Assembly (NCBI GenBank): GCA_035528795.1
Contig: DATKXY010000046.1
Span: forward strand, 2,499 to 66,498
Direction of reading: 5' to 3'
Length of the DNA stretch: 64,000 bases
Origin: an archaeon
Lineage (GTDB): Bacteria > Gemmatimonadota > Glassbacteria > GWA2-58-10
The translations under genes and the position numbers were made by a program. Positions 1 through 64,000 of the stretch are shown piece after piece. Numbering within the stretch: the first letter of the stretch is position 1; each line of letters opens with the position of its first letter. The notes beneath the pieces are model-generated. The model made no database searches and was not told the origin of the DNA. It saw nothing but the letters and a program-made list of their open reading frames with translations.

Positions 1-31
1 TTGCAACGCCGAATCCGACCGCGGTTTTCCC

Positions 32-1138
32 ATGGATGCATTCAATGAAATGGTCGACAAAATGCGGGAGGTTTACAGCCTTTATCATGCGGAAGATTCT
101 CTGCGCACCGCTGTAGTTCCGGGTGGACATGGGGACCACGCGATAATCCGGTTGCCGGTCTATTCCTTTTTCCTTAAGGAGTTCCTGGGGATCGACACGT
201 CTTTCACCCAGGAAGGCCCGGTTGATACTTTGCCGTCCGGTGAGCTGGCCTGCTGGCAGGAGGGATTTCCGCTCGATGAGCGGCTGACCAGGATCGATGA
301 GGAGTTGATACCGGCTTATCCCTTTTCCTTGGAACAAATATCCGGACAATCCAGGGAAAGCAGGATAAAGGAATTGACCAGGCAGTTAGGCAGTGAGGTG
401 TTCCGTTATTTCCCGAGTGAAGATTCTCCATTCGAGCCTGATTGGAGGGAGGAGAGAGTCCTGCAAGGCCGGACTGTCAGAAAAGTAAGCTTTATTTCTT
501 TTGAAGACATGCGTGTACGGGGTATTTATTCTATTCCCGAAGGTTTGAAGCCAGAAATTCGGCTGCCAGCAGTCCTGGTCATCGATCATCGCAGGGGGAT
601 TCCGGTCTGGGGCAACGAACAGCCTCTGGAGGGCTGCCGCTGGGGTGAGCGCGTCGTGCTGCTAGTCGAGACTCTTGACCGTGGCAGCCGCGCCCTGGAG
701 GAAAACCTCAGGAGTTTCAGGGACGATGACCCGCTGCACCACATGAAGCGTCAGGCTATGGTGTCCGGTACCACGATCGAATCCATGCAGCTCTACGAGG
801 TCCTCCGCTCGGTGGAATTCCTGAAGACCCTGCCGGAGGTCGACCCGGCCAGAATCACTATTGTCGGCAAAGGTGAAAGCGGAATTAACGGCCTGTACAC
901 AGCGCTGCTGGACAGAACGGTGGAAAAGGTCATTCTCTGTTCACCTCCGGCCTCACACCGTCAGGGACCCTGTTATCTGAATATACTGAGATTTACGGAC
1001 ATCCCCGAGGTGGTCCTGCTGATGAAAGACAGGGTCGGTGTTTATGGAGAAATCCCCTTGGACCTTCGATTATTATTAGCAAAGAAGGGTCTGGACAAGA
1101 CAGTTATTGCCCAATCACTGAAGGACTTTTTTCGCTAG
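32..1138 (+). CDS. alpha/beta hydrolase fold protein (esterase/peptidase S9-like); may extend upstream of window
   Basis: 368-aa ORF; GxSxG nucleophile elbow GESG (VGKGESGINGLY); no further motif resolved. Confidence 0.45.
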   Translation: MDAFNEMVDKMREVYSLYHAEDSLRTAVVPGGHGDHAIIRLPVYSFFLKEFLGIDTSFTQEGPVDTLPSGELACWQEGFPLDERLTRIDEELIPAYPFSLEQISGQSRESRIKELTRQLGSEVFRYFPSEDSPFEPDWREERVLQGRTVRKVSFISFEDMRVRGIYSIPEGLKPEIRLPAVLVIDHRRGIPVWGNEQPLEGCRWGERVVLLVETLDRGSRALEENLRSFRDDDPLHHMKRQAMVSGTTIESMQLYEVLRSVEFLKTLPEVDPARITIVGKGESGINGLYTALLDRTVEKVILCSPPASHRQGPCYLNILRFTDIPEVVLLMKDRVGVYGEIPLDLRLLLAKKGLDKTVIAQSLKDFFR

Positions 1139-1258
1139 GATGCTAAAACCGCGCAAAGTTTCTATTGTTTTAGCTGCGCACACCCCCGAGCGCGGATATG
1201 TTTGTTTACTGGATAAAAGAGAGAAAAAAAATGAGGGTAGAAAACGCGCCCTTTGAGC

Positions 1259-1621
1259 CTAATGTTTTATCAGCCTGGGGCCGCGCACATCACGGAGGGG
1301 GATGGCAAACAGGATCCCATTGCCTGGGTCCTCGAGGCTGCCGCAGATATCCTCGATAAGCTCGGCTGCCTGGTCATAGGTCCCCTTGTCCGGCAGTACC
1401 GAGAAGATAGTCTTGTTATGCGGCCTGCCGCCGGAAAGCATGCCTCGCAAGCCGGCAAAAATAGGGATATCATAGGCGAGAATCCGACCCATACCCATGC
1501 TGTCAATTATAGTGGCACCGGCGATACCGATTTCCAGAAAACCAGAAAGAATCTCCTCCAGCTCCTCTTCCCGGTTGAGTACAAAAACCATTAATAGAGG
1601 CTCAGCCTTTGTGTTTCCCAT
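1259..1621 (-). CDS. PII-like signalling protein, DUF190/COG1993 family
   Basis: 120 aa; GIAGATIIDSMGMGR matches the DUF190 GIaGaTV..GfG signature; overlaps upstream EIIA gene by 20 nt (operon). Confidence 0.5.
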   Translation of the reverse strand: MGNTKAEPLLMVFVLNREEELEEILSGFLEIGIAGATIIDSMGMGRILAYDIPIFAGLRGMLSGGRPHNKTIFSVLPDKGTYDQAAELIEDICGSLEDPGNGILFAIPLRDVRGPRLIKH

Positions 1622-2069
1622 CTTCTTCAGCTAATATGTTAAGGATATCCTCGGCGCTTTCCGCCTGCTTGATTGACTCGATAAAGTTGGTATGCTGGAT
1701 GAGGCGACTGATGCGGGCCAGGGTTTTCAGGTGATTTTCACTTGCTTTGGGAGGGCCAACAAGAAGGAAAACGAAGTAGACCGGGGACCGGTCAAGAGAA
1801 TCAAAATCCGTGCCGTTGGGAATTCGGCCTAGAGCAATTGTCTGCTGCTTGACCTCCGGGCTAACCGCGTGCGGCACGGCAATTCCCCTGCCGATACCTG
1901 TAGTCATGATTTTTTCACGCTCGAGCAGCTTCTTCAAAAGCGGGGCGGGATCGGTTATCTTGCCGCTTTTGTAGAGCATCTCGACCATCCGCGCAAGAAG
2001 CTCATTTTTATCCTTGACTTCGAGTGAAGGCGCAACTGTATCAGGCGAAACAAAATCCATCAATTTCAT
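1602..2069 (-). CDS. ptsN: PTS EIIA-Ntr / fructose-type EIIA domain protein (PtsN-like)
   Basis: 155 aa; PTS_EIIA_2 fold with conserved phospho-His context GIGRGIAVPHA. Confidence 0.7.
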   Translation of the reverse strand: MKLMDFVSPDTVAPSLEVKDKNELLARMVEMLYKSGKITDPAPLLKKLLEREKIMTTGIGRGIAVPHAVSPEVKQQTIALGRIPNGTDFDSLDRSPVYFVFLLVGPPKASENHLKTLARISRLIQHTNFIESIKQAESAEDILNILAEEDGKHKG

Positions 2070-2112
2070 AGCCAGATATTCCTGTCTTTGTCTCCAGCGG
2101 CTCCCTTTGTTC

Positions 2113-3480
2113 TCAAGACCACATTCCCCAGTCCACCTCGACTGATTTCCACTTCACGATGGTCGCGAAAAGTTCTTTTTGCACTGTGGCCAAATCAGCA
2201 GGCAGCTCGAGCGGCTGGTTGGCATAACGTGAGTCGACCTCGGCAAGCTTACAGGTGTGGTAATCGGTTTTGAAGCCTGAAAATTTAAGCCCGTGGGCCG
2301 TCGAGATCACGATCACCTGGTCTGTGGGCTTGATAATCCCGCGCCTTAGAAGCTTTAAGGTTACGGCCAGCGCCACTCCGGTATGGGGACAGTTGAACAG
2401 CCCTGTCATATCTGCCAGCGCCGCCGCATTGGAAAGTTCATTCTCAGTGGCCTGCTCCACTATCCCGTTAAAGCGCTTGAGCGTGTCGATCGCCTTGTTG
2501 ATCGAGACGGGATTTCCGATCTGGATAGCGCTGGCCAGGGTTTTGCCCGCTTTTACCGGCTCGAACTTTTTGAAACCGGTCTTGTAACTCAGGTACAGGG
2601 GATTAGCCTTGGCGCTCTGTGCGCAGACTATGCGCGGCAGTTTTTTGATTAGACCCAGCTCGTACATCATCATAAAACCCTTGCCCAGAGCGCTCACATT
2701 GCCCAGGTTGCCGCCCGGAATGACCACCACATCTGGCACTTTCCATTCAAACTGCTGCACTATCTCGATAGACACTGTCTTCTGGCCCTCGATCCGCAGG
2801 CTGTTCATCGAGTTGGCCAGATAGATTCTTTTATCTTTGGTGATTTCCCTGACCACTGCCATACAGCCGTCGAAATCGGTATCCAGGCAGAGGGTGATAG
2901 CGCCGTTGGAAAGCGGCTGAACCAGTTGGGCGGTGGAGATTTTCCCTTTGGGAAGGAACACTACCGAGGGAATGCCTGCACAGGCGCAGTAAGCGGCCAG
3001 CGCCGCCGAGGTGTCCCCGGTCGAGGCGCAAGCCACAGCCTGGATATCGGCTCCATCGGCGATCATCTGCTTGACCATGGAGACAAGGACAGTCATGCCA
3101 AGGTCCTTGAAACTGCCGGAATGGCTGTTCCCACAGAGCTTGATCCACAAATCCTCGCAGCCGATCATCTTGCCCAGACGCTCGGCCCAGAAAAGGTTAG
3201 TCCCTCCCTCATACATGGAGACCACGTTATTGTCAGCCACAGCCGGACAGACCCACTCCTTTTTGCCCCAGATTGCGCTGCCGTAAGGCCAGTCGGCAGT
3301 CTTATAACGTCTATCAAAAAGATTTTTCCACCAATTGGGAGCATGCTGACGCAAAGCTTCGAGGTCATGGGCCACCTCGAGCAGGCTTCCGCACTTTGCG
3401 CAGCAATAGATTATCTCGCGGATAGCATAGGTAGCGCCGCATTCCGGGTTAATGCAGCGAAAGAAGCAAGTGTAGCTCAT
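2113..3480 (-). CDS. thrC: threonine synthase (long form with N-terminal zinc ribbon)
   Basis: N-terminal [18 protein letters not shown] Cys4 ribbon; PLP-enzyme core ([16 protein letters not shown]); ATG at 3478-3480 preferred over the longer ORF-track start at 3543. Confidence 0.85.
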
Positions 3481-3605
3481 GGTGAAATTTGCTCTCCGGA
3501 TTGTGTTCACCCCAAAAGCTTTCCGCCCTCGATGGCATTGCACAATTTATCGGGTAGGGATATTTTAAAGCTACAGTCAAGAACTCAGCCAGTCAATAGA
3601 AACCT

Positions 3606-4151
3606 TTATCTGATGACAGTCAGGATGGCATAAATCAGACAAGCGAGGAGGAACAAGTTAAAATACAGGAAGTACCAGTGATGGGCGCTCAACCGGGGGG
3701 AGTCCCGGAGTTCAGGCTCCAGGCGGGGCGTTTTGACGTTAGTTCTGGGTAAGGGAACTGATTTAGAAAATATTTCCTCAAGGTTTTCCACGATTTCCTG
3801 GGCTACTTCCGGGTCGGTGCGCTCGATCATTTCCAGAGCCATGCGCCTTCTTCTCACAATGTTCTGCAGACGCTTGTTGCGTTCGCGCTCATCCGCTTCC
3901 CGGATCGATAAAGCGCCGCCGTAATGTTTTACTGAGGAATGGTCGTAGAAACATTTCAATATCTCGAGCCGCTCGATCAACATCTGGCGCTTTTGGATAT
4001 TATCGACCCGGTTCTTGATGGTTTTCTCGCAGACCTCGGTAAATTTTCTGAGGCGCCACTCGATCTGTTCGTCATTCAGATTTCGCAGGCGGGTCTCCTC
4101 GATAAGATCGTCCACGGCTGCTTTTATCTGGTTCATAGACTCAAACACCAC
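3606..4151 (-). CDS. hypothetical protein with C-terminal transmembrane anchor
   Basis: 181-aa ORF, coiled-coil-like charged N-part, hydrophobic C-terminus (WYFLYFNLFLLACLIYAILTVI); no recognised family. Confidence 0.4.
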   Translation of the reverse strand: MVFESMNQIKAAVDDLIEETRLRNLNDEQIEWRLRKFTEVCEKTIKNRVDNIQKRQMLIERLEILKCFYDHSSVKHYGGALSIREADERERNKRLQNIVRRRRMALEMIERTDPEVAQEIVENLEEIFSKSVPLPRTNVKTPRLEPELRDSPRLSAHHWYFLYFNLFLLACLIYAILTVIR

Positions 4152-4270
4152 CCTGTGCAGGTGAAAAGAAGGTTGAAATACCGCGTAATTAAGGGTTAAC
4201 TAAATTATAGCCGGCCATTTGAGTGCTGTCAAGAACCATCCTTTTCAGCCCGGCCAATGATCGAGATTAC

Positions 4271-4299
4271 TTGACAGGAGCTCTTTAAACTAGTTAAAT
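4271..4299 (+). promoter_or_regulatory. sigma70-like promoter TTGACA-N17-TTAAAT upstream of GH57 gene
   Basis: TTGACA at 4271-4276, TTAAAT at 4294-4299; AAGGAG SD at 4323-4328 before ATG 4341. Confidence 0.35.
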
Positions 4300-4340
4300 A
4301 AAGTACGTCTGCGATACTATTGCACAAGGAGAACCCTTAA

Positions 4341-6485
4341 ATGGCCAAAAAAATTCGTTTCGTCCTGGGATTACACTCCCACCAGCCGGTCGGAAACTTC
4401 GATCATGTTTTCGAGCACGCTTACAAGGTAAGCTATCTTCCCTTTCTGGAAACCCTGGCGCGTTTTCCCCAGGTAAAAATCGCACTGCACTATAGTGGGC
4501 CCCTCCTGGAATGGTTATCGGAGCGAAAGCCTGATTTCTTTAATCTTGTGAATGATCTAAAACAGAGGGGACAGATCGAGATTATGGGCGGTGGGCACTA
4601 CGAGCCTGTTCTCACAGCTATTCCATGGGAAGACAGCCTGGGACAACTGCGCTATGCGAGCTGGTATCTGAAAAAACATTTTAGTGCCCGAGTGCGCGGC
4701 GCCTGGCTTACCGAGCGAATCTGGGAGCCTCATTTGCCCAAGCTTCTGGCTGAGGCGGGACTGGAGTATGTCACTGTGGATGACTTTCACTTCCGCTCGG
4801 CCGGCTTCGAGGTGGAGAAACTTCACGGTTATTATTTGAGCGAGGATCAGGGCGCGGCAATCAAAATTTTCCCGATCAGCCAGCGCCTGCGGTATCTTGT
4901 TCCCTTCGGTCAGGTAGATCAGGTGATCGCTTTTTTCCACCAGAAAGCCGAAATCCTGCCCGAGGGATCCGTGATTGTACTTGCCGATGACGGTGAAAAA
5001 TTCGGTATGTGGCCCGGCACACATAACTGGGTATACACCGAGGGCTGGCTTGAGAAGTTCCTAGGCGCCCTTGTGGCAAATAAAGACTGGCTTGAGACAG
5101 TTACTTTCTCGGAAGCGCTCGAGAGCTCTCCGGCGAGCGGCAGGGTTTATCTGCCCTCGACAAGCTATTTCGAGATGGGGGGCTGGGCCCTGCCGGCAGA
5201 GGCGGGAGAACGTTTTCACAAACTACAGACCGGCCTCGAGCATGAAGGCCGGCTGGCCGAGTTCGCCGACTTTCTTCACGGCAGTATCTGGCGCAACTTT
5301 CTAGTCAAGTATCCGGAAGCGAACTGGATGCAGAAAAGAATGTGCTGGACAAGCCGCTTAGTGCATAAGTCTCTTGACGGCCGCAAGTTAAGCTTTTCCC
5401 GTCTTCCCGCTAACCTCCGCCAGCTCTGGATGGGCCAATGCAACTGCGCCTACTGGCACGGTATTTTCGGCGGCCTTTACCTCCCCCACCTCAGACGGGC
5501 GATCTATGAATGCCTGATCCGGGCTGAAACTTTGAGCCGGGCGCGCAGCCGAGCTGTGCCCGAGGCTGAAGAAGCGGATATCGACCTTGATGGTTTCAAT
5601 GAAATAAGACTCGCCAATCAACAGGTCAACATTTTTATCAAGCCCTCTTGCGGAGGGTCGATCGTGGAGCTCGATGACCGCTATCACGCTTTCAACCTTA
5701 CAGATACGCTGGCCCGCCGCCGTGAAGCGTATCATTACCAGATGGAAGCAGGCCCGGTGGAGGGGGGAGAAAAAAGCGGTCATTCAACAATCCACGACCG
5801 GCAGTTCAGCCAGAGGGTGCCGACCGGGGACCTTATCACAGACCCTTACCCCCGCGGGATGCTGAGGGAACACTTTTTCCCAAGACTCCCACAGGATCAC
5901 TGGGAAGCCTCCCGCAACGCGCTGCCCGATTGTGGAGATTTCGCGGATGGCCACTGGCAATGGCGTCTGAACCGCAAAGACCGCCGCCGGATTGTGCTTT
6001 CTCTGTCCCGAGAGGGGGAGGTCCGGCTGCCTTCATGCCCGCCGGCGAGGCTTGCGCTCACCAAAAGGCTCTCTCTTTCGAGCGGATCAGGCGAGATCGA
6101 GGTCGCCTATCGGATAAAAAACCTCTCTGAGCAGACTCTCGACGCATTTATAGGCGTATCTTTCAATTTTACCGTGCTCGGCCCCAAGGACCCGCAGGTG
6201 GGGCTTGTTTTCCCTGACGGGAGGAGAGAAAGTCTGGCCTCAGGCGCTGTTTTACCTCCCATGACAGCGATCACCGTGTTTAACAGGCGCGAGAAGGTCG
6301 ACTTGAGCTTCGTCTTCTCCACTATGCCGGCCATATTAGTCCAGTACCCGGTGGAAACGATCAGCCAGTCCGAAAGCGGTATCGATCGCACCTATCAGGC
6401 AAGCTGCCTTCTCCCTGTCTGGCCGGTCAAGCTTAAAAGCTATGGCGCCAAAGCTCTAAAACTCACTTTTTCAATCACTTATTGA
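4341..6485 (+). CDS. glycoside hydrolase family 57 enzyme (4-alpha-glucanotransferase / alpha-amylase type)
   Basis: GH57 conserved regions: LHSHQP, GQIEIMGGGHYEP, WLTERIWEP (nucleophile Glu), DDGEKFG (acid/base Asp); 714 aa. Confidence 0.85.
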   Translation: MAKKIRFVLGLHSHQPVGNFDHVFEHAYKVSYLPFLETLARFPQVKIALHYSGPLLEWLSERKPDFFNLVNDLKQRGQIEIMGGGHYEPVLTAIPWEDSLGQLRYASWYLKKHFSARVRGAWLTERIWEPHLPKLLAEAGLEYVTVDDFHFRSAGFEVEKLHGYYLSEDQGAAIKIFPISQRLRYLVPFGQVDQVIAFFHQKAEILPEGSVIVLADDGEKFGMWPGTHNWVYTEGWLEKFLGALVANKDWLETVTFSEALESSPASGRVYLPSTSYFEMGGWALPAEAGERFHKLQTGLEHEGRLAEFADFLHGSIWRNFLVKYPEANWMQKRMCWTSRLVHKSLDGRKLSFSRLPANLRQLWMGQCNCAYWHGIFGGLYLPHLRRAIYECLIRAETLSRARSRAVPEAEEADIDLDGFNEIRLANQQVNIFIKPSCGGSIVELDDRYHAFNLTDTLARRREAYHYQMEAGPVEGGEKSGHSTIHDRQFSQRVPTGDLITDPYPRGMLREHFFPRLPQDHWEASRNALPDCGDFADGHWQWRLNRKDRRRIVLSLSREGEVRLPSCPPARLALTKRLSLSSGSGEIEVAYRIKNLSEQTLDAFIGVSFNFTVLGPKDPQVGLVFPDGRRESLASGAVLPPMTAITVFNRREKVDLSFVFSTMPAILVQYPVETISQSESGIDRTYQASCLLPVWPVKLKSYGAKALKLTFSITY

Positions 6486-6518
6486 TTAACACAAACCATT
6501 TAACCGATCAACTTAACA

Positions 6519-6548
6519 TTGACACTTACCCCTGATACTACTTAAAAT
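6519..6548 (+). promoter_or_regulatory. sigma70-like promoter TTGACA-N18-TAAAAT upstream of galT-like gene
   Basis: TTGACA 6519-6524, TAAAAT 6543-6548; same architecture as the promoter at 4271. Confidence 0.35.
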
Positions 6549-6638
6549 TATATTGGATACTTTTTCAGCGGCCTTTCCTGTCTGCCGCCTTTTTCAAACT
6601 GCCCGCGTGGCGGATCACACCAGAAAACGAGCGCACAG

Positions 6639-7664
6639 ATGACTGAGTTCAGACACGACCCGGTACATAGAAGATGGGTCATTGTACCACTAGACCGCAG
6701 ACGCGGTCCGGAAGATTTCGATGTTCCGATAAGAGTCCCGGACGAAGGGTTTTGCCCTTTTTGTGAGGGACAGGAGGCAAAAACTCCTCCCGAAATCTAT
6801 GCAGTGCGCCAGGGCAATCCCGACCGTCCAGGATGGAAAGTTCGAGTTTTTCCAAACAAATACCCGGCCATCTCCGGCGGCCCGGGTCCGGTAGAAAGAT
6901 GCGCTTACGGACTTTACGACTGGATCAATGGTGTAGGTTCCCACGAAATAGTGGTAGACCATCCCCAGCACCACATACTGTTCCACCAGATGGGCTCTGA
7001 CCACCTGGCATTCCTGGTTGATACTTACCGCAAACGCCTTGTAGAGCTGATGAAAGATCCGCGCTTTCGCTACATTATGGTTTTTAAAAACCACGGAACA
7101 AAAGCCGGCGCTTCGTTGAGCCATCAGCACACCCAGATAATAGCCATGCCGGTGATCCCACGCATTGCGGCAATGGCTCTGTCTACAGCCAGGGAACATT
7201 TCCATCACAAGGAACGCTGTCTATTCTGCGACATTCTGGTCCAGGAACTTTCCGATGGCCGCCGCATAGTGGCCCAGAACGAACATTTTGTCTGTTTTGT
7301 GCCCTACGCCTCGCGGTTCCCATTCGAGATGGCGATCTTTCCTAAAGATCATTACCATGATTTCGCCACCATCAAAGATGAGCTCCTGACACCTCTGGCT
7401 GAGATTCTCACTCAAGCGATCGGCAGGCTGGCAGCTATTTTCGGCGACCCGCCGTTCAACATTACAATCCACACAGGACCCAATACTAATCAAAGCTCCA
7501 GACGCGCCAACTACTGGGGAACTCTCAGCCACGACTGGCACTGGAACATTGAAATCATTCCCCGCCTGACCGCCCCGGCGGGTTTCGAATGGGGAACCGG
7601 CCTGTATATCAACAACACGCCCCCTGAGGACGGGGCGCACTTTTTGCGCGAGGTAAAACTTTGA
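6639..7664 (+). CDS. galT: galactose-1-phosphate uridylyltransferase-type HIT enzyme (GalT-like nucleotidyl-hexose phosphate transferase/phosphorylase)
   Basis: N-terminal Zn site CPFCEG; HIT-type HxHxQ (SHQHTQIIAMP); 341 aa; embedded in glycogen genes. Confidence 0.75.
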   Translation: MTEFRHDPVHRRWVIVPLDRRRGPEDFDVPIRVPDEGFCPFCEGQEAKTPPEIYAVRQGNPDRPGWKVRVFPNKYPAISGGPGPVERCAYGLYDWINGVGSHEIVVDHPQHHILFHQMGSDHLAFLVDTYRKRLVELMKDPRFRYIMVFKNHGTKAGASLSHQHTQIIAMPVIPRIAAMALSTAREHFHHKERCLFCDILVQELSDGRRIVAQNEHFVCFVPYASRFPFEMAIFPKDHYHDFATIKDELLTPLAEILTQAIGRLAAIFGDPPFNITIHTGPNTNQSSRRANYWGTLSHDWHWNIEIIPRLTAPAGFEWGTGLYINNTPPEDGAHFLREVKL

Positions 7665-7842
7665 CTGTATTGTCCAGGTGGAAAAAATCGTTCTTGAACG
7701 CGGTTGTGTACTCTTTTAAAATCTTGACTGGCAAATGAGATAAGCGAAATCACTGTTCAGCGAAACGGCTTTTTCGCGGTTTGTCTTGTAAAATCTCCGG
7801 TTTGATAAGATCCGGTGTAAACACGATCCAAGGAGAGTTGAT

Positions 7843-9564
7843 TTGCTTAAAGGCTATTTTTCTTTCGTGCTGCACTCGCACCTGCCCTACGTTATCTCGC
7901 ACGGTCAGTGGCCCCATGGGATGGATTGGCTCAACGAGGCTGCAGCAGAGACTTACCTGCCGATGATCGAGATGTTCGAAAAGGTAGGCAATGGCGCTCA
8001 TGGCCGTATAGGAGTCACTATCGGAATCACCCCGATCCTGGCTGAACAATTGGCTGACAATCGCTTTAAAGATTCCTTTGTCCAATACCTGGAGAACAAA
8101 ATTGCCGCTGCGACTGAGAACCGCGTCGAGTTCGAGCGGGTGGGTGATGGGCATAAGGCGTATCTTGCAGGGCTCTGGCGGGATTATTATCAGGAGGTGA
8201 AAAACCGCTTCATCGATCGGCTGGGTGGAGACATAATCGGGACCTTGCGCAAACTTCAGGATGAAGAAAAAATTGAGATTATCACCAGTGCTGCGACTCA
8301 CGGCTACCTGCCTCTGCTGGCCCGGGATGAATGTATCAGAGCCCAGCTTGTTCAAGGAGTGGTGACCTATCGCCGTCATTTTGGCAGGGATCCTGTGGGC
8401 ACCTGGCTGCCGGAATGCGCCTACAGACCGTCCTATGACTGGGTGAGCCCCCTGGCCGATGAGGGGTATGGGCCAGTGAAACCCGTGCGGCGCAAGGGGA
8501 TCGAACAGCTTGTATCAGAAGCCGGTATCAAATACTTTATCATTGATTCGCACCTGCTTAAAGGCGGCAGAGCGATCGGGGTTTATATCGACCGTTTCGA
8601 GGCCTTACAAAGGCTCTGGAAGCAGTTCGAAGACTCTTACGAACCCCGTCCGGAAGACCAGGAGCGCACGCCTTATCTGCCCTATCTGGTAGGCGATATA
8701 AGCCATCATGATCCGGTGGCCTTTTTTACCCGGGACCCTAAAACAGGACTCCAGGTCTGGAGCGGGGAATGGGGGTATCCGGGGGATGGGTCGTATCTCG
8801 ATTTCCACAAGAAACATTTCCCCGGGGGGCACCGCTACTGGCGTGTGACCAGCGCCAAGGCCGACCTGGCGGATAAACTGGTGTACGAGCCGCACCGGAT
8901 TGAAGAGATACTTGAAAACCAGAGCTCGCATTTTGTTTCACTTATCGAAACAGTAATAAACGAGAACAGCGCCGACAAGCGTACCCCGTGCATGATCACC
9001 GCCCCTTACGACACGGAGCTTTTCGGGCATTGGTGGTTCGAGGGTCCCCGCTGGCTGGGCAAGGTTCTCACAAAACTGGCCGCCTCAGAACTCGCCGGCC
9101 CTTCCTCCTGCGGGCTCTTTCTCGAACAAGTAAAACCCCGCGCCGTGGTGAGCCTTCCGGAAGGAAGCTGGGGCGAGGGGGGGTTCCATTATATCTGGCT
9201 CAATGACTGGACCAAATGGACCTGGCGCCATGTGTACGAGGCCGAGGACAAGATGTGTGAGGTGGCGGGCAAGCTACACGAGAAGAGCAAAGAAGACCTC
9301 TATCGGGTGGCCTGCCAACTGGGTCGCGAGCTCTTGCTGCTTGAGAGCTCGGACTGGCAATTTCTGATCAGCACCTGGTCGGCGCGCGATTACGCCGAAG
9401 CCCGGGTCGCGCGGCACTGGGAAAATTTCAGCCGCCTTTATCAGATGTTCAATCACCTGTCATCGGAGGGCACAGCCCCCGAGGTCGACTGGCGTTTTCT
9501 CGAACTTTGCGAGGAGAACGATCGGATCTTTACTGATCTTAAACCCTCATTATGGCTACCGTAA
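7843..9564 (+). CDS. GH57-family 1,4-alpha-glucan branching enzyme
   Basis: FVLHSHLPYV, WLPECAY and DTELFGHWW motifs typical of GH57 branching enzymes; TTG start 7 nt after AGGAG (7831-7835). Confidence 0.8.
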   Translation: MLKGYFSFVLHSHLPYVISHGQWPHGMDWLNEAAAETYLPMIEMFEKVGNGAHGRIGVTIGITPILAEQLADNRFKDSFVQYLENKIAAATENRVEFERVGDGHKAYLAGLWRDYYQEVKNRFIDRLGGDIIGTLRKLQDEEKIEIITSAATHGYLPLLARDECIRAQLVQGVVTYRRHFGRDPVGTWLPECAYRPSYDWVSPLADEGYGPVKPVRRKGIEQLVSEAGIKYFIIDSHLLKGGRAIGVYIDRFEALQRLWKQFEDSYEPRPEDQERTPYLPYLVGDISHHDPVAFFTRDPKTGLQVWSGEWGYPGDGSYLDFHKKHFPGGHRYWRVTSAKADLADKLVYEPHRIEEILENQSSHFVSLIETVINENSADKRTPCMITAPYDTELFGHWWFEGPRWLGKVLTKLAASELAGPSSCGLFLEQVKPRAVVSLPEGSWGEGGFHYIWLNDWTKWTWRHVYEAEDKMCEVAGKLHEKSKEDLYRVACQLGRELLLLESSDWQFLISTWSARDYAEARVARHWENFSRLYQMFNHLSSEGTAPEVDWRFLELCEENDRIFTDLKPSLWLP

Positions 9565-12440
9565 ATAGAAATACAAAGCCCCTGCTCAATCTAGTCCTCC
9601 AGACAAGCACAGAGGCTTTCCTTCTGCTTGACTCTCAGGGAACTATTCTGGGACTGAGCCGGCCGCTTGCCGAATGCCTGGGATACGCCCCGGAGGAACT
9701 CGCCGGCAAGCCTTTTCACGTGCTGGCGCCGGAAGATCTTAATCCGCCGCCCCTTGATCCGCCCCCTGAAGGCGAAAGGGAATTTACTATCTTAAACGGC
9801 TCAGGGGAAAATATTCCCACGCGCTGGCTGATTGTTTCAATGGACATCCAGGCCCAGGAAAGCGGGAAAAAATATCTGGCGGCCTATCTCAAGAAGATTG
9901 TCAGTCAGCATGAAGCAGGCTATGAACCCTATATCGATAATACACTCTGCAGCCACATTTATGACAACCTGCCGGTAGGTTTACTGGTCACCGATCTCCA
10001 GGGACGGATCGTTCTCTACAATCGAACCCAGGAGAATATAACCGGCATCTTGCGAAAGGATGCCCTGGGCGGTGTGCTGTTCAAGGATTACGCCGCTCAG
10101 GCCCCACAAGAAGCGATAGCCTCTTTTGAACAAGCTCTGCATCAAAAGGTTGAGAGCAGCGAGCACGAGTTCGACTATACCGACCGTTTCGGCAACACTC
10201 GCCGTTTTAAGACCTGTATCAGTTCGCTTCTCGGTCCTGATGACAAGATTCATGGTGTGATCCAGACCCTTGAGGATGTGAGCCGGCCCCGCCTGCTCGA
10301 ACAGGAAATAAACCGGACCAAGGACTTACTCAAGAGACTGCTTGATAGCACTCCGAACACCATTATCACCAGCGACCCCACAGGTAAAGTAACTTTTTAT
10401 AACCGCGCCGCAGATTCCCTACTTGGCCTGGACAGTCTCGAGGAGATCCGCATCGGGCAGCTTTTTATCGGTGGAGAACGGGAAGCCAAGCAAGTGATGG
10501 CGTATCTTGAGGAACGCTCTGGAACTATCGAAAACTACGAAACCTACTTTTTGGACGCGCAGGGCAACGAGGTGCCGGTAAGCCTGACCCTGTCGTTTAT
10601 CTACGATGAGGAGGCCAAGCCTGCAGGAACCGTCTCCATTGTGCGTAACCTGAGCCTGGAGAAAAAGCTGGAAAGCGAGTTCCGGAAGAATGAGCACTAT
10701 CTGGCTGTTTTCATCCAGAACAGCCCGGACGCTGTTATTACCCTCGATGAGAGCTGGCGGGTGCTGACCTGGAATCAGGGGGCTGAGAAAATTTTCGGTT
10801 ACACCTGCCAGGAAATGGTGGGGGAGAACCTGAACCGGCTGATTACCACAGATGCGCCCTCTCATGTAATAAGTGGCATGAACCATTTGCGCACTTTTCG
10901 GGATGGAGAGCTGAAACATTACATTACCGAGCTTGTAAACTCGCAAGGACAAAAGCTGGTGGTCGAGGCTACTTCCACAGTGATCAAAGAGCAGGACGGC
11001 AGGCTGACCGGCAGGCTGCTTATCTTCCGTGATGTCAGCGAGCGGGCGCGGCTTGAGAAGAGCCTGCAGGAGCACATCTCCGACCTTTACGTAATCAATG
11101 AAATCAGCGAGGCGCTTCTTACCCCCATGGACCTGAATGAAATCCTGGGGATCATTCTTATCGGAGTTACCGCTGCCCAGGGACTGGGGTTCAACCGGGC
11201 ATTCCTGTTGTTGTACGACCACCAGGAGGAAGCTCTGATGGGTAAACTCGCTATCGGGCCTTCCAACGCGGAAGAGGCCGGTATTATCTGGACCGAACTC
11301 AACCGGAAACATCAGACTCTCAGTGACCTTCTCCAGGCTTACAAACACAGTATCCGCGACCAGAATATCTATGTCAATGAAATCGTCTCCAAAATCAAAA
11401 TCCCGCTCTCTGAGGCGGATAATCCTCTGGTACGCTGTTTCAGAGAGAAAAGATCGCTCAATGTGGCCAGTGGAGTTGCTGCCGGCCAGTTCCCCCGGTC
11501 CCTGGCCGAGCTTTTAGGCACGGAGACCATGGCCATTATGCCCATGGTCTGCGAAGACAGGAGTGTGGGTCTGCTCCTGGCTGACAATCTGATCAACCGC
11601 AAACCCATCGAGGATGAATCGATCCGCAAGCTCAGGGTTTTCGCCAACCTGGCCAGCCAGACTATCGAGAGAAGCCGCCTGTATCTGAGCCTGGAAGAAA
11701 AGATCGACGATCTGGACAAGGCTTACCAGGAGCTAAAGGAAAGCCGGGATAAGCTGGTTCGGGCCGAAAGGCTTTCTGCAGTGGGCGAGGTTGCCGCCCA
11801 TGTGGCCCATGAAATTAGAAACCCTCTGGTTTGTATCGGTGGATTCGCCCGCTCTCTGTTCAAGGAGCTCAAAGAAAAAGACCCAATAAGAAACAAAGTG
11901 CAGATTATCCTTGATGAAGTCGAGCGGCTGGAGCGCTACCTAAAGGACACATTGACTTTCATCCGGCCTTATGTGCCGGAATTTCACCCGACCGATCCCA
12001 CTGTTCTGGTGCATGAGACTTTCCAGATGTTGGACAGTGAAATCGATGGAAGCAAAGTGGAAATCGATCTGGCCTTGATGGAAAACCCGCCGCAGATAGA
12101 GATTGATCCGGACCAGATCCGGCAGGTGCTGTTGAATATTTTCCGCAATGCGCTTGAAGCCATGCCGGGTGGTGGGCGGCTGACTGTGTCCTCGAATTCC
12201 AAAAACGGCTTTTTCACTATCAGCGTGGCAGACACCGGAATGGGCATCGATAAACAGAACATGGAAAACCTTTTTACCGCCTTTTTTACTACCAAAACTA
12301 CGGGAAGCGGACTTGGTCTCACTATCTCGAGCCAGATTATCAATAACCACGGAGGCACAATCGGTTTATCGAGCGAACGAGGCGTAGGAACCGTTTTCCA
12401 TATCACCCTTCCGATCAAACAGGCCGCTGCCAAGGAGTAA
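9552..12440 (+). CDS. multi-PAS/GAF sensor histidine kinase
   Basis: 962 aa; repeated PAS-like modules, GAF-like region, H-box AHVAHEIRNPL, N/G boxes (NIFRNALEAM, DTGMGID, GSGLGLTIS). Confidence 0.85.
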   Translation: MATVNRNTKPLLNLVLQTSTEAFLLLDSQGTILGLSRPLAECLGYAPEELAGKPFHVLAPEDLNPPPLDPPPEGEREFTILNGSGENIPTRWLIVSMDIQAQESGKKYLAAYLKKIVSQHEAGYEPYIDNTLCSHIYDNLPVGLLVTDLQGRIVLYNRTQENITGILRKDALGGVLFKDYAAQAPQEAIASFEQALHQKVESSEHEFDYTDRFGNTRRFKTCISSLLGPDDKIHGVIQTLEDVSRPRLLEQEINRTKDLLKRLLDSTPNTIITSDPTGKVTFYNRAADSLLGLDSLEEIRIGQLFIGGEREAKQVMAYLEERSGTIENYETYFLDAQGNEVPVSLTLSFIYDEEAKPAGTVSIVRNLSLEKKLESEFRKNEHYLAVFIQNSPDAVITLDESWRVLTWNQGAEKIFGYTCQEMVGENLNRLITTDAPSHVISGMNHLRTFRDGELKHYITELVNSQGQKLVVEATSTVIKEQDGRLTGRLLIFRDVSERARLEKSLQEHISDLYVINEISEALLTPMDLNEILGIILIGVTAAQGLGFNRAFLLLYDHQEEALMGKLAIGPSNAEEAGIIWTELNRKHQTLSDLLQAYKHSIRDQNIYVNEIVSKIKIPLSEADNPLVRCFREKRSLNVASGVAAGQFPRSLAELLGTETMAIMPMVCEDRSVGLLLADNLINRKPIEDESIRKLRVFANLASQTIERSRLYLSLEEKIDDLDKAYQELKESRDKLVRAERLSAVGEVAAHVAHEIRNPLVCIGGFARSLFKELKEKDPIRNKVQIILDEVERLERYLKDTLTFIRPYVPEFHPTDPTVLVHETFQMLDSEIDGSKVEIDLALMENPPQIEIDPDQIRQVLLNIFRNALEAMPGGGRLTVSSNSKNGFFTISVADTGMGIDKQNMENLFTAFFTTKTTGSGLGLTISSQIINNHGGTIGLSSERGVGTVFHITLPIKQAAAKE

Positions 12441-12443
12441 AAA

Positions 12444-12812
12444 ATGAAAAGACTTTTAATAGTTGACGATGAGAACAACCTTCGCCTGCTTTACAAAACG
12501 GAGTTCGAGGCTGAGGGTTACCATGTGGATACAGCGGGCGATGCCAAGGAAGCCTTGAGCATGTTTGAGCGCGAGCATTACGACCTGGTTATCCTGGATA
12601 TCAAGATGCCCGGCATGGACGGCATAGAGGCGCTGGGTAAATTCCTGGGACGCGACAATAAGCTTCCGGTGATTATCAACAGCGCTTATGACAGCTATAA
12701 GGACAATTTCATGAGCTGGGCCGCTGACAGCTATGTGATTAAAAACTCGGACCTTACCGAGCTCAAACAGAAAGTCAAAGAAAGTCTCGGTGAAAGCATG
12801 TACGAGTTTTAA
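12444..12812 (+). CDS. single-domain response regulator (CheY-like receiver)
   Basis: 122 aa; LLIVDDE...DLVILDIKMPGMDG receiver signature; 4 nt after kinase stop. Confidence 0.85.
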   Translation: MKRLLIVDDENNLRLLYKTEFEAEGYHVDTAGDAKEALSMFEREHYDLVILDIKMPGMDGIEALGKFLGRDNKLPVIINSAYDSYKDNFMSWAADSYVIKNSDLTELKQKVKESLGESMYEF

Positions 12813-12852
12813 TCTCTTTTGATACCTGTCCGGGATTCACCGAGGAAAGGTT

Positions 12853-14112
12853 TTGCTCATGGATCAAATCCGCTTGGAACACAACATCTTCAGAAATCTT
12901 TTGACCGTTATTCTGGCCGGCGGGAGAGGTGAGCGGCTTTATCCACTGACTAAAAGCCGCTCCAAACCTGCAGTGCCTTTCGGCGGGATCTACCGCATAA
13001 TCGATTTTACCCTTTCCAACTGTCTTAACAGCGGACTGCGTAGAATAAAGGTGCTGAGCCAGTACATGAGCCATTCCCTGGATCGCCACCTCAAGGAGGG
13101 CTGGAGCATTTTTTGCCGCGACCTAGATGAGTATATCGACTCTGTTCCGCCCCAGCAGCAGTTCCAGGAGACCTGGTACAAGGGCACGGCGGATGCGATC
13201 TTCCAGAATATCTACCTGCTCGAGCTGATCCACCCTGGGTACGTGTTAATTCTTTCCGGTGACCATATTTACAAGATGAATTACGCCGAGATGATCAATT
13301 ACCATCTGGAAAAAAATGCCGAGCTGACTGTGGCTGCGGTCGAGGTGGAAAGCCGGCTTGCTGCCGGCATGCTCGGGGTGCTCCAGGTGGACACCCACGG
13401 GAGGATTATGGATTTCGAGGAAAAGCCCGCTACACCCAAACCCAGTCCATACCGCTCGAAATATGCCCTGGTCAACATGGGGATTTACGTTTTCAACACC
13501 GAGGTTCTCGTGCGCAATGTAGTGGCCGATGCCAAGCAGGACACAACCCATGACTTCGGCAGGGATGTGATCCCGGCGATGATCCCCAAAAACCGCTGCT
13601 ACGCTTTCAATTTTGTCGATGAGTCAGGCGGAAATATCCTCTACTGGCGCGATATCGGCACAATCGAAAACTACTATCAGGCGAACATGGATCTCTTAAA
13701 GCCCACTCCTCGATTCAACCTCTATGACCCTGACTGGCCGGTCCGCACCTATGTGGGCCAGTATCCTCCGGCCAAGCTGATCCGCACCGAGCCCTCAACC
13801 GACGGCCGCAAAAAGCTGGGCCGGGCCAGGAACTCGATCATTTCACCAGGATGCATTATCGATGGGGCCAATGTTATCAACTCAGTGATTTCACCCGGAG
13901 TTTACGTGGGTCCCGACGCAGTTGTCGAAGACTCGATTATCATGCACGGCACCCATATCGGAGCCGGCTGCCGTGTGCGCTGCGCGGTGATCGACAAGAA
14001 TGTCCGCATCTCGCCCAAACGTACCGTGGGCCACAACCACGATGAGGACATACGCTTTTTCGAGCTCAGCGAATCAGGGCTGGTGCTGATTCCCAAGGAA
14101 TTCAGCTTCTGA
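12853..14112 (+). CDS. glgC: glucose-1-phosphate adenylyltransferase
   Basis: ILAGGRGERLYPLTKSRSKPAVPFGGIYRIIDFTLSNCLNSG N-terminal signature and left-handed beta-helix C-domain. Confidence 0.9.
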   Translation: MLMDQIRLEHNIFRNLLTVILAGGRGERLYPLTKSRSKPAVPFGGIYRIIDFTLSNCLNSGLRRIKVLSQYMSHSLDRHLKEGWSIFCRDLDEYIDSVPPQQQFQETWYKGTADAIFQNIYLLELIHPGYVLILSGDHIYKMNYAEMINYHLEKNAELTVAAVEVESRLAAGMLGVLQVDTHGRIMDFEEKPATPKPSPYRSKYALVNMGIYVFNTEVLVRNVVADAKQDTTHDFGRDVIPAMIPKNRCYAFNFVDESGGNILYWRDIGTIENYYQANMDLLKPTPRFNLYDPDWPVRTYVGQYPPAKLIRTEPSTDGRKKLGRARNSIISPGCIIDGANVINSVISPGVYVGPDAVVEDSIIMHGTHIGAGCRVRCAVIDKNVRISPKRTVGHNHDEDIRFFELSESGLVLIPKEFSF

Positions 14113-14265
14113 ACGATCACCCGCACTCCTGCATTAATCAAACAATCTCTAATAAAAACAACTGGCAGCAGATACCTGAGAAGACCCAAACCGGAGAAAC
14201 TGCGCACGATTATCAGGCAGGCGGTCACTTAAGAAGGTTATCTTAATTGTTACACACTTTTATCT

Positions 14266-16176
14266 GTGGATAGCACCATGTCTTTTATCAAAGTGGAAGG
14301 CAGCTACTTTTCCAAAGACAGGAAACCTTTTATTCCAGTGGGGATCAACTATCTGCCCCACTACAGGTGCGGCAACTGGTTCGAGGACTGGCGCGAGGGA
14401 GAAATCCTCAAGGACCTCGATAAAATGGCCGACCTGGGCCTGAACGCCGTGCGGATTCCGGTCTTCTGGTCTTACTTCGAGCCCCGGCCCGGAGAGTACA
14501 ACGGAGAATGTATCCTGAAATACAGGATCTTTATCGGCTGGTGCCGCGAGCGCGGGATTTATGTGATGCCTTTTTTCCTGGTGGGTATCTGCACCGGTTT
14601 CTTCCGGCCACCTTACTCTTTCGGTGAGTCGATGTACGAGGGGCCGATGCTCGGCCTGGAAAAAGCCCACCTCAAGGAGTTCGCCCGCCACTTCGCCAGC
14701 GATGAGCAGATCTTTCTCTGGGACCTTTCGGATGAGCCCTACTATGTGGAATTCGTGCCCGGCCACGACCATCCCCATTCCTATGGCTACCGGAAAAAGA
14801 GCAGGACCGAGGTGGCTGTGAACTGGGTCCGCGAGCTTGCCGGAGCCCTTCGCGAGGTGGACCCGAACCACCTGGTGACTGTGGGGCTGGACAACTCATC
14901 GGTTTGCCTTTACACCGGTTTCGATACAGAGGAGATCGCCCCGCACCTCGATGTTATCAGCCACTGCCTCTATGTTTGCCCGAGCGGAGAGGAAACCGCA
15001 GCCAACCTGTATGCGGCTTTCACCACCCGCCTCTACGATGTGGGAAAACCAGTCTTCCTGCACGAGGGGCCCGGTATTTCGCAGAGCGTGGGTGATAAGG
15101 CTCTCCTCGAGGGGCGCTACCGTGCGGCGATCTATGGTTCCGTGGCCGCGGGCAACTGCGGCGTAATGCCCTGGTGTTTCACTGATTACGACATGGATAT
15201 CCGTTCTCTCTGGCCCTTGAACGACCAGCCCCACGAGGCTGTATTCGGCATTCTCGAGCCCGACCGCAGGGAAAAACCTCAGGCAAAGGTCCTGAGGGAG
15301 TTCGGAAAGTTCGCCGCCCGGTTTGATTGGAGGCACTACCGTCGCAAAAAGAGCGAGGCGGTGCTAATTTATCCCGAACGTTTTTATCAAAAGGTCAAGC
15401 GTGATGGCCTCTACGGCCGTCTTTTTTTCAACTACCTCTGCTTTGCCGGGGCTGGAGCGAGTTGCGACCTGGTGCGCGAGGATGCGGCCTGGGAGGAATT
15501 CGGCCTGGCGGTTTTTCCGCTGCCCGAGCTCTTAACTGCCGGAACCTGGGCCCGTGCCCGACGCTACTGCGAGGAGGGGGGACGTCTGGTGGTCTCAGGG
15601 CACAAAGTCATGCTCCCTGAGAAGGCTTCATTTCTGGGTGCGGAAATTATGGGCTGTGTGAAGCTTGCATGTGAAGATCCCCTTCTATTTGAAACCACAG
15701 GGGAAACTCTCGATCTGCAGCTTCCTGAAGGTGAGATCCCCCTTCTGAATCCTCAGGGGGCCGCGGTTCTGATAAGGTCTGGAAATCTGCCGCTGGCCTT
15801 CTCCCATCCATTCGGCCGGGGAGAGGTTGTCTGGTCGGCCCTTGACCTGGGGGCGCTCTTGAGAGAAGTCAATCTAGAATCAAGCGCGGCGGGAGCTGTC
15901 CTCAAGTTCGTGCGGGGATTAATCGCGGACAACAAGGATTCAAAGCTTATCCGCTCCCTCACGGACTGGATCGAAATCCACCAGTGGGACCACCGGGAGG
16001 CCGTGGAAGCGCTCTTTTTCATCCTCAATCCCCGTCCGGTTGAGGTCAAGCCGGCTTTTGAGATAAATTCGGTTGTAAAAGAAGTCCGCTCTTACGATAA
16101 AGGCAAGTCCCTGAACCTCGGTGCGACAGTACTCAGGCCACACGAGGTTTTGATCGTTAAAGCGAAATTGAAATGA
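14266..16176 (+). CDS. glycoside hydrolase, TIM-barrel (GH5/GH42-like) with C-terminal domain
   Basis: 636 aa; GINYLPHY...LNAVRIPVFWSYFEP pattern of clan GH-A hydrolases; start could be ATG 14278 instead of GTG 14266. Confidence 0.5.
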   Translation: MDSTMSFIKVEGSYFSKDRKPFIPVGINYLPHYRCGNWFEDWREGEILKDLDKMADLGLNAVRIPVFWSYFEPRPGEYNGECILKYRIFIGWCRERGIYVMPFFLVGICTGFFRPPYSFGESMYEGPMLGLEKAHLKEFARHFASDEQIFLWDLSDEPYYVEFVPGHDHPHSYGYRKKSRTEVAVNWVRELAGALREVDPNHLVTVGLDNSSVCLYTGFDTEEIAPHLDVISHCLYVCPSGEETAANLYAAFTTRLYDVGKPVFLHEGPGISQSVGDKALLEGRYRAAIYGSVAAGNCGVMPWCFTDYDMDIRSLWPLNDQPHEAVFGILEPDRREKPQAKVLREFGKFAARFDWRHYRRKKSEAVLIYPERFYQKVKRDGLYGRLFFNYLCFAGAGASCDLVREDAAWEEFGLAVFPLPELLTAGTWARARRYCEEGGRLVVSGHKVMLPEKASFLGAEIMGCVKLACEDPLLFETTGETLDLQLPEGEIPLLNPQGAAVLIRSGNLPLAFSHPFGRGEVVWSALDLGALLREVNLESSAAGAVLKFVRGLIADNKDSKLIRSLTDWIEIHQWDHREAVEALFFILNPRPVEVKPAFEINSVVKEVRSYDKGKSLNLGATVLRPHEVLIVKAKLK

Positions 16177-16220
16177 GCCTGTCGGAAAGGACCGGAGGTG
16201 GGCAAATACAAGCAGCGCTC

Positions 16221-16445
16221 TCAGTGTTCTTTTAAGCAGGGCAGACTTTTTTCAGTCTCCTGGTCTCCAGCTTCACATCTTGACCCGGTTGAACCCCGCT
16301 CCCTGTCCCGCAGCAGCGAGGTAATCGCGCATTCACCCTCCCTGGCGCAGCAGGTCCGGGCTCCTGAGGCGGTCTGACTGAAGGAGCGGAATACGAGAAA
16401 TCCTGCAAAAGCCACAATAACTGCGATGATCATATACTCAAGCAT
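16221..16445 (-). CDS. FeoB-associated Cys-rich membrane peptide
   Basis: 74 aa, N-terminal TM helix then Cys-rich tail (CCAREGECA); 1 nt downstream of feoB. Confidence 0.55.
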   Translation of the reverse strand: MLEYMIIAVIVAFAGFLVFRSFSQTASGARTCCAREGECAITSLLRDRERGSTGSRCEAGDQETEKSLPCLKEH

Positions 16446-16446
16446 C

Positions 16447-18954
16447 CTAACCCACTCCTATTCCGAGAAAGCTTCCCAGCTGGTAGACAATTAAAGAAAC
16501 GAGATAGGCCATTGCAGTGAGTCCTCCCCACTGTAAAAAGGCCCAGCCCCAAGAGCCGGATTCCTTGCGGGTGATCGCCAGTGTGGCTACACAGGGGGTC
16601 CCGATCAAAAGAAAAAGTATAACGCAGATCCCGACAAGCGGTGAATAGTCACCGCGTATCTCTTCCCTCAGTGAATGCTTGCCCTGTTCACTTTCTTCAA
16701 CAGCGTAGATAATTCCCATCTGGGCTACGAATAACTCTTTCGCGGCCATTCCGCCGATCAGTGCGGTCGAAATCTTCCAGTCGAAGCCCAGGGGCTTAAG
16801 CACGTGATCCAGGGCCCGTCCCAGCCTTCCGGCGATCGAGTAATTAAGCTGCTCGTTGCGTTTGAGCCTCTCAATCTGGTCCAGGCTCTCATAAAAAGGA
16901 TATTTCACCTCTTCCAGATAATAAGAAGCAGCTTTAGTGAGCTCTTCGCTGCCTTGTAAACCCTTTCCGGCTCCATCTTTGAGGTTTTCCGTGTTGGCGG
17001 CAGGTTCTGTTTTGCGGTTTTTCTCCAGTCCATCCGCCGCTCGTAAGAATTCTGCAATCAAAATCGCTTCCTGCCTGTGGCCGGACTCGTAAGCCGGCCA
17101 CGGGGAGCCTGCTTCATCCTTTCGGCCTGCAAGGCAAACACCCAACATTTCTCTTCCCTCCGGGGAAAGGCTGAGGCGGGCGGCAAGCTGATCCAACCCG
17201 CTTTCGAATGCTTGAGTCGCCTCGAGGCTTGCGGCAGCATAGTTTTTTTCGAACTCCTTTTTAGGGGGAAAAGCGGCGATTACCCAGAGGATGATCGAAG
17301 CTCCGAAAATAACGGTTCCGGCTTTTCTCAAATATTGCCGGCTCGGATCCCACATGTGAACCAGTACACTTATAGCAGTGGGAATGCGGTAAGGCGGAAG
17401 TTCCATTACAAAGGGAACTGATTCCCCTCTAAGGACCGTTTTACCGAGCAGCCGCGCGGAAACCACGGCCAACAAGACCCCGATCACATAGATCATCCAG
17501 AGCACCGGTGCCTGCCAGCTCGAGACAAAGAAGGCAGGTATAATCAGCGCGTAGATCGGGAACCGTCCCCCGCAGCTCATCAACGGAATGATCAGCATAG
17601 TAATCAGGCGGTCGCGGCGATTATCCAAAGTTCTGGTGGCTAAAATCGCCGGCACCGAACAGCCGAATCCGATCAGGAGAGGGATAAAGCTTTTGCCGTG
17701 CAGGCCGATCTTGTGCATCAGCCTGTCCATAATAAAAGCGGCCCGGGCCATATACCCGGTATCTTCAAGCAGGGCGATGCCTAAAAACAAGAACATAATA
17801 TTGGGTAAAAAAACTACTACGCCTCCCACACCGCCGATAATCCCGTTCACCAGGAGCGATTTGAGCGGACTGTGTGCCCCAACCGGCCAGAAGGATGAAA
17901 TAAGAACAGCCAGCCTGCCGAAAAGGTACTCGATCACCCGCTGGGGCCCCTCGCCCAAAGTGAAAGTCAGGTAAAACACTCCATACATCAGTAAAAGCAG
18001 AATCGGGATCCCGAAAGTATCACTCATAATTATATCGTCGATTCTATCCGAGATCTTATGCCGGGTCTCGACCGTGATTCTCACCGCCTCCTGGCAGGCT
18101 CCGGAGATAAATCCGTAGCGGCGCTCGGCCATTATGATTTCGAGCCGCTCTCCCAGAAGGCTCTCCAGGCGGCGTGAGGCTTCCCCAGCCGCTGAGCGGA
18201 TTTTTTCATCCCCGATTTTCTCGACAATTTCCCGGTCGTTCTCCAGAAGTTTGATTGCCAGCCAGCGGGAATTGTACCGGCCTGTGAATTTGCCCTCCTC
18301 CTGGACCAATTGGGTCAGGCTTTCAAGCTCAGCCTCGATATCCCGGCCGTAGTTTATAGTGATACGTTCCCGCTTCCTGGTATTCTGAGCCAGGTCTATT
18401 GATTGAGAGAGAAGCTCCTGCATTCCTATACGCTTATTGCCGACGGTCGGCACTATAGGCACCCCGATAAGCTCTGAAAGTTTCTTGAGATCAAACTCGA
18501 AGCCTCTGTTTTTGGCTTCATCGCTCATGTTGAGCGCCAGCACCAGTGGAACCTCCAGCTCCATGAACTGGGTCGCCAGATACAGGCTGCGCTCCAGGTT
18601 GTTGGCATCAATTACATCCACCATCACATCAGGCTTTTCCTCAATGATGTATCTCCGGGCGACCAGCTCCTCTTCAGTATAAGGGGTGAGGCTGTAGGTT
18701 CCCGGTAAATCGACAACCAGTGCCCGTACGCCGCCAATAATAACCTCCCCTTCCTCTTTCTGAACCGTAACTCCCGGATAGTTACCCACTCGTCTCCGTA
18801 AACCGGTGAAATTATTGAATATCGTGGTCTTACCAGAGTTCGGATTACCGGCCAGAGCGATCTTGATTAGCGCCGGTTTCTTTTCGGTCTTTGGAGAATG
18901 CAAAAACTGCCAACCTTTCTGAAGGTAACTCTCAGGCTCCAACTGAGGAGGCAA
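16447..18954 (-). CDS. feoB: ferrous iron transporter FeoB (long form)
   Basis: G-domain IALAGNPNSGKTT / DLPGTYSL, followed by polytopic membrane domain; 835 aa. Confidence 0.9.
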   Translation of the reverse strand: MPPQLEPESYLQKGWQFLHSPKTEKKPALIKIALAGNPNSGKTTIFNNFTGLRRRVGNYPGVTVQKEEGEVIIGGVRALVVDLPGTYSLTPYTEEELVARRYIIEEKPDVMVDVIDANNLERSLYLATQFMELEVPLVLALNMSDEAKNRGFEFDLKKLSELIGVPIVPTVGNKRIGMQELLSQSIDLAQNTRKRERITINYGRDIEAELESLTQLVQEEGKFTGRYNSRWLAIKLLENDREIVEKIGDEKIRSAAGEASRRLESLLGERLEIIMAERRYGFISGACQEAVRITVETRHKISDRIDDIIMSDTFGIPILLLLMYGVFYLTFTLGEGPQRVIEYLFGRLAVLISSFWPVGAHSPLKSLLVNGIIGGVGGVVVFLPNIMFLFLGIALLEDTGYMARAAFIMDRLMHKIGLHGKSFIPLLIGFGCSVPAILATRTLDNRRDRLITMLIIPLMSCGGRFPIYALIIPAFFVSSWQAPVLWMIYVIGVLLAVVSARLLGKTVLRGESVPFVMELPPYRIPTAISVLVHMWDPSRQYLRKAGTVIFGASIILWVIAAFPPKKEFEKNYAAASLEATQAFESGLDQLAARLSLSPEGREMLGVCLAGRKDEAGSPWPAYESGHRQEAILIAEFLRAADGLEKNRKTEPAANTENLKDGAGKGLQGSEELTKAASYYLEEVKYPFYESLDQIERLKRNEQLNYSIAGRLGRALDHVLKPLGFDWKISTALIGGMAAKELFVAQMGIIYAVEESEQGKHSLREEIRGDYSPLVGICVILFLLIGTPCVATLAITRKESGSWGWAFLQWGGLTAMAYLVSLIVYQLGSFLGIGVG

Positions 18955-19189
18955 CCATTATTTTGTGCGCCATGCCCCGGCCCAATACCAGCCGGCTGCC
19001 CTTGACCGAAACGATCACCGGCCCGTTCCCCTTGTTTTTGACCACATCGATCGGCGTTCCCTGGAACAATCCCATGGAGACCAGCCGGGACTGAAGGAAA
19101 TCGCCTCCGGTAATGGAAACGAGCCGGACATTTTCCCCGGGCTTGATCAGGCTTAAAGGCTTCACTTCATCTGAGCTGAATTTGAACAT
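18932..19189 (-). CDS. feoA: ferrous iron transport protein FeoA
   Basis: SH3-like FeoA (LSLIKPGENVRLVSITGG...RLVSMGLFQGTPIDVV); ATG at 19187-19189 chosen to avoid overlap with dtxR-like gene; overlaps feoB start. Confidence 0.75.
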   Translation of the reverse strand: MFKFSSDEVKPLSLIKPGENVRLVSITGGDFLQSRLVSMGLFQGTPIDVVKNKGNGPVIVSVKGSRLVLGRGMAHKIMVASSVGA

Positions 19190-19217
19190 ATCCTCTCGAC
19201 AATCTTGAATTAAATGT

Positions 19218-19685
19218 TCATAAATCGTGGGATTCCCTGTCACCAGCCCACTGTGATCTGAATTCTTCTACCAGCTTTCTTTTTTCATCGTCAGTATCTT
19301 GTGTCATATATTCCACAAACTCGATCAAGCGCTCGAAAATCCCAAGCGGAATGGAATGCTCCATCCCGCAGGCTGCTTTTTCAGCTAACTCCTCTTCCAC
19401 ATCCAGAACATCCATAAAGAACTTACGCAGCAACTGGTGCCTTTTCACCACCTCTCTGGCCAGGGTCTTCCCCTTGTCTGTAAGAGTGATCAAATCGTAA
19501 GGGGCGTAATTGATAAGCTTGCGCTTTGCCAAAGCCTGGAGCGCCCCTGTCACCGAGGAACCCTTGACATCCATCTGCTCGGCGATATCCTTGGCCCTAG
19601 CCGCCTGCTTCCGGGTTTCGATGTGGTAAATCGATTCTAAATAGTCCTCAAGACTGGCACTCAATTTTTTCTGGCTTTTATCCAT
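19218..19685 (-). CDS. DtxR/MntR-family metal-dependent transcriptional regulator
   Basis: 155 aa; N-terminal wHTH (EDYLESIYHIE...AKDIAEQMDVKGSSVT) and metal-binding/dimerisation core typical of DtxR family. Confidence 0.8.
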   Translation of the reverse strand: MDKSQKKLSASLEDYLESIYHIETRKQAARAKDIAEQMDVKGSSVTGALQALAKRKLINYAPYDLITLTDKGKTLAREVVKRHQLLRKFFMDVLDVEEELAEKAACGMEHSIPLGIFERLIEFVEYMTQDTDDEKRKLVEEFRSQWAGDRESHDL

Positions 19686-19738
19686 TCCGCCCGACTATTC
19701 GGTAAAATGAAAGAATCCAGAATTACGGAAACTGCAAA

Positions 19739-19752
19739 ATTAGGCTTCCCTA
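19739..19752. promoter_or_regulatory. interrupted palindrome TTAGGcttcCCTAA, candidate metalloregulator operator upstream of dtxR-feo operon
   Basis: TTAGG/CCTAA half-sites resemble DtxR/IdeR box half-sites, though spacing differs from the 19-bp consensus; TATAAT at 19793-19798 nearby. Confidence 0.25.
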
Positions 19753-19890
19753 AAAAAATAAGGCTTTCCAAACATTTAGTCAAGACTTGCTTTATAATAT
19801 TTTGAACATGTTATAAATTCCGAATTGTGAGTCTCTCCAGTCGAAAAACGTTCTCTATTTTGACTTACCCTGAGGGCATGGAGCTAACCG

Positions 19891-22461
19891 ATGGAAAAAC
19901 TTGGAGTTTACAAATTATTCTTTATAACCGGGGTTTGTTTTATGCTTTGTTCAAGCGTGGATTCAGGTGCTTCACCATCGGGCAAGGTGCTTGAGGTGCT
20001 GCCTCAGCCCGCGGAATTTATCCCCTCCGATCTTTCTTTGGCGGTCACAGAAAATACCATGCTCCTCCTTTGCCAGGGCGCCGGGGAAGAGGATCTATTC
20101 GCGGCACAGGAATTGAACGCCTGGCTTGAGGAGCTGGGGTTTAGCCAGCTCGCGGTAAAAACCCTCGAGGCAGGGGCGCGGGCGCCCTCGGGTTCGATTT
20201 TAGTGGGACCCCCGGTGCCTGGGGGACCTGTAATGGAGTTTCTCGAGCGCCTGGGTGTCAGAGATTCAGATGTTTCCGTGGGAGATGAGGGTTACCTGAT
20301 CGGGGTCGGGGGAGACGGCGCCGGGGTGGCCGCCCGCAGCGCTGCGGGGCGATTCTATGGGCTGATGACTCTGGCCCAGATGTTTTTCACTAGCGGCAGG
20401 CTGACCTGGCTGCAGGGCGGGATCCTGAGCGACCGGCCGGCTCTCGCGCTCCGGGGCATCTCGGATGATATAAGCCGCGGCCAGGTCTCGACCCTCGAGG
20501 ATCTGAAAAAAATCGTGCGCTTTCTCGCCCGTTACAAGATGAATGTCTATATGCCCTATCTGGAAGACATGTTCACTTTTAAGAGCCACTCTGATTTCGG
20601 TGACGGCAGGGGCGCATTGACCCCGCAGGAAGTGCAAGAGCTCGAAAAATTCGCCCGCAGACTCCATGTGCGCATAATTCCCATTTTCCAGACACTCGGC
20701 CACTACGAGAACCTGCTTATCGAGGACAAATACCGTCATATCGCCGAGTTCCCGGGAGCCCATACCCTGAGCCCGGCGGCGGATGATACTTACCGCTTCC
20801 TGCGGGATGTCCTCGGCGAGATCGTGCCTGCTTTCAGTGACCCGTATTTTCACATCGCTTGCGATGAATCCTGGGATGTGGGCCAGGGGAAAAGCAGGGA
20901 GCTCACCCGCAAGCTCGGTGCCAGCGGGGTTCACGCCGCCCATTACCGCAAGGTCTACGACATGGTGACCGGCCTGAGACGCAGGGTGATGATGTACGGG
21001 GATATCATTCTCAACCATCCCGCGATCATGGAAAAGATTCCCAAAGACATAGTGATCGTGGACTGGCACTACAGCGGCACGAGCTATCCGAGTGTGGCAA
21101 AATTCAGGAAAGCGGGGTTCGATGTAGTGGTAAGCCCTTCTGTTCGCAATTACAACCGCCTGTACCCGGACTATGGGTCGGCCCTGTCCAATATAGAAAT
21201 TCTCACCCGCACTGGACTTGAAAACGGGGCCCTGGGTTCAGTCACCTCGAGCTGGTGCGACAACGGGGCGGTAAATTTCAGGCAGCATAATCTCTGGGGC
21301 TACGCTTTCGCTGCTGACTACTCCTGGAATGCACGGGGAAAGGACTGCCTTGCGGTCGAGCGGATTTTCTGGAAGGAGTTTTTCGCAGTCAGTGACCCGG
21401 AGCCTTTTGTCGAGCTGAACCGCCTGCTTGTCTCCACACTCGGCAGGGGATTTACCCTCTATGACTGGTGGAGGCATCCTCTTATGGGGCCGAGTCAGGA
21501 TGGTTCGGTAGGCAAGACCGGCGATCTGTCAAGACGGGGCCGGGAGATTGTGCAGGACTCAAGGGCCGCAAGAGAGATCCTGGCCCAGGCCGGACCTCTT
21601 GTGCGCGCCAACCGCTGGTACCTCGGGATTTTGTCTTATGAGGCGGATGCAGCGGCCTGCCTGGGGCAAAAGTATCTCTGGATGGGAGAGTATGCCGAAA
21701 CAGACGGCTCCGGCGCTCTCGGTTCCGAAAAGGCCCTGAGCCTCGCCCAGGGCGCCGGCGACATGCGCCAGGCTTACTCCCGGCTGAAAGAGCGTTTCAG
21801 CGAACTGTGGCTTGAATACAACAAGCCTGAGGGGCTTGAGAACAACCTCCGGCTTTTCGCCCGCCAGCTAGAGCTCTGGAAAAGGATCGAGAGCGCTTTG
21901 CTGGGCGGAGCGAGACCCTCTGAGACTGAGATTCCCTCAGCCTGGATTGCCCCTCGTGGGAGCGGAGGTTCGCCCACTCTGAAAAAGATGCGCAGCGCTT
22001 TTTTCCGCAAAGAAATTAACATTGATGCCGCAGGCCCGCTGTCTCACGCAGTTATTCAGCTTATGGGCATGAGCCACGCCGAGGCATTCTTGAATGGAAA
22101 GCCGGTCGGAGAGACTATCGGCCGCAGGTCCCTCTCGCTGATAGTCGAGAGCCAGCGCGCCAGGGTATTTGACATCTCGGGCCTGCTCAAGCCGGGAGAG
22201 AACATCCTGGCTGTCAAGGTGACAAACTACGAGGGCAAGGTGCCCGCCCTGAACATTTACGGGGAAATAAACGGCCGAATGGCGCAGGAGATCCTTACCG
22301 GCACATCCTTGCGGGGTATCGAGACAGATTCCGAGCCTGCGGGATGGAAGCAGGCCGGGCCGGCAGCAAGCGAATGGAAGCCCTGCGAAACCTGCGATGT
22401 CGGCCTGCCGGTCTCAGCCCCCATGCTCGATGCCGGGTTCAACAGCCGGATCGAGAGGTAG
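19891..22461 (+). CDS. secreted GH20-family beta-N-acetylhexosaminidase-like protein with C-terminal carbohydrate-binding-like domain
   Basis: signal peptide; GH20 catalytic region with H-x-G-G-D-E-like HIACDE and RIIPIFQTLGHYENL; 856 aa. Confidence 0.7.
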   Translation: MEKLGVYKLFFITGVCFMLCSSVDSGASPSGKVLEVLPQPAEFIPSDLSLAVTENTMLLLCQGAGEEDLFAAQELNAWLEELGFSQLAVKTLEAGARAPSGSILVGPPVPGGPVMEFLERLGVRDSDVSVGDEGYLIGVGGDGAGVAARSAAGRFYGLMTLAQMFFTSGRLTWLQGGILSDRPALALRGISDDISRGQVSTLEDLKKIVRFLARYKMNVYMPYLEDMFTFKSHSDFGDGRGALTPQEVQELEKFARRLHVRIIPIFQTLGHYENLLIEDKYRHIAEFPGAHTLSPAADDTYRFLRDVLGEIVPAFSDPYFHIACDESWDVGQGKSRELTRKLGASGVHAAHYRKVYDMVTGLRRRVMMYGDIILNHPAIMEKIPKDIVIVDWHYSGTSYPSVAKFRKAGFDVVVSPSVRNYNRLYPDYGSALSNIEILTRTGLENGALGSVTSSWCDNGAVNFRQHNLWGYAFAADYSWNARGKDCLAVERIFWKEFFAVSDPEPFVELNRLLVSTLGRGFTLYDWWRHPLMGPSQDGSVGKTGDLSRRGREIVQDSRAAREILAQAGPLVRANRWYLGILSYEADAAACLGQKYLWMGEYAETDGSGALGSEKALSLAQGAGDMRQAYSRLKERFSELWLEYNKPEGLENNLRLFARQLELWKRIESALLGGARPSETEIPSAWIAPRGSGGSPTLKKMRSAFFRKEINIDAAGPLSHAVIQLMGMSHAEAFLNGKPVGETIGRRSLSLIVESQRARVFDISGLLKPGENILAVKVTNYEGKVPALNIYGEINGRMAQEILTGTSLRGIETDSEPAGWKQAGPAASEWKPCETCDVGLPVSAPMLDAGFNSRIER

Positions 22462-22575
22462 GGAACGGAGCTGTCTTTAGGCGAATAGTAGAAGAGAATA
22501 ACAAATAGAAAAGTAAAATTTATGTCAATGCAGCTATTTGTTTCAATTCATCTAGAAAATGATATAACTTTACTT

Positions 22576-22968
22576 TTATTCTTGCTCCTCAAAGGGACCA
22601 ATCAGGCGTTCGGCCAGTTCCATGAACTTTTCTGCGCGTGAAATCTGTTCCATAGCTTCATCTGCACCCAATCCCGGTTTGATGTCATAATCGCCCACAT
22701 TGCGGCTTTCCTGGCCCTCTATCAGAAAACGGTGAAACTCCGGAGGCACTCGGCCTGATTTGGTGAATCGCTTACCGAAATCAGAGATCACGGCTGAGTG
22801 CTTAGAATATGCAAGCCCTTCTCCCAACAACAAGGTTTCAGCAACATAAAACATGGCATAGTAAGCACGTGAAACAGCAAAATCGAAGAAACCCTGGCCT
22901 GAAAGCAATCTGGAAGCCTCCAGGCTGGCCTGCGCTTTTTTGAGAAGTGCTGCCTGTTCGGAAGTCAT
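22576..22968 (-). CDS. HEPN-domain protein (toxin component of HEPN/MNT pair)
   Basis: 130 aa; HEPN fold with R-x4-6-H-like region (RNVGDYD); overlaps MNT gene by 4 nt. Confidence 0.7.
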   Translation of the reverse strand: MTSEQAALLKKAQASLEASRLLSGQGFFDFAVSRAYYAMFYVAETLLLGEGLAYSKHSAVISDFGKRFTKSGRVPPEFHRFLIEGQESRNVGDYDIKPGLGADEAMEQISRAEKFMELAERLIGPFEEQE

Positions 22969-23285
22969 GCAGTTACCCCTTCCCTGCGCACGTTGATTAA
23001 CAGCGGGCTCCGCTCAGTGTTGAAACGTTTCTCGGAGATGAAAGTGCAGGAAATCACCATATCATTTCTCAGTGAAATATCAGCCGCCTTCTCGCCGGTT
23101 CTGGCGATCTCCTTGCCGGGGTTCACTATCCCCTTGAGTACAACTAGTATGTCAATATCCGATCCGGGCACCGCATCATCCCGGACCTGAGAACCGAAAA
23201 GCAATATCTGGATCAGCCGGCCCCCATAAAGTTCTTCGAGATACTCTCGAAACTCGGACACAATGGCCTGAATCTCAGTTTTCAT
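22965..23285 (-). CDS. minimal nucleotidyltransferase (MNT) domain protein (antitoxin/AMPylase partner)
   Basis: 106 aa; GSQVRDDAVPGSDIDILVV = GSxxRG...DxD nucleotidyltransferase motif. Confidence 0.8.
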   Translation of the reverse strand: MKTEIQAIVSEFREYLEELYGGRLIQILLFGSQVRDDAVPGSDIDILVVLKGIVNPGKEIARTGEKAADISLRNDMVISCTFISEKRFNTERSPLLINVRREGVTA

Positions 23286-23659
23286 GACTTTTTCTCCGTT
23301 TTATTCTTTTACCCTTTTATGCCTGGAATTTAAGTTCCCAGTTTATAGCTTTTTGAATCCCACTGCTACGATAATTTTAATCCTTAAAAAAAGATTTTTT
23401 ATTCACTTGATAATAGATCTAGTCGCCTTTTATACATCGACTCAAGATATCCCGGGCAAAAAGGACTTCAGAAGCAAGCATATTTATCTGGTCCTATATT
23501 GTGTGCAATTGCACCCGGATTGGGATCATTATTTAAGTTCAACAGGATTTCTTCATTCCGGTTATTACAGATCCTGGCTGACTATTATTCAAAGTCGATG
23601 GATAAAAAATAATTCAGACCTTTGAAAAAATCTCAGGTAAAAGGATAAAATTCTGTCCG

Positions 23660-23687
23660 ATAGGGGCGGTTTGCGAACCGCCCCTAT
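23660..23687. terminator. perfect 12-bp GC-rich hairpin (ATAGGGGCGGTT-tgcg-AACCGCCCCTAT) in AT-rich spacer; possible terminator or REP-like element
   Basis: exact inverted repeat read directly from sequence; no adjacent T-run, so terminator role uncertain. Confidence 0.35.
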
Positions 23688-23835
23688 GATAATTCATTGA
23701 TTTTTATAGCGTTATAAAGAGCAAGCTGCTTTCTTTGGATAAGATAATAATATTTTTCAAAGGTTCCTAATCCTTCAGACTGAAGAATCCGATTGTCCTG
23801 AAATAAATTGGTCATTGTAAATTGCTTTCTGCAAT

Positions 23836-25533
23836 CTACTGCCCGCCCGCCTTTCCCCTGTATCCGAGCCCGCGCACGAACCGGCCCGGAGTCGCCCCGG
23901 TATGCTCCCCGTTTTTTATCACCTGGACGCCATTGACAAAGACATGCAGCACCCCGGTTGCATACTGCTGCGGCTTTTCGAAAGTTGCGTGGTCCGCGAT
24001 GCTCCGCGGGTCGAACACAACGAGATCGGCAAAGCAGCCTTTCTTGAGCAGGCCGCGGCGCTCGAGGCTGAGATTGGTCGCCGGCAGATAGCTCAGGCGC
24101 CGCACGGCCTCCTCAATTGATAAGATACCCTCCTCGTGAGTGTATTTGGCCAGCACCCGCGCAAAAGAGCCATAGGCCCGCGGGTGAGTGCTCGACTTGA
24201 GGAACACGCCCTCGGGCGCGGAGGACTCTGCATCCGAGCAGAAGCTCACCCAGGGCAGCGAGATTTCCCGGCGGACATTGTCTTCGCTCATCAGAAAATA
24301 CACCGTAAGAACCCGGCTGTCGTCCTCCACCATAAGGTCCATGGCGGTTTCATCCGCGGGCTTGCCGCGCATGGCGGCCGCCTCGGCCAGGGTCTTGCCG
24401 GTCAGAGGCTTGAGCTTTTCGGACTTGAAACCGGTAAGCAGCATGTTTTCCGGACCCGCCAGATAGAAAAAGTTCTCCCAGTCCTCACCCGGCCCGGCCA
24501 TTTCCCGTTTCAGCCTTTCCCGGACAGCAGGGTCTTTGAGTCTTTCGATCCAGACCTGGTGTCCACCCTCCTGGACCCAGGGGGGCATGGCGGCATCCAG
24601 ACCGGTCATGGCGGCTGTGTAGGGATAGATGTCCGCAGTGATCCGCAATCCCTCGGCGCGCGCCGCCTCGATGCGCTGGATCGCCGCCTCGAGCTTGTCC
24701 CAGTTGGGATGCCCGGCGGCCTTGAAGTGGTAGATCTCGGCCGGGACCCGGGCTTTTCGTGAAGTCTCAATCAGCTCGTCAACCGCCTCCAGAAATGAGT
24801 TCCCCTCGCTCCTGAGATGCGAGATATACATGCCGCCGTAAGCACCCGATGCCTGCGCCAGGGCGATAAGCTCCCCGGTGCCGGCATAGAAACCCGGGGC
24901 GTAGATCAGCGCGGAGGCGACCCCGAGCGCGCCCTCCTCCATGGCTTCCCTCACCAGCCCGCACATCCGCTCGAGCTCCTCAGGGGTGGGGGCCCGGTCC
25001 TCGTAACCGAGCACGTAGATGCGGGGCGTGGCCGCGCCTATGAACGAGGCCACATTGGTCGAGATTCCCCGCCGCTCGAGGTATTCCAGATATTCTCCCA
25101 GGGTGGTCCATTCGATATCGTATTTGATATCCGCCTGGCGGTCCACCAGCTCCTGTTTCATTTTCTCGTTCAGCGGGCCCATTGACTCGCCCTCACCCAG
25201 GACCTCCAGGGTCACCCCTTGCCGGATGTCGCTTTGCGAGCGGCCGTCCTCGATCAGCGACTCATTGGCCCAGCTGAGCATATTGATAAATCCGGGGGAG
25301 ACGGCAAGTCCCGCGGCATCGATCTCTGTGCGGCCGCGGGCGGCTCTTGCGAGCGGTCCCAGCGCGGCGATCGAGTCCCCATCGATCGCCACATCTCCTG
25401 CAAAGGCTGGAGAGCCGCTCCCGTCGTAGATTGTGCCATTGCGGATAACCACATCGTATTCCCGGACAGGGGAACATGTCAGACAGAATGTCAGGGCGAT
25501 GATAAAATATAGAAACCGGGCTGGAACTCGCAT
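23836..25533 (-). CDS. N-acyl-D-amino-acid deacylase (D-aminoacylase) family amidohydrolase, secreted
   Basis: signal peptide; YDVVIRNGTIYDGSG...DVAIDGDSIAALG amidohydrolase N-terminal pattern of COG3653 enzymes; 565 aa. Confidence 0.75.
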   Translation of the reverse strand: MRVPARFLYFIIALTFCLTCSPVREYDVVIRNGTIYDGSGSPAFAGDVAIDGDSIAALGPLARAARGRTEIDAAGLAVSPGFINMLSWANESLIEDGRSQSDIRQGVTLEVLGEGESMGPLNEKMKQELVDRQADIKYDIEWTTLGEYLEYLERRGISTNVASFIGAATPRIYVLGYEDRAPTPEELERMCGLVREAMEEGALGVASALIYAPGFYAGTGELIALAQASGAYGGMYISHLRSEGNSFLEAVDELIETSRKARVPAEIYHFKAAGHPNWDKLEAAIQRIEAARAEGLRITADIYPYTAAMTGLDAAMPPWVQEGGHQVWIERLKDPAVRERLKREMAGPGEDWENFFYLAGPENMLLTGFKSEKLKPLTGKTLAEAAAMRGKPADETAMDLMVEDDSRVLTVYFLMSEDNVRREISLPWVSFCSDAESSAPEGVFLKSSTHPRAYGSFARVLAKYTHEEGILSIEEAVRRLSYLPATNLSLERRGLLKKGCFADLVVFDPRSIADHATFEKPQQYATGVLHVFVNGVQVIKNGEHTGATPGRFVRGLGYRGKAGGQ

Positions 25534-25873
25534 CAGGAACGCTCCTTCAGGGGGTAATATCGAATGACAAATACCTGCTTCCGGCAGAAAATGAGGAACG
25601 ACTCATCGGCAGTTCTCAATGGCGGGTTTATCCAATTAATGACATTATAGTTAAAAAAATGTGTAAACCTATATGAAAAAATAAAGTTTTAAAATGCACG
25701 TTTACAAAGCAAAATAATAAATGGTAACAGTTAAAAATGTAATTATTAATTATAAAACAAATCAAATATATGGTTGATAGAAATATTTTAATGAATGACA
25801 TGCTTTTTAGGGCTTTAGTAAATTAGCTAGTAACTCCTTTTTGATGTCCCTCCTTGTAAGTGGGGAGTTTTAC

Positions 25874-27049
25874 TTAAAAAGTAAACTTATTAAGATTAAA
25901 GCACTCTTCACAATTAGTCAATATACAACTATTACCAGAACCTGGTAGATAATGTAATCCTTTTCTATCAATTTTATATACGAAAGAATCTGCGCATACA
26001 CCCTGTAATATATTTATTGACGTATGTTTTTCGGCTTTTATAGAATCTAGAAATAATTCTTCCTGTGCTGATAACAAGAAAGGATTTATTTGCTGAGGTG
26101 ATTTTAACTTGTCTTGGCAATATGCCGAAACATTTGTACAAGCAATACAACAATTTTCAAAATGATTTTGGAAAAATTTAAGCGTGTCTTCACTTGGATG
26201 TTTAGGGTTGTTTGCAGGACAACTTATAGCAGCAAGAAAAGGCCTATAGACAGCAATAATTTTTTCCAAACAGGTTTTAAGGCCTATTTGATAAGCCCCG
26301 TGATGGGATACCTTAAAAAAACATAGTGTATTTAATATTGATTTATTTGTTATACTTAAGCATCGATTTGTAACATTACGCCAATTACGCTGGCCCACAA
26401 GATCTCCAGTGAATAAGAACAAATATTCTATTGAATCGACGTAATATCTAAAAATAAAAACATGGCACAGTGAATTAAACGATTCCCCAGAATCACCTGA
26501 TTTTTTTATTGCAGACCTTAATATAGCCAATGAATCTATTGCATTTGGGGATAATGCCACAAAATCGAGTTTTTTATGTAGATGATCTCGCCATGCAGAT
26601 GGTTTTGTATTTCCTTCAAAATTCATTGTCAATATAGTTGGAATACCATCTGCTTTGTTTTTAACATTTATATTTTTTAACTTATTTAATGATTCTAGTA
26701 TTGATTTTCTTAATGTTTTAAGTGTATCAGGATATAGATATTCTAATACAAAAAACCAATCTCCCGGATCGCCTGGTAAATTCGGAATGACAATATTATC
26801 TATAGTACAATCTTCATTTTCAAGATAATTTGCTAAATCAGGAAGGCCAGATATATGATCATAGTGAAGGTGGGTAATAAAGAGTGTATTTAAGTGCGTT
26901 ATTTTGTTTTTTTTTAAAAATTCTATAGAAGGTACAGATTCACCAATTTTTTTGCAATCAATAAGTGAATAATAACATCCTGAATTATCTTGGGTTTTTA
27001 TTACAACAGAATCTCCCAAGCCTACATTCAATACTATTATTTCAAGCAT
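25874..27049 (-). CDS. metallo-beta-lactamase-fold hydrolase with Cys-rich C-terminal region
   Basis: HxHxDH motif THLHYDHISG; downstream His/Asp ligands; C-terminal 130 aa with about 9 Cys. Confidence 0.65.
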   Translation of the reverse strand: MLEIIVLNVGLGDSVVIKTQDNSGCYYSLIDCKKIGESVPSIEFLKKNKITHLNTLFITHLHYDHISGLPDLANYLENEDCTIDNIVIPNLPGDPGDWFFVLEYLYPDTLKTLRKSILESLNKLKNINVKNKADGIPTILTMNFEGNTKPSAWRDHLHKKLDFVALSPNAIDSLAILRSAIKKSGDSGESFNSLCHVFIFRYYVDSIEYLFLFTGDLVGQRNWRNVTNRCLSITNKSILNTLCFFKVSHHGAYQIGLKTCLEKIIAVYRPFLAAISCPANNPKHPSEDTLKFFQNHFENCCIACTNVSAYCQDKLKSPQQINPFLLSAQEELFLDSIKAEKHTSINILQGVCADSFVYKIDRKGLHYLPGSGNSCILTNCEECFNLNKFTF

Positions 27050-27057
27050 CTTTTCTC

Positions 27058-27645
27058 TTATTTTAAAAATTCTTTAATTAATTTTTGCTCTTCTTCATCC
27101 AAGTGCCCTTGTTTGAAAGGTTTTAAATATAACTTTTTAGAAGATCCTATTTGACGAACTTCAATGTCGATTCTTGAGTAGAGTTTTACAGGAAAAGGGA
27201 TACTGGTTAATGGTTTTTTGATTTGATATTGTTTTCCTTCGACAGAAACATCAATTATTGCTTTTACTGGGTCTCCAGATAAATTCTCCTCAAGTCCAAC
27301 AACCAATGCCGGGTATAAACCAATTACTTCGTCGAGTTGAGCAAGGAGCTCTTTAAGATCATCAGCAACAGTTTTGGCTTTTGGACTTACAATATTAATT
27401 GGATAAACTTGACTAACAAGAGATTTTTGTTCTAATACATCAAATATATCATCACCTCGTACGCTTGCTGTATAAGTTCCAATAGTCATACTGGCTATAG
27501 CAGCACCAGCTGTCCAATCAATTAGTTTTACTCTAAGGTTTTCCAATTTATGTGGTTCTCTATCTGGTATGTTCTCTACTGCGTTTATTTTTTTTTCTTT
27601 CAAGTCTAAATGAGTTTCAGTTAAATCCATTGTATTAATCCTCAT
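27058..27645 (-). CDS. hypothetical protein (island operon, middle gene)
   Basis: 195-aa ORF, 4-nt overlap with upstream gene; no recognised motif. Confidence 0.45.
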   Translation of the reverse strand: MRINTMDLTETHLDLKEKKINAVENIPDREPHKLENLRVKLIDWTAGAAIASMTIGTYTASVRGDDIFDVLEQKSLVSQVYPINIVSPKAKTVADDLKELLAQLDEVIGLYPALVVGLEENLSGDPVKAIIDVSVEGKQYQIKKPLTSIPFPVKLYSRIDIEVRQIGSSKKLYLKPFKQGHLDEEEQKLIKEFLK

Positions 27646-28472
27646 TCGAATTTTATAAAATCTGAAATATTAATAATATTAGAAATTTCAAGAGCCAATT
27701 TATCTATTACAAAATCTGTTCCACCCATTTCTTCTAACGTAGAAGCTTTACTTGGAATAAGTTGATAATCAAACATTGCTCCAGCAATAAAGGCTTTTTC
27801 ATCTTTATGGTTGTCTGGATCGATTAATTTAAAAATAAAGCATATTTCATTGTTTTCTTTATCCTTAGGAAAATAATATCTGTTTTGTGCTATTTTTTCG
27901 GAATTTTTTGCCTGAATATTGCCAGGAAAGGTCGCTTGTTTTCTAAATTTCTCAAGAATCGTCCATTTAACTTCATTTAAAGGAATATAATAATATTCTA
28001 CAAGACCGATAAATCTTGCAGCAGGCAGTCCTTGTGGTAAAAGTCGTTCTATCAATTTTAAAGTAGAAGAGAAATTTTTTAAAGTATCTTTTCTAAAATC
28101 CTTTTTTTCAAAATCCCTTAACTCAGCCTCCCTTATTTTATCATCTAGAAAAATAAATGGAATTAATTTGTTTTCAAATTTATTATCACCATCACTTTCA
28201 TTGTCTGAATCAGGTAAAAGTTTAAATAATGGTTTACTTATTGCCAGTATAGTATTTATAATTAAAAAATTATACGTAAATGTTATTAATATATTTCTTA
28301 TTTTTATTTGCAATTCATTCTTTTTAATAGATATTTTTAAATTTTTGTCATTTGCATCTAAAAATGCATCGGCAATATCGCTAAAAGAATTAGTAACAGT
28401 TAGCCTAGCTTTTTCAAAATGATACCCAAACAACATTGCCACTAAGCAGTCTTTTTTTTCAATCACAGCCAT
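27642..28472 (-). CDS. hypothetical protein with internal hydrophobic helix (island operon, first gene)
   Basis: 276-aa ORF; hydrophobic segment ILITFTYNFLIINTILAI; no recognised family. Confidence 0.45.
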   Translation of the reverse strand: MAVIEKKDCLVAMLFGYHFEKARLTVTNSFSDIADAFLDANDKNLKISIKKNELQIKIRNILITFTYNFLIINTILAISKPLFKLLPDSDNESDGDNKFENKLIPFIFLDDKIREAELRDFEKKDFRKDTLKNFSSTLKLIERLLPQGLPAARFIGLVEYYYIPLNEVKWTILEKFRKQATFPGNIQAKNSEKIAQNRYYFPKDKENNEICFIFKLIDPDNHKDEKAFIAGAMFDYQLIPSKASTLEEMGGTDFVIDKLALEISNIINISDFIKFE

Positions 28473-28847
28473 TTTTATTTGAGAGTTATTGAGTTATAAT
28501 TTTATTAAAAAATAGCTTTACGAATGGGTTTAATAATCAAAAGATTGTAGCATATCATTCGATACCTCTCCTTATCCCAAATCAATACCTCATTTAGGTC
28601 CAAGAAAGTTCTAATTATTTTCTATCGTTTTGAATTCATTATATAATATTAAAACATTGTTGTCCAGAAAGAATTCTAGAGCAATGTTTTTTCTAATCGG
28701 AAAAGGCATTTATTTTTTTTAATCAAAATTGTTTTAATAGATCGCTTTCAGGAAATAATTATTATGTCTTTTTTTGTGTACCTGTCCTTTTTTGTTTTTT
28801 AACTTCTTTTAATTTTTTACGTGTTTTTTATAAATCTTACTTTTTTT

Positions 28848-30959
28848 TCAGTGCGAGTAAATTGAAGGTTTGTGGACGTAGCAATCCTCGTTATCAGAGG
28901 GTTCTGTGCCGAGCTTGAAGATTTCCGTGTAGATCAGTTCGGGTGGACAGAACGGGGTGGCCAGGAGCCCTGAGGATTTGCAAATCAGACGGGTGGTGAG
29001 CCCATCCGGCGGGCTTTCGAAATCGTGCACCTCGAGTTTCTCGTAGGCCGCTTTCATAAACTCCGCCCAGATAGGAAGCGCAAGCACGCTGCCGGTTCCC
29101 TGGTTGACTATTCTCTTGGGCTGGTCGAATCCCACCCAGACCCCGCAGACCAGATCTGGAGTAAAGCCCACGAACCAGGCATCGGTGTAGTCATTGGTGG
29201 TTCCTGTCTTACCGCCTGCAGGAATGGAAAAACCCAGCGAGCGCGCGGCGATCCCGGTGCCGTGATCCACTACATCGCGCAGCATGCTGAGCACTATGAA
29301 GGATGTCTGGGGACTCAGTACCTCTTCCCGGCTCGGCATGTACTTGCGCAGCGGGTTCCCGTTACTGTCGCGGATTTCAGTAATGGCCAGGGGCTCGACT
29401 TTGACTCCCAGGTTGGGAAAAACCGTGAAGGCGGTTATGAGCTCTATCGGATACACATCCGCGCTGCCCACAGCAATCGACTCGACATTCGGGATCGGAG
29501 TACTGATCCCCATGCGCCTTGCGTAAGCGCCTACTGTTTCGGCACCTACAGTCATCAGGGTCTTGATCGCCACCAGGTTGATCGAGCGGGTCAAACCGGT
29601 GCGAATGGTCACCGGCCCCAGAAAATCACCGGTATAGTTGGATGGCCGCCAGATCGTGCCATCCGCCTGGTTGATCGAAATGGGCGAATCCTCCACTACC
29701 TGGCTGGCCGGGATACCATTGTCAATCGCCGCGGTATAGACAAACGGTTTGAATGCGCTGCCCGGCTGGCGCACTGCCTGTACAGTCCGGTTAAATTTGC
29801 TCTCCCAGTAGTTCCTGCCGCCGATCATGGCCTTGATATGCCCGTTTTTCGGATTCATGGCTAAAAGCGCGGACTGCAGATACAGGGTATTGAACTTCTC
29901 CTCTGTGGAGAGCGAGTCTTTACCGATAATCTCCTTGCGGGTCCGGTAGTGGAAAGGCCGGATCCTGCCCGCTTCTATGGTCTCGACGTACGTTTCCACA
30001 GCCCTCTCCGCCGCTTTCTGCATGCGTACATCCAGAGTCGTGTACACCTGCAGGCCGAGCCGGTAAAGTTCTTCTTCCGTGTAGTCCTTGAGAAGCTGCT
30101 GCTTGACGTACTCGATGAAATATGGGGCGATCCAGCCCCTGTTTTTCTGCGGGTTGAGCTTTATGGGCAGCGCCTTGATCGAATCGGCGGTCTGAGGTCT
30201 GGTAAAGCCTGTTTCCACCATGGAGGCGAGGACCAAGTTGCGACGGTCCAGCGCGTTTTGCATTTTAACCAGAGGGCTGTTGCGGCTTGGCGCATTGGGC
30301 AGTCCGGCAAGAACCGCGCATTCAGCCAGGTCGAGCTCGCTCACTTTTTTGCCGAAATAAGTCCGGGCGGCCTCCTCGATACCCCAGGCCCCGCTGCCGA
30401 AATAAATCTGGTTGAAATAGCGCTCCAGAATCTCGTCCTTGGTATAGGTGCTCTCGATTTCCCAGGCGAGGATCGCTTCGCGTATCTTGCGGGTGTAAGT
30501 CTTTTCGCGGGTCAGGAAAAGCTCGCGAGCCAACTGCTGGGTAATGGTGGAGCCTCCCTGGACGATTTTCCCGGTGACCTGGTTGGTATAGAAGGCGCGG
30601 ATAATACCCCAGAGGTCGATACCCCAGTGCGAATAGAACTTGCGGTCCTCCACCGCGAGCAGAGCCTGCTTCAGCTCGGAAGGAATCTGATCCAGCGGCA
30701 CCGGTACCCGGCGCTCGGTGTACAGTTCGGCTATCAGGGTGCTGTCTGATGAAAAGAGGCGGGTCACCAGATTGGGCGGATCAAGCTCCATTTTGGCAAT
30801 CGAAGGAAGCTCGGATCTGAAGTATTTGAAAAGCTCGTAACCCATGCCGATGGAAAAGAAAACCGTACTCGTGACTACGAGCAGGGTCACCTTGACCAGA
30901 CTCCTGAATACCGGTCTCTGGTCCGCTCTGGGTTTATTTTTACCGCTCTGGGTTGCCAT
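28848..30959 (-). CDS. mrcA: class A penicillin-binding protein 1A (transglycosylase/transpeptidase)
   Basis: GT51 motifs (EDRKFYSHWGID, RKIREAILAWEIE), transpeptidase SxxK (SAFKPF), SxN, KTGT; ATG 30957-30959 with GAGG SD preferred over TTG 31019. Confidence 0.85.
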   Translation of the reverse strand: MATQSGKNKPRADQRPVFRSLVKVTLLVVTSTVFFSIGMGYELFKYFRSELPSIAKMELDPPNLVTRLFSSDSTLIAELYTERRVPVPLDQIPSELKQALLAVEDRKFYSHWGIDLWGIIRAFYTNQVTGKIVQGGSTITQQLARELFLTREKTYTRKIREAILAWEIESTYTKDEILERYFNQIYFGSGAWGIEEAARTYFGKKVSELDLAECAVLAGLPNAPSRNSPLVKMQNALDRRNLVLASMVETGFTRPQTADSIKALPIKLNPQKNRGWIAPYFIEYVKQQLLKDYTEEELYRLGLQVYTTLDVRMQKAAERAVETYVETIEAGRIRPFHYRTRKEIIGKDSLSTEEKFNTLYLQSALLAMNPKNGHIKAMIGGRNYWESKFNRTVQAVRQPGSAFKPFVYTAAIDNGIPASQVVEDSPISINQADGTIWRPSNYTGDFLGPVTIRTGLTRSINLVAIKTLMTVGAETVGAYARRMGISTPIPNVESIAVGSADVYPIELITAFTVFPNLGVKVEPLAITEIRDSNGNPLRKYMPSREEVLSPQTSFIVLSMLRDVVDHGTGIAARSLGFSIPAGGKTGTTNDYTDAWFVGFTPDLVCGVWVGFDQPKRIVNQGTGSVLALPIWAEFMKAAYEKLEVHDFESPPDGLTTRLICKSSGLLATPFCPPELIYTEIFKLGTEPSDNEDCYVHKPSIYSH

Positions 30960-31147
30960 TGAACCTCGCCTGGAAAATTCTTCAGATAGGAAAATAAACC
31001 TTGAAGCCGATTCTGGCAAGCTCTCAGCTAATAGTCCGAATCTTAATAAATGGCTTGCGTTTTATAGGAATATTGGTTATTGAATTCTGTCTTTTAATTT
31101 GCCGGACCGGTCTTGAATGAAAAACGACATGAGACAAAGGAGCGGAC

Positions 31148-32375
31148 CATGGCATTCCCCCCGCTCAATGAACAGATGGACATAATCCGCCGGGGCACGG
31201 TGGAAATTATCTCCGAAGAGGAACTCGAACACAAAATTAAGCATTCGTGTAATACCGGCAAGCCGCTCACTGTCAAGCAGGGTTTCGATCCCACGGCGCC
31301 GGATCTGCATCTCGGGCATACGGTTTCCCTGCAGAAGCTGCACGATTTCCAGGCTCTCGGCCACAAGGTGGTTTTTCTGGTCGGCGATTTCACCGGTATG
31401 ATCGGCGATCCCAGCGGCCGTACCGAGACAAGGAAGCGCATGACCAGAGAAGAGGTGCTTAAAAACGCCGAGACTTACAAGGAACAGGTCTTCAAGATCC
31501 TTGATCGAGACCTTACAGTGGTGGATTTTAACAGTCGCTGGCTCGCTTCGCTGGGTGTGGAGGGAGTCCTGCACTTGTGCGGCCTGTATACAGTGGCGCG
31601 CATGCTCGAACGCGATGATTTTGCCATGCGATACTCCGAAGGCAAGCCGATTTCCATCCTCGAATTCCTCTATCCACTTTTCCAGGGATATGACTCGGTG
31701 GCCTTGCGGTCGGATGTGGAGCTCGGGGGCACAGATCAGAAATTCAACCTGCTGGTCGGCCGGGAACTTCAGCGGCACTGGAAACAGGAGCCGCAGGTGG
31801 TGGTGACCATGCCCTTGCTCGTCGGCCCGGATGGAGTGCACAAAATGTCGAAAAGCCTGGACAACTATATCGGGATAACCGACCCGGCCCGGGAAATGTA
31901 CGGCAAGATCATGTCCATTCCGGATGAACTTATTTACACATATTTCGAGCTGGTCTCCGCTGTCCCGCTCGACAGTCTCAAAGAAATAAAAGCGCAGCTC
32001 GAATCGGCTTCTGCCAATGCCCGCGATATGAAACACGAGCTGGCACTTGTGGTTACTGCCCTTTATCACGGTGACCAGGCAGCAGCCCAGGCCAGAGAGC
32101 ATTTCGAGCGGGTGTTTGTGCGCAAGGACAAGCCGGAACAGGTACCTGAATTCAGGTTCCCTGCCAGCGGGGAGCCGGTGTGGCTTGCGGGTCTGTTGCG
32201 GGAAATGGGCCTGGTGAAAAGCTCGAGTGAAGCCAACCGCCTGATCTGTCAGGGAGCGGTTTTCGTGAATGACCAGCGGGTTCGGGATACGGACCACAAG
32301 CTCGAGCCACAGGGAGAAGCGTTCCTGCGTGTAGGCAAGAGACGTTTCGCCAGGGTAATTTTCGTTAAAAGGTAA
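31148..32375 (+). CDS. tyrS: tyrosine--tRNA ligase
   Basis: HIGH-type HLGH and KMSKS motifs, C-terminal S4-like domain; AGGAG SD before ATG 31148. Confidence 0.9.
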
Positions 32376-32377
32376 AA

Positions 32378-33145
32378 ATGAGGGCCAGGCCTCTGCAGAC
32401 AGGCATAATCTACGGCCCGGTAAACTCAAGGCGACTGGGCCGCTCACTGGGCGTGAATATCCTGCCCACAAGGCATAAAGTCTGCTCGTTCGACTGCCTC
32501 TATTGCCAGTACGGCTGGACCGCCAGCCAGTCCAGCCGCACCGCGCTGGAAAAACTCAAGCTCCCCGGTGTTCGCGAGGTGGAAAAAGCGCTCACGGATG
32601 CACTCCCCTCAATCTCGAACCTCGATGCGATCACCCTGGCAGGCAACGGCGAGCCCAGCCTCCATCCTTCATTCACCGAAATCGCGCAAACCGCAGCCAG
32701 GCTCAGGGACCGCTATCAGCCCAAGGTCCCGGTGTGTATCCTTTCCAATTCCTCGACCATTGATGACCCAAGGGTCCAGGCGGCTTTCGAGTATATCGAC
32801 CGGAAGATCATGAAGCTCGATGTCGGCACCCAGGCTACATTTCAAAAGGTTAACAGGCCCGGAAAGGAGATCACTCTGGAAAAGATTGTCCAGGGCCTGG
32901 CCCGGATAAAACCTGTCGAGATCCAGACACTTTTTTTCGAGGGTCCGGTGAGCAATGCGCTGCCTGAGGAAGTGGAGGCCTGGATCGGACAACTGGCCAG
33001 AATCAATCCCGCTGCCGTGCAGGTTTACACTCTGGACCGGATCCCTGCTGACAAGGCCTTGCGTCCCTTAAGCGCCGGTAAGCTGGAGAAGATTGCCGGC
33101 GAGGTTCGCACCAGGCTTCCCGGTGTAAAAGTGCAGGTATACTGA
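32378..33145 (+). CDS. small radical SAM domain protein
   Basis: Cx3Cx2C (CSFDCLYC) 4Fe-4S/SAM motif; 255 aa; 2 nt after tyrS stop. Confidence 0.65.
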   Translation: MRARPLQTGIIYGPVNSRRLGRSLGVNILPTRHKVCSFDCLYCQYGWTASQSSRTALEKLKLPGVREVEKALTDALPSISNLDAITLAGNGEPSLHPSFTEIAQTAARLRDRYQPKVPVCILSNSSTIDDPRVQAAFEYIDRKIMKLDVGTQATFQKVNRPGKEITLEKIVQGLARIKPVEIQTLFFEGPVSNALPEEVEAWIGQLARINPAAVQVYTLDRIPADKALRPLSAGKLEKIAGEVRTRLPGVKVQVY

Positions 33146-33177
33146 TCTGTCACTGGCAGTTTCCCATTTCAATATAA

Positions 33178-34437
33178 ATGGAGGTTTCAATGGCCAAACT
33201 GGCATTAAAAGGCGGAAATCCGGTCCGGAGCTCCCCCTACCCCGCCTGGCCTTACTGGGACGATAAGGAACTGGAGGCTGTTCGAGGGGTAATCGAAAGC
33301 GGCAGGTGGGGCATGGCCCAGGGGGACAGGGTGAAAGAGCTGGAAAAAAGGTTCGCCGCTTACCAGGATGCCTCATTCGGGATCGCCGTATCAAGCGGTA
33401 CCAATGCCCTGCGGGCTGCCCTTCTCGCCGCAGAGATCCAAACCGGCGCCGAGGTGATCATGCCCGCCTACACCTTTGTAGCCACGGCTACCGCGGTGCT
33501 CGAGTCCAATGCTGTCCCGGTGTTCGCGGATATCGATCCGGAAACCTATAATATCAGTCCCGAGTCTGTGGAACAGGTGATCACGGATAAGACCTGGGGC
33601 ATCATGCCGGTTCATCTGGCTGGCCTGCCCGCTGATATGGACCGCCTGAACAGCCTGGCCGCCAGACATGGGCTGGTGGTGATCGAGGACGCGTGCCAGG
33701 CCTGGGGCAGTCAGTACAAGGGCAGGGAGGTCTGCGCCCTGGGAAAGGCCGGGGCGTTCAGTTTCCAGAGCTCCAAGCACCTTACTGCAGGCGAGGGGGG
33801 GATGGTGGTTACAAATGACCCGGATTTTTCCGAGCGCTGCCATTCTTTTGTCAACTGCGGCAGGAGAACAGGCGGTGCCTGGCACGAGCATGTCCGGCTC
33901 GGGGGCAACTACCGCCTGACCGAACTTCAGGCCGCTGTGGTGCTGGTCCAGCTTGAGCGCTACCCGGAGATGATCGCTCGCCGCCAGGCAGGGGCAAAGT
34001 TCCTGAGAGAGAGACTGGCCCTGATCGATGGGATAAAGCCGATCGCGCTGCCTGATTATGTGACCTCGACAAGCTGCCACCTTTTCATGCTGCGGTATGA
34101 GAGCGGCGCTTTCGGCGGGCTGCCCAAGGCAATCTTTATCAAAGCCCTCAATGCAGAGGGCATCCGGCCGGCCCACGGGGGCTATTATATCCCGTTGTTC
34201 AAGCAGCCCTTGCTGCTCGAGAAGAATCTAGGCCCCTATGACCTGATCACGCGCCACGAATTCCGCGGGCAGGTTATCGACTATTCGGATTTCGACTGCC
34301 CGGTGACCGAGCGGGCCTGCGAGAGCGAGGCTGTCTGGCTGCTGCAGAACCTCCTGCTGGCCGACCGCGAGGGCCTTGAAGACATTGTCCGGGCGTTCGA
34401 GAAACTGCGCGAGAATTACCATGAGCTTCTGGAGTAA
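33178..34437 (+). CDS. DegT/DnrJ/EryC1/StrS-family PLP-dependent (sugar) aminotransferase
   Basis: fold-type I signature with PLP-Lys (FQSSKHLTAGEGG); 419 aa. Confidence 0.85.
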   Translation: MEVSMAKLALKGGNPVRSSPYPAWPYWDDKELEAVRGVIESGRWGMAQGDRVKELEKRFAAYQDASFGIAVSSGTNALRAALLAAEIQTGAEVIMPAYTFVATATAVLESNAVPVFADIDPETYNISPESVEQVITDKTWGIMPVHLAGLPADMDRLNSLAARHGLVVIEDACQAWGSQYKGREVCALGKAGAFSFQSSKHLTAGEGGMVVTNDPDFSERCHSFVNCGRRTGGAWHEHVRLGGNYRLTELQAAVVLVQLERYPEMIARRQAGAKFLRERLALIDGIKPIALPDYVTSTSCHLFMLRYESGAFGGLPKAIFIKALNAEGIRPAHGGYYIPLFKQPLLLEKNLGPYDLITRHEFRGQVIDYSDFDCPVTERACESEAVWLLQNLLLADREGLEDIVRAFEKLRENYHELLE

Positions 34438-34446
34438 CTTTAAACC

Positions 34447-35763
34447 ATGGTCCGCTTCAGCTACTCTCAGGCGGTGCAAACTCTTTACAGCCTGAAGCGT
34501 TTCGGAGTAAAGCTTGGCCTCTCGAACATCCGCGCCTTTCTCGACCGCCTCGGCAATCCCCAGGAAAGTTTTTTATCCTGCCACATAGCCGGCACTAACG
34601 GCAAAGGGACCTGTGCGGCGGTGTGTGAAGCCATGCTCAGAGCCCACGGCGCAACGAGCGGCCTCTATACAAGTCCGCACCTGGCCTCCATGGGCGAGAG
34701 GGTCAAGGTATGCGGACAACCCGTGCCCGAGGAATTTATCGCCTCCTGGGTCAGCAGGCATTACAGTTATATCAACGGGCAGCGGATAACTTTTTTCGAA
34801 GCGGTCACGGCCCTGGCTTTTGATTATTTCCACGAGCGGGGGGTGGAGGTCGCCGCAGTGGAGGTGGGCCTCGGCGGCAGGCTGGATGCCACCAATGTGA
34901 TCGACTCGAAGCTCTCGGTGATCACCTCGATCAGCCTCGAGCATACAAAATATCTCGGCGCCAGTCTGCAACAGATCGCAAGGGAGAAAGCCGCGATTGC
35001 AAAGCCCGGTGTGCCATTGCTTTGCGGGGAGAGGCGCAGCAGGGTCCTCGAGGTTATCGCCTCGGTTTGCTCACAAGCCCGAAGCCCTCTGTTACTCTTT
35101 GATGACGCGGTGCGGATCAGGCGGACAGGACTCGAGCAAGAGGGCCTGATTTTCAGCTACCGCGGCCCCGGCCTGGAACTGGACAGGGCCAGGGTGGCGC
35201 TTTACGGCAGCCACCAGTTGAGAAATGTCGGCCTGGGAGTGTGGGCCGCAGGGTTCATGCTGGCCGGGTCAGGCTTGAAAATGGATCAATCCGCGACACG
35301 CAGCGCCCTGGAGAGCCTTGACTGGCCGGGCCGCTTCCAAAGATTGAGGCTTGAAAAGGGGACAGAGCTTGTGCTCGATGTGGCCCACAATCCATCCGCA
35401 GCAGCCAGGCTGGTCCATGTTTTCAGGCGCCTCTACGGTGCAGGGAAAGCCGTGGCTGTAGTCGCCCTGGCCGGGGACAAAGACTTTGCCAGGTTCCTGG
35501 GCCATTTGCTCAAAATAGCGGACCTGTTTATCTTCCCAGTGGTCGATTTTTCCCTGGGGGACAGACGTGTTTCAGGAGTGAGTCCCCGGAAGCTGAGAAA
35601 ATACCTGAGGGAAATCTCAAAAGGGACAGAGGTTCTCGATGCGGCCGGGATGAAGGAGGCTCTGGAGCTTGCGCAAAAACTCTCCGGCGGCAGGCCCGTG
35701 CTGGTGACCGGATCGTTCCGCACTGTCGGCGAGGCCATGCGGGTGCTGGGGATTAAGACCTGA
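34447..35763 (+). CDS. folC: folylpolyglutamate synthase / dihydrofolate synthase
   Basis: Mur-ligase P-loop HIAGTNGKGT and FolC-like core; 438 aa. Confidence 0.85.
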   Translation: MVRFSYSQAVQTLYSLKRFGVKLGLSNIRAFLDRLGNPQESFLSCHIAGTNGKGTCAAVCEAMLRAHGATSGLYTSPHLASMGERVKVCGQPVPEEFIASWVSRHYSYINGQRITFFEAVTALAFDYFHERGVEVAAVEVGLGGRLDATNVIDSKLSVITSISLEHTKYLGASLQQIAREKAAIAKPGVPLLCGERRSRVLEVIASVCSQARSPLLLFDDAVRIRRTGLEQEGLIFSYRGPGLELDRARVALYGSHQLRNVGLGVWAAGFMLAGSGLKMDQSATRSALESLDWPGRFQRLRLEKGTELVLDVAHNPSAAARLVHVFRRLYGAGKAVAVVALAGDKDFARFLGHLLKIADLFIFPVVDFSLGDRRVSGVSPRKLRKYLREISKGTEVLDAAGMKEALELAQKLSGGRPVLVTGSFRTVGEAMRVLGIKT

Positions 35764-36047
35764 GCTCCGCGCCAGGCTGGAGACTGCAACAATAAGTGAC
35801 ATTCCTGTAAAAAAAGAGAAATCACAGAAGCGATGAGTAATGAGTGATCACTGCAAGAAAATTTAGCCGCCTTCTTAAAGAAGCTGACTAAAAAGGCTTG
35901 AGTTACACTTGAACAGGCTATAAAACATGAATAGGTTGGACAAAAAAGACTCAACCATGTAAATCATACTTGTCACTGCATTAGAACCTTGAGACTAAAC
36001 AGTTATCTCGAGTTGCCAATGAAACGGAATTTTTCTTTTGCGAGGCT

Positions 36048-38288
36048 GTGTTGGAGGGATTGAGCCTTGAATTTCAGGGAGCGAGAACCTGGCTCCTTCT
36101 GGGACTGCCGGTTATTGCCCTAATGGTTGTCTGGTGGACCTATCACAGGACCTATCCGCCGGTTGAGAGATGGTACCGCTGGCTGCTTCTCACCCTTCGC
36201 TCGGCAGTGGTCGTGCTGGTGGGGCTTCTGGTTTTCGAGCCGGTTCTTAAAGTATCCAGGCATCTGGTAAGGCCTGAGCGGGTAGCGGTTCTTCTGGACA
36301 GATCAGCCAGCATGCTCCTTCCGGCTGACGGGAGGGGAGGTGACGGGTCCCCCTCGAGGCTGGACAGGATGCGTGAGCTGGTACATGGCGCACAAGGGGA
36401 AAACCGGCTCAGCCTGTTCAGTTTCGGCGCGGAGCTTAAAAGCCTCGAGCTCCCGGACAGTCTGGAGCAAGGGGTGGAGGACCGCACCAACCTCGCAACC
36501 GCGCTCGATGAGCTAAGGCTGCGTGGGGCGAAGGACTGGGACAGGATTTACGTGATCTCGGACGGTTGTATTAACGCCGGAGCTGATCCGGTATATTCAG
36601 CGGAAGGGCTTGCGCCGTTAGAAGCTGTGGTCGTGGGCGCTGCTCCCCAGGTCCCTGATCTCGGGTTGTCGAGTCTCGAGCAGAGCCGGCCGGCTTTTGC
36701 AGGCGGAAAGATCGATCTCGAGTTCTCCGTGGCTGTGTACTTGCCAGAATCAGGGGATAAGAACTATCCACAGGGTTCGGTTTGTGACTTTTTCCTTGAC
36801 AGTCGAAAAATCGGCGAGGAGCGGATCGAGCTCGGGGCCGGGCCTGCCCGATTCGTCGCCCGGACAGTAAGCCTGCCTGCACCGGATGCAGGTGTCTACT
36901 GGCTGCGGGCTATTATCAGACGGCTGGAAGGAGAGTGGACTACCCTGAACAACGAGCGGCTGATCAAGGTGCAGGTTTCCAGGTCCAAACGCAAAATGCT
37001 CCTGGTCAGTAATTCACCGGACTGGGATTTCACCTTCCTGCGGCGTCTACTGTCGCTCAATGATGACTGGGATGCTGGAGCTCTCCTGGTTTTAAAATCA
37101 GAGGATGGAAGAGATTTTATCCGGGGCCAGGACAGTGCGGGCCGGTTCTCGGTCCGCAGTCTGCCGGGCCCTGCAGAGCTTGAGGATGTGGAGCTGGTTT
37201 TGCTCCATGGAGAGCTGGGCCGTTTCGGGCGCTCCTTTCTGATCAGTCTGGCAGAGAGGGCGAAAGGCGGAGGATTTGCTCTGGTTTTCTGGCCTGCAGG
37301 TGAGCTGAACACCGGCAAGCTGCCTGAGGAGCTGTCCGGATATCTCCCTTTCTCGGACAGGCAGGCTACCCTGGTGCAGCTGAAGGCCCCGGATGTGCCC
37401 TCTGTGCTTTTCACCCTGGACCGCTACAATATCCTTACCGGCCTGGGCCAGGGGAGTCAATTCGCAGATCTTCCCCCGGTCGAGTGGGTGTACCGGAGCC
37501 TGCCGCTTAAATATTCCGTGGCGGTGCTCGCCCGCACAGGAGGAAGCGCTGCCCCAGGCGGGCAGGCAGAGGAGAAGGGAGAAGTTCTGTTGACCGCCTA
37601 TCCTGTGGGAGGGACTCATGTAGCCACTGTGCTCGCCCAGGGTCTTTGGCGCTGGCACATGCTTAGCCAGGACGCCTCTGACCGCAGGGATAAGCGCTAC
37701 CACCGTTTCTGGGAAGCCCTCACGGAATGGCTGCTGTCCGGGGAAAAAGGCGAAGAGCTTGTGCTCAGACCCCGGCGGAATGTTTTCCAGCGCGGTGAAA
37801 AAGTGGTTCTTGAAGGAGCGGTAGCAGTAAAAGAAGCAGCCGGTCAACAGAAAGATTCAATAACTGTAACAGTGTGGAAAGAGAATGAAAAAGGCGAAAG
37901 AGATACAGTGACACTGGTAAGCCTCCGGCCAGAGGAAGGCCGCCTGAGTGCCGAACCAGGGCTTTTGCCCCCTGGAGTATACAGTTACCAGGGAATCTTG
38001 CACTCCGCCGACTCTCCACAAATTGCCGGAGGTGTTTTTGCGGTGGAAGGCTACAGCCCGGAGATGGCTCTAGTTGCGCCTGACACCTCTATTCTCGCCA
38101 GACTTGCCCGGACAAGCGGAGGAAAAATTGACGCAGACCTCACAGGCCAGGCACAAATAACCGCCGGAGATAAGGAGGAGATTGTCGGAACCTCCTCCAG
38201 GCTCGCTTTCAGCGTGTTGATCTATTTCTTCCTGATCTTCCTTCTTGCCGCCGAATGGACTTTGCGCAAGATAAAGGCTCTGCCCTGA
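36048..38288 (+). CDS. BatA-like membrane protein with N-terminal double-TM anchor, VWA-like domain and C-terminal TM
   Basis: N-terminal two-helix anchor, VAVLLDRSASM VWA-like metal-site start, C-terminal helix; GTG start. Confidence 0.5.
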   Translation: MLEGLSLEFQGARTWLLLGLPVIALMVVWWTYHRTYPPVERWYRWLLLTLRSAVVVLVGLLVFEPVLKVSRHLVRPERVAVLLDRSASMLLPADGRGGDGSPSRLDRMRELVHGAQGENRLSLFSFGAELKSLELPDSLEQGVEDRTNLATALDELRLRGAKDWDRIYVISDGCINAGADPVYSAEGLAPLEAVVVGAAPQVPDLGLSSLEQSRPAFAGGKIDLEFSVAVYLPESGDKNYPQGSVCDFFLDSRKIGEERIELGAGPARFVARTVSLPAPDAGVYWLRAIIRRLEGEWTTLNNERLIKVQVSRSKRKMLLVSNSPDWDFTFLRRLLSLNDDWDAGALLVLKSEDGRDFIRGQDSAGRFSVRSLPGPAELEDVELVLLHGELGRFGRSFLISLAERAKGGGFALVFWPAGELNTGKLPEELSGYLPFSDRQATLVQLKAPDVPSVLFTLDRYNILTGLGQGSQFADLPPVEWVYRSLPLKYSVAVLARTGGSAAPGGQAEEKGEVLLTAYPVGGTHVATVLAQGLWRWHMLSQDASDRRDKRYHRFWEALTEWLLSGEKGEELVLRPRRNVFQRGEKVVLEGAVAVKEAAGQQKDSITVTVWKENEKGERDTVTLVSLRPEEGRLSAEPGLLPPGVYSYQGILHSADSPQIAGGVFAVEGYSPEMALVAPDTSILARLARTSGGKIDADLTGQAQITAGDKEEIVGTSSRLAFSVLIYFFLIFLLAAEWTLRKIKALP

Positions 38289-38808
38289 GAGTTTGTGCGG
38301 CACTCATCTTCTCTGCCCCCGCTGTCAATCAATAATACCAGCCATTTACATGAAAATCCTTAGTTTATCCCATTCGATCTGAACTTGAAGACCTTACTGT
38401 TTAATATCTTATTTGCAGGATAGGCTGTATCATAGACTTTGTGCCTGTGCCTCTGCCCCTTTACACCTTCAGCTTGGATTACCGTGAAATTTTAATGTTC
38501 CGTTGTGTCCGTATACGGAGATGAGTGTTTGTTATTAAATGTTGACAACTTTCTTAGCCTGCAATATTTTGAGAGTTCCATACATAAAAGATTTTGCTTC
38601 CGGCGTATCCCTAAGCGATACTGACACAAGATTCAAAAGCGATATTAAACGGGGGGTTGCCTGTTAGATCCTATTCCATTTACGGAATGCCGATAATTCG
38701 GCTGGCAGTGCGCTGCTTGCCTCGAGTGAGGCGAGATTGCGATGATCGCAAGAAGGGAACTTCGAGAAGCCTGCATCCATTTGACTTTTAGCAGAGGTAG
38801 ATCTAAAG

Positions 38809-39315
38809 ATGAGAGAAAATCGCAGTCAGGACATCCAGTTGATCAAACTTGCCATACAGGTTGAAAAGGATGGGCTTCATTTCCTGGATCGTTTTGTTGA
38901 AAAATCAGGCGGAAATGCACTTGCTGCGTTTTTTCAGCAGTTTAAAGAGGAGGCTCAAGCCAACCTGGAATCCTTTGAAGATTTGCTGGGTTCGCTTGAA
39001 TCAGCTCAGAGTACGGAAAACATCGAGGAGATTTCTCTCGATGACTATGTCAAGGAGCTGCAAAAAACCAGAAGCGAAAAGTTCTATCCGGCCAGCAAAG
39101 TGTCTGAACTGTTTGACCGTTTTTTCAACCCGATCCGCATTCTGGCTTATTACGCCAGTACTTTGGATGAGCTGGCCGACTTTTATTCATCCAGCGCAAG
39201 CAACATTTTCTACGAAAAAGAAAAAAAGGTTTTTCTCAGTGTAGCTTCCAGGAAAAAGGACCAGTCTGACGATTTAAATAAGAAGAAAAGGGAGATTATC
39301 TCCCGCTTCCCCTGA
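38809..39315 (+). CDS. hypothetical protein
   Basis: 168-aa ORF preceded by 520-nt non-coding region; no recognised motif. Confidence 0.35.
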   Translation: MRENRSQDIQLIKLAIQVEKDGLHFLDRFVEKSGGNALAAFFQQFKEEAQANLESFEDLLGSLESAQSTENIEEISLDDYVKELQKTRSEKFYPASKVSELFDRFFNPIRILAYYASTLDELADFYSSSASNIFYEKEKKVFLSVASRKKDQSDDLNKKKREIISRFP

Positions 39316-39349
39316 GCGAAAAAGCTCATTTATCAAGCCTCTTATCGAT

Positions 39350-39388
39350 ACGCCCCCCAAGTCCGCTGCCGGGGGGCGTAGGCTTTTA
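39350..39388 (+). terminator. candidate rho-independent terminator
   Basis: 9-bp GC stem ACGCCCCCC/GGGGGGCGT with 12-nt loop, then T-run 4 nt downstream. Confidence 0.35.
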
Positions 39389-39414
39389 GAGAAAGGAACC
39401 CGTGGAGGAACAAA

Positions 39415-40977
39415 ATGCAAATTGAGTTTATTGAGCGCTTTGATTTGACCTCGCCGACTGATCTTCTGCTGTTACCAGTGTTGCAGGGTAAGGTTCTGGA
39501 CGATCCTTTGGTGTCCGGGCTGAACCTGGCGCTTGACGGTGCCTTGGAAAAACTGGCCGGGCAGGAAAAATTCAAGGCCAAAGACAGCCAGAGCTTGAAT
39601 TTCAATACCCTGGGCAGGATCGGTCCCCAGAGAGTGACTCTTTTAGGTTTGGGCCCGGTCGAAAAACTAAGCCCTGAAACATTCCGCCGCGCTGGAGGCA
39701 GGGCTGCCGAAAGCTTGCAGAAATACCGGGTGAGCGGACTTACGGCTGCCTGCCAGTTGCCTGAAGGTGCGGACTTTACATTAGATCAGGCTGTAGGCGG
39801 TTTCCTGGAGGGCCTCGAGCTCGGACTCTACCGGTTCGAAAAATACAAGAGCAAAGAAGATGAGGAGCCATCCTATTCCGGGCCGGAAATGGCGGGACTT
39901 TTTGCCTGTGATGCTTCCGGCAGGCCCCAAGGGAAGAAAAAGAAGCTCCAGGCTCAAGCCCGCCATGCAGCTCTGGTGACACAGGGCGTGCTGACAGCGC
40001 GGGACATGATAAACGAGATCCCTGAGGTGATGACACCGGAGAATCTGGCAAAAAGGGCCGGGGAGCTGGCCGCGGAGGTGGAGGGAATCAAAGTCCGCGT
40101 ACTGGATGAGAAGGCCATGGCCGGGGAAAAAATGGCTGCGGCTCTCGCCGTGGCCCGGGGCAGCGAGAACAGCCCCCGCTTTATCGAGCTGGTCTATGAT
40201 CCCCCCGGAGTTCCGGGAAAGGAAGACCTGCTGGTCATGGTGGGCAAGGGCGTGACTTTCGACAGCGGAGGTCTCAATATCAAGCCCGGTGAACACATGG
40301 CTACGATGAAAATGGACATGTCCGGTGCAGCGGCTGTAATATCCGCGATTACAGTGATCGCCCGCTTGAAGCTTCCTCTGCGGGTGGCTGCAGTAGTGGC
40401 TGCTGTCGAGAACATGCCCAGCGGCCGGGCCTACAGGCCGGATGATGTGGTCCGGGCGATGAACGGTACCACGATCGAGGTGGGAAGCACCGATGCAGAG
40501 GGACGCCTTACCCTGGCTGATGCCTTGAGCTGGGCGATCACCAGGCTCGGCGCAGGCAGAATAGTCGACCTCGCCACCCTGACCGGTTCCTGCGTGGTCG
40601 GTCTTGGACCCTATACCGCAGGGGCCATGGGAAACGACAAGGATTGGCTCTCTTTTGTGCTCGACTCGGCCAGAGAGGCCGGTGAAAAATGCAGCGAGCT
40701 GCCGCTGGATCAGGATCTGGCGGATGATATCAAAAGCGAGATCGCCGATGTAAAAAATATCGGCGCCACCCGTTTCGGAGGGGCGATTGCCGGGGCGCTT
40801 TTCCTGGAGAAATTTGTCCGGAAAACACCATGGGTGCACCTGGATATCGCCGGTCCAGCCTGGGCCGAAAAAAAACGCCACTACCAACCGGCCGGCGGCA
40901 CGGGGTTCGGTGTGCGGCTCCTGGTGCGCCTGGCCGAAAGACTCGCCGCCAGGGGCAAACAGGATAGTATGTTATGA
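39415..40977 (+). CDS. pepA: leucyl aminopeptidase (M17 family)
   Basis: NTDAEGRL motif, VGKGVTFDSGG; 520 aa. Confidence 0.9.
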   Translation: MQIEFIERFDLTSPTDLLLLPVLQGKVLDDPLVSGLNLALDGALEKLAGQEKFKAKDSQSLNFNTLGRIGPQRVTLLGLGPVEKLSPETFRRAGGRAAESLQKYRVSGLTAACQLPEGADFTLDQAVGGFLEGLELGLYRFEKYKSKEDEEPSYSGPEMAGLFACDASGRPQGKKKKLQAQARHAALVTQGVLTARDMINEIPEVMTPENLAKRAGELAAEVEGIKVRVLDEKAMAGEKMAAALAVARGSENSPRFIELVYDPPGVPGKEDLLVMVGKGVTFDSGGLNIKPGEHMATMKMDMSGAAAVISAITVIARLKLPLRVAAVVAAVENMPSGRAYRPDDVVRAMNGTTIEVGSTDAEGRLTLADALSWAITRLGAGRIVDLATLTGSCVVGLGPYTAGAMGNDKDWLSFVLDSAREAGEKCSELPLDQDLADDIKSEIADVKNIGATRFGGAIAGALFLEKFVRKTPWVHLDIAGPAWAEKKRHYQPAGGTGFGVRLLVRLAERLAARGKQDSML

Positions 40978-41144
40978 GCCTTTTACTCTAGCCCCGGAGT
41001 ATTCAAAGGGCATTATTCTGAAGATCAAATATGCATTTTAAGATTGAATATGGGATGCAGGCCATTAGAATTAAACTTACTTATTTACGTAATTCCGGCG
41101 GAAATAATACGAGGTAACCACCATTGGTCAAAATCATTACTGTA

Positions 41145-42002
41145 CTAATCTCGAAAATAGTTTGGAGGAACAGCTTTAAAGTCTGTTTTCCTGCCTGGAT
41201 TTGTTTGCGCTAAATGCAGTGACTCTATAGGAAGATGGAATGTCTGTACCGCAAGTTGATTTTTTCCTTCGTGTCTATAAATAGTTCTTTCATGTGCTAT
41301 ACGATAAGGTGAAATTGCAACGGAGCCACCGTAATAACCTGTATTGCAAACAACAACGTTAGAATAAACCGTTCGTGATAGTGATTCTGCGATATGGTAA
41401 AAAGAGTTAATATCCTTGTTATATGCCAAAACAAATAAATGATGTAGCTTCCCCTTATATATTAAGTGCCGCTCAATATCCATAAAGTCGTAGCATATAC
41501 AAACACCAAAATCGCCATAGTTACGAGTATTAAATACCCAATGCGTTTTGTTTTTATTATAACTCCATCCAATATTTTTTATATGACTTTTTTCCGTAGG
41601 AGCAAGATAAGTTTTATTTAAAAAGAAAAACTTTGCATATCCACTTTTACTGCGACTTGGCCAATAAGGAGGAACAATAATCACCCCCTCATTAGCTACC
41701 GTCTTGGCTCTATAATCTAAATTGTAATCTATACCGCATATTACTATTGATCCAACTTGTACTACTATTTTGCCCAATAAATTTAAATATCCTCTTGGCA
41801 CTGCTAATTCCGGAAATATTATGATGTGTGGTTTTTGATAAGCGTAATAAAGAGTTCTCATTACATATCTTATTTCAGACCATGCAATTTTTTGCTCGGA
41901 AGCTTGCATTTGCGGAGGACTATTATTTTTCCAAGCTGCAATTCGATCTACTGTAGTTTCTCCAACACCTACTATTAGTATTTCTTCGTAAAATGAAGAC
42001 AT
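41145..42002 (-). CDS. nitrilase-superfamily (CN-hydrolase) protein, stand-alone
   Basis: catalytic triad context: IIIFPELAVP (Glu), FFLNKTYLAP (Lys), GVCICYD (Cys); 285 aa; starts 2 nt after RT stop. Confidence 0.75.
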   Translation of the reverse strand: MSSFYEEILIVGVGETTVDRIAAWKNNSPPQMQASEQKIAWSEIRYVMRTLYYAYQKPHIIIFPELAVPRGYLNLLGKIVVQVGSIVICGIDYNLDYRAKTVANEGVIIVPPYWPSRSKSGYAKFFFLNKTYLAPTEKSHIKNIGWSYNKNKTHWVFNTRNYGDFGVCICYDFMDIERHLIYKGKLHHLFVLAYNKDINSFYHIAESLSRTVYSNVVVCNTGYYGGSVAISPYRIAHERTIYRHEGKNQLAVQTFHLPIESLHLAQTNPGRKTDFKAVPPNYFRD

Positions 42003-42004
42003 AC

Positions 42005-45000
42005 TTATTCTTCTTCCTCATCATTTATTATGCTTGGCTTTGTCAATAATTCTAATTTTACGGGTATTAGTTGCACAGGTTCACCATTTTTGACCGTAAG
42101 CTGATATTTTTCTAAATGTTGACGTGAATTTTTTACTCTAAGGTAAAACTCATCGACTGCTACAATTGGTTCGGGATCGTCAAGAGAATCGTCTTCGCCA
42201 TAATGGGTCAACATATTCAATTGTTTTAGCATTGCTGTTTCTCGAGCCCTAGATGTCAGCGAGCCTAATAGCAACGAAGTAGTATTAGAGGAGCAGCGGA
42301 CGTCGTTTAATAATGTAAAAGGGAAACGTTGTTGAGATCTCCAATTACCTGGAGGATTCCATTTTTCAGGCCAAATAAATGACCGTCTTAAAAGAGCTAA
42401 CAATAAAAGAGCAGGCCCTCGAATGTGACTATATTCTGCACCTTCCTGATTTATCCAAGATGAATATCGAGGATCTTCAATTAAATCATCTATTCTATTT
42501 TGCAAGATAGGGGTATTGGATTCTATATGACTCCTCCAAGCATCCCAAGTTAAAGGGTATTTTTGAGTTATCCAGTTTCTAGGAATAAAAAAGTTTCCTG
42601 GGTGGTATGGTACTTCTGTATCCCTAGCAACGTTTTTAAAACTTAGCAATAATTTTCCAATTTCTTCTATTATTTTTAATGCTGTCCATTCTGATAATCG
42701 CAGGTCGGATGGGTATTTTTTGTTTTGTTCATTCAACCATTTGGTCCATTGAAACAAATCAATTTTTGATCTGTAATTCATCGTTCGCAATTGACTTTTT
42801 ACAAAATTTTTATCTGCATTCTCATCTGAATTTTGATACCAATCGTACAACCATCCTTTTCCTTGAGCCAATGCAAAACGTTTGAATTGACTTTTTTTAA
42901 TTCTTTTTGACAGATTTGATATCTTTAAATCGTATGGATATTTTGCAATAGTGGGCCAAACTTCCTTATTTTTTAGATTTGCATAATTGACATATTTGTG
43001 CCAAATCAATCCCGCTTGCTCACCTAATTTATAATTAATTTTCTTCTCTGCCAGCCATACCCAAATGGATATATCGTATCCACTTATATGCGACCAATCC
43101 TGATGATTGCTATCCCAGGTAAATGCATTAATTCTTTGACCAAATTCTTCTAAAGATTTTATTGATTCCCGGATCTTGCTTTTGTGGGTTATCTTTTCTA
43201 TAGAAGTTTTGCATACCTCATTTAATACTTCTATAGCAGAGCCAGTTATAAATTTCAAATTACAATATGAGGCATTAAAAAAAGCTTTGGCTTCACTACT
43301 ACTCCCAAATTGCAAAGAACAATTTTCCAGCGAGTTTAGAAATTGGCATCTTGCTGCAACTGCATCTGGCGATATATCATTTTTACAAATATCGTTTATT
43401 GCTTTTGCAATTTGATCAGAAAGAATCTGATAAACTACCGCTCGCAAATATTCTAAAGCATATTTATTGGTGTCTTTTCGCTTTTCATTCGCAAGCAATT
43501 CAATAATCGACTTTATGCCTTGGTATCCAGACAACCTGCAAAATTGTATTGCGAATAGCCATAGGCGTATTTTATCTGGGTAATCATTTATCGCTCTGAT
43601 GAGTATCTCGTGTATAAAAGCTTCTTCACCTTCTAATCTTTTTTTTAAACTAGCTCTTTCATTTTTTAGATCACTATTTTTTTTTAACAATTTTTTATTT
43701 AACTCTTCTAATTCATTCTCATTCTCATCTCTACTAATAAATTCATTTCGGTATTTATTCATGGAGCTTTCTATTTTATCCTTTGATGCTTCTATATTGG
43801 CTTTTTCCCTTTCCGTATAATTTATTTCTGCTTCTTTCTGTTGAATATGTTCTGGATACAAGTAACTCAAACGCGATGCGGCAAAAGTCATTCTAGTATC
43901 TCGCCTTATTTCAGCATCTGGGAAATCAGCCATCATCAAGTGTTTTAAATCCTCGATGAAATGAGATTGCTCTTCGAAGTCCAAAAGATCAAAAGGTGTG
44001 AGAGCAAGGTTAGATATTTGCGCTAAGGTAGGCGTTGTCAATGGCACGGGAAATCTTGGATCATATTTTGTAGCTTGCTTCGCATCACTTTCTAAATCTT
44101 TTTTATCTTCCTTTTTTATCTTCGAAGATAGATATCTTCCTAACTCCTTCGGCTGAGTTTTATCAATGTTGAAATCGATGGTCTCGATTTTTTCCCTTAA
44201 TAATTCGCGGTAGGCAATTATCCAATTCGTTAATTCTTCAAATGAATTACTCAAAAATATATGGTCATCTACAAATCTGAAATGTGCAATAGACCTGTTA
44301 TTTTTTAGTAAATCACTAACAATATGATCAACTTCCAATAGAGCCAAATTTGCAAGAAATCCAGCCACAAATAGACCCGTTGGAATTCCTTTGAATAATT
44401 TTTGTTTTTTTGAAAATTCAAGTTTCTCTATTTCATCTTCATTTAAATTCGAAAAATCCAAATTAAATGTGAGTAAATTATTTAATAGCTCCCTACCCTC
44501 CCTGGCGAGAGTAGAATAGTTAAGTATATTTTTTTCAATGATATTTATATTACAGCTTGGATAGAACTTTGATAAATCTATTCCTCCCCAATGCCATTTA
44601 CCCGTTTTTAAAGTTGATTGCCAATATCCCTTTTTCAAATAAGGAAGCTTATGTTCTTCGGTTAAATATTTTTCACTTTCTAATATCCGATTCTCCGCTT
44701 CATCGAAAGGGATATCTTCAATAGACGCCATTTTTTTTATTGTTAGATTGATATGACGTCTATAAAGTGGCCAACTGTGCTTAAATTTCCTGTAAAGATT
44801 TTTCGTCGTATGCCTGTATGGGCCAATTTTCAGTCGATCTTTTACATCGGAGATAGAGTCTTTCCACGCTGTCCTATATAACCTATGCCCGTAACTCCAA
44901 GGCATCATTTTATTGTCTAACTCTGGTCCAACAATATTTATATACGCAATCCATACGACTTGATCGCGCACATCTATATCGAAATACTGCCTTAGTCTAG

Positions 45001-45295
45001 TTTGCCCATTTTCATCTTTTCTTTTTGGATGAACTAATGGTCTTAGCGGCGACATATCATATTTACCAGCGCTAAATTGCTCTTCTATTATGCTAAGCTC
45101 TCTGTCCAAATGTTTCTCGAAATCAGCAACAGCTGCTTCGTTAAACCATGCGTCTCCAATACGATATAGAAAATACGTTTTTTCCCAAGCCCACAGCAAA
45201 TTTTCTGGTAAAGTTAATCTTTTAATCAGCTTACTTTGTGGCATTATGTCGTCTCTTTTTGGATCGGAGGTATTCCTCCAAATCTTGTCCCTCAT
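42005..45295 (-). CDS. large reverse transcriptase with about 750-aa alpha-helical C-terminal extension (UG/Abi-like defence-associated RT candidate)
   Basis: RT motifs 1/2 (PLRPLVHPKRKDENGQTRLRQYFDIDVRDQV), A (GGIDLSKFYPS), B (GIPTGLFVAGFLANLAL), C (FRFVDDHIF; FVDD encoded at 44264-44275); ORF-track start is TTG 45307, first ATG 45293 or 45244. Confidence 0.85.
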   Translation of the reverse strand: MRDKIWRNTSDPKRDDIMPQSKLIKRLTLPENLLWAWEKTYFLYRIGDAWFNEAAVADFEKHLDRELSIIEEQFSAGKYDMSPLRPLVHPKRKDENGQTRLRQYFDIDVRDQVVWIAYINIVGPELDNKMMPWSYGHRLYRTAWKDSISDVKDRLKIGPYRHTTKNLYRKFKHSWPLYRRHINLTIKKMASIEDIPFDEAENRILESEKYLTEEHKLPYLKKGYWQSTLKTGKWHWGGIDLSKFYPSCNINIIEKNILNYSTLAREGRELLNNLLTFNLDFSNLNEDEIEKLEFSKKQKLFKGIPTGLFVAGFLANLALLEVDHIVSDLLKNNRSIAHFRFVDDHIFLSNSFEELTNWIIAYRELLREKIETIDFNIDKTQPKELGRYLSSKIKKEDKKDLESDAKQATKYDPRFPVPLTTPTLAQISNLALTPFDLLDFEEQSHFIEDLKHLMMADFPDAEIRRDTRMTFAASRLSYLYPEHIQQKEAEINYTEREKANIEASKDKIESSMNKYRNEFISRDENENELEELNKKLLKKNSDLKNERASLKKRLEGEEAFIHEILIRAINDYPDKIRLWLFAIQFCRLSGYQGIKSIIELLANEKRKDTNKYALEYLRAVVYQILSDQIAKAINDICKNDISPDAVAARCQFLNSLENCSLQFGSSSEAKAFFNASYCNLKFITGSAIEVLNEVCKTSIEKITHKSKIRESIKSLEEFGQRINAFTWDSNHQDWSHISGYDISIWVWLAEKKINYKLGEQAGLIWHKYVNYANLKNKEVWPTIAKYPYDLKISNLSKRIKKSQFKRFALAQGKGWLYDWYQNSDENADKNFVKSQLRTMNYRSKIDLFQWTKWLNEQNKKYPSDLRLSEWTALKIIEEIGKLLLSFKNVARDTEVPYHPGNFFIPRNWITQKYPLTWDAWRSHIESNTPILQNRIDDLIEDPRYSSWINQEGAEYSHIRGPALLLLALLRRSFIWPEKWNPPGNWRSQQRFPFTLLNDVRCSSNTTSLLLGSLTSRARETAMLKQLNMLTHYGEDDSLDDPEPIVAVDEFYLRVKNSRQHLEKYQLTVKNGEPVQLIPVKLELLTKPSIINDEEEE

Positions 45296-46295
45296 TAAGT
45301 TTTGCAACTCTTACAATTTTCCCACCCTTTGAAAAAAGAGTTGTTAATTTTGAAGCTCCTTTTTTACCCGCTTCATCCATATCAAATACTATTATTATGT
45401 TGTAATCAGCAAATAAAGAAATCCAACTATCTCTAAAAGATCCTACACCTAATATTCCAACTGCATTGTATCCATTGCCTATAGCAGCTAAAGTATCGGG
45501 TACACCTTCAAGTATTAAAACCTTGCTTCTAATTTTTATTTTTTTTAGCACTTCAGAATTATACATAGGCTTGCTTAATCCTGATAAGTTTATATATTTA
45601 GGACCTTTAGTGTGGTTAAATCGCCTGCCCTGTATATAAACAACTTTTTCTTGGTACAAAAAGGGAAATAGAATACTACGGTCCCACCATACTAAAGTAG
45701 CCTTATTATCTTTTTTCTTAGCAATGCCACAATTGAGGAGACGTTTCACTCCATAAAGTGTAATTAATTTTGCCCAAGTTTCTTTGGGTGCTTCCAACTC
45801 ACCAATTCTTGCATTTTTTATCAATTCCGCAGAAAAGCCCCTTTTTTCTAAGTAATCAGTACCTTTCTTTGTGATTGGACATAACTCAAGTAGTTTCTCA
45901 TATATATCATTATCGCTTCCCTTTGGGTAAAATGCACTTTGGATGTCGTATGTTTCCGTCCTGTAAAAAAGTTTTTTTTGTTGGACATTACTCCCTTTTA
46001 CTGCTTTTCTCTTAAGCTTACTACTATCCATGTTATAACTACACATCAACCATTCAACAGCCTCATTGAAGCCGATATTCAGCACTTTTGCAACCAAATC
46101 GATATTTGATCCGCCCTCATTGCATCCAAAACATTTCCAAGTATTTGTATCTTCCTTAATTGAAAAGCTTGGGATTTTATCTTCATGTGTTCCCAATGGA
46201 CATCTGGACTTATTATTTTTAACGCATATCCCTAAAAGCTTTGCCACATCTATAATTGGAATACCTTTTATCTGATCTAGTTTCATTTTAACCAA
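45231..46295 (-). CDS. DnaG-like primase: zf-CHC2 zinc finger plus TOPRIM domain
   Basis: CPLGTHEDKIPSFSIKEDTNTWKCFGCNEGGSNIDLV (zf-CHC2); TOPRIM Glu (VLILEGVPD) and DxDxAG (VFDMDEAGKKG); 3'-end overlaps RT start. Confidence 0.75.
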   Translation of the reverse strand: MVKMKLDQIKGIPIIDVAKLLGICVKNNKSRCPLGTHEDKIPSFSIKEDTNTWKCFGCNEGGSNIDLVAKVLNIGFNEAVEWLMCSYNMDSSKLKRKAVKGSNVQQKKLFYRTETYDIQSAFYPKGSDNDIYEKLLELCPITKKGTDYLEKRGFSAELIKNARIGELEAPKETWAKLITLYGVKRLLNCGIAKKKDNKATLVWWDRSILFPFLYQEKVVYIQGRRFNHTKGPKYINLSGLSKPMYNSEVLKKIKIRSKVLILEGVPDTLAAIGNGYNAVGILGVGSFRDSWISLFADYNIIIVFDMDEAGKKGASKLTTLFSKGGKIVRVAKLNEGQDLEEYLRSKKRRHNATK

Positions 46296-46454
46296 CTATC
46301 GGAGTACTATTAATATAATTTATCTCGCGAACCATCGATTTATTCGATCATTTATACTATAGATATTAACAATAAGAAAACTCTTGATAATCTTTAAACG
46401 AATTATTATATTAATATATATTAGTAATCATTATCTTTTAATACGGAGGCAATA

Positions 46455-47093
46455 ATGATAATAAACAACGCACAAGCCGAGAAGCCGAGGACCGTAGCCT
46501 ATCTAAGAGTATCAATCATAGACCAGGATGTTGCGAAGAATAAAAGAGACATTCTATATTTTACGAACTAAAGAGATTTTGGCAAGGTTTTTTTTCATGA
46601 AGAGAAAGTAAGTGGCGGGAAAACGTGGCGAGAAAGAAAGCTAAAAGCGATAATTGAAGATCTTTGTGAGGGAGATCGTCAGATTGTCCCTTAATTTTCA
46701 CGACTTGTCAGATCGATGCTTGAGATAATGTAAATTCTCTCTATAGCTAAAGAAAAGGGAATTTCTATTTATGCCGTGAAAGGCAACTAGACACTCAACA
46801 GTTCGATAGAATCATAAATTATCAGGATGGTTTTTGCCATGGCCGCAGAAATCGAACGAGACTTGATTAGCCAGAGAACCAAGGAGGCCTTTAGAGCGAG
46901 AAAAGCTGCTGGTGTTAGATTAAGCCGACCGAAGGGGCCGGGTAAATCAAAACTCGATAAATATCGGGAAAAGATAATCACTCTGTTGAAAATTGGCTCC
47001 ATCAAAACTTTTGGAGTTATTATGGCTCGTGCAAAATCGTCCTCTTCAAGCTTTTGTAATAAATGGCGGCCAGATTTATGCGCCTGGAGGTGA
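46455..47093 (+). pseudogene. degraded serine recombinase (resolvase/invertase) gene
   Basis: three reading frames carry consecutive resolvase segments: VAYLRVSIIDQD (catalytic Ser region), ...RLVRSMLEIM*ILSIAKEKGISIYAVKG..., ...MVFAMAAEIERDLISQRTKEAFRARKAAGVRLSRPKG; interrupted by stops and frameshifts. Confidence 0.6.
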
Positions 47094-47628
47094 AAGTATA
47101 CCAAAACTTTAAGTTGGTCCTCAAAATTCATTTGCAACGGCCGGTTTCCTCTGGCCTCAAGTTCAGGAAGTTGTGATATGGTTTCTGATGCCGACTTGAA
47201 AACCTTAGTGAATGATTTAGGGATAAGTTTTATAAATTTTCTTGCAAGGCCTTGGCGTTTTCGTAACTCCTTTAATTTTAAATACTTATACGATATTTGC
47301 TGTTAGACCTTTTATTGAATTTTCAAGGAAAAAATTACCTCAATTTATTGTGACGTAAAAAATTGAAGAAATTTGCTCCACCTGCAATTTCCTAACTTGC
47401 ATTACTGTGAATTAGGGGGATTTAATAATCTGTTACCGGTTTTAAAAAAGGCCCTATTTCTGCAGTCAAATCAGTATTAGTCTCAGCCGGCACCAGTAAA
47501 AAGAGTTTACTGCCAGCTCGGGTGAGCAATCGACTGTTGATTGAAAGGAGAATCTAGATTAAAATTCTTTTGAGACTTGTCTTATAACAGCTATAAACCT
47601 GATTAAAAAATTTAGCCTGGCCGTTATC

Positions 47629-50181
47629 ATGTCCCGGTTGAATGAGCCTGACTCTCGATCTTCCAGCCGCAGACTGCTCCTCCTGTCCATTTTTGTCGGC
47701 CTGGCTGCCCTGGCTTCTGTTACGGCCACTCTAGATGACCTGGGCGTTACCTGGGATGAGCCATTTTACTACGAGAAATGCCGCGAGCAGCTAGCCTGGC
47801 TCAATCAGGCGTCCCGCGACTTTTCCCAGGGCAACTGGAGCGCACCTTTCAGCCCTGAGGCCTTATCCAGCCACAGCACATTCAGGCCTCTCGAAGAGCG
47901 TATTTATTATACCCACCCGCCGTTTTTCAAAATCTGCAGCGCGCTGACCCTGGTCCTTTTCGAGCATTGGCTGGGACCCATGGGGGCCTACAGGCTGTCC
48001 CCAGCAATTATGTTCAGCCTTCTGGTTGCCCTGTTGTTTTTTACAGTCGGCCGGCGTTACGGGATTCTCGCAGGACTCTGGGCGGCGGCAAGCTTTTCAC
48101 TTATTCCGAGGGTTTTCGGGCATGCTCATCTCGGGGCCAGCGACACGCCGATAACCCTGTTGTGGTTCGCCTCGGCTGTAAGCTTTCACCGGGCGCTCGA
48201 GTCGCGCCGCTGGGCGCCTGTTTTCGCTCTTGTCTACGGTCTGGCCCTGGCCACCAAGTTCACGGCTTTTTTGATTCCGCTGCCCTTGACGATTTATGTT
48301 CTTTTGAGCAGGCGTTTCAAGGAAGCCTCCTGGCCGGTGGGGATCGCCCTTGTGGTCAGTCCCTTGATCATGCTGGGGATGATTCCCCAGTGGTGGCACG
48401 CTCCGCTCGAGGGTTTTTTAAACTTCCTGGAGGGCAGCACTGCCCGCTCAGTATGGGCCTCGATTCCCACTTACTATCTGGGAAAGCAATACTCTTTTAA
48501 TCCGCCCTGGCATCACAGCCTGGTATATACTCTGTTCACGGTGCCGCCCTTAGTGCTGGCGCTTTTTTTCTACGGCCTGTGGCGCACTCTGCGGCGGCCT
48601 TTTACTGACCGGTGGGCCACCCACATGGGACTTCACTGGCTGGTTTTCATGCTTGTGATGATGCTTCCCGGCTCTCCAGGGTATGACGGGGTGCGGTTGT
48701 TTTTGCCTGCTTTTGCGTTCCTGGCTGTCATTTCGGCCAAAGGTTTTTATCATTTTGTCACCCGGGATTTGCCGCCTTTTTTGGACCGGGTACCCTGGCT
48801 CAGCTACAGGGTGAGAGCTTTGTCGGCTCCTCTGGTTCTGGTTGTGATGGTAATCCCTTCATCCGTGGTTCTGGCTCGTCTTCACCCCTATGAGTTGTGC
48901 TATTACAACAGCATAGCTGGAGGGATCTCCGGTGCTCACTCACTCGGAATGGAGACCACTTACTGGCTGGACCCGGTCAATGACAAAGCCTGCCGGTTAA
49001 TCAACGATACCCTGCCGGATTCGGCTGTGGTTTTCACCAGGAACAACAGTCACTTCGTTTTCCTTCAGCGGCTGGGAAAGATCAAGCCCTCGCTGGGATT
49101 CAGCAAATATAGATTCGACCATCTGCTGCAATACTACCGACAGGGTCTGTTCAATGACCAGGACTGGCTGCTCAGCCGCCGGGGTACCCCTCGCGCTGAG
49201 CTTAAAGTCGACGGCGTACGGCTGCTGGCTGTTTATAAATATCCGGAAGACTTGAGAGAGATCCTGGCAGCCCTGGACAGCTCGAAAAGCCCGGAGTCGC
49301 TTTACGAAATGGCGCTGATCTACCAGTTAATGAGTAAGCCTGACTCGAGCATTCTGAGATTAAAAAAACATCTTGAATACAGGCCCCGGGACTTCAAAGC
49401 CAGCATGATGCTGGTTTCAATCTGTCTGGACAATAAACAGCCGGGTGAAGCGCTCGAATACCTCAAGCGGGTGGCCGGAAGCAGGGAAGACCCCCAGTTG
49501 TGGCACCGCAGCATGGGAATGGCTTATGAGCTTTTGGGGAAAAACGAACAGGCGATCGCCTCCTACAGGCAGGCCCTAAGCTATAAGAAATTTGATAGTT
49601 TTGCGCTGACCGGCGTGGCGGATATCTACTTCCGGATTGGAAAGCTCAGGGAATCGGCTGAATATTATGCACTCCTGCTGCGCAACCAGCCTTTTGATGA
49701 AAGAGGGCTCTTTATGCTGGGCATGATCAGCCAGTTGGAGAAAAAGGAAGAGGGAGCGAAAAACTATTATAAAAAGCTTCTGGATGTGAACTCCCGGCAC
49801 AAGGAAGCCCTGGTCAATCTGGGCCTGCTCGAGCGCAGCGCCGGGAGATTAAGCGAGGCCGGGGAACTTTATATCCGGGCTCTCGAGGTGGACAGCACCT
49901 ATATCCCGGCCAATTTCAACCTTGCCTCTTTATTCTTGGAAACAGGCAGGCCGGAACTGGCCGAGAGGCATTTCAAAGCCGTGCTGAGAGAAAATCCGGA
50001 GCAGAGTGATGCTCATCGTGCCCTGGCGCTGCTCTTCCTTGAAGACCCCAGCCGTCAAGCCGAAGCCCTGGAACATTTTCGCATCCTGGCCCGGCTGCTG
50101 CCAAAAGAGGCAAAATCAATCGAGCAAAAGTATATCCAGCCCCTCCAGGCGGAGCTTGCCCATCGGGCCGGAGCGCCCTGA
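47629..50181 (+). CDS. polytopic membrane glycosyltransferase (GT39/GT83-like, PMT/ArnT-type) with C-terminal TPR repeats
   Basis: 850 aa; about 10 TM helices in N-terminal 420 aa, periplasmic-loop acidic motif region, C-terminal TPR-like repeats. Confidence 0.6.
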   Translation: MSRLNEPDSRSSSRRLLLLSIFVGLAALASVTATLDDLGVTWDEPFYYEKCREQLAWLNQASRDFSQGNWSAPFSPEALSSHSTFRPLEERIYYTHPPFFKICSALTLVLFEHWLGPMGAYRLSPAIMFSLLVALLFFTVGRRYGILAGLWAAASFSLIPRVFGHAHLGASDTPITLLWFASAVSFHRALESRRWAPVFALVYGLALATKFTAFLIPLPLTIYVLLSRRFKEASWPVGIALVVSPLIMLGMIPQWWHAPLEGFLNFLEGSTARSVWASIPTYYLGKQYSFNPPWHHSLVYTLFTVPPLVLALFFYGLWRTLRRPFTDRWATHMGLHWLVFMLVMMLPGSPGYDGVRLFLPAFAFLAVISAKGFYHFVTRDLPPFLDRVPWLSYRVRALSAPLVLVVMVIPSSVVLARLHPYELCYYNSIAGGISGAHSLGMETTYWLDPVNDKACRLINDTLPDSAVVFTRNNSHFVFLQRLGKIKPSLGFSKYRFDHLLQYYRQGLFNDQDWLLSRRGTPRAELKVDGVRLLAVYKYPEDLREILAALDSSKSPESLYEMALIYQLMSKPDSSILRLKKHLEYRPRDFKASMMLVSICLDNKQPGEALEYLKRVAGSREDPQLWHRSMGMAYELLGKNEQAIASYRQALSYKKFDSFALTGVADIYFRIGKLRESAEYYALLLRNQPFDERGLFMLGMISQLEKKEEGAKNYYKKLLDVNSRHKEALVNLGLLERSAGRLSEAGELYIRALEVDSTYIPANFNLASLFLETGRPELAERHFKAVLRENPEQSDAHRALALLFLEDPSRQAEALEHFRILARLLPKEAKSIEQKYIQPLQAELAHRAGAP

Positions 50182-50208
50182 GCAACTCCCGGTTCTGCCT
50201 TTTCTGCA

Positions 50209-50250
50209 CCGGACAGGCCTGTTCCGGAACTCCAGGGAACCTGGTTTTTA
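50209..50250 (+). terminator. rho-independent terminator (tandem hairpins plus T-run) between convergent genes
   Basis: CCGGACAGG/CCTGTTCCGG hairpin, then CCAGG-gaa-CCTGG followed by TTTTT (50245-50249). Confidence 0.45.
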
Positions 50251-50288
50251 TTCGGGTTATCTCACACTGTTGACCAGACTTTGAGCAT

Positions 50289-51290
50289 TCAGGCCAGATC
50301 CCGGTGGCCGGCCATGAAGTTGAAGAAAGAGGTCCGGATTTCTTCCTGGGCCTTTGCCTTTATCTTTTGCATCTCCTCCTTGCCGAGCGGCTTGAAATTC
50401 CTTACCACCTCGAGGTTCATCGGCAGGTGCTCGCTCTTGGGCATGCCGACCGTGGCGCTGGTGACAGGGAGGCTCAGGACATAGCGCAGGCAGGTGGCAT
50501 AGTCGAAATCAGGGTACTTACCCACTATCTCATCCTGGCCCATCACTTTCATGGCGATAATGCCCAGGTTCTGCTCCAGGGCCACCGGGAGGGCCACCTC
50601 CTCGAATCCCATGTCCCGCATCCCGCCGGTAGCCACGTTCAGGGCCATCTGGACAGCATCCACCGGGTAGCGGCGCAGGAATTTGACCGCAACATGGCTG
50701 TTCGTGTGGCTTGAGATCCCGATCCAGCGGGTGAGCTTTTGCTCTTTTGCCTTGTAAAGCAGCTCTACCGCTCCGCCCTTGACTTCCATGGCCTCCAGGT
50801 CACTGTCATCACCCAATGAATGCAGAAAGAGCGTGTCCACGTAGTCGACATTCAGCCGCTTGAGCGAGATTTCAAGATTCTTCCACCACTGATCCTTGTC
50901 CCTGGTCTGGATCTTGGTCTGGATAAGAACCTCCTTTCGCCGCGCCGGCATCAGCCGTCCGATCCGCTCCTCGCTCTTGCCGTCACCGTAAGTATGGGCG
51001 GAGTCCAGATAAATGATCCCACTGTCAATGGCGGCATTGAGAATCTTCTCGGCAGATTCGTCATCGTGCATCATCAAGCGGCTGCCGCAGCCGAAAGTGA
51101 GAATCGGCAGCTTGACCCCGGTCTTGCCGAAAATTCTTTTGGGAAGCGGCGAGGATGGAACCGGGTGGAACCTGTCCTTTTCGGCCAGGAGCGAACCTGG
51201 CGCCAGGGAGACCGCCACTGTCGCAGCGGCGCTCCGGGCGATAAACTCCCTGCGGTTAAGAGCCTGCCTGGTACCTTTTTTCGAACTCAT
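50289..51290 (-). CDS. Tat-secreted aldo/keto reductase family oxidoreductase
   Basis: twin-arginine signal (NRREFIARSAAATVA); AKR core IYLDSAHTYGDGKSEERIG. Confidence 0.8.
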   Translation of the reverse strand: MSSKKGTRQALNRREFIARSAAATVAVSLAPGSLLAEKDRFHPVPSSPLPKRIFGKTGVKLPILTFGCGSRLMMHDDESAEKILNAAIDSGIIYLDSAHTYGDGKSEERIGRLMPARRKEVLIQTKIQTRDKDQWWKNLEISLKRLNVDYVDTLFLHSLGDDSDLEAMEVKGGAVELLYKAKEQKLTRWIGISSHTNSHVAVKFLRRYPVDAVQMALNVATGGMRDMGFEEVALPVALEQNLGIIAMKVMGQDEIVGKYPDFDYATCLRYVLSLPVTSATVGMPKSEHLPMNLEVVRNFKPLGKEEMQKIKAKAQEEIRTSFFNFMAGHRDLA

Positions 51291-51804
51291 TTTACCTCCA
51301 GAGCTTGGAATTCAAATCTCCCGGCCAATGAATTTATTATCGGTCAGCCGGCTATGGGGCAATCATTTCAGATACTCAAGTTGTCGAGCCGGGTCAATGC
51401 GGTCCTTTATAAATTCGAGAAACTGCGGCTGCCCGGGCTGAGCAAATGCTTCCGGAAAAAGTTTCCGCTTCTGTATCGAAATCCAGATCAGCGCGGATCA
51501 TATCCCCTTCTTTTGCTCCCGCTCGATTTATATTATGTTAAAATTAGTCAATCACGCAAGCTGTCATAATTTTACAATTCGCTCTTAGTTGAATTCTACA
51601 ATTAATTTGTTTTCTTTTTCTGTCTCAAGATTGAATAACCGTTCTCAACCGGATGATTTTTGAGAAAAAACTATACAACATAATTATTAAGCATTTTAAG
51701 AATAGATGACAATCTCATTCTATAGAAAATGTCTTTTTTATTTACTCACACCGGGTTATAGTCAAGTTATTGCTGAAACAGGCCGATATTAGAGTCAGGG
51801 TACT

Positions 51805-52188
51805 GTGCTCTACACTCGCCCAAGGAGATTATTTGTCTTCAAACCGGGGAAAAAATTGATTTTCCAAAGATCCAAGCCCTCCCTTGGCAGGAGCACAAAA
51901 AAACGCGGCTTTTTTAGCTTCCTGCTGGCTTTACTCATCTCAATATTCCTGTTCAGCGGCTGCGCCGGAGGCAGCCTTCTGCATCCCAGACCGCTTATCG
52001 GCAAGGACCGGCTTGTTTTCCGCATTGATGACACCGGCCAGGGTGCCACCTATTACACCCGCAATCTCTGGTTCGACGGCGACAACTACCGCTTCAGGGA
52101 TTCATACGGCATAGAAAGGCTGATCGCGAGGTCCGACGACATTAAGGTGAACCTGATCAGCACTTATGAGTACTACGAGATTAAATAA
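51805..52188 (+). CDS. small lipoprotein
   Basis: lipobox LFSGC after hydrophobic stretch; 127 aa. Confidence 0.4.
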   Translation: MLYTRPRRLFVFKPGKKLIFQRSKPSLGRSTKKRGFFSFLLALLISIFLFSGCAGGSLLHPRPLIGKDRLVFRIDDTGQGATYYTRNLWFDGDNYRFRDSYGIERLIARSDDIKVNLISTYEYYEIK

Positions 52189-52284
52189 GCTTTTATTGCC
52201 CGATTCCAAGCCGGTCCCATTTCACTCCTGATTCCTGATCTTTTCAGGTATATAATAACAGACACCCAGAGCAAAGAGTATTTC

Positions 52285-53180
52285 TCAACCGAGCCGTTTT
52301 CTTTTTTCCAGGAAAGAGAAAAGGGCTTTGTCGAACGGGGTTTCTGTCGAGATAAGCTGGTAATCGATGAGGGATTCACGGCAGCGTTTTCTGAGCTCGG
52401 CGATCATCCTCTGCATCCGGCTGTCATAGGCAGGTTTGATTTCCCAGGAGTTGGCCTGCAGCATCTCCCCTGTTTCCATGTCATGATAGATCAGTTCTCC
52501 GCGGCCTGCCAGGCTTATTTCCGTGGGATCGAGGATCTGAAAGACAATCACCTCGTGCTTATGGTGGGTGAAGTACTTCAGGGAGCGCAGGGTGTCCTCG
52601 GCCCGGGTGAGAAGATCCGAGAGCACCACGATCAGCCCCCGCCTGTGAATGCGTTCGGCAAGCTCGCGGAAAATAGGCAGGGGTTTTGTCAACCCGTCAC
52701 AGCTAAGTGTCTGGAGCGCGCCAGTGAGGACTTTCATCTGGCTCATTCTGGCCCGGGGAGGGATGTACTTGCGCAAGGTGTCGCTGTAAAGAGCCAAGCC
52801 CACCCCGTCTCTCTGCCGCAACAGAAGGTAGCTCAGGCTTGCCGCCAGGAGCACTGCATAGCGGTCTTTGGACAGAGTGCCTGCCTGGTTGTAAGCCATT
52901 GAGCGGCTGGCGTCAATCAGCAGGTAGGCTTTCAGGTTGGTCTCTTCCTCGAACTGCTTGATATAGTAGCGGTCGGTTTTAGCGTAGAGCTTCCAGTCGA
53001 TATTCTTAAGCTCGTCCCCTGGCATATAGGGACGGTGGTCTGTGAATTCTACGCTGAATCCGTGGTATGGAGAGCGGTGAAGGCCGGTAATGAATCCTTC
53101 CACCACGAGGCGGGCGATAAGTTCGAGGTTGCCGAGGCGCGAGACAACCTTGGGATCGAGCATCTGTTTGTCCTGCGGGT

Positions 53181-53184
<4 letters not shown>
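52285..53184 (-). CDS. DUF58-domain protein (MoxR-associated)
   Basis: DUF58 core DELKNIDWKLYAKTDRYYIKQFEEE...LLIDASRSM; overlaps MoxR gene by 4 nt. Confidence 0.75.
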
Positions 53185-54191
<1,007 letters not shown>

Positions 54192-54377
54192 TTTAAACTC
54201 CTTTTCACGTAAACTTATTTTCCAATACTGACAGAAGAAAATGAAAATTAAACTCCGGCATCTTGAAAATCAAGTTTTGACAATCGAGTACGGTTCTCTC
54301 CCAAGAAAAAAGGGCTTGCTCATATGCATCCAAGCCCTTTTTGCAAAAGGTTGCCGGCCTGTTCCCAAGTACACCAT

Positions 54378-55919
54378 TTAAATAGTCGAGCGGGCGGCTT
54401 GAGAACCTTGTTTTTTCCCGATTTCATGGGCCCTGGTCAGGTTAAAAATGTGGTTGCGCACCCTACGCAGGGCGCGCCAGCCATAGCTAAAAAGAAACTG
54501 CCAGTCCCGCTTGCGCCCGGAGAAAAGGAAAGCGAGCTGTCGGGCCAGGAATCTGGGGTGAAAAGCGACCCCATACATCTCGCGGATCGACTTGTAGTAC
54601 TCCTCGTGCGGGATCGGTGTCTTGACAATCAGCTTGCTCATATCGAAATCGTCGTAGTCCTCTGTGAGCAAGACACCGTTTTCGATGCATTCCAGATGGT
54701 AGGGCGTGAAATCGAGCGGCGTGCAGATAGTGACCTGAAGGGTCCGGGCGAGCCCCTTGAACATTATCTCGCGGGCCATCCGCACTGTCTGATCCAGCAT
54801 CTCCCTGGTCTGCCAGTAGTAGCCCACCATGATAGTGAGATGTGGGTGCAGCCCATACCTGGTGTACCACTCGAGGTTCGGGATGATATGCTTCGCCAGA
54901 TAGCCCTTGTTGAGCCGCCGCAGGGTGTAATCCTCTGCCGCCTCCAGCCCCACCAGGGCGAAGCGGAAGTTCGCTTTGCCCATAAGCTTTATCGTTTCCT
55001 CATCCAGATAGGCAAAGCGGGTATTGAACCCGAAATAGACTCCTCTCTTGTGCAGGCCCCGGTCGATTACGCCCTGGGCGAACTCCCTGGCCTGCTTGCC
55101 CCGGTACCAGACCCCCGAATCATCGAAAATCTCTTTCACCCCGTAGTCCTCGATCAGCCTCTGGTATTCATCCAGGCTTTTCCCGACCGAGCGGATGGAA
55201 AAAGTGAGGTCCGGACCATTGTAGCGGCAGAATGTGCACTTGCCGAACATGCAGTCGCGGATCACGCTGGTGGCATAGGTGCCCGGTGTCTGAAGGAAGT
55301 TGCCGTTTTCATAGGCGTAGTTTTTCCACTGCACCAGGTCGCGGTCCACATCCGGGGAATCATCCAGGGGCTCGACCTGCTTGAAATTCCCGGTACTGCG
55401 CAGCTCGCTGTTCCCGGTCCTGATCCAGAGGCCCTCGATATCGCAGGTTTCGCGCCAATTGTCGTGCTGATCGATATAAGGCACGAGCCGCTTGAGGACA
55501 AAGTCGATATGGTTGCTGCGCAGGACTATGTCGCAACTTGACTCCTTCAGGGTCTCCTCGGGCCGGCGCATGGAATGGAAGCCTGTCATTACTACGATGC
55601 AGGCAGGCAGATCGCTTTTGAGCTTATTGATCAGCCGCCAGTAGAATTTCATCACCGGCGTAGTGCTTTCGAAAACCACCAGGTCCGGCTTCCAGGCAAC
55701 GAGGTCCAAGTACCACTTTTCGAAAGTTTTCAACTGGGCGTTGCCGTCATCCCAGTATATCTCGTATCCGAGGTCGCGGAGCCAGGTCGCCGCCTGGGCG
55801 TGAATCACAGGCAGAAGGTAGGTCGGCGTCTTGAAATACTGGACATTGCGGTTCTGGCTCACCATGGCCACCTGACCGAGCTCGTTCACGATCGGAGGAT
55901 ATGAGATGGCTATTTTCAT
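54378..55919 (-). CDS. B12-binding-domain radical SAM enzyme (class B radical SAM)
   Basis: N-terminal cobalamin-binding-like domain, radical SAM Cys cluster CMFGKCTFC; 513 aa. Confidence 0.7.
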   Translation of the reverse strand: MKIAISYPPIVNELGQVAMVSQNRNVQYFKTPTYLLPVIHAQAATWLRDLGYEIYWDDGNAQLKTFEKWYLDLVAWKPDLVVFESTTPVMKFYWRLINKLKSDLPACIVVMTGFHSMRRPEETLKESSCDIVLRSNHIDFVLKRLVPYIDQHDNWRETCDIEGLWIRTGNSELRSTGNFKQVEPLDDSPDVDRDLVQWKNYAYENGNFLQTPGTYATSVIRDCMFGKCTFCRYNGPDLTFSIRSVGKSLDEYQRLIEDYGVKEIFDDSGVWYRGKQAREFAQGVIDRGLHKRGVYFGFNTRFAYLDEETIKLMGKANFRFALVGLEAAEDYTLRRLNKGYLAKHIIPNLEWYTRYGLHPHLTIMVGYYWQTREMLDQTVRMAREIMFKGLARTLQVTICTPLDFTPYHLECIENGVLLTEDYDDFDMSKLIVKTPIPHEEYYKSIREMYGVAFHPRFLARQLAFLFSGRKRDWQFLFSYGWRALRRVRNHIFNLTRAHEIGKKQGSQAARSTI

Positions 55920-56218
55920 CCGGTGTCTCCCTCTTGTTCATTATCTGCGGCCTTTTCTTAACTCACCTGAATATAACCTGTTATGCCTGTTTAAAAAAGG
56001 GTCTTGGGGGTCCGGTCGAAAGCGCCGTCTGGCTGGCGCGAGGTTTGCGGCGAGACCCGTTCTAAAACTTTTTTATGAAAGGCTGTTCGGAATCCGATTT
56101 ATGAATTTGATGCCACACTTTCACTCACACCCACATAGAGGGCACGGCATGCCGTGCCCCTACGCCTGGTGTCAGCGGCAAGCAACCCCGAAGCAGAGCT
56201 TCGAGGAATTCTTCTCGA

Positions 56219-56914
56219 TTAAAAGAACACTTCTGTGAACAGGTGGTCTGAGTCTATGCCCTGGCTGCGCAGGATCCCGAACGCCTCCTCGACCATCCTG
56301 CTGCCACCGCAGATATAACAAATGGTTCCCAGCTCGACCGGATTGGCTTTCAGGTAACCGGTGACCCTTCCACGGAAATCCCCGCCCTCTTCGAGCGAGA
56401 CACAGGATCTGTAGCGCCCTTTTTCGTAGGCATCCATGTCATAGCGCTCATCAAGCCGCCGCACTCCGTGAAGCAGCTTATAGTCCAGGCCCGGACAGCT
56501 CCGCACGAACCCATGGAAAGGAGCGATACCCACGCCTGTGGCCACGAAAAGGTATTTCCTCGATTTGTCCTCTTCCTTTCGAAGGATAAACCTGCCGTAA
56601 GGCCCGTCCAGCTCAACTGGGTCTCCAGGGCGGCACTCTTTCAAAGAGCCTGAGACCCGCCCGCCTTCTACCTCCTTGATCAAGAACTCGAAATAAGGGT
56701 CGCGGCTGCCGGAATAAAGCGAATACTCACGGTTCAGTCCGCTGCCTGCCACACCCACAGTGCAGCACTGGCCGGCCTTGGCAGGAACGCCGTGGCGGTC
56801 CACCCGGAGGACAAATACCGAGTCGGTCAGGTGGCGGATCGACTGCACCAGATGTTTCTTTTCCTTGTTACCCCGGTCTGAGCCCGAGCTTTTTTCTTTG
56901 ATCGGACTGTCCAA
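56219..56914 (-). CDS. ferredoxin-NADP reductase-like FAD/NAD(P)-binding oxidoreductase
   Basis: RxYS FAD motif (REYSLYS), GTGIAPF-like NAD(P) motif (ATGVGIAPF); 231 aa. Confidence 0.7.
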   Translation of the reverse strand: MDSPIKEKSSGSDRGNKEKKHLVQSIRHLTDSVFVLRVDRHGVPAKAGQCCTVGVAGSGLNREYSLYSGSRDPYFEFLIKEVEGGRVSGSLKECRPGDPVELDGPYGRFILRKEEDKSRKYLFVATGVGIAPFHGFVRSCPGLDYKLLHGVRRLDERYDMDAYEKGRYRSCVSLEEGGDFRGRVTGYLKANPVELGTICYICGGSRMVEEAFGILRSQGIDSDHLFTEVFF

Positions 56915-57106
56915 AAAGCCCCTTTATTTTTCTATTTCTTTTATAATATTTCAACCGACCGGCCCGCGAAATCGCTCGGCCAATCTCCTTGAAAAAAAAT
57001 CAGCAGGGATGCACACCAGCCCCGCTGATAAAGGAAGCTCTGGCCTGTTTCAGATTACCGGCCCTGGATTAAACTGATACATACTCCGCGAACAGTAAAA
57101 ATATAA

Positions 57107-57958
57107 TCAAGCCTGGGCTTTCATCCTGTTTTCCAGCCTCCCCAGGCCTTCAATTTCCACACTCACCAGGTCTCCACCCTTTAGAAAAACCGCCGGTTTT
57201 CTTCCCATGCCCACTCCGGAGGGGGTTCCTGTAAGGAGCAGATCTCCGGGAACCAGTGTCATGGTGGCAGAGAGATAGCTGACAAGCTCGGCCACCGGGA
57301 AAACCATCTGGCCGGTGTTCGAATTCTGCATCTCTTTTCCGTTCAGGGTCAGCCGGATCGAAAGGTTCTGCGGATCGGAGATCTCATCCGCGGTGACAAT
57401 CACCGGGCCCACAGGGCAGAACGAATCCGGGCTCTTCGCCCTGGTCCACTGGCCGTCTTGCGCCTGGGCATCGCGCATGGTGAGATCATTGGCGCAGGTA
57501 TAGCCGAAAACAGCCGACAGCGCCTCCTTGGGGCCAATGTTTTTGCATTTTCTGCCGATCACCACTGCAAGCTCAGCCTCGTAGTCGACCTTGCCGGACA
57601 CAGAAGGCAGCTCGATCTGGGCGCCGGGCCCGGCGAGGGCGTTCCTGTATTTGGCAAAAAGGACCGGGCGGTCCGGCAGGGGCGAGCCGAACTCGCGGCA
57701 GTGGTCCGCATAGTTCTTGCCAATGCACATGATCTTCTCAGGCCGCGTAAGAGGCGCAAGCAGTCTGTCAGGCTCAGTACCCGGCGGCTCGCTTCGGATG
57801 ATACTCTTGATTTCTCTCAAGACCTCCTCGCCTCCCTCGATAATCTGCTCGAGATCCCGCCACCCGAAACCGTGAGGCGCGAGATCGATATATCTCTCCT
57901 CGTCCAGAACCACAGCCGGGTGGGCGCTTCCATTGACTTCGATCATGGCCAGTTTCAT
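57107..57958 (-). CDS. fumarylacetoacetate hydrolase (FAH) family protein
   Basis: KIMCIGKNYADH and metal-binding E/D pattern of FAH-family hydratases/decarboxylases; 283 aa. Confidence 0.8.
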   Translation of the reverse strand: MKLAMIEVNGSAHPAVVLDEERYIDLAPHGFGWRDLEQIIEGGEEVLREIKSIIRSEPPGTEPDRLLAPLTRPEKIMCIGKNYADHCREFGSPLPDRPVLFAKYRNALAGPGAQIELPSVSGKVDYEAELAVVIGRKCKNIGPKEALSAVFGYTCANDLTMRDAQAQDGQWTRAKSPDSFCPVGPVIVTADEISDPQNLSIRLTLNGKEMQNSNTGQMVFPVAELVSYLSATMTLVPGDLLLTGTPSGVGMGRKPAVFLKGGDLVSVEIEGLGRLENRMKAQA

Positions 57959-58364
57959 CCGTTATTCTCCTCTTAATTGGCTTACCGGGCCCGATTTGAT
58001 GCTGAATTTTTATCAAATAACCTTTAGCTGATACCCCTCGAAAGTCAAGCCTTTTTCAAAAATCACAGCACAGTCTCGTTGACAAAGACCGGATACAGGT
58101 TTAATCATTTATCTTAAACCTTTGAATTTTTGACCTGAATTATCCTCAAACTGATCTCTGCTCCAGACCATTATGAACAAACTACAACCAGAAGTTTTTT
58201 TGGTAACCATTTAGCCGGGATTATTCGCAAATTTGCCTGATGATTTGCTTAAGATATTTTCGGTTTTCACGTTAACTGAATCTCTTTTAAAATCCCCCTC
58301 AAGCGGAATTTTATGAATGATCCAGTCCAATTCCCTTGAATTCTTTCGGCAAAAGGAGCACAAG

Positions 58365-60251
58365 ATGAAAAGACTGTGCAGCATCGTGGGAGCTTTGCTT
58401 CTCCTCTGCGGCTGTCTCAGCTCCCGGGCGGCTTTATCGAACCTGATAGTCTGGGCCGCGAACGATATGGTGCGTATAGATCCCCTGACCGGCCGGGCCT
58501 GGGAAGAATCCGGAGTTTACCCTTTGAGCGACCGCTTAGGGAGGGGCTACCGCCTTAAAAGCGCTGTCTGGGACAGCGCCGCCTCCACGGTGAGTGTCGC
58601 CGGGGCAGGCAATGAGTATGTGGCTTTCCAGGTGATTATCGAGCGCCGGGGGGAGGAGCCTCTTACAGGCATAAAGCTGTCCCGGCTTGAGCTGTCCGGG
58701 CCGGCCAGGCTCTCCCCAGGCCGGGATGTGCAAATCTACAAAGAGTGGTATATCCAGGTGCGCCGTCCATCGCGCAACTACGCCTTTCCCCTGGGTCTCG
58801 GCTGGTACCCGGATGTCCTGATCCCGCTTGAATCCCTTTCCAAAAGCACTCTCGGGGCGGAGCTCTCTGTGCCTGACCCTGGAAACGGCGTGCCGGGACA
58901 GCGCGCCCAAAGTTTCTGGGTCGAGATTTATATCCCGAAATCCCAGCCTGCAGGGGAGTACAGGGGAGAGCTCGAGGTATCGACAGCCCAGGGCGAAAAG
59001 CGCACACTCGAGGTCCGGCTTACGGTCTGGGATTTCACCCTGCCGGATGAGCTCCATTTCGCCCCGAGCCTCAACAGTTACGGCACTCCCTCGGGCACGG
59101 ACGAAAAAACGCGCATCCAGCTCTACCAGATCGCCAGGCGCATGCGCTGCGTGCCGGATGAATTCATGCTCAAACCTCCAGTCAGCGGCCAGGGCAGCCA
59201 GTTGAGACTCGACTGGACAGAGTATGACAAGCTCTATGCCCCCATGCTCGACGGCTCGCTGTACACAGTGCGCTACGGCTACCGCGGCCCAGGCGAGGGC
59301 CTGCCCCTGAAACGTGTCTACCTGCCCTTTACCAGCGCCTCCTGGCCGGTAGGTAAAAAGGGCAAGGGCGAAAAGTGGTTCGAGGAATCCTACCACAAGG
59401 CGCTCCGGCTGATCGAGGAGCATTTCGAGGAGAAAGGCTGGAAAGATACCGAGCTGGTCTTTTTTATCAATGATTACGATGAGCCCACAAAAAAAGAACA
59501 GTTCGAGGACATCCGCTATTTCGGCACACTCCTGAGAAGCGCGGGGCTGAAAAGAACCGGGCGTTTCAAATACCGCATCGATATCGGCCATTTCGCCGAC
59601 ATCCACACCCGCATCCCGGACTGGAACACGGACACGGTGCTCGCCAGGCTGGGAGATGTTGTCGACCTGTGGGTCACCTGCGGGGGCACGCCGTATGTCA
59701 ACGCCCGGCTGATGTCCAAGCTGGTGAACGTGATCGGCAGGGATGTGTGGTTTTACACCAGCAACACAGCGGGCGAGCCGTGTATCGGCAGCCAGTATCT
59801 GGACTCCGAGCTTCTGGGCCTCAGGACCTGGGCCTGGATCACCTGGAAATACAAGCTCACCACCGGCTGTATCTGGGAGTGGACCTACGGGATGCGGGAC
59901 AATAAGGAATCACGCTGGCTCGACCCCTGGACAGATTTCCGCCTGGCCGCAGGCAACGGGGATGCCTGTCTGGTATACAACGGGCGGTTTATCGGCCTGG
60001 ATGAGGTGCTGCCGGCCATGCGGTTCGCCTCCCTGCGGCGGGGCGCCCAGGACTATGAGTATTTTGTTCTCCTCACCGGTCGTTTCAAGGGCAACACAGT
60101 GCCTGCAGACCTGGTGGTAAACTCGGTGGTGCGCGCAGCACTGGATGAGACCCCGCAGGAGAAGCCGGGCGACTGGAGCCACGACCCGGAGGTCTGGCTG
60201 GCCGCCAGATACCGTCTTGCGCACTGGATAATGGGAAACTATAACGAATAG
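58365..60251 (+). CDS. secreted/lipoprotein hypothetical protein (possible glycoside-hydrolase-like)
   Basis: AGGAG SD then ATG 58365; signal peptide with LLLCGC lipobox; about 630 aa, no firm family assignment. Confidence 0.5.
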   Translation: MKRLCSIVGALLLLCGCLSSRAALSNLIVWAANDMVRIDPLTGRAWEESGVYPLSDRLGRGYRLKSAVWDSAASTVSVAGAGNEYVAFQVIIERRGEEPLTGIKLSRLELSGPARLSPGRDVQIYKEWYIQVRRPSRNYAFPLGLGWYPDVLIPLESLSKSTLGAELSVPDPGNGVPGQRAQSFWVEIYIPKSQPAGEYRGELEVSTAQGEKRTLEVRLTVWDFTLPDELHFAPSLNSYGTPSGTDEKTRIQLYQIARRMRCVPDEFMLKPPVSGQGSQLRLDWTEYDKLYAPMLDGSLYTVRYGYRGPGEGLPLKRVYLPFTSASWPVGKKGKGEKWFEESYHKALRLIEEHFEEKGWKDTELVFFINDYDEPTKKEQFEDIRYFGTLLRSAGLKRTGRFKYRIDIGHFADIHTRIPDWNTDTVLARLGDVVDLWVTCGGTPYVNARLMSKLVNVIGRDVWFYTSNTAGEPCIGSQYLDSELLGLRTWAWITWKYKLTTGCIWEWTYGMRDNKESRWLDPWTDFRLAAGNGDACLVYNGRFIGLDEVLPAMRFASLRRGAQDYEYFVLLTGRFKGNTVPADLVVNSVVRAALDETPQEKPGDWSHDPEVWLAARYRLAHWIMGNYNE

Positions 60252-60351
60252 GGTGTGCTTTTCAGCCGGATTATTCGTGAAAAATGACATGCCCGAGCTG
60301 GTGTAGAGGCGCACCTGCGTGTGGGCCCTGACCTGATCTTACGGAGGCGCA

Positions 60352-62064
60352 ATGTATTTTCAATCTCTTTGCCGGGCGGCCCTGGCTGCCGGGCTTATCC
60401 TGTCTCTGACACCTTGCGCTCCTGCTTACGCCCGCCATCACCCCATGTATTCGAACGAGGGGATGGTAGCCAGCGCGGAGCCTGTCGCCACCCAGGTCGG
60501 TTTCGAGGTGCTGCGCGCCGGAGGCAACGCCGCCGATGCCGCAGTGGCAGTGGGCTTTGCTCTTGCAGTGGCTCACCCGATAGCAGGGAATATCGGAGGA
60601 GGCGGTTTTATTGTTTACCGCGAGCCCTCGGGCGAGGTCCACACTCTGGATTACAGGGAGAAAGCGCCGGAAAAGGCTAGGCGGGATATGTTCCTCGGCC
60701 CGGATAGAAAGCCGGACAGCAAGCTGAGCACAAAGACCCTGCTGGCTGTTGGAGTGCCGGGCAGCGTGGCTGGGATGCTCGAAACCCTCGAGCGGTTCGG
60801 CTCAGGGCGGCTCAGCCGTCAGGAGATCATGGCCCCGGCGATCAGGCTGGCTGAACAAGGGTTCCCGGTTTCCCTGGGCTGGCACGAAACCCTGAGAGAC
60901 AGCCGGGAAAGGCTCGCCGTACATCCCTCTACAGCCGCTGTTTTTTATCCCGGCGGTAAGGTCCCGGATGCCGGGGACACCCTGAGGCAGCCGGACCTGA
61001 CCCGGACCCTGCGCGAGATCGCCTCGAGGGGCAGGGCGGGTTTTTACTCGGGCTGGGTGGCCGACAGCCTGGCGCATTTCATGGCAGCCAACGGAGGCCT
61101 GATCACCCGCGCGGATCTTGCGGCCTATGTCTGTGTTCCCAGGCCGCCGGTAATTTTCACTTACCAGGGGTACCGTTTTTATGGCATGGGGCCGCCGAGC
61201 TCAGGCGCAGTGGTGTTAGGCCAGATCCTGGGCCTGCTCGAGCCTTTCGACCTCAAGAGTATGGGTCATAACTCAGCAGCCTATGTCTATCACCTGGTCG
61301 AAGCCGAGCGCCTGGCTTACGCTGACCGCAACCATTTCCTGGGAGACCCGGATTTCGTGAAGATTCCGCTCAAGAGCCTGCTGGCGAAATCCTATCTCGA
61401 CAGGCGACGCTCCCTGATACCGGAAAATGCGGCCGGGAAAAGCTCCCCGGCCTCCCATGGCGCACCGGAACATTTCCAGACCACCCACTTCTCAGTGGTC
61501 GATTCCCGGGGGGGAGCAGCAGCAATCACCACCACGCTCAACGGCGGGTTCGGCATGGGCGCTGTGGTGCCCGGAGCGGGTTTCCTGCTCAACAACGAGA
61601 TGGATGATTTTTCCGCGGCGCCCGGGAAGCCCAATCTGGCCGGCCTGGTGCAGGGCGAGGCCAATGCCGTGGCCGGGGGAAAGCGCATGCTCTCGAGCAT
61701 GACCCCCACCATTATCACCCGGCTTGATAAGTCAGGCAACGCGGAGCTCTTTCTTGTCCTCGGGGCATCAGGAGGCCCGACAATCACCACCTCTGTGCTC
61801 CAGGTCTTTCTCAACATGGCTCATTTCGGGATGAATGTCCGCGAGGCAATCGAGGCTCCGCGCTTCCATCACCAGCACCTGCCGGATGTAGTCTATACCG
61901 AAAAGGCTTTCCCTGAAGACACCCGTAAGCTTCTTGCAGGGATGGGCTACACCCTTGAGGAGCGGCAGTACATAGGCTCGGCAGCGGCTATTGCCGCTCT
62001 GCCTGAGGGCTGGTTCGCCGGCTGGGCGGATGGCGTGGGGGCCGGGGCCGGGACTGGGTTTTGA
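60352..62064 (+). CDS. ggt: gamma-glutamyltranspeptidase
   Basis: signal peptide; autoprocessing/nucleophile Thr context TTHFSVVD, GGxxI motifs; 570 aa. Confidence 0.9.
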   Translation: MYFQSLCRAALAAGLILSLTPCAPAYARHHPMYSNEGMVASAEPVATQVGFEVLRAGGNAADAAVAVGFALAVAHPIAGNIGGGGFIVYREPSGEVHTLDYREKAPEKARRDMFLGPDRKPDSKLSTKTLLAVGVPGSVAGMLETLERFGSGRLSRQEIMAPAIRLAEQGFPVSLGWHETLRDSRERLAVHPSTAAVFYPGGKVPDAGDTLRQPDLTRTLREIASRGRAGFYSGWVADSLAHFMAANGGLITRADLAAYVCVPRPPVIFTYQGYRFYGMGPPSSGAVVLGQILGLLEPFDLKSMGHNSAAYVYHLVEAERLAYADRNHFLGDPDFVKIPLKSLLAKSYLDRRRSLIPENAAGKSSPASHGAPEHFQTTHFSVVDSRGGAAAITTTLNGGFGMGAVVPGAGFLLNNEMDDFSAAPGKPNLAGLVQGEANAVAGGKRMLSSMTPTIITRLDKSGNAELFLVLGASGGPTITTSVLQVFLNMAHFGMNVREAIEAPRFHHQHLPDVVYTEKAFPEDTRKLLAGMGYTLEERQYIGSAAAIAALPEGWFAGWADGVGAGAGTGF

Positions 62065-62192
62065 TATTATTTTATCCGGCCTTGCAACTTATTGAAGAAA
62101 AAGAAGCTACTAGTCTGTCAACTTTGAAATGCAGGGTAATTTGCACCATTGAAATGAGCGAGAATGTGCAAGCCTGCTAACATCAGGCTGGA

Positions 62193-62306
62193 GGCTGTAG
62201 GCTATAGGGTTACTATACCAAGGTTTAAACCTTTGTCTAGGCTATCGATTGTAAAATGTACTCTGTAGATTTGATTTTGCACCCCTACAGTCTACAGCCT
62301 ACAGCC
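62193..62306. repeat. palindrome-rich element: 11-bp perfect inverted repeat (GGCTGTAGGCT / AGCCTACAGCC) flanking a 14-bp perfect palindrome and CTACAG tandem copies
   Basis: direct reading: arms at 62193-62203 and 62296-62306; AAGGTTTAAACCTT at 62220-62233; CTACAG repeated 3 times at 62285-62303. Confidence 0.4.
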
Positions 62307-62487
62307 TAAACACGCACATGTTGGGTAAAAAAGACCCCCCCTGTACCCTGTAAAATTAAGTTGACATAACACTACATATATAAGGAAACCGGAAATATTG
62401 ACTCTTGTAAATAATTGTTTTCCAGTGCGTTAGAATATTGTGGAATCCCGGTAAGAATAATCAGGAGCAGAAAGAAAGGGTAAAGAT

Positions 62488-62937
62488 ATGCCGGAGAAGA
62501 AAGCTAAGCTCAAAATACTTTTCCTCTGCACTGGAAACGCTTGCCGCAGCCAGATGGCCGAGGGCTGGGCCAGGCGCCTGAAAGGCGGGGTAATCGAGCC
62601 TTATTCCGCGGGTATCGTGGCCGCCGGCTTGGACCCGAGAGCTGTCAGGGTGATGGCCGAAAAAGGGGTCGCCATCTCGGGCCAGCGCTCAAAGCACGTG
62701 GATACGCTCCTGGATCTCGAGTTCGACTATGTGGTGACAATCTGCAGCCACGCCCACGAGCACTGCCCGGTGTTCCCAGGCAGGACGCGGGTCTGCCACC
62801 GGGGTTTCGATGATCCGCCGAGCCTGGCAGCACTGGCAAACAGCGAGGAGGAGGCACTTTTCCATTACCGGAGAGTGCGGGATGAGATCCATGCGTTCGT
62901 GGAGGAGCTGCCCGGGGTGTTGGAGGGGAAAGGGTAA
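62488..62937 (+). CDS. arsC: arsenate reductase, LMW-PTP/thioredoxin-coupled type
   Basis: CX5R P-loop CTGNACRS at N-terminus plus Cys pair in ICSHAHEHCP (Cys82/Cys89-like). Confidence 0.75.
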   Translation: MPEKKAKLKILFLCTGNACRSQMAEGWARRLKGGVIEPYSAGIVAAGLDPRAVRVMAEKGVAISGQRSKHVDTLLDLEFDYVVTICSHAHEHCPVFPGRTRVCHRGFDDPPSLAALANSEEEALFHYRRVRDEIHAFVEELPGVLEGKG

Positions 62938-63137
62938 GATTCGAAATATAAAATTCAAAAACAATATTACAGTAATACATTTCCGCTAGCCTAGGCTTTA
63001 ATAATTTAATAAAGCGTTTTTCAAAAAAAAGTTTTTTGAATAGGGATTGGAAATATTCTCCTTGTTGGTAGTTTTAGAAAAAAGAGCCCACTTTATTTTG
63101 GACAGCAGTGATTGAAAATATCAAATCGGAGGAAAAA

Positions 63138-63800
63138 ATGAAAAAAACGACTTTGTTAATTCTATTCCTATCCTTAGCATTTGTTGATAATATCCAGGCA
63201 AAGAAAATAGGAGATTTTAACGGAGATGGAGATATAAATATCCTTGATGCAATATCTTTTATAAGAATAATTGTAAATCAAGTACCAGATAGCATTGTCG
63301 GACAAGAGTACATTGTCTTGAACGGTGAAGGGCTGAAAATTGGAACTTTTGATGGCTATGAAAGAATAAGGTGCTATTCAGATGGAAATCTGGCGGTTGA
63401 TATATATGCTACCTCCGCTTTAGGAACGGTAAGATTAATATCAAAAGCTTTAGAAACTTATGAAACTACATATGAATGGAGACACACAGGATATTTTTCA
63501 AGGCCATACGGTAGTGCTTGTCTGATAATTCCGAAAGATTCAATTCTACCAAATATTATTACTTGGCAAGTTGGAGATGCTGCACCTGTTTGGGATAATA
63601 CCAACAAAAAGTTTAAAGTATATGTTTCAGGCGATACTACTTATACATTTTCGCCTGATACTGAAATAAATGCACCCAATTTGTCAGGATTGGTTTGTAG
63701 AAATGATTTTGATTCATTGGTAGCCAGAGTTAATGCTATTAGTGCTCTTTTAGGTGCAGATGTGAATAAATTAAAAGCAGATTCTGGAATGAACCCTTAA
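63138..63800 (+). CDS. secreted protein with dockerin-like Ca-binding repeat
   Basis: signal peptide; GDFNGDGDINILDAISFIR matches dockerin type-I repeat (DxNxDGxxNxxD); AT-rich gene. Confidence 0.5.
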   Translation: MKKTTLLILFLSLAFVDNIQAKKIGDFNGDGDINILDAISFIRIIVNQVPDSIVGQEYIVLNGEGLKIGTFDGYERIRCYSDGNLAVDIYATSALGTVRLISKALETYETTYEWRHTGYFSRPYGSACLIIPKDSILPNIITWQVGDAAPVWDNTNKKFKVYVSGDTTYTFSPDTEINAPNLSGLVCRNDFDSLVARVNAISALLGADVNKLKADSGMNP

Positions 63801-64000
63801 ATCTGGACAAAGGCCAAAGAAAATAAGTACATTGCCAGAAGGAGCCAATAAAGGAGGTTCCTTTATTGTAATCAAACAGACTTTTCCCTGCTCGATAGCA
63901 GCACTGTTGCTCTGATTCTGATTCTGTTTTTCAACTGATATTTTTGCTGCAGGTTTATTTGACCAGCGTCCGTTTAAACCACTCAATTTCCTTCTTCCGT

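Follow-up and report, generated by a model that had tools for sequence, protein, structure and literature searches.

A candidate anti-phage defence cassette combining a predicted MBL-fold DNase with putative TBP-like and OB-fold partner proteins in a strongly AT-rich island

MBL-fold DNases have recently come to light as death effectors that bacterial immune systems exchange widely. Characterised MBL relatives carry gating loops that are removed by proteolysis, and to our knowledge every defence MBL DNase characterised is a zymogen activated by a partner protease. Such protease-gated pro-nuclease modules comprise HamM of HamMAB Hachiman, the MBLs associated with Avs1/2/4, Lamassu and DRT, and CanC of CanABC (PMC12799240, PMC12642450, bioRxiv 10.1101/2025.09.03.673762), and these defence MBL families are Zn-dependent dsDNA nucleases (PMC12799240, PMC12642450). 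One of these reports describes ComEC as a DNase too (PMC12799240). In the anti-phage toxin RnlA the substrate is bound by tandem TBP-like domains (PMC8266594). The three-gene cassette analysed here appears to keep the MBL effector class, with the protease replaced by two unannotated proteins whose predicted folds are of nucleic-acid-binding type.

The window, i.e. the whole 64,000-nt stretch of DNA that was analysed, contains a compositional island of ~3.25 kb and ~30% GC (25600..28850, no strand). GC was 0.25-0.33 across ~25600-28850 vs. 0.56-0.65 in the flanks. The three minus-strand open reading frames of the initial annotation were recovered at 27642-28472, 27058-27645 and 25874-27049 (genes A, B, and C), and their strongly AT-rich setting between housekeeping genes was confirmed by GC, GC3 and flank annotation alike. 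The flanking genes encode an Amidohydro_3 protein (D-aminoacylase-like) on one side and a Transgly+Transpeptidase protein (PBP1A) on the other. GC3 was 0.17-0.19 in genes A, B, and C vs. 0.75 in Amidohydro_3 and 0.71 in PBP1A, a gap that far exceeds chance. No tRNA gene or integrase was found at the island limits, no flanking direct repeats were found at the island beyond AT-rich chance matches, and an Rfam scan of the island, leader included, yielded no RNA family. The non-coding leader upstream of gene A (28473..28847, minus strand, GC 0.24) holds the best sigma-70-like site of the region, TGGACA-17-TATAAT (28666..28638, minus strand), which is a consensus match only. Downstream of gene C, the non-coding trailer (25534..25873, minus strand, GC 0.32) contains a hairpin directly past the stop codon (25850-25867). 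Its role as a terminator is uncertain, because the terminator-like call was on the plus strand and the minus-strand reading has no T-run. In an empty-site search the island was present on every contig with an identical Amidohydro_3 protein. A second AT-rich island in the same window of this genome carries a reverse transcriptase and a primase.

Structure prediction, which the initial annotation had proposed for the products of the first two genes, suggested a TBP-like fold for A and gave, for B, an OB fold behind a disordered region. Gene A (27642..28472, minus strand, 276 aa) is the first gene of the operon, and its product is confidently modelled as a two-lobed alpha+beta protein that is probably TBP-like. 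Six conserved polar residues (K193, N197, R198, Y199, D235, Q237) sit on two adjacent strands of lobe 2 in the predicted structure. None of the 16 A-family members, all of which were scanned, matched Pfam, NCBIfam or PADLOC, and a PDB sequence search with the A profile returned chance matches only. A had also been annotated with a hydrophobic helix. The hydrophobic stretch is real (residues 61-79, Kyte-Doolittle 1.82), but it was modelled as beta-strands within the sheet (pLDDT 88-93) and not as a membrane helix, and homologues have charged residues at this segment. The confident beta-sheet model and the charged residues in homologues ruled out A as a membrane protein.

Gene B (27058..27630, minus strand) encodes 190 aa, or 195 aa if the start is at 27645. 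The second ATG (M6, 27630) has GAGGA in front of it at 8-nt spacing and is the start chosen by most gene callers, leaving an 11-nt gap to A. The 4-nt overlap (ATGA) noted earlier between A and B therefore exists only with the first ATG, while the tight coupling of the two genes stands. The N-terminal ~85 residues of B are predicted to be disordered and are variable; after them the predicted structure has an OB-fold beta-barrel between one helix and a C-terminal helix. Residues ~100-175 fit a small five-stranded closed beta-barrel of the OB-fold or cold-shock-like kind, so that B is modelled as an OB fold behind an intrinsically disordered region (IDR). Scans of Pfam, NCBIfam and PADLOC left B unmatched, and these three collections revealed no protease domain in either A or B. 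A protease function of A or B was ruled out by the folds and by the lack of an invariant catalytic Ser, Cys or His.

Gene C (25874..27049, minus strand, 391 aa) encodes a soluble MBL-fold hydrolase containing the motif THLHYDHISG. The catalytic residues are H60-x-H62-x-D64-H65, H158, D216 and H249/H250, and five lineages share H60, H62, D64, H65, H158, D216, H249, and H250 without change. These motifs mark C as an MBL-fold enzyme whose di-metal active site is intact. Pfam Lactamase_B matched C above the cut-off (1.3e-6). The top models for C were the LmuA-, DRT- and Avs1a-associated defence MBLs and PDC-M48B, all of them weak and far under the curated cut-offs: PADLOC LmuA-MBL (8.7e-10, 36 bits), PADLOC RTasMBL (1.9e-8, 32 bits, residues 3-266), NCBIfam Avs1a (16.3 bits, cut-off 420), and PDC-M48B (E ~0.01). 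NCBIfam 6A-MBL gave E 0.0017 (17.5 bits, cut-off 220), and a PDB search with the MBL profile matched the metal motif alone. These profile scores place C as a relative of the defence MBL families that lies outside them, and we infer that it is a Zn-dependent DNase effector. The C-terminal part, described earlier as carrying about nine Cys, has exactly nine in the last 115 residues (277, 300, 301, 304, 311, 352, 375, 380, 383). Five of these are conserved in the family, C277 included, and C304, C311, C352, and C375 make up a Cys4 site whose residues co-vary, being jointly present or jointly missing across MBL clades. In the alignment, motifs II and III are further separated by a family-specific insert of ~60 aa.

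The A-B-C order recurs in ~12 diverged lineages of several bacterial phyla, with a layout of ~275 / 189 / 380 aa and overlaps or gaps of <=25 nt. Complete cassettes are present in the window and in L001-type, L005-type, L012, L013, L017, L018, and L021 loci, and the partial contigs L022-L025 and L029 are consistent with the same layout. Wherever the contig allows, A and B lie directly upstream of every MBL scoring >500 bits, and dN/dS values of 0.09-0.33 reveal purifying selection on all three genes. A, B, and C are thus inherited together as a conserved unit on which selection is purifying; the invariant order, full co-occurrence and selection bear out the earlier view of a functional module. 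The family is rare, since 1.84 billion proteins yielded 14 clusters of it at 50% identity. A word-indexed homologue search returned only the query itself for A and B, and their relatives were obtained via gene neighbourhoods and an exhaustive HMMER search. Hosts are patchily distributed over Nitrospirae, Pseudomonadota, Desulfovibrionales, and unclassified MAGs. Horizontal acquisition, also suspected in the initial annotation, is strongly supported by sequence composition and distribution, because GC3 differs from the flanks by >0.5, the cassette is GC-poor relative to the host in L012 and L013 as well, and the hosts are patchy across several phyla. In none of the relatives examined did the cassette have native GC.

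A neighbourhood survey of homologues, likewise proposed at the outset, found defence genes (restriction-modification, Hma/DISARM-like, PD-Lambda-2-like or HEPN/MNT) in five of the six long contexts, two of which, L013 and L018, share flanks and are not independent. The L013 cassette neighbours an HmaB-like DUF1156 methylase and an HmaA/DrmD-like SNF2 helicase, and in L018 the same helicase is found together with a PDC-S60/effector-like gene. The neighbours in L021 are a type IIG restriction-modification gene and PD-Lambda-2_B; an HTH+M78 gene at this locus lies upstream, apart from the cassette, and is not conserved. L014 has a type I methyltransferase, the window has an MNT/HEPN pair, and L012 has housekeeping neighbours only. 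Among the loci examined, no metabolic, competence or RNA-processing context was conserved, and no trypsin-, caspase- or subtilisin-like protease was found in or beside the cassette in the window or the other loci. Of the toxin, defence or nuclease roles raised tentatively by the first reading, we infer a nuclease/defence role from the motifs of C, its matches to defence models and the five contexts with defence genes.

On balance, the island is most likely a self-contained, horizontally transferred three-gene operon acting in defence against phages or mobile elements (plasmids). The cassette most likely represents a previously undescribed candidate defence system in which a DNase effector would be paired with two proteins that bind nucleic acid. 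C would act as the toxic effector, as a Zn-dependent DNase from the radiation of ComEC-like or defence-type MBL nucleases. A, with the polar face on its beta-sheet, and B, with its OB barrel, would be nucleic-acid- or ligand-binding partners that sense infection-derived nucleic acid or a replication intermediate, and that restrain or license C via protein-protein contacts. Activation would then lead to degradation of DNA, either that of the invader or in abortive infection. Since the cassette adjoins the HmaA/DrmD-like SNF2 helicase in one sub-lineage (L013, L018), the data suggest that it can also serve helicase-based systems as an effector module. More tentatively, we propose as a possibility that control of the MBL DNase is protease-independent, the TBP-like and IDR/OB proteins sensing nucleic acid and gating C in trans in a portable module used alone or with helicase systems. 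The helicase partners would be Hma/DISARM-like in L013 and L018, and Hachiman-like for an analogous cassette (L026, see below).

The tight operon, patchy spread and foreign composition would also fit a toxin-antitoxin-like addiction or selfish module, in which C is a toxic nuclease neutralised by A and/or B, and whose persistence would come from post-segregational killing, or from travelling as cargo on a small mobile element, and not from host protection. In the L001 lineage the contigs of two assemblies overlap at their termini with an identical period of 3,760 nt, a repeat element is present in copies on both sides of the cassette, and the disordered N-terminus of B is of a kind common among antitoxins. 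However, none of the cassettes contains a recognisable recombinase or transposase, searches of phage, plasmid and viral-contig collections returned no matches, and three genes of ~860 aa in total are big for a classical type II pair. We regard this explanation as rather unlikely, and it overlaps with abortive-infection defence instead of excluding it.

If C were an RNase Z/J-like ribonuclease guided by a cold-shock-like B and a TBP-like A, the operon would process or degrade RNA. RNase Z models scored similarly to the defence models on the HxHxDH region of C, and RNase Z and ELAC1 were the best NCBIfam and PDB sequence matches, in the HxHxDH segment only; B resembles cold-shock domains, and TBP-like domains bind RNA in RnlA (PMC8266594). 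These matches, however, span ~25-50 residues round the metal motif at 20-26 bits vs. cut-offs >250, Pfam detected neither a beta-CASP domain nor an RNase Z exosite in C, and the longer alignments go to defence DNase-type MBLs (RTasMBL). An RNA-processing role is accordingly improbable. Very improbable is a non-immune accessory of DNA uptake, repair or recombination, with a ComEC-like nuclease and an OB-fold single-strand-binding partner acting on host DNA. The OB fold of B would suit this function, two remote relatives (P0004, P0008) are annotated ComEC-like, and TIGR00361 (ComEC/Rec2) matched C weakly (E 0.0016, 16.6 bits, cut-off 190), over residues 4-72 only. Against it, Pfam found no ComEC membrane channel domain in C, the most hydrophobic segment of C has a Kyte-Doolittle value no higher than 1.42, the conserved neighbours of C in the window and other loci include no gene for competence or repair, and extreme rarity and foreign composition speak against a core function. 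A small-molecule hydrolase operon of the lactonase, glyoxalase-II-like or cyclic-nucleotide phosphodiesterase (Apyc1) type is hardly credible, since the weak matches to GloB, lactonases, and Apyc1 (E 0.007-0.08) are restricted to the common metal motif, no recognisable pathway has A or B among its enzymes, and the context is one of defence genes and not metabolic.

The candidate defence system was compared with described and look-alike systems. PADLOC PDC-M48 and NCBIfam 6A-MBL are likewise candidate or validated defence systems named for an MBL-fold component, but C matches them marginally (13-17 bits) and A and B match no partner model. No paper that we found mentions TIGR04255 or PDC-M48, and none combines MBL fold, OB fold and defence island. 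If the two lobes predicted in A are TBP-like, the cassette would resemble RnlA/LsoA, in which two consecutive TBP-like domains serve as substrate-binding modules of the nuclease (PMC8266594); in RnlA these domains are fused to a HEPN nuclease, whereas here they would form a separate protein and the nuclease would be the MBL. C falls in the same MBL superfamily branch as the C-terminal domain of ComEC/Rec2 and has its HxHxDH di-metal site, but it is soluble, stands alone and lacks membrane channel and competence context.

Look-alikes in layout are uncharacterised cassettes of a TIGR04255 protein, a small protein and an MBL, found in L026, L034, L033, and L031. They have the same arrangement (225-250 aa, 165-196 aa, then a 350-370-aa defence-type MBL), some of their MBLs carry the Cys4 site, and the L026 cassette is followed by a HamB-like helicase, comparable to the SNF2 helicase after the L013 and L018 cassettes. 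By hhalign, A and B showed no similarity to the TIGR04255-cassette proteins (probability ~1%; A5 vs. A8, ~1% in local mode and 0.04% in global mode), and the TIGR04255 HMM matched 0/16 A-family members at E up to 10. The first two proteins have no detectable similarity to A and B, which leaves homology of the partners unproven, and the resemblance may be one of analogous architecture. If the same logic applies to these cassettes, a much larger uncharacterised family enters immunity.

Like the protease-gated modules, the cassette has a stand-alone ComEC-kind MBL-fold protein of ~350-400 aa, which is the effector gene (for C, as predicted) of a small operon in defence islands, and CanABC is also a three-gene operon with the nuclease at the end. 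Unlike those modules, it contains no protease, A being modelled as TBP-like and B as an OB fold, neither with an invariant Ser, Cys or His; C scores far under their family cut-offs; and the gene order differs, with the MBL of the cassette coming last. The island is a clear example of small, strongly AT-rich candidate defence islets in a GC-rich uncultivated bacterium. Should the cassette defend its host, two orphan protein families would gain a role, and control by proteolysis would be joined by a second mode of MBL nuclease control.

Three minus-strand open reading frames filled an island in the window: gene A (27642-28472, 276 aa), gene B (27058-27645, 195 aa) and gene C (25874-27049, 391 aa), the last encoding a metallo-beta-lactamase-fold (MBL) protein. 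As the initial annotation had described, they lay between a D-aminoacylase-like gene (23836-25533) and PBP1A (28848-30959), for which precomputed Pfam matches gave Amidohydro_3 and Transgly plus Transpeptidase, respectively, and the DNA was strongly AT-rich: GC was 0.25-0.33 across approximately 25600-28850 vs. 0.56-0.65 on both sides, and GC3 was 0.17-0.19 in A, B, and C vs. 0.75 in the Amidohydro_3 gene and 0.71 in PBP1A. The proposed 4-nt overlap of A and B (ATGA) holds if B begins at its first ATG and is lost with the second ATG (27630), which has GAGGA 8 nt upstream, is the start chosen by most gene callers, and yields 190 aa. A tRNA gene, an integrase, and Rfam elements were all absent from the window around the island, and no flanking repeat there was convincing. 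All contigs encoding the identical flanking protein also carried the island, and therefore no empty site was found among them.

Further AT-rich stretches were observed in the window. A second, larger island (41145-46295, minus strand, GC ~0.34) carried three genes. The 285-aa product is uncharacterized, the 1100-aa product weakly matched the reverse-transcriptase model RVT_1 (1.6e-6), and the 354-aa product is a DnaG-like primase combining a CHC2 zinc ribbon with Toprim. The island resembles loci of the defence-associated reverse-transcriptase type. A third stretch at the window end (63108-63800, plus strand, GC ~0.35) encoded a 230-aa protein whose N-terminus is signal-peptide-like and which bears a DFNGDGDINILD motif of dockerin/EF-hand-like type. 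The source MAG is labelled 'archaeon' at NCBI. Nevertheless, a Mur ligase is encoded in the window, as is PBP1A, which has both transglycosylase and transpeptidase domains; the source is a bacterium, or the bin carries the wrong label.

Comparisons with other genomes and metagenomes showed that A-B-C is a conserved, selected, and horizontally moving three-gene unit. In a word-indexed search, C had just two real relatives (36% and 34% identity), and A and B had none. Both contigs encoding these relatives carried three genes in the order and sizes seen in the window, the first two products being 24-30% identical to A and B. Further cassette lineages came from pattern-scanning GTDB genomes and JGI metagenomes: one each in Nitrospirae (L012), Pseudomonadota (L013), and Desulfovibrionales (L014), as well as L017, L018, and L021. 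Partial cassette contigs (L022-L025, L029) were also recovered. When all fetched loci were searched with three profiles (hmmsearch), A and B preceded every MBL above 500 bits wherever the contig reached, and gene spacing was always tight (overlaps or gaps ≤25 nt). Nei-Gojobori dN/dS was 0.09-0.33 for A, B, and C (L005 vs. L021, L013 vs. L018), and thus all three are real, selected coding genes. Cassette GC was 0.35-0.38 vs. 0.47-0.50 in the surroundings in L013, and 0.32-0.37 vs. 0.41-0.44 in L012. The A family is very rare: when 1.84 billion cluster representatives were searched exhaustively with HMMER, just 14 clusters emerged, all of ~270 aa. The cassette was absent from the IMG/VR contigs, GenBank phages, and PLSDB plasmids searched.

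Two assemblies of the L001-type cassette ended in exact terminal overlaps (L001 1-128 and 3761-3888; L002 1-112 and 3761-3872) with a period of 3,760 nt in both. The L001-type junction maps to L014:8137 (region 8089-8285). Downstream of the L001-type MBL, two paralogous halves make up a 202-aa reverse ORF, the first 20 codons of which are found again in L014, upstream of its cassette. Either direct copies of a repeat element lie on both sides of the L001-type cassette, or it is a circle or tandem copy.

The only Pfam domain matched by C was Lactamase_B. Residues H60, H62, D64, H65, H158, D216, and H249/H250 were invariant across five lineages, and hence the di-metal site is intact. The top PADLOC match was the LmuA-associated MBL (8.7e-10), followed by RTasMBL, which is DRT-associated (1.9e-8; alignment spanning residues 3-266). 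NCBIfam matches to RNase Z, 6A-MBL, Avs1a, and ComEC were weak: all fell well short of their cut-offs, and most were restricted to the HxHxDH segment. A PDB sequence search behaved in the same way. C is a distant relative of the defence MBL DNase radiation, outside those families. The last 115 residues contain nine Cys, in agreement with the earlier count, but the "unusual Cys-rich tail" is largely the normal C-terminal region of this type of MBL (CTN / G-x-I-x-I strands) that carries a Cys4 set. In an alignment with distant MBLs from the metagenome scan, C304, C311, C352, and C375 were all present in two clades and all absent in others; this all-or-none occurrence points to a structural metal site, likeliest zinc.

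A is a predicted TBP-like protein, B an IDR+OB protein, and the cassette contains no protease. An AlphaFold2 model of A, built on an alignment of HMMER hits, was confident (pLDDT 85.5, pTM 0.86) and comprised two alpha+beta lobes, in each of which a helix packs against an antiparallel sheet; the linker connecting them (residues ~84-115) is poorly ordered. Lower-ranked matches were TBP-like DUFs and KA1 and COR domains, and BFVD returned giant-virus TBP-like proteins at low TM-score. The hydrophobic helix previously assigned to A was not borne out: residues 61-79 (Kyte-Doolittle 1.82) were modelled as beta-strands with high confidence, and their hydrophobicity was not uniform among homologues. 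The invariant polar residues K193, N197, R198, Y199, D235, and Q237 are alternately spaced along two adjoining strands in lobe 2 and so, judging from alignment and model, would make one conserved polar face. A was rejected as a missing protease; it has no invariant Ser, Cys or His, and its fold is unlike trypsin or caspase. Neither A nor B had an entry in Pfam (2025), NCBIfam 20.0 (June 2026) or PADLOC-DB 2.0.

Among the neighbourhoods, five of six long contexts (L013 and L018 not being independent) had recognised defence or toxin-antitoxin genes, and L012 had none but housekeeping neighbours. In L013 the cassette had a DUF1156 methylase gene (HmaB-like, 1.7e-17) on one side and an SNF2 helicase gene (HmaA 3.9e-102; DrmD-like) on the other. 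L018 is not an independent context, because its helicase and an upstream gene of 166-169 aa are common to L013 (64-70% identity); it also bears a PDC-S60/effector-like metallophosphatase gene. L021 had a type IIG restriction-modification gene and a PD-Lambda-2_B-like HTH+M78 gene upstream, L014 a type I methyltransferase (6e-256), and the window an MNT/HEPN pair 2.6 kb from the cassette. In this small sample of six contexts, such neighbours are suggestive of a defence role.

The conserved L013/L018 block (L013 7936-14083, L018 5323-11834) comprises the 166-169-aa gene, A-B-C, and the HmaA/DrmD-like helicase, with the HmaB-like methylase upstream in L013, and may represent a composite system of five or six genes. 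The MNT (NTP_transf_2)/HEPN pair of the window (22576-23285, minus strand) has intermediate GC (0.49-0.50); upstream of MNT lies a short AT-rich, non-coding-looking stretch (23250-23750, GC 0.35) whose sole ORF is low-complexity (113 aa, plus strand). A homologous pair (30-34% identity) occurs in L021 (11457-12214), ~5 kb from the cassette. Its presence near both cassettes is probably a coincidence of common modules.

The most economical model, which we favour by a little over even chances, is that the cassette serves defence: C would act as a DNase effector, with A and B as its predicted binding, sensing or regulatory partners; as a defence system it is an unvalidated candidate. It is possible but less probable that the cassette is an addiction or selfish module, a reading that shares ground with abortive infection. 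That the cassette targets RNA seems unlikely, and a role as an accessory to DNA uptake or repair slightly more so. A small-molecule hydrolase operon is very improbable.

Cassettes of similar architecture surround distant MBLs (L026, L034, L033, L031, L036, L027) that match defence MBL models more strongly; upstream of these MBLs come a gene of 225-250 aa and then one of 165-196 aa. Three-gene cassettes with a defence-type MBL were located at L034 6906-9234, L033 613-2986, and L031 687-3044. In L026 (8713-14047) the first gene encodes a TIGR04255-family protein scoring above cut-off, followed by a small protein, the MBL, and directly after it a HamB-like helicase. First proteins in these cassettes were TIGR04255-family or uncharacterized (230-250 aa), and the middle proteins (165-196 aa) carry a G-x-V-x-x-I...A-Y-V-V-F-E motif that may recall S1/cold-shock barrels. 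No sequence similarity was detected between their partner proteins and A or B, and the resemblance is in architecture only.

The defence MBLs matched by C were recently shown to be Zn-dependent DNases that two gating loops hold inactive until a protease (trypsin-, caspase- or subtilisin-like) encoded alongside activates them (PMC12799240, PMC12642450, bioRxiv 10.1101/2025.09.03.673762). In the anti-phage toxin RnlA, tandem TBP-like domains bind substrate (PMC8266594), which is a loose precedent. Full-text literature searches gave no description of the A-B-C trio. The effector of A-B-C belongs to a class already known; what is new is its set of partners and that no protease is encoded.

Follow-up and report, generated by a model that had tools for sequence, protein, structure and literature searches.

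A cassette of three closely spaced minus-strand genes, encoding a DnaG-type primase, a reverse transcriptase (RT) and a nitrilase, is carried by an uncultured Glassbacteria-like bacterium and constitutes a divergent new example of a catalogued system, UG6, rather than a new type of system. The overall explanation, to which we assign a probability of roughly 0.7, is that the cassette arrived by horizontal transfer and is an intact UG6, its three genes coupled in translation, which operates through the mechanism proposed below. All three open reading frames are intact, and the cassette, together with a decayed resolvase gene, occupies an AT-rich insert within the window, that is, the whole stretch of 64,000 nucleotides that was analyzed. 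The features are as follows.

41000..47620, no strand: AT-rich segment, horizontally acquired (composition; synteny break)
41145..42002, minus strand: stand-alone C-N hydrolase (nitrilase) of the DRT-associated clade, 285 aa (PADLOC RTasNitrilase, 7.9e-97)
42005..45307, minus strand: UG6 RT (PADLOC RT_UG6, 5.7e-200, model positions 2-916 of 925)
42008..43582, minus strand: UG6-specific C-terminal region of the RT (aa 576-1100), helical domain plus protein-kinase-like fold
43583..43903, minus strand: long coiled-coil hairpin of the RT (aa 469-575; AF2 helices 469-518 and 523-575)
44153..45223, minus strand: RT fingers and palm (about aa 29-385; RVT_1, invariant columns, DRT1 palm match)
45231..46295, minus strand: DnaG-type primase (PADLOC RTasDnaG-like, 1.6e-88; Pfam Zn_ribbon_DnaG, DNAG_N and Toprim_2)
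46455..47000 (end approximate), plus strand: serine recombinase (resolvase) pseudogene (single-frame translation; Pfam Resolvase, 3.6e-23, 82.7 bits)

Dedicated HMMs of PADLOC-DB v2 match all three proteins (RT_UG6, RTasDnaG-like and RTasNitrilase), and the RT reaches 665 bits with RT_UG6 as against 40.8 bits with Drt1a, the next DRT group (1.6e-11, over RT aa 243-524 only). UG6 was described by Mestre et al. in 2022 as a Class 3 UG/Abi RT with a C-N hydrolase (cluster 285) and a DnaG-type primase (cluster 192) in separate CDSs (PMC9226505), a description repeated in papers from 2021 and 2026, and the RT group corresponds, as cited in PMC9226505, to 'family E' of Kojima and Kanehisa 2008. The cassette agrees with UG6 in RT profile, RT size, kinase-like domain, gene order and tight operon organization: the nitrilase is separate and downstream, the primase separate and adjacent, and the RT exceeds 1000 aa, with a kinase-like C-terminus and an intact D...xVDD active site. 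Its identity as UG6 is, in our estimate, close to certain. The divergence of this copy is seen in the RT, which is at most 38% identical to any other database RT (36-38% among the nearest matches) and forms its own 50% cluster.

The first-pass annotation had taken the trio for an undescribed DRT1-like defence system, with a gene combination that it did not recognize among DRT/UG types, and had asked whether the trio was already catalogued. Pfam and NCBIfam alone indeed give the system no name, and the public record labels the RT only as 'RNA-directed DNA polymerase', but the dedicated PADLOC models for all three proteins, the explicit publication of UG6 with clusters 192 and 285 and the presence of the same trio in 70 loci refute a novel combination and leave it with next to no probability. 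Its domain assignments for all three proteins are right. The kinship to the nitrilase-bearing RTs of DRT1/UG1 that it proposed does hold, as does its view of the nitrilase as split off relative to DRT1, since the DRT1 structure 9yfd is the best match for both RT palm and nitrilase and the latter is a separate 285-aa ORF. [quoted passage not shown] Neither AbiK nor Abi-P2 is represented in the first 50 structures retrieved by Foldseek. Other RT types were also rejected. NCBIfam group_II_RT_mat gives 42 bits against a cut-off of 300, which speaks against a group II intron RT, and for group II, retron, DGR and CRISPR-associated RTs the Rfam search of the whole window (intron, retron msr/msd) returned no matches, and the neighbouring genes include neither a maturase nor Avd or Cas.

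The RT is 1100 aa long when read from a TTG at 45307 and 1079 aa from Met22 at 45244, which is likely the true start; the public gene call begins at Met22, giving an identical 1079-aa protein in NCBI/ENA, and residues 1-22 are disordered in the AF2 model (pLDDT 84, pTM 0.89). Depending on the start, the overlap with the primase gene is 77 nt (TTG) or 14 nt (Met22). The core RT motifs noted earlier, FVDD at 44264-44275 among them, agree with codons and invariant columns: motif A carries D244, motif B is PTGL (309-312) and motif C is FVDD (345-348), and D244, P309-L312 and V346-D347-D348 are invariant in 33 RT homologues. Pfam RVT_1 scores 28.4 bits on this protein, slightly below its threshold. 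A profile of the RT finds the palm of DRT1 (9yfd) as its best PDB match (3.9e-12), with the active sites aligned, and Foldseek on the RT model matched group II, DGR, DRT2, DRT4 and DRT9 RTs.

Beyond the palm, the AF2 model predicts thumb helices, a coiled-coil hairpin, a helical region and a protein-kinase-like fold. The hairpin is the most variable segment of the UG6 RT family, whose consensus is unconserved there; a Golgin_A5 coiled-coil match in the RT was weak and judged spurious. A structural comparison of the C-terminal model ranks protein kinases highest, and the family consensus of the kinase-like domain conserves HPxNF (H902, N905) and contains no HRD or DFG motif; Pfam gives no kinase match in the RT C-terminus, the kinase residues being judged from the consensus and Pfam only, and the fold is probably a pseudokinase. 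Of the helical C-terminus of about 750 aa previously described, the helices are present, but the region also comprises the coiled-coil hairpin and the kinase-like fold, and these two stand where an alpha-repeat extension had been expected.

The primase is 354 aa long from a TTG, or 351 aa from the ATG at 46286 chosen by the public gene call. It combines a CHC2 zinc finger (C32, H37, C55, C58), a DnaG catalytic core and a TOPRIM domain (E263, D267, D305, D307, D338), the codons of these residues being verified on the sequence, and it matches Aquifex DnaG 2au3 at 5e-13. These nine residues are invariant in 70 primase homologues, and position 233 is K or R in 69 of the 70. The helicase-binding C-terminal domain is absent, as 354 aa leave no space for it, so that the earlier reading of a zf-CHC2 finger plus TOPRIM without a helicase-interaction domain is in accordance with Pfam domains and protein length. 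The earlier suggestion was that the TOPRIM protein could prime or be a nuclease effector; judged from sequence, an active primase is the more likely of the two, since zinc finger, basic/aromatic NTP motif and acidic TOPRIM residues are all invariant.

As for the nitrilase, its ATG (42000-42002) begins 2 nt past the RT stop codon (42005-42007), as had been annotated, and the E-K-C triad contexts noted at the same time correspond to E65, K130 and C170, invariant in 76 homologues together with the remaining member of the catalytic tetrad, E137. The codon of C170 lies at 41493-41495; K276, P279 and P280 of the C-terminus are also invariant. No Pfam or NCBIfam model matches this protein at E <= 0.1, and among PDB structures it comes closest to the nitrilase domain of DRT1 (9yfd_A 1012-1206, 4.9e-14), with C170 aligned to the catalytic C1116. 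K276 can be likened to K1219 of DRT1 by position only, without alignment.

A comparison set of 80 UG6 loci shows how constant this arrangement is. In 76 of 77 loci the next gene after the RT is the nitrilase, and in 70 of 78 (90%) the gene just before it is the primase, the other eight having no primase; conservation of both neighbours among RT homologues, which the first-pass annotation had raised as a question, is thus found in most loci. The commonest gene junction is a 4-nt overlap, and one Proteiniphilum locus (L045) carries a natural primase-RT fusion in a 1467-aa ORF. The loci come from Acidobacteriota, Bacteroidota, Pseudomonadota, Verrucomicrobiota, Bacillota, Campylobacterota, Elusimicrobia, CPR and others. 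Against the family medians, the cassette RT has 1079 aa (median 1074), the primase 351 aa (350) and the nitrilase 285 aa, with a median ORF of 303 that is inflated by start-codon over-extension. A gene for a DEDD/SbcB-type 3'-5' exonuclease adjoins the trio in 25 loci (about 32%) and is absent beside the Glassbacteria-like cassette. Flanking genes include integrases at 14 loci and serine recombinases at eight, with no other mobile-element genes conserved with the trio, and no RT relatives were found in 72,556 plasmid and 50,697 phage records. The nearest neighbours include BrxHI, DrmMI, type I and IIG R-M, ThsB and Avs1b, as well as PtuA, MzaC, Shedu SduA and AbiEi/Eii, in a count made from crude ORF calls and without a matched background. 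A conserved ncRNA or template element beside the UG6 operon was not found.

The cassette itself sits in mobile, horizontally acquired AT-rich DNA. GC content is 0.29-0.44 across about 41000-47620 as against 0.55-0.61 on either side, with sharp edges, and the resulting insert of about 6.6 kb is bounded by the stop codon of the host pepA (40977) and the following host gene (47629); synteny with a Glassbacteria-like relative runs from a PBP gene through pepA and stops at the AT-rich island. The resolvase pseudogene, divergently oriented from the UG6 operon, contains five in-frame stops, and this remnant (82.7 bits), together with the drop in GC, bears out the earlier description of AT-rich mobile accessory DNA with a recombinase remnant. 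No flanking repeats or att sites of the insert remain, and a promoter scan of the cassette gave a result no better than chance, with no convincing promoter. The Glassbacteria-like copy, next to a dead recombinase, may not be expressed.

Several described systems help in deducing how UG6 might work. DRT1/UG1 of Klebsiella pneumoniae (PDB 9yfd, Neville et al. 2026), also of Class 3, is the closest solved structure for RT palm and nitrilase, but it is a single polypeptide with RT, alpha-helical repeat domain and fused nitrilase, and has neither the primase nor the kinase-like domain of UG6, whose nitrilase is a separate polypeptide. Protein-primed, template-independent ssDNA synthesis was shown biochemically for DRT1 and DRT5 (DRT5S, DRT5L), C1116 of the DRT1 nitrilase is required, and S402, the serine from which DRT1 primes, sits in a disordered loop that follows the palm and is not shared by the other Class 3 RTs (PMC13275509). 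The regulation of DRT1 by filaments and domain swapping may not transfer to UG6, since the kinase-like domain replaces the alpha-repeats and the nitrilase is separate. UG5-small/DRT5S, a Class 3 RT for which protein-primed template-free synthesis was shown, has its nitrilase in a separate ORF as in UG6, but lacks a primase and carries a nitrilase of cluster 249 instead of 285; the RT_UG5-nitrilase model gives only 29 bits on the cassette RT. UG29 also combines DnaG-type primase, RT and C-N hydrolase, arranged in this order, and Mestre et al. propose a common mechanism for UG6 and UG29 (PMC9226505), although UG29 joins them in one protein of about 2500 aa whereas in the cassette stop codons separate the three ORFs. 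The RT_UG29 model of PADLOC detects the primase (3.4e-26, model positions 12-366) and neither the RT nor the nitrilase at E <= 0.1. Finally, DRT7/UG10, the only characterized RT-plus-primase defence system, belongs to Class 1 and fuses the RT to an AEP primase domain that copies the poly(dT) ssDNA made by the RT (bioRxiv 10.64898/2026.02.16.706125); it has an alpha-repeat domain and no nitrilase, and is apparently not abortive. As AEP is evolutionarily unrelated to DnaG, the analogy with UG6 is functional only.

An anti-phage role for UG6 seems quite likely, with no experimental test of phage defence or biochemical activity in the literature searched, either for UG6 or for UG29 and the UG24 primase variant. 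Primase, RT and nitrilase would form one complex, given that all three are fused in UG29, primase and RT in Proteiniphilum, and RT and nitrilase in DRT1 and UG5-large. By analogy with DRT1, DRT5S and DRT5L, the RT would make protein-primed, template-independent ssDNA, a model that needs no ncRNA, and none was found. The DnaG-type primase, whose native substrate is ssDNA, might then copy this product into short complementary strands, a step suggested tentatively by the analogy with DRT7 and rated somewhat below even odds; the exonuclease genes that adjoin the trio in 25 loci also suggest an ssDNA product. The nucleic acid would hold the nitrilase oligomer assembled yet dormant, until a phage DNA-metabolism factor releases it to hydrolyse an essential metabolite, leading to abortive infection, with the kinase-like C-terminal domain of the RT as a possible non-catalytic scaffold or sensor. 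A more complete version, in which protein-linked untemplated ssDNA from the RT receives an RNA copy from the DnaG-type primase, a pseudokinase-like reader of this RNA:DNA hybrid gates the nitrilase toxin and the DEDD exonuclease tunes the product in a third of the loci, is possible as a whole, but doubtful.

A different division of labour would have the DnaG-type primase lay down a short RNA primer for elongation by the UG6 RT, replacing protein priming, with the nitrilase effector and abortive infection unchanged. The lack of conservation of S402 among other Class 3 RTs, the position of the primase gene upstream of and translationally coupled to the RT, and the invariance of all primase catalytic residues are compatible with this order of events, and the eight loci without primase could have reverted to protein priming. 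However, DnaG primases require an ssDNA template, none of which is evident, with no conserved ncRNA or template element beside the operon; the characterized UG/Abi RTs in the literature searched are all protein-primed or ncRNA-templated, and DRT7 uses its primase after the RT. As RT and nitrilase are otherwise unchanged in the loci that lack the primase, the UG6 RT presumably initiates alone, and priming by the primase is considered unlikely.

Two further explanations dispense with an active immune system and are far less probable. DnaG-like primases are common in plasmids and phages, so that primase, RT and, elsewhere, exonuclease could serve to replicate or maintain an integrative mobile element, with the nitrilase as cargo, as the adjoining resolvase pseudogene and the integrases and serine recombinases in the flanks of other UG6 loci would suggest. 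The defence-island signal of UG6 was moreover 'inconclusive' in Mestre et al. 2022 (PMC9226505). On the other hand, the nitrilase is the most constant partner of the RT, with an invariant tetrad, and falls in a clade particular to DRTs, of which the DRT1 representative is indispensable for defence; the trio has no further mobile-element genes conserved alongside it, the plasmid and phage records contain no relatives of the RT, and many UG6 neighbours are bona fide defence genes, all of which makes a role of this kind very improbable. Slightly more improbable still is an inactive relic of an old insertion, decaying like the recombinase beside it. The in-frame stops of the resolvase, the loss of flanking repeats and att sites and the want of a convincing promoter fit such a relic, but the three ORFs are full length with respect to the family medians and keep every invariant residue, and the strongly foreign GC content (about 0.35 versus about 0.55) argues for a recent arrival.

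The preferred reading of an intact UG6 system extends UG6 to a Glassbacteria-like lineage and shows its recent horizontal acquisition. Together with UG29 and one UG24 variant, UG6 makes up the nitrilase or phosphohydrolase RT systems with a DnaG-type primase, and the 2026 papers on DRT1 and DRT7 render the mechanism of UG6/UG29 directly testable. The comparative data supply the mutants and partners to be used: the almost universal RT-nitrilase pairing, the optional primase, the recurrent exonuclease, the natural primase-RT fusion, the catalytic residues that never vary and the invariant C-terminal nitrilase lysine. If the RNA:DNA hybrid reading were true, UG6 would work in a way that no Class 3 system has so far been shown to use, and would provide the first example of a DnaG primase of the replicative type that makes second strands in immunity, in convergence with the AEP primase of DRT7.

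The AT-rich island of the window holds three tightly packed genes, which the first-pass annotation had read correctly in coordinates and strand, together with the remnant of a recombinase:

45231-46295, minus strand: primase-like gene (ORF call)
42005-45307, minus strand: reverse transcriptase (RT) gene (ORF call)
41145-42002, minus strand: nitrilase-like gene (ORF call)
44264-44275, minus strand: FVDD codons of the RT (codon positions in the window sequence)
about 41000-47620: AT-rich island, GC 0.29-0.44 versus 0.55-0.61 in both flanks (composition)
46455 to about 47000, plus strand: serine recombinase (resolvase) pseudogene (Pfam Resolvase, 82.7 bits, five in-frame stops)

The position of the FVDD codons and the gene junctions also agree with that first reading: the nitrilase ATG lies 2 nt past the RT stop codon, and the RT start overlaps the 3′ end of the primase gene by 77 nt with the TTG at 45307, or by 14 nt with Met22 (45244). 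Met22 is the more likely true start of the RT, since the identical protein in public databases is a 1079-aa product and the AF2 structure model shows disorder over residues 1-22. The edges of the island are sharp, with the pepA stop on one side and the start of the next host gene on the other. The recombinase remnant proposed earlier is real, as translation and the Pfam match show the pseudogene to be read in a single frame despite its stops, and the mobile, AT-rich context suggested for the three genes holds as well.

The cassette belongs to a known type of UG/Abi RT system, UG6, of which it is a new and divergent member. A PADLOC-DB profile search identified the RT as RT_UG6 (5.7e-200, model positions 2-916 of 925), the primase as RTasDnaG-like (1.6e-88) and the nitrilase as RTasNitrilase (7.9e-97). 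Mestre et al. 2022 (PMC9226505) place UG6 among the Class 3 UG/Abi RTs and record it as the 'family E' of Kojima and Kanehisa 2008; it is accompanied by a C-N hydrolase (cluster 285) and a DnaG-type primase (cluster 192) as separate CDSs, and also bears a C-terminal domain remotely similar to kinases; in UG29, the same three domains occur in one fused protein. The description of UG6 has been repeated by two further papers. The arrangement being the same, the trio is a catalogued subtype of Class 3, and neither the novelty nor the Class 1 affinity that had been claimed for it can be maintained. Its unfamiliar appearance is explained by general libraries being far less informative than PADLOC: Pfam recognised Zn_ribbon_DnaG, DNAG_N and Toprim_2 on the primase, RVT_1 scored slightly under threshold on the RT, the nitrilase had no Pfam match at all, and NCBIfam returned only dnaG and group II RT matches, all of them sub-threshold. 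The three domain assignments of the first-pass annotation (primase, RT and nitrilase) were right, and among the profile searches it had proposed, the one with PADLOC matched all three proteins to dedicated models.

At least 399 relatives of the RT are present in the database, the nearest among the matches listed being 36-38% identical, its own deposited copy aside, and the window RT forms its own 50% cluster among 1.84 billion cluster representatives. An alignment of 33 RT relatives (A1) served as the query to retrieve 80 loci on one-genome-per-species contigs, which span Acidobacteriota, Bacteroidota, Alpha-, Beta- and Gammaproteobacteria, Verrucomicrobiota, Bacillota, Campylobacterota, Elusimicrobia, Gemmatimonadota, Ignavibacteria and one CPR lineage. 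Partner genes were located by tblastn with the window's primase and nitrilase, and counted in those loci with room for the partner: a co-directional nitrilase follows directly downstream of the RT in 76 of 77, and a primase lies directly upstream in 70 of 78, the commonest gene junction being a 4-nt overlap. Among the 33 sequences of A1, the invariant RT residues comprise D244 of motif A, P309-T-G-L312 of motif B, and F343, R344, V346, D347, D348 and H349 of motif C. Across 70 primase homologues, the CHC2 ligands (C32, H37, C55 and C58), R224 and the TOPRIM residues E263, D267, D305, D307 and D338 are invariant, with K or R at position 233 in 69/70 and an aromatic residue at position 234 in all. 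The nitrilase keeps an invariant catalytic tetrad (E65, K130, E137 and C170), as well as K276, P279 and P280, located 6-10 residues before the C-terminus. Since the catalytic residues of RT, primase and nitrilase are invariant, all three enzymes look active, both in the UG6 family and in the window copy.

Comparison with solved structures points to DRT1 (UG1), a defence RT with a fused nitrilase, and in this respect the kinship proposed by the first-pass annotation holds: the sole significant PDB match of the nitrilase is the DRT1 nitrilase domain (9yfd_A 1012-1206, 4.9e-14), and the best PDB match of the RT profile is also DRT1, over motifs A-C (3.9e-12). C170 of the nitrilase aligns with DRT1 C1116, whose mutation abolishes defence (PMC13275509), and judging by their position K276, P279 and P280 may correspond to the swapped C-terminal lid of the DRT1 nitrilase, which carries K1219. 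Over its whole length the primase aligns with Aquifex DnaG (2au3), and it ends before any helicase-binding domain. In the AF2 model of the RT (pLDDT 84, pTM 0.89), an RT core, thumb helices, a coiled-coil hairpin (aa 469-575), which is the least conserved part of the protein, and a large C-terminal region can be distinguished. The alpha-repeat C-terminus previously envisaged gives way to a coiled-coil hairpin plus a kinase-like region. A Foldseek search of the full model against the PDB to April 2026, which did not include DRT1 9yfd, gave matches confined to the RT core (group II intron, DGR, DRT2, DRT4, UG15 and DRT9 RTs). The C-terminal region is family-specific: only 233 proteins matched it among the 1.84 billion cluster representatives, and those listed were either RT-length proteins of about 1000-1100 aa, matched in their C-terminal half, or shorter fragments. 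The family consensus of this region has an HPxNF motif (H902, N905) and lacks the HRD and DFG motifs, which suggests, at the level of sequence, that the kinase-like domain is a pseudokinase.

The surroundings of the trio were scanned by comparing the nearest ORF on each side in the 80 loci (146 ORFs) with PADLOC. Clustering showed a DEDD-type 3′-5′ exonuclease to recur beside the trio: 14 loci have an RNase_T-fold form (about 314 aa), and 11 have one resembling SbcB/ExoI (about 467 aa). This gene (for example, L014:12076-12984 of Paracoccus denitrificans DSM 413, L029:12104-13501 and L017:447-1910, with about 22 other loci) is mostly found directly downstream of the trio and co-directional with it. 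PADLOC has a model named 'RTasSbcB'; Mestre et al. 2022 (PMC9226505) do not mention the exonuclease with UG6 in their main text. The window copy represents the minimal three-gene form, without exonuclease. Defence genes among the neighbours include BrxHI, DrmMI, type I and IIG R-M, ThsB, Avs1b, PtuA, MzaC, Shedu SduA and AbiEi/Eii, and the flanks contain tyrosine integrases in 14 loci and serine recombinases in 8. Support from these neighbours for a defence-island and mobile context of UG6 is circumstantial, as the neighbour count has no matched background.

Several of the retrieved loci depart from the common arrangement. Eight UG6 loci lack the primase; upstream of the RT, a BrxHI-like DEAD helicase (L001:5881-7986, PADLOC 6.9e-266) overlaps the RT start by 4 nt in one primase-less locus, and Shedu SduA (L057:6545-7774) or AbiEi/AbiEii (L065:6248-7905) lie directly upstream in two others. 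An unannotated 365-aa protein sits in the primase position at L023:6880-7977. In an uncultured Proteiniphilum (L045, about 6978-11315), primase and UG6 RT form a single ORF of 1467 aa, which looks like a candidate natural fusion intermediate between UG6 and UG29. Right after the nitrilase, five loci of Bacteroidales and Prevotella (L045, L067, L070, L074 and L075) have a conserved protein of about 210 aa that lacks a Pfam match. In seven loci (L067, L069, L070, L072, L074, L075 and L078) the RT stops matching that of the window at about aa 640-680, and at least five of them have the nitrilase 1-2.4 kb further on, which suggests a sub-variant whose RT differs in its C-terminal region.

The host is a bacterium, and the NCBI MAG label 'archaeon' is a loose one: the nearest named relatives of the pepA beside the island are Candidatus Glassbacteria (55-66% identity), and the class A PBP gene of the window has an orthologue with Transgly and Transpeptidase domains (75% aa identity) in the locus of a relative, L082, within a common gene order. 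This order, from PBP to pepA, is common to the window and a relative (51-78% aa identity) and ends exactly at the island. Two Glassbacteria-like relatives keep synteny up to pepA and then continue with SNF symporter and Tricorn protease genes, which are absent from the window; these different genes place the island at a synteny breakpoint, and the exact empty site was not recovered from the two relatives. No tRNA genes were found at the island borders, nor convincing direct or inverted repeats bracketing it, the only matches being of 14-30 nt and at chance level, and no RT relatives were found in PLSDB plasmids or INPHARED phages. Scans for promoters (20 promoter-like sites vs 23.4 expected) and terminators (1 terminator-like site vs 3.6 expected) were uninformative in this AT-rich DNA. 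An ncRNA or template element beside the trio was also considered and rejected, as the folding of the two intergenic flanks is no more stable than that of shuffled sequence (z +0.77 and +0.41) and Rfam at gathering thresholds gave no match anywhere in the window. Over the 3′ part of the resolvase pseudogene, a short reading frame runs on the opposite strand (47020-47320, minus strand; …LKVLVYFHLQAHKSGRHLLQKLEEDDF…), which may resemble the N-termini of IS4-type transposases but has no Pfam match; a suspected transposase N-terminal fragment at about 47020-47137 (minus strand) was dropped, likewise having no Pfam match.

Two other AT-rich stretches occur in the window. In a second foreign-looking island (about 25.8-28.6 kb, GC about 0.30), three genes lie tightly packed and in the same direction (25874-28472, minus strand), two of which encode proteins of 276 and 195 aa without Pfam or PADLOC matches. 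The third encodes a 391-aa protein with the metallo-beta-lactamase fold (Lactamase_B, 1.3e-6), for which PADLOC gave weak matches to RTasMBL (1.9e-8) and, in the N-terminus only, to LmuA (8.7e-10). This island is possibly an accessory or defence cassette of an uncatalogued kind. At the window end (63000-64000, GC 0.35), a 230-aa ORF (63108-63800, plus strand) begins with what resembles a signal peptide and matches dockerin weakly (0.003).

A last question is how UG6 may work, for which no experimental test was found in the literature searched. In DRT1, DNA adducts drive the nitrilase to assemble into a dormant tetramer and filament whose C-terminal lid is swapped, K1219 of this lid being essential (Neville et al., PMC13275509); C1116 of the nitrilase is required, the trigger includes Dda, a phage ssDNA helicase, and the outcome is abortive infection (PMC13275509). 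These adducts are trimmed by ExoI to 17-30 nt in vitro. In DRT7 (UG10), the fused AEP primase makes a complementary strand on the protein-linked poly(dT) of the RT as template, and the same authors note that the DnaG-like primases of Class 3 have yet to be explored (Figiel et al., bioRxiv 10.64898/2026.02.16.706125). In the case of UG6, the fusions seen in UG29, in the 1467-aa primase-RT ORF and in the RT-nitrilase of DRT1 lead us to propose that primase, RT and nitrilase would form one complex. The RT would make untemplated ssDNA, and the DnaG-type primase, for which ssDNA is the native substrate, would copy it. The nitrilase, gated by assembly, would serve as the effector. The kinase-like domain of the RT would act as a scaffold or sensor, and the DEDD exonuclease, where present, would trim the ssDNA. 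The primase could instead supply a primer to the RT, but this is rated lower because there is no apparent template for such a primase, neither Rfam nor flank folding revealed an ncRNA, and the same RT and nitrilase are retained in the eight loci that lack a primase. In any case, with the cassette assigned to UG6, the value of the find is that the mechanism of this family is now directly testable.
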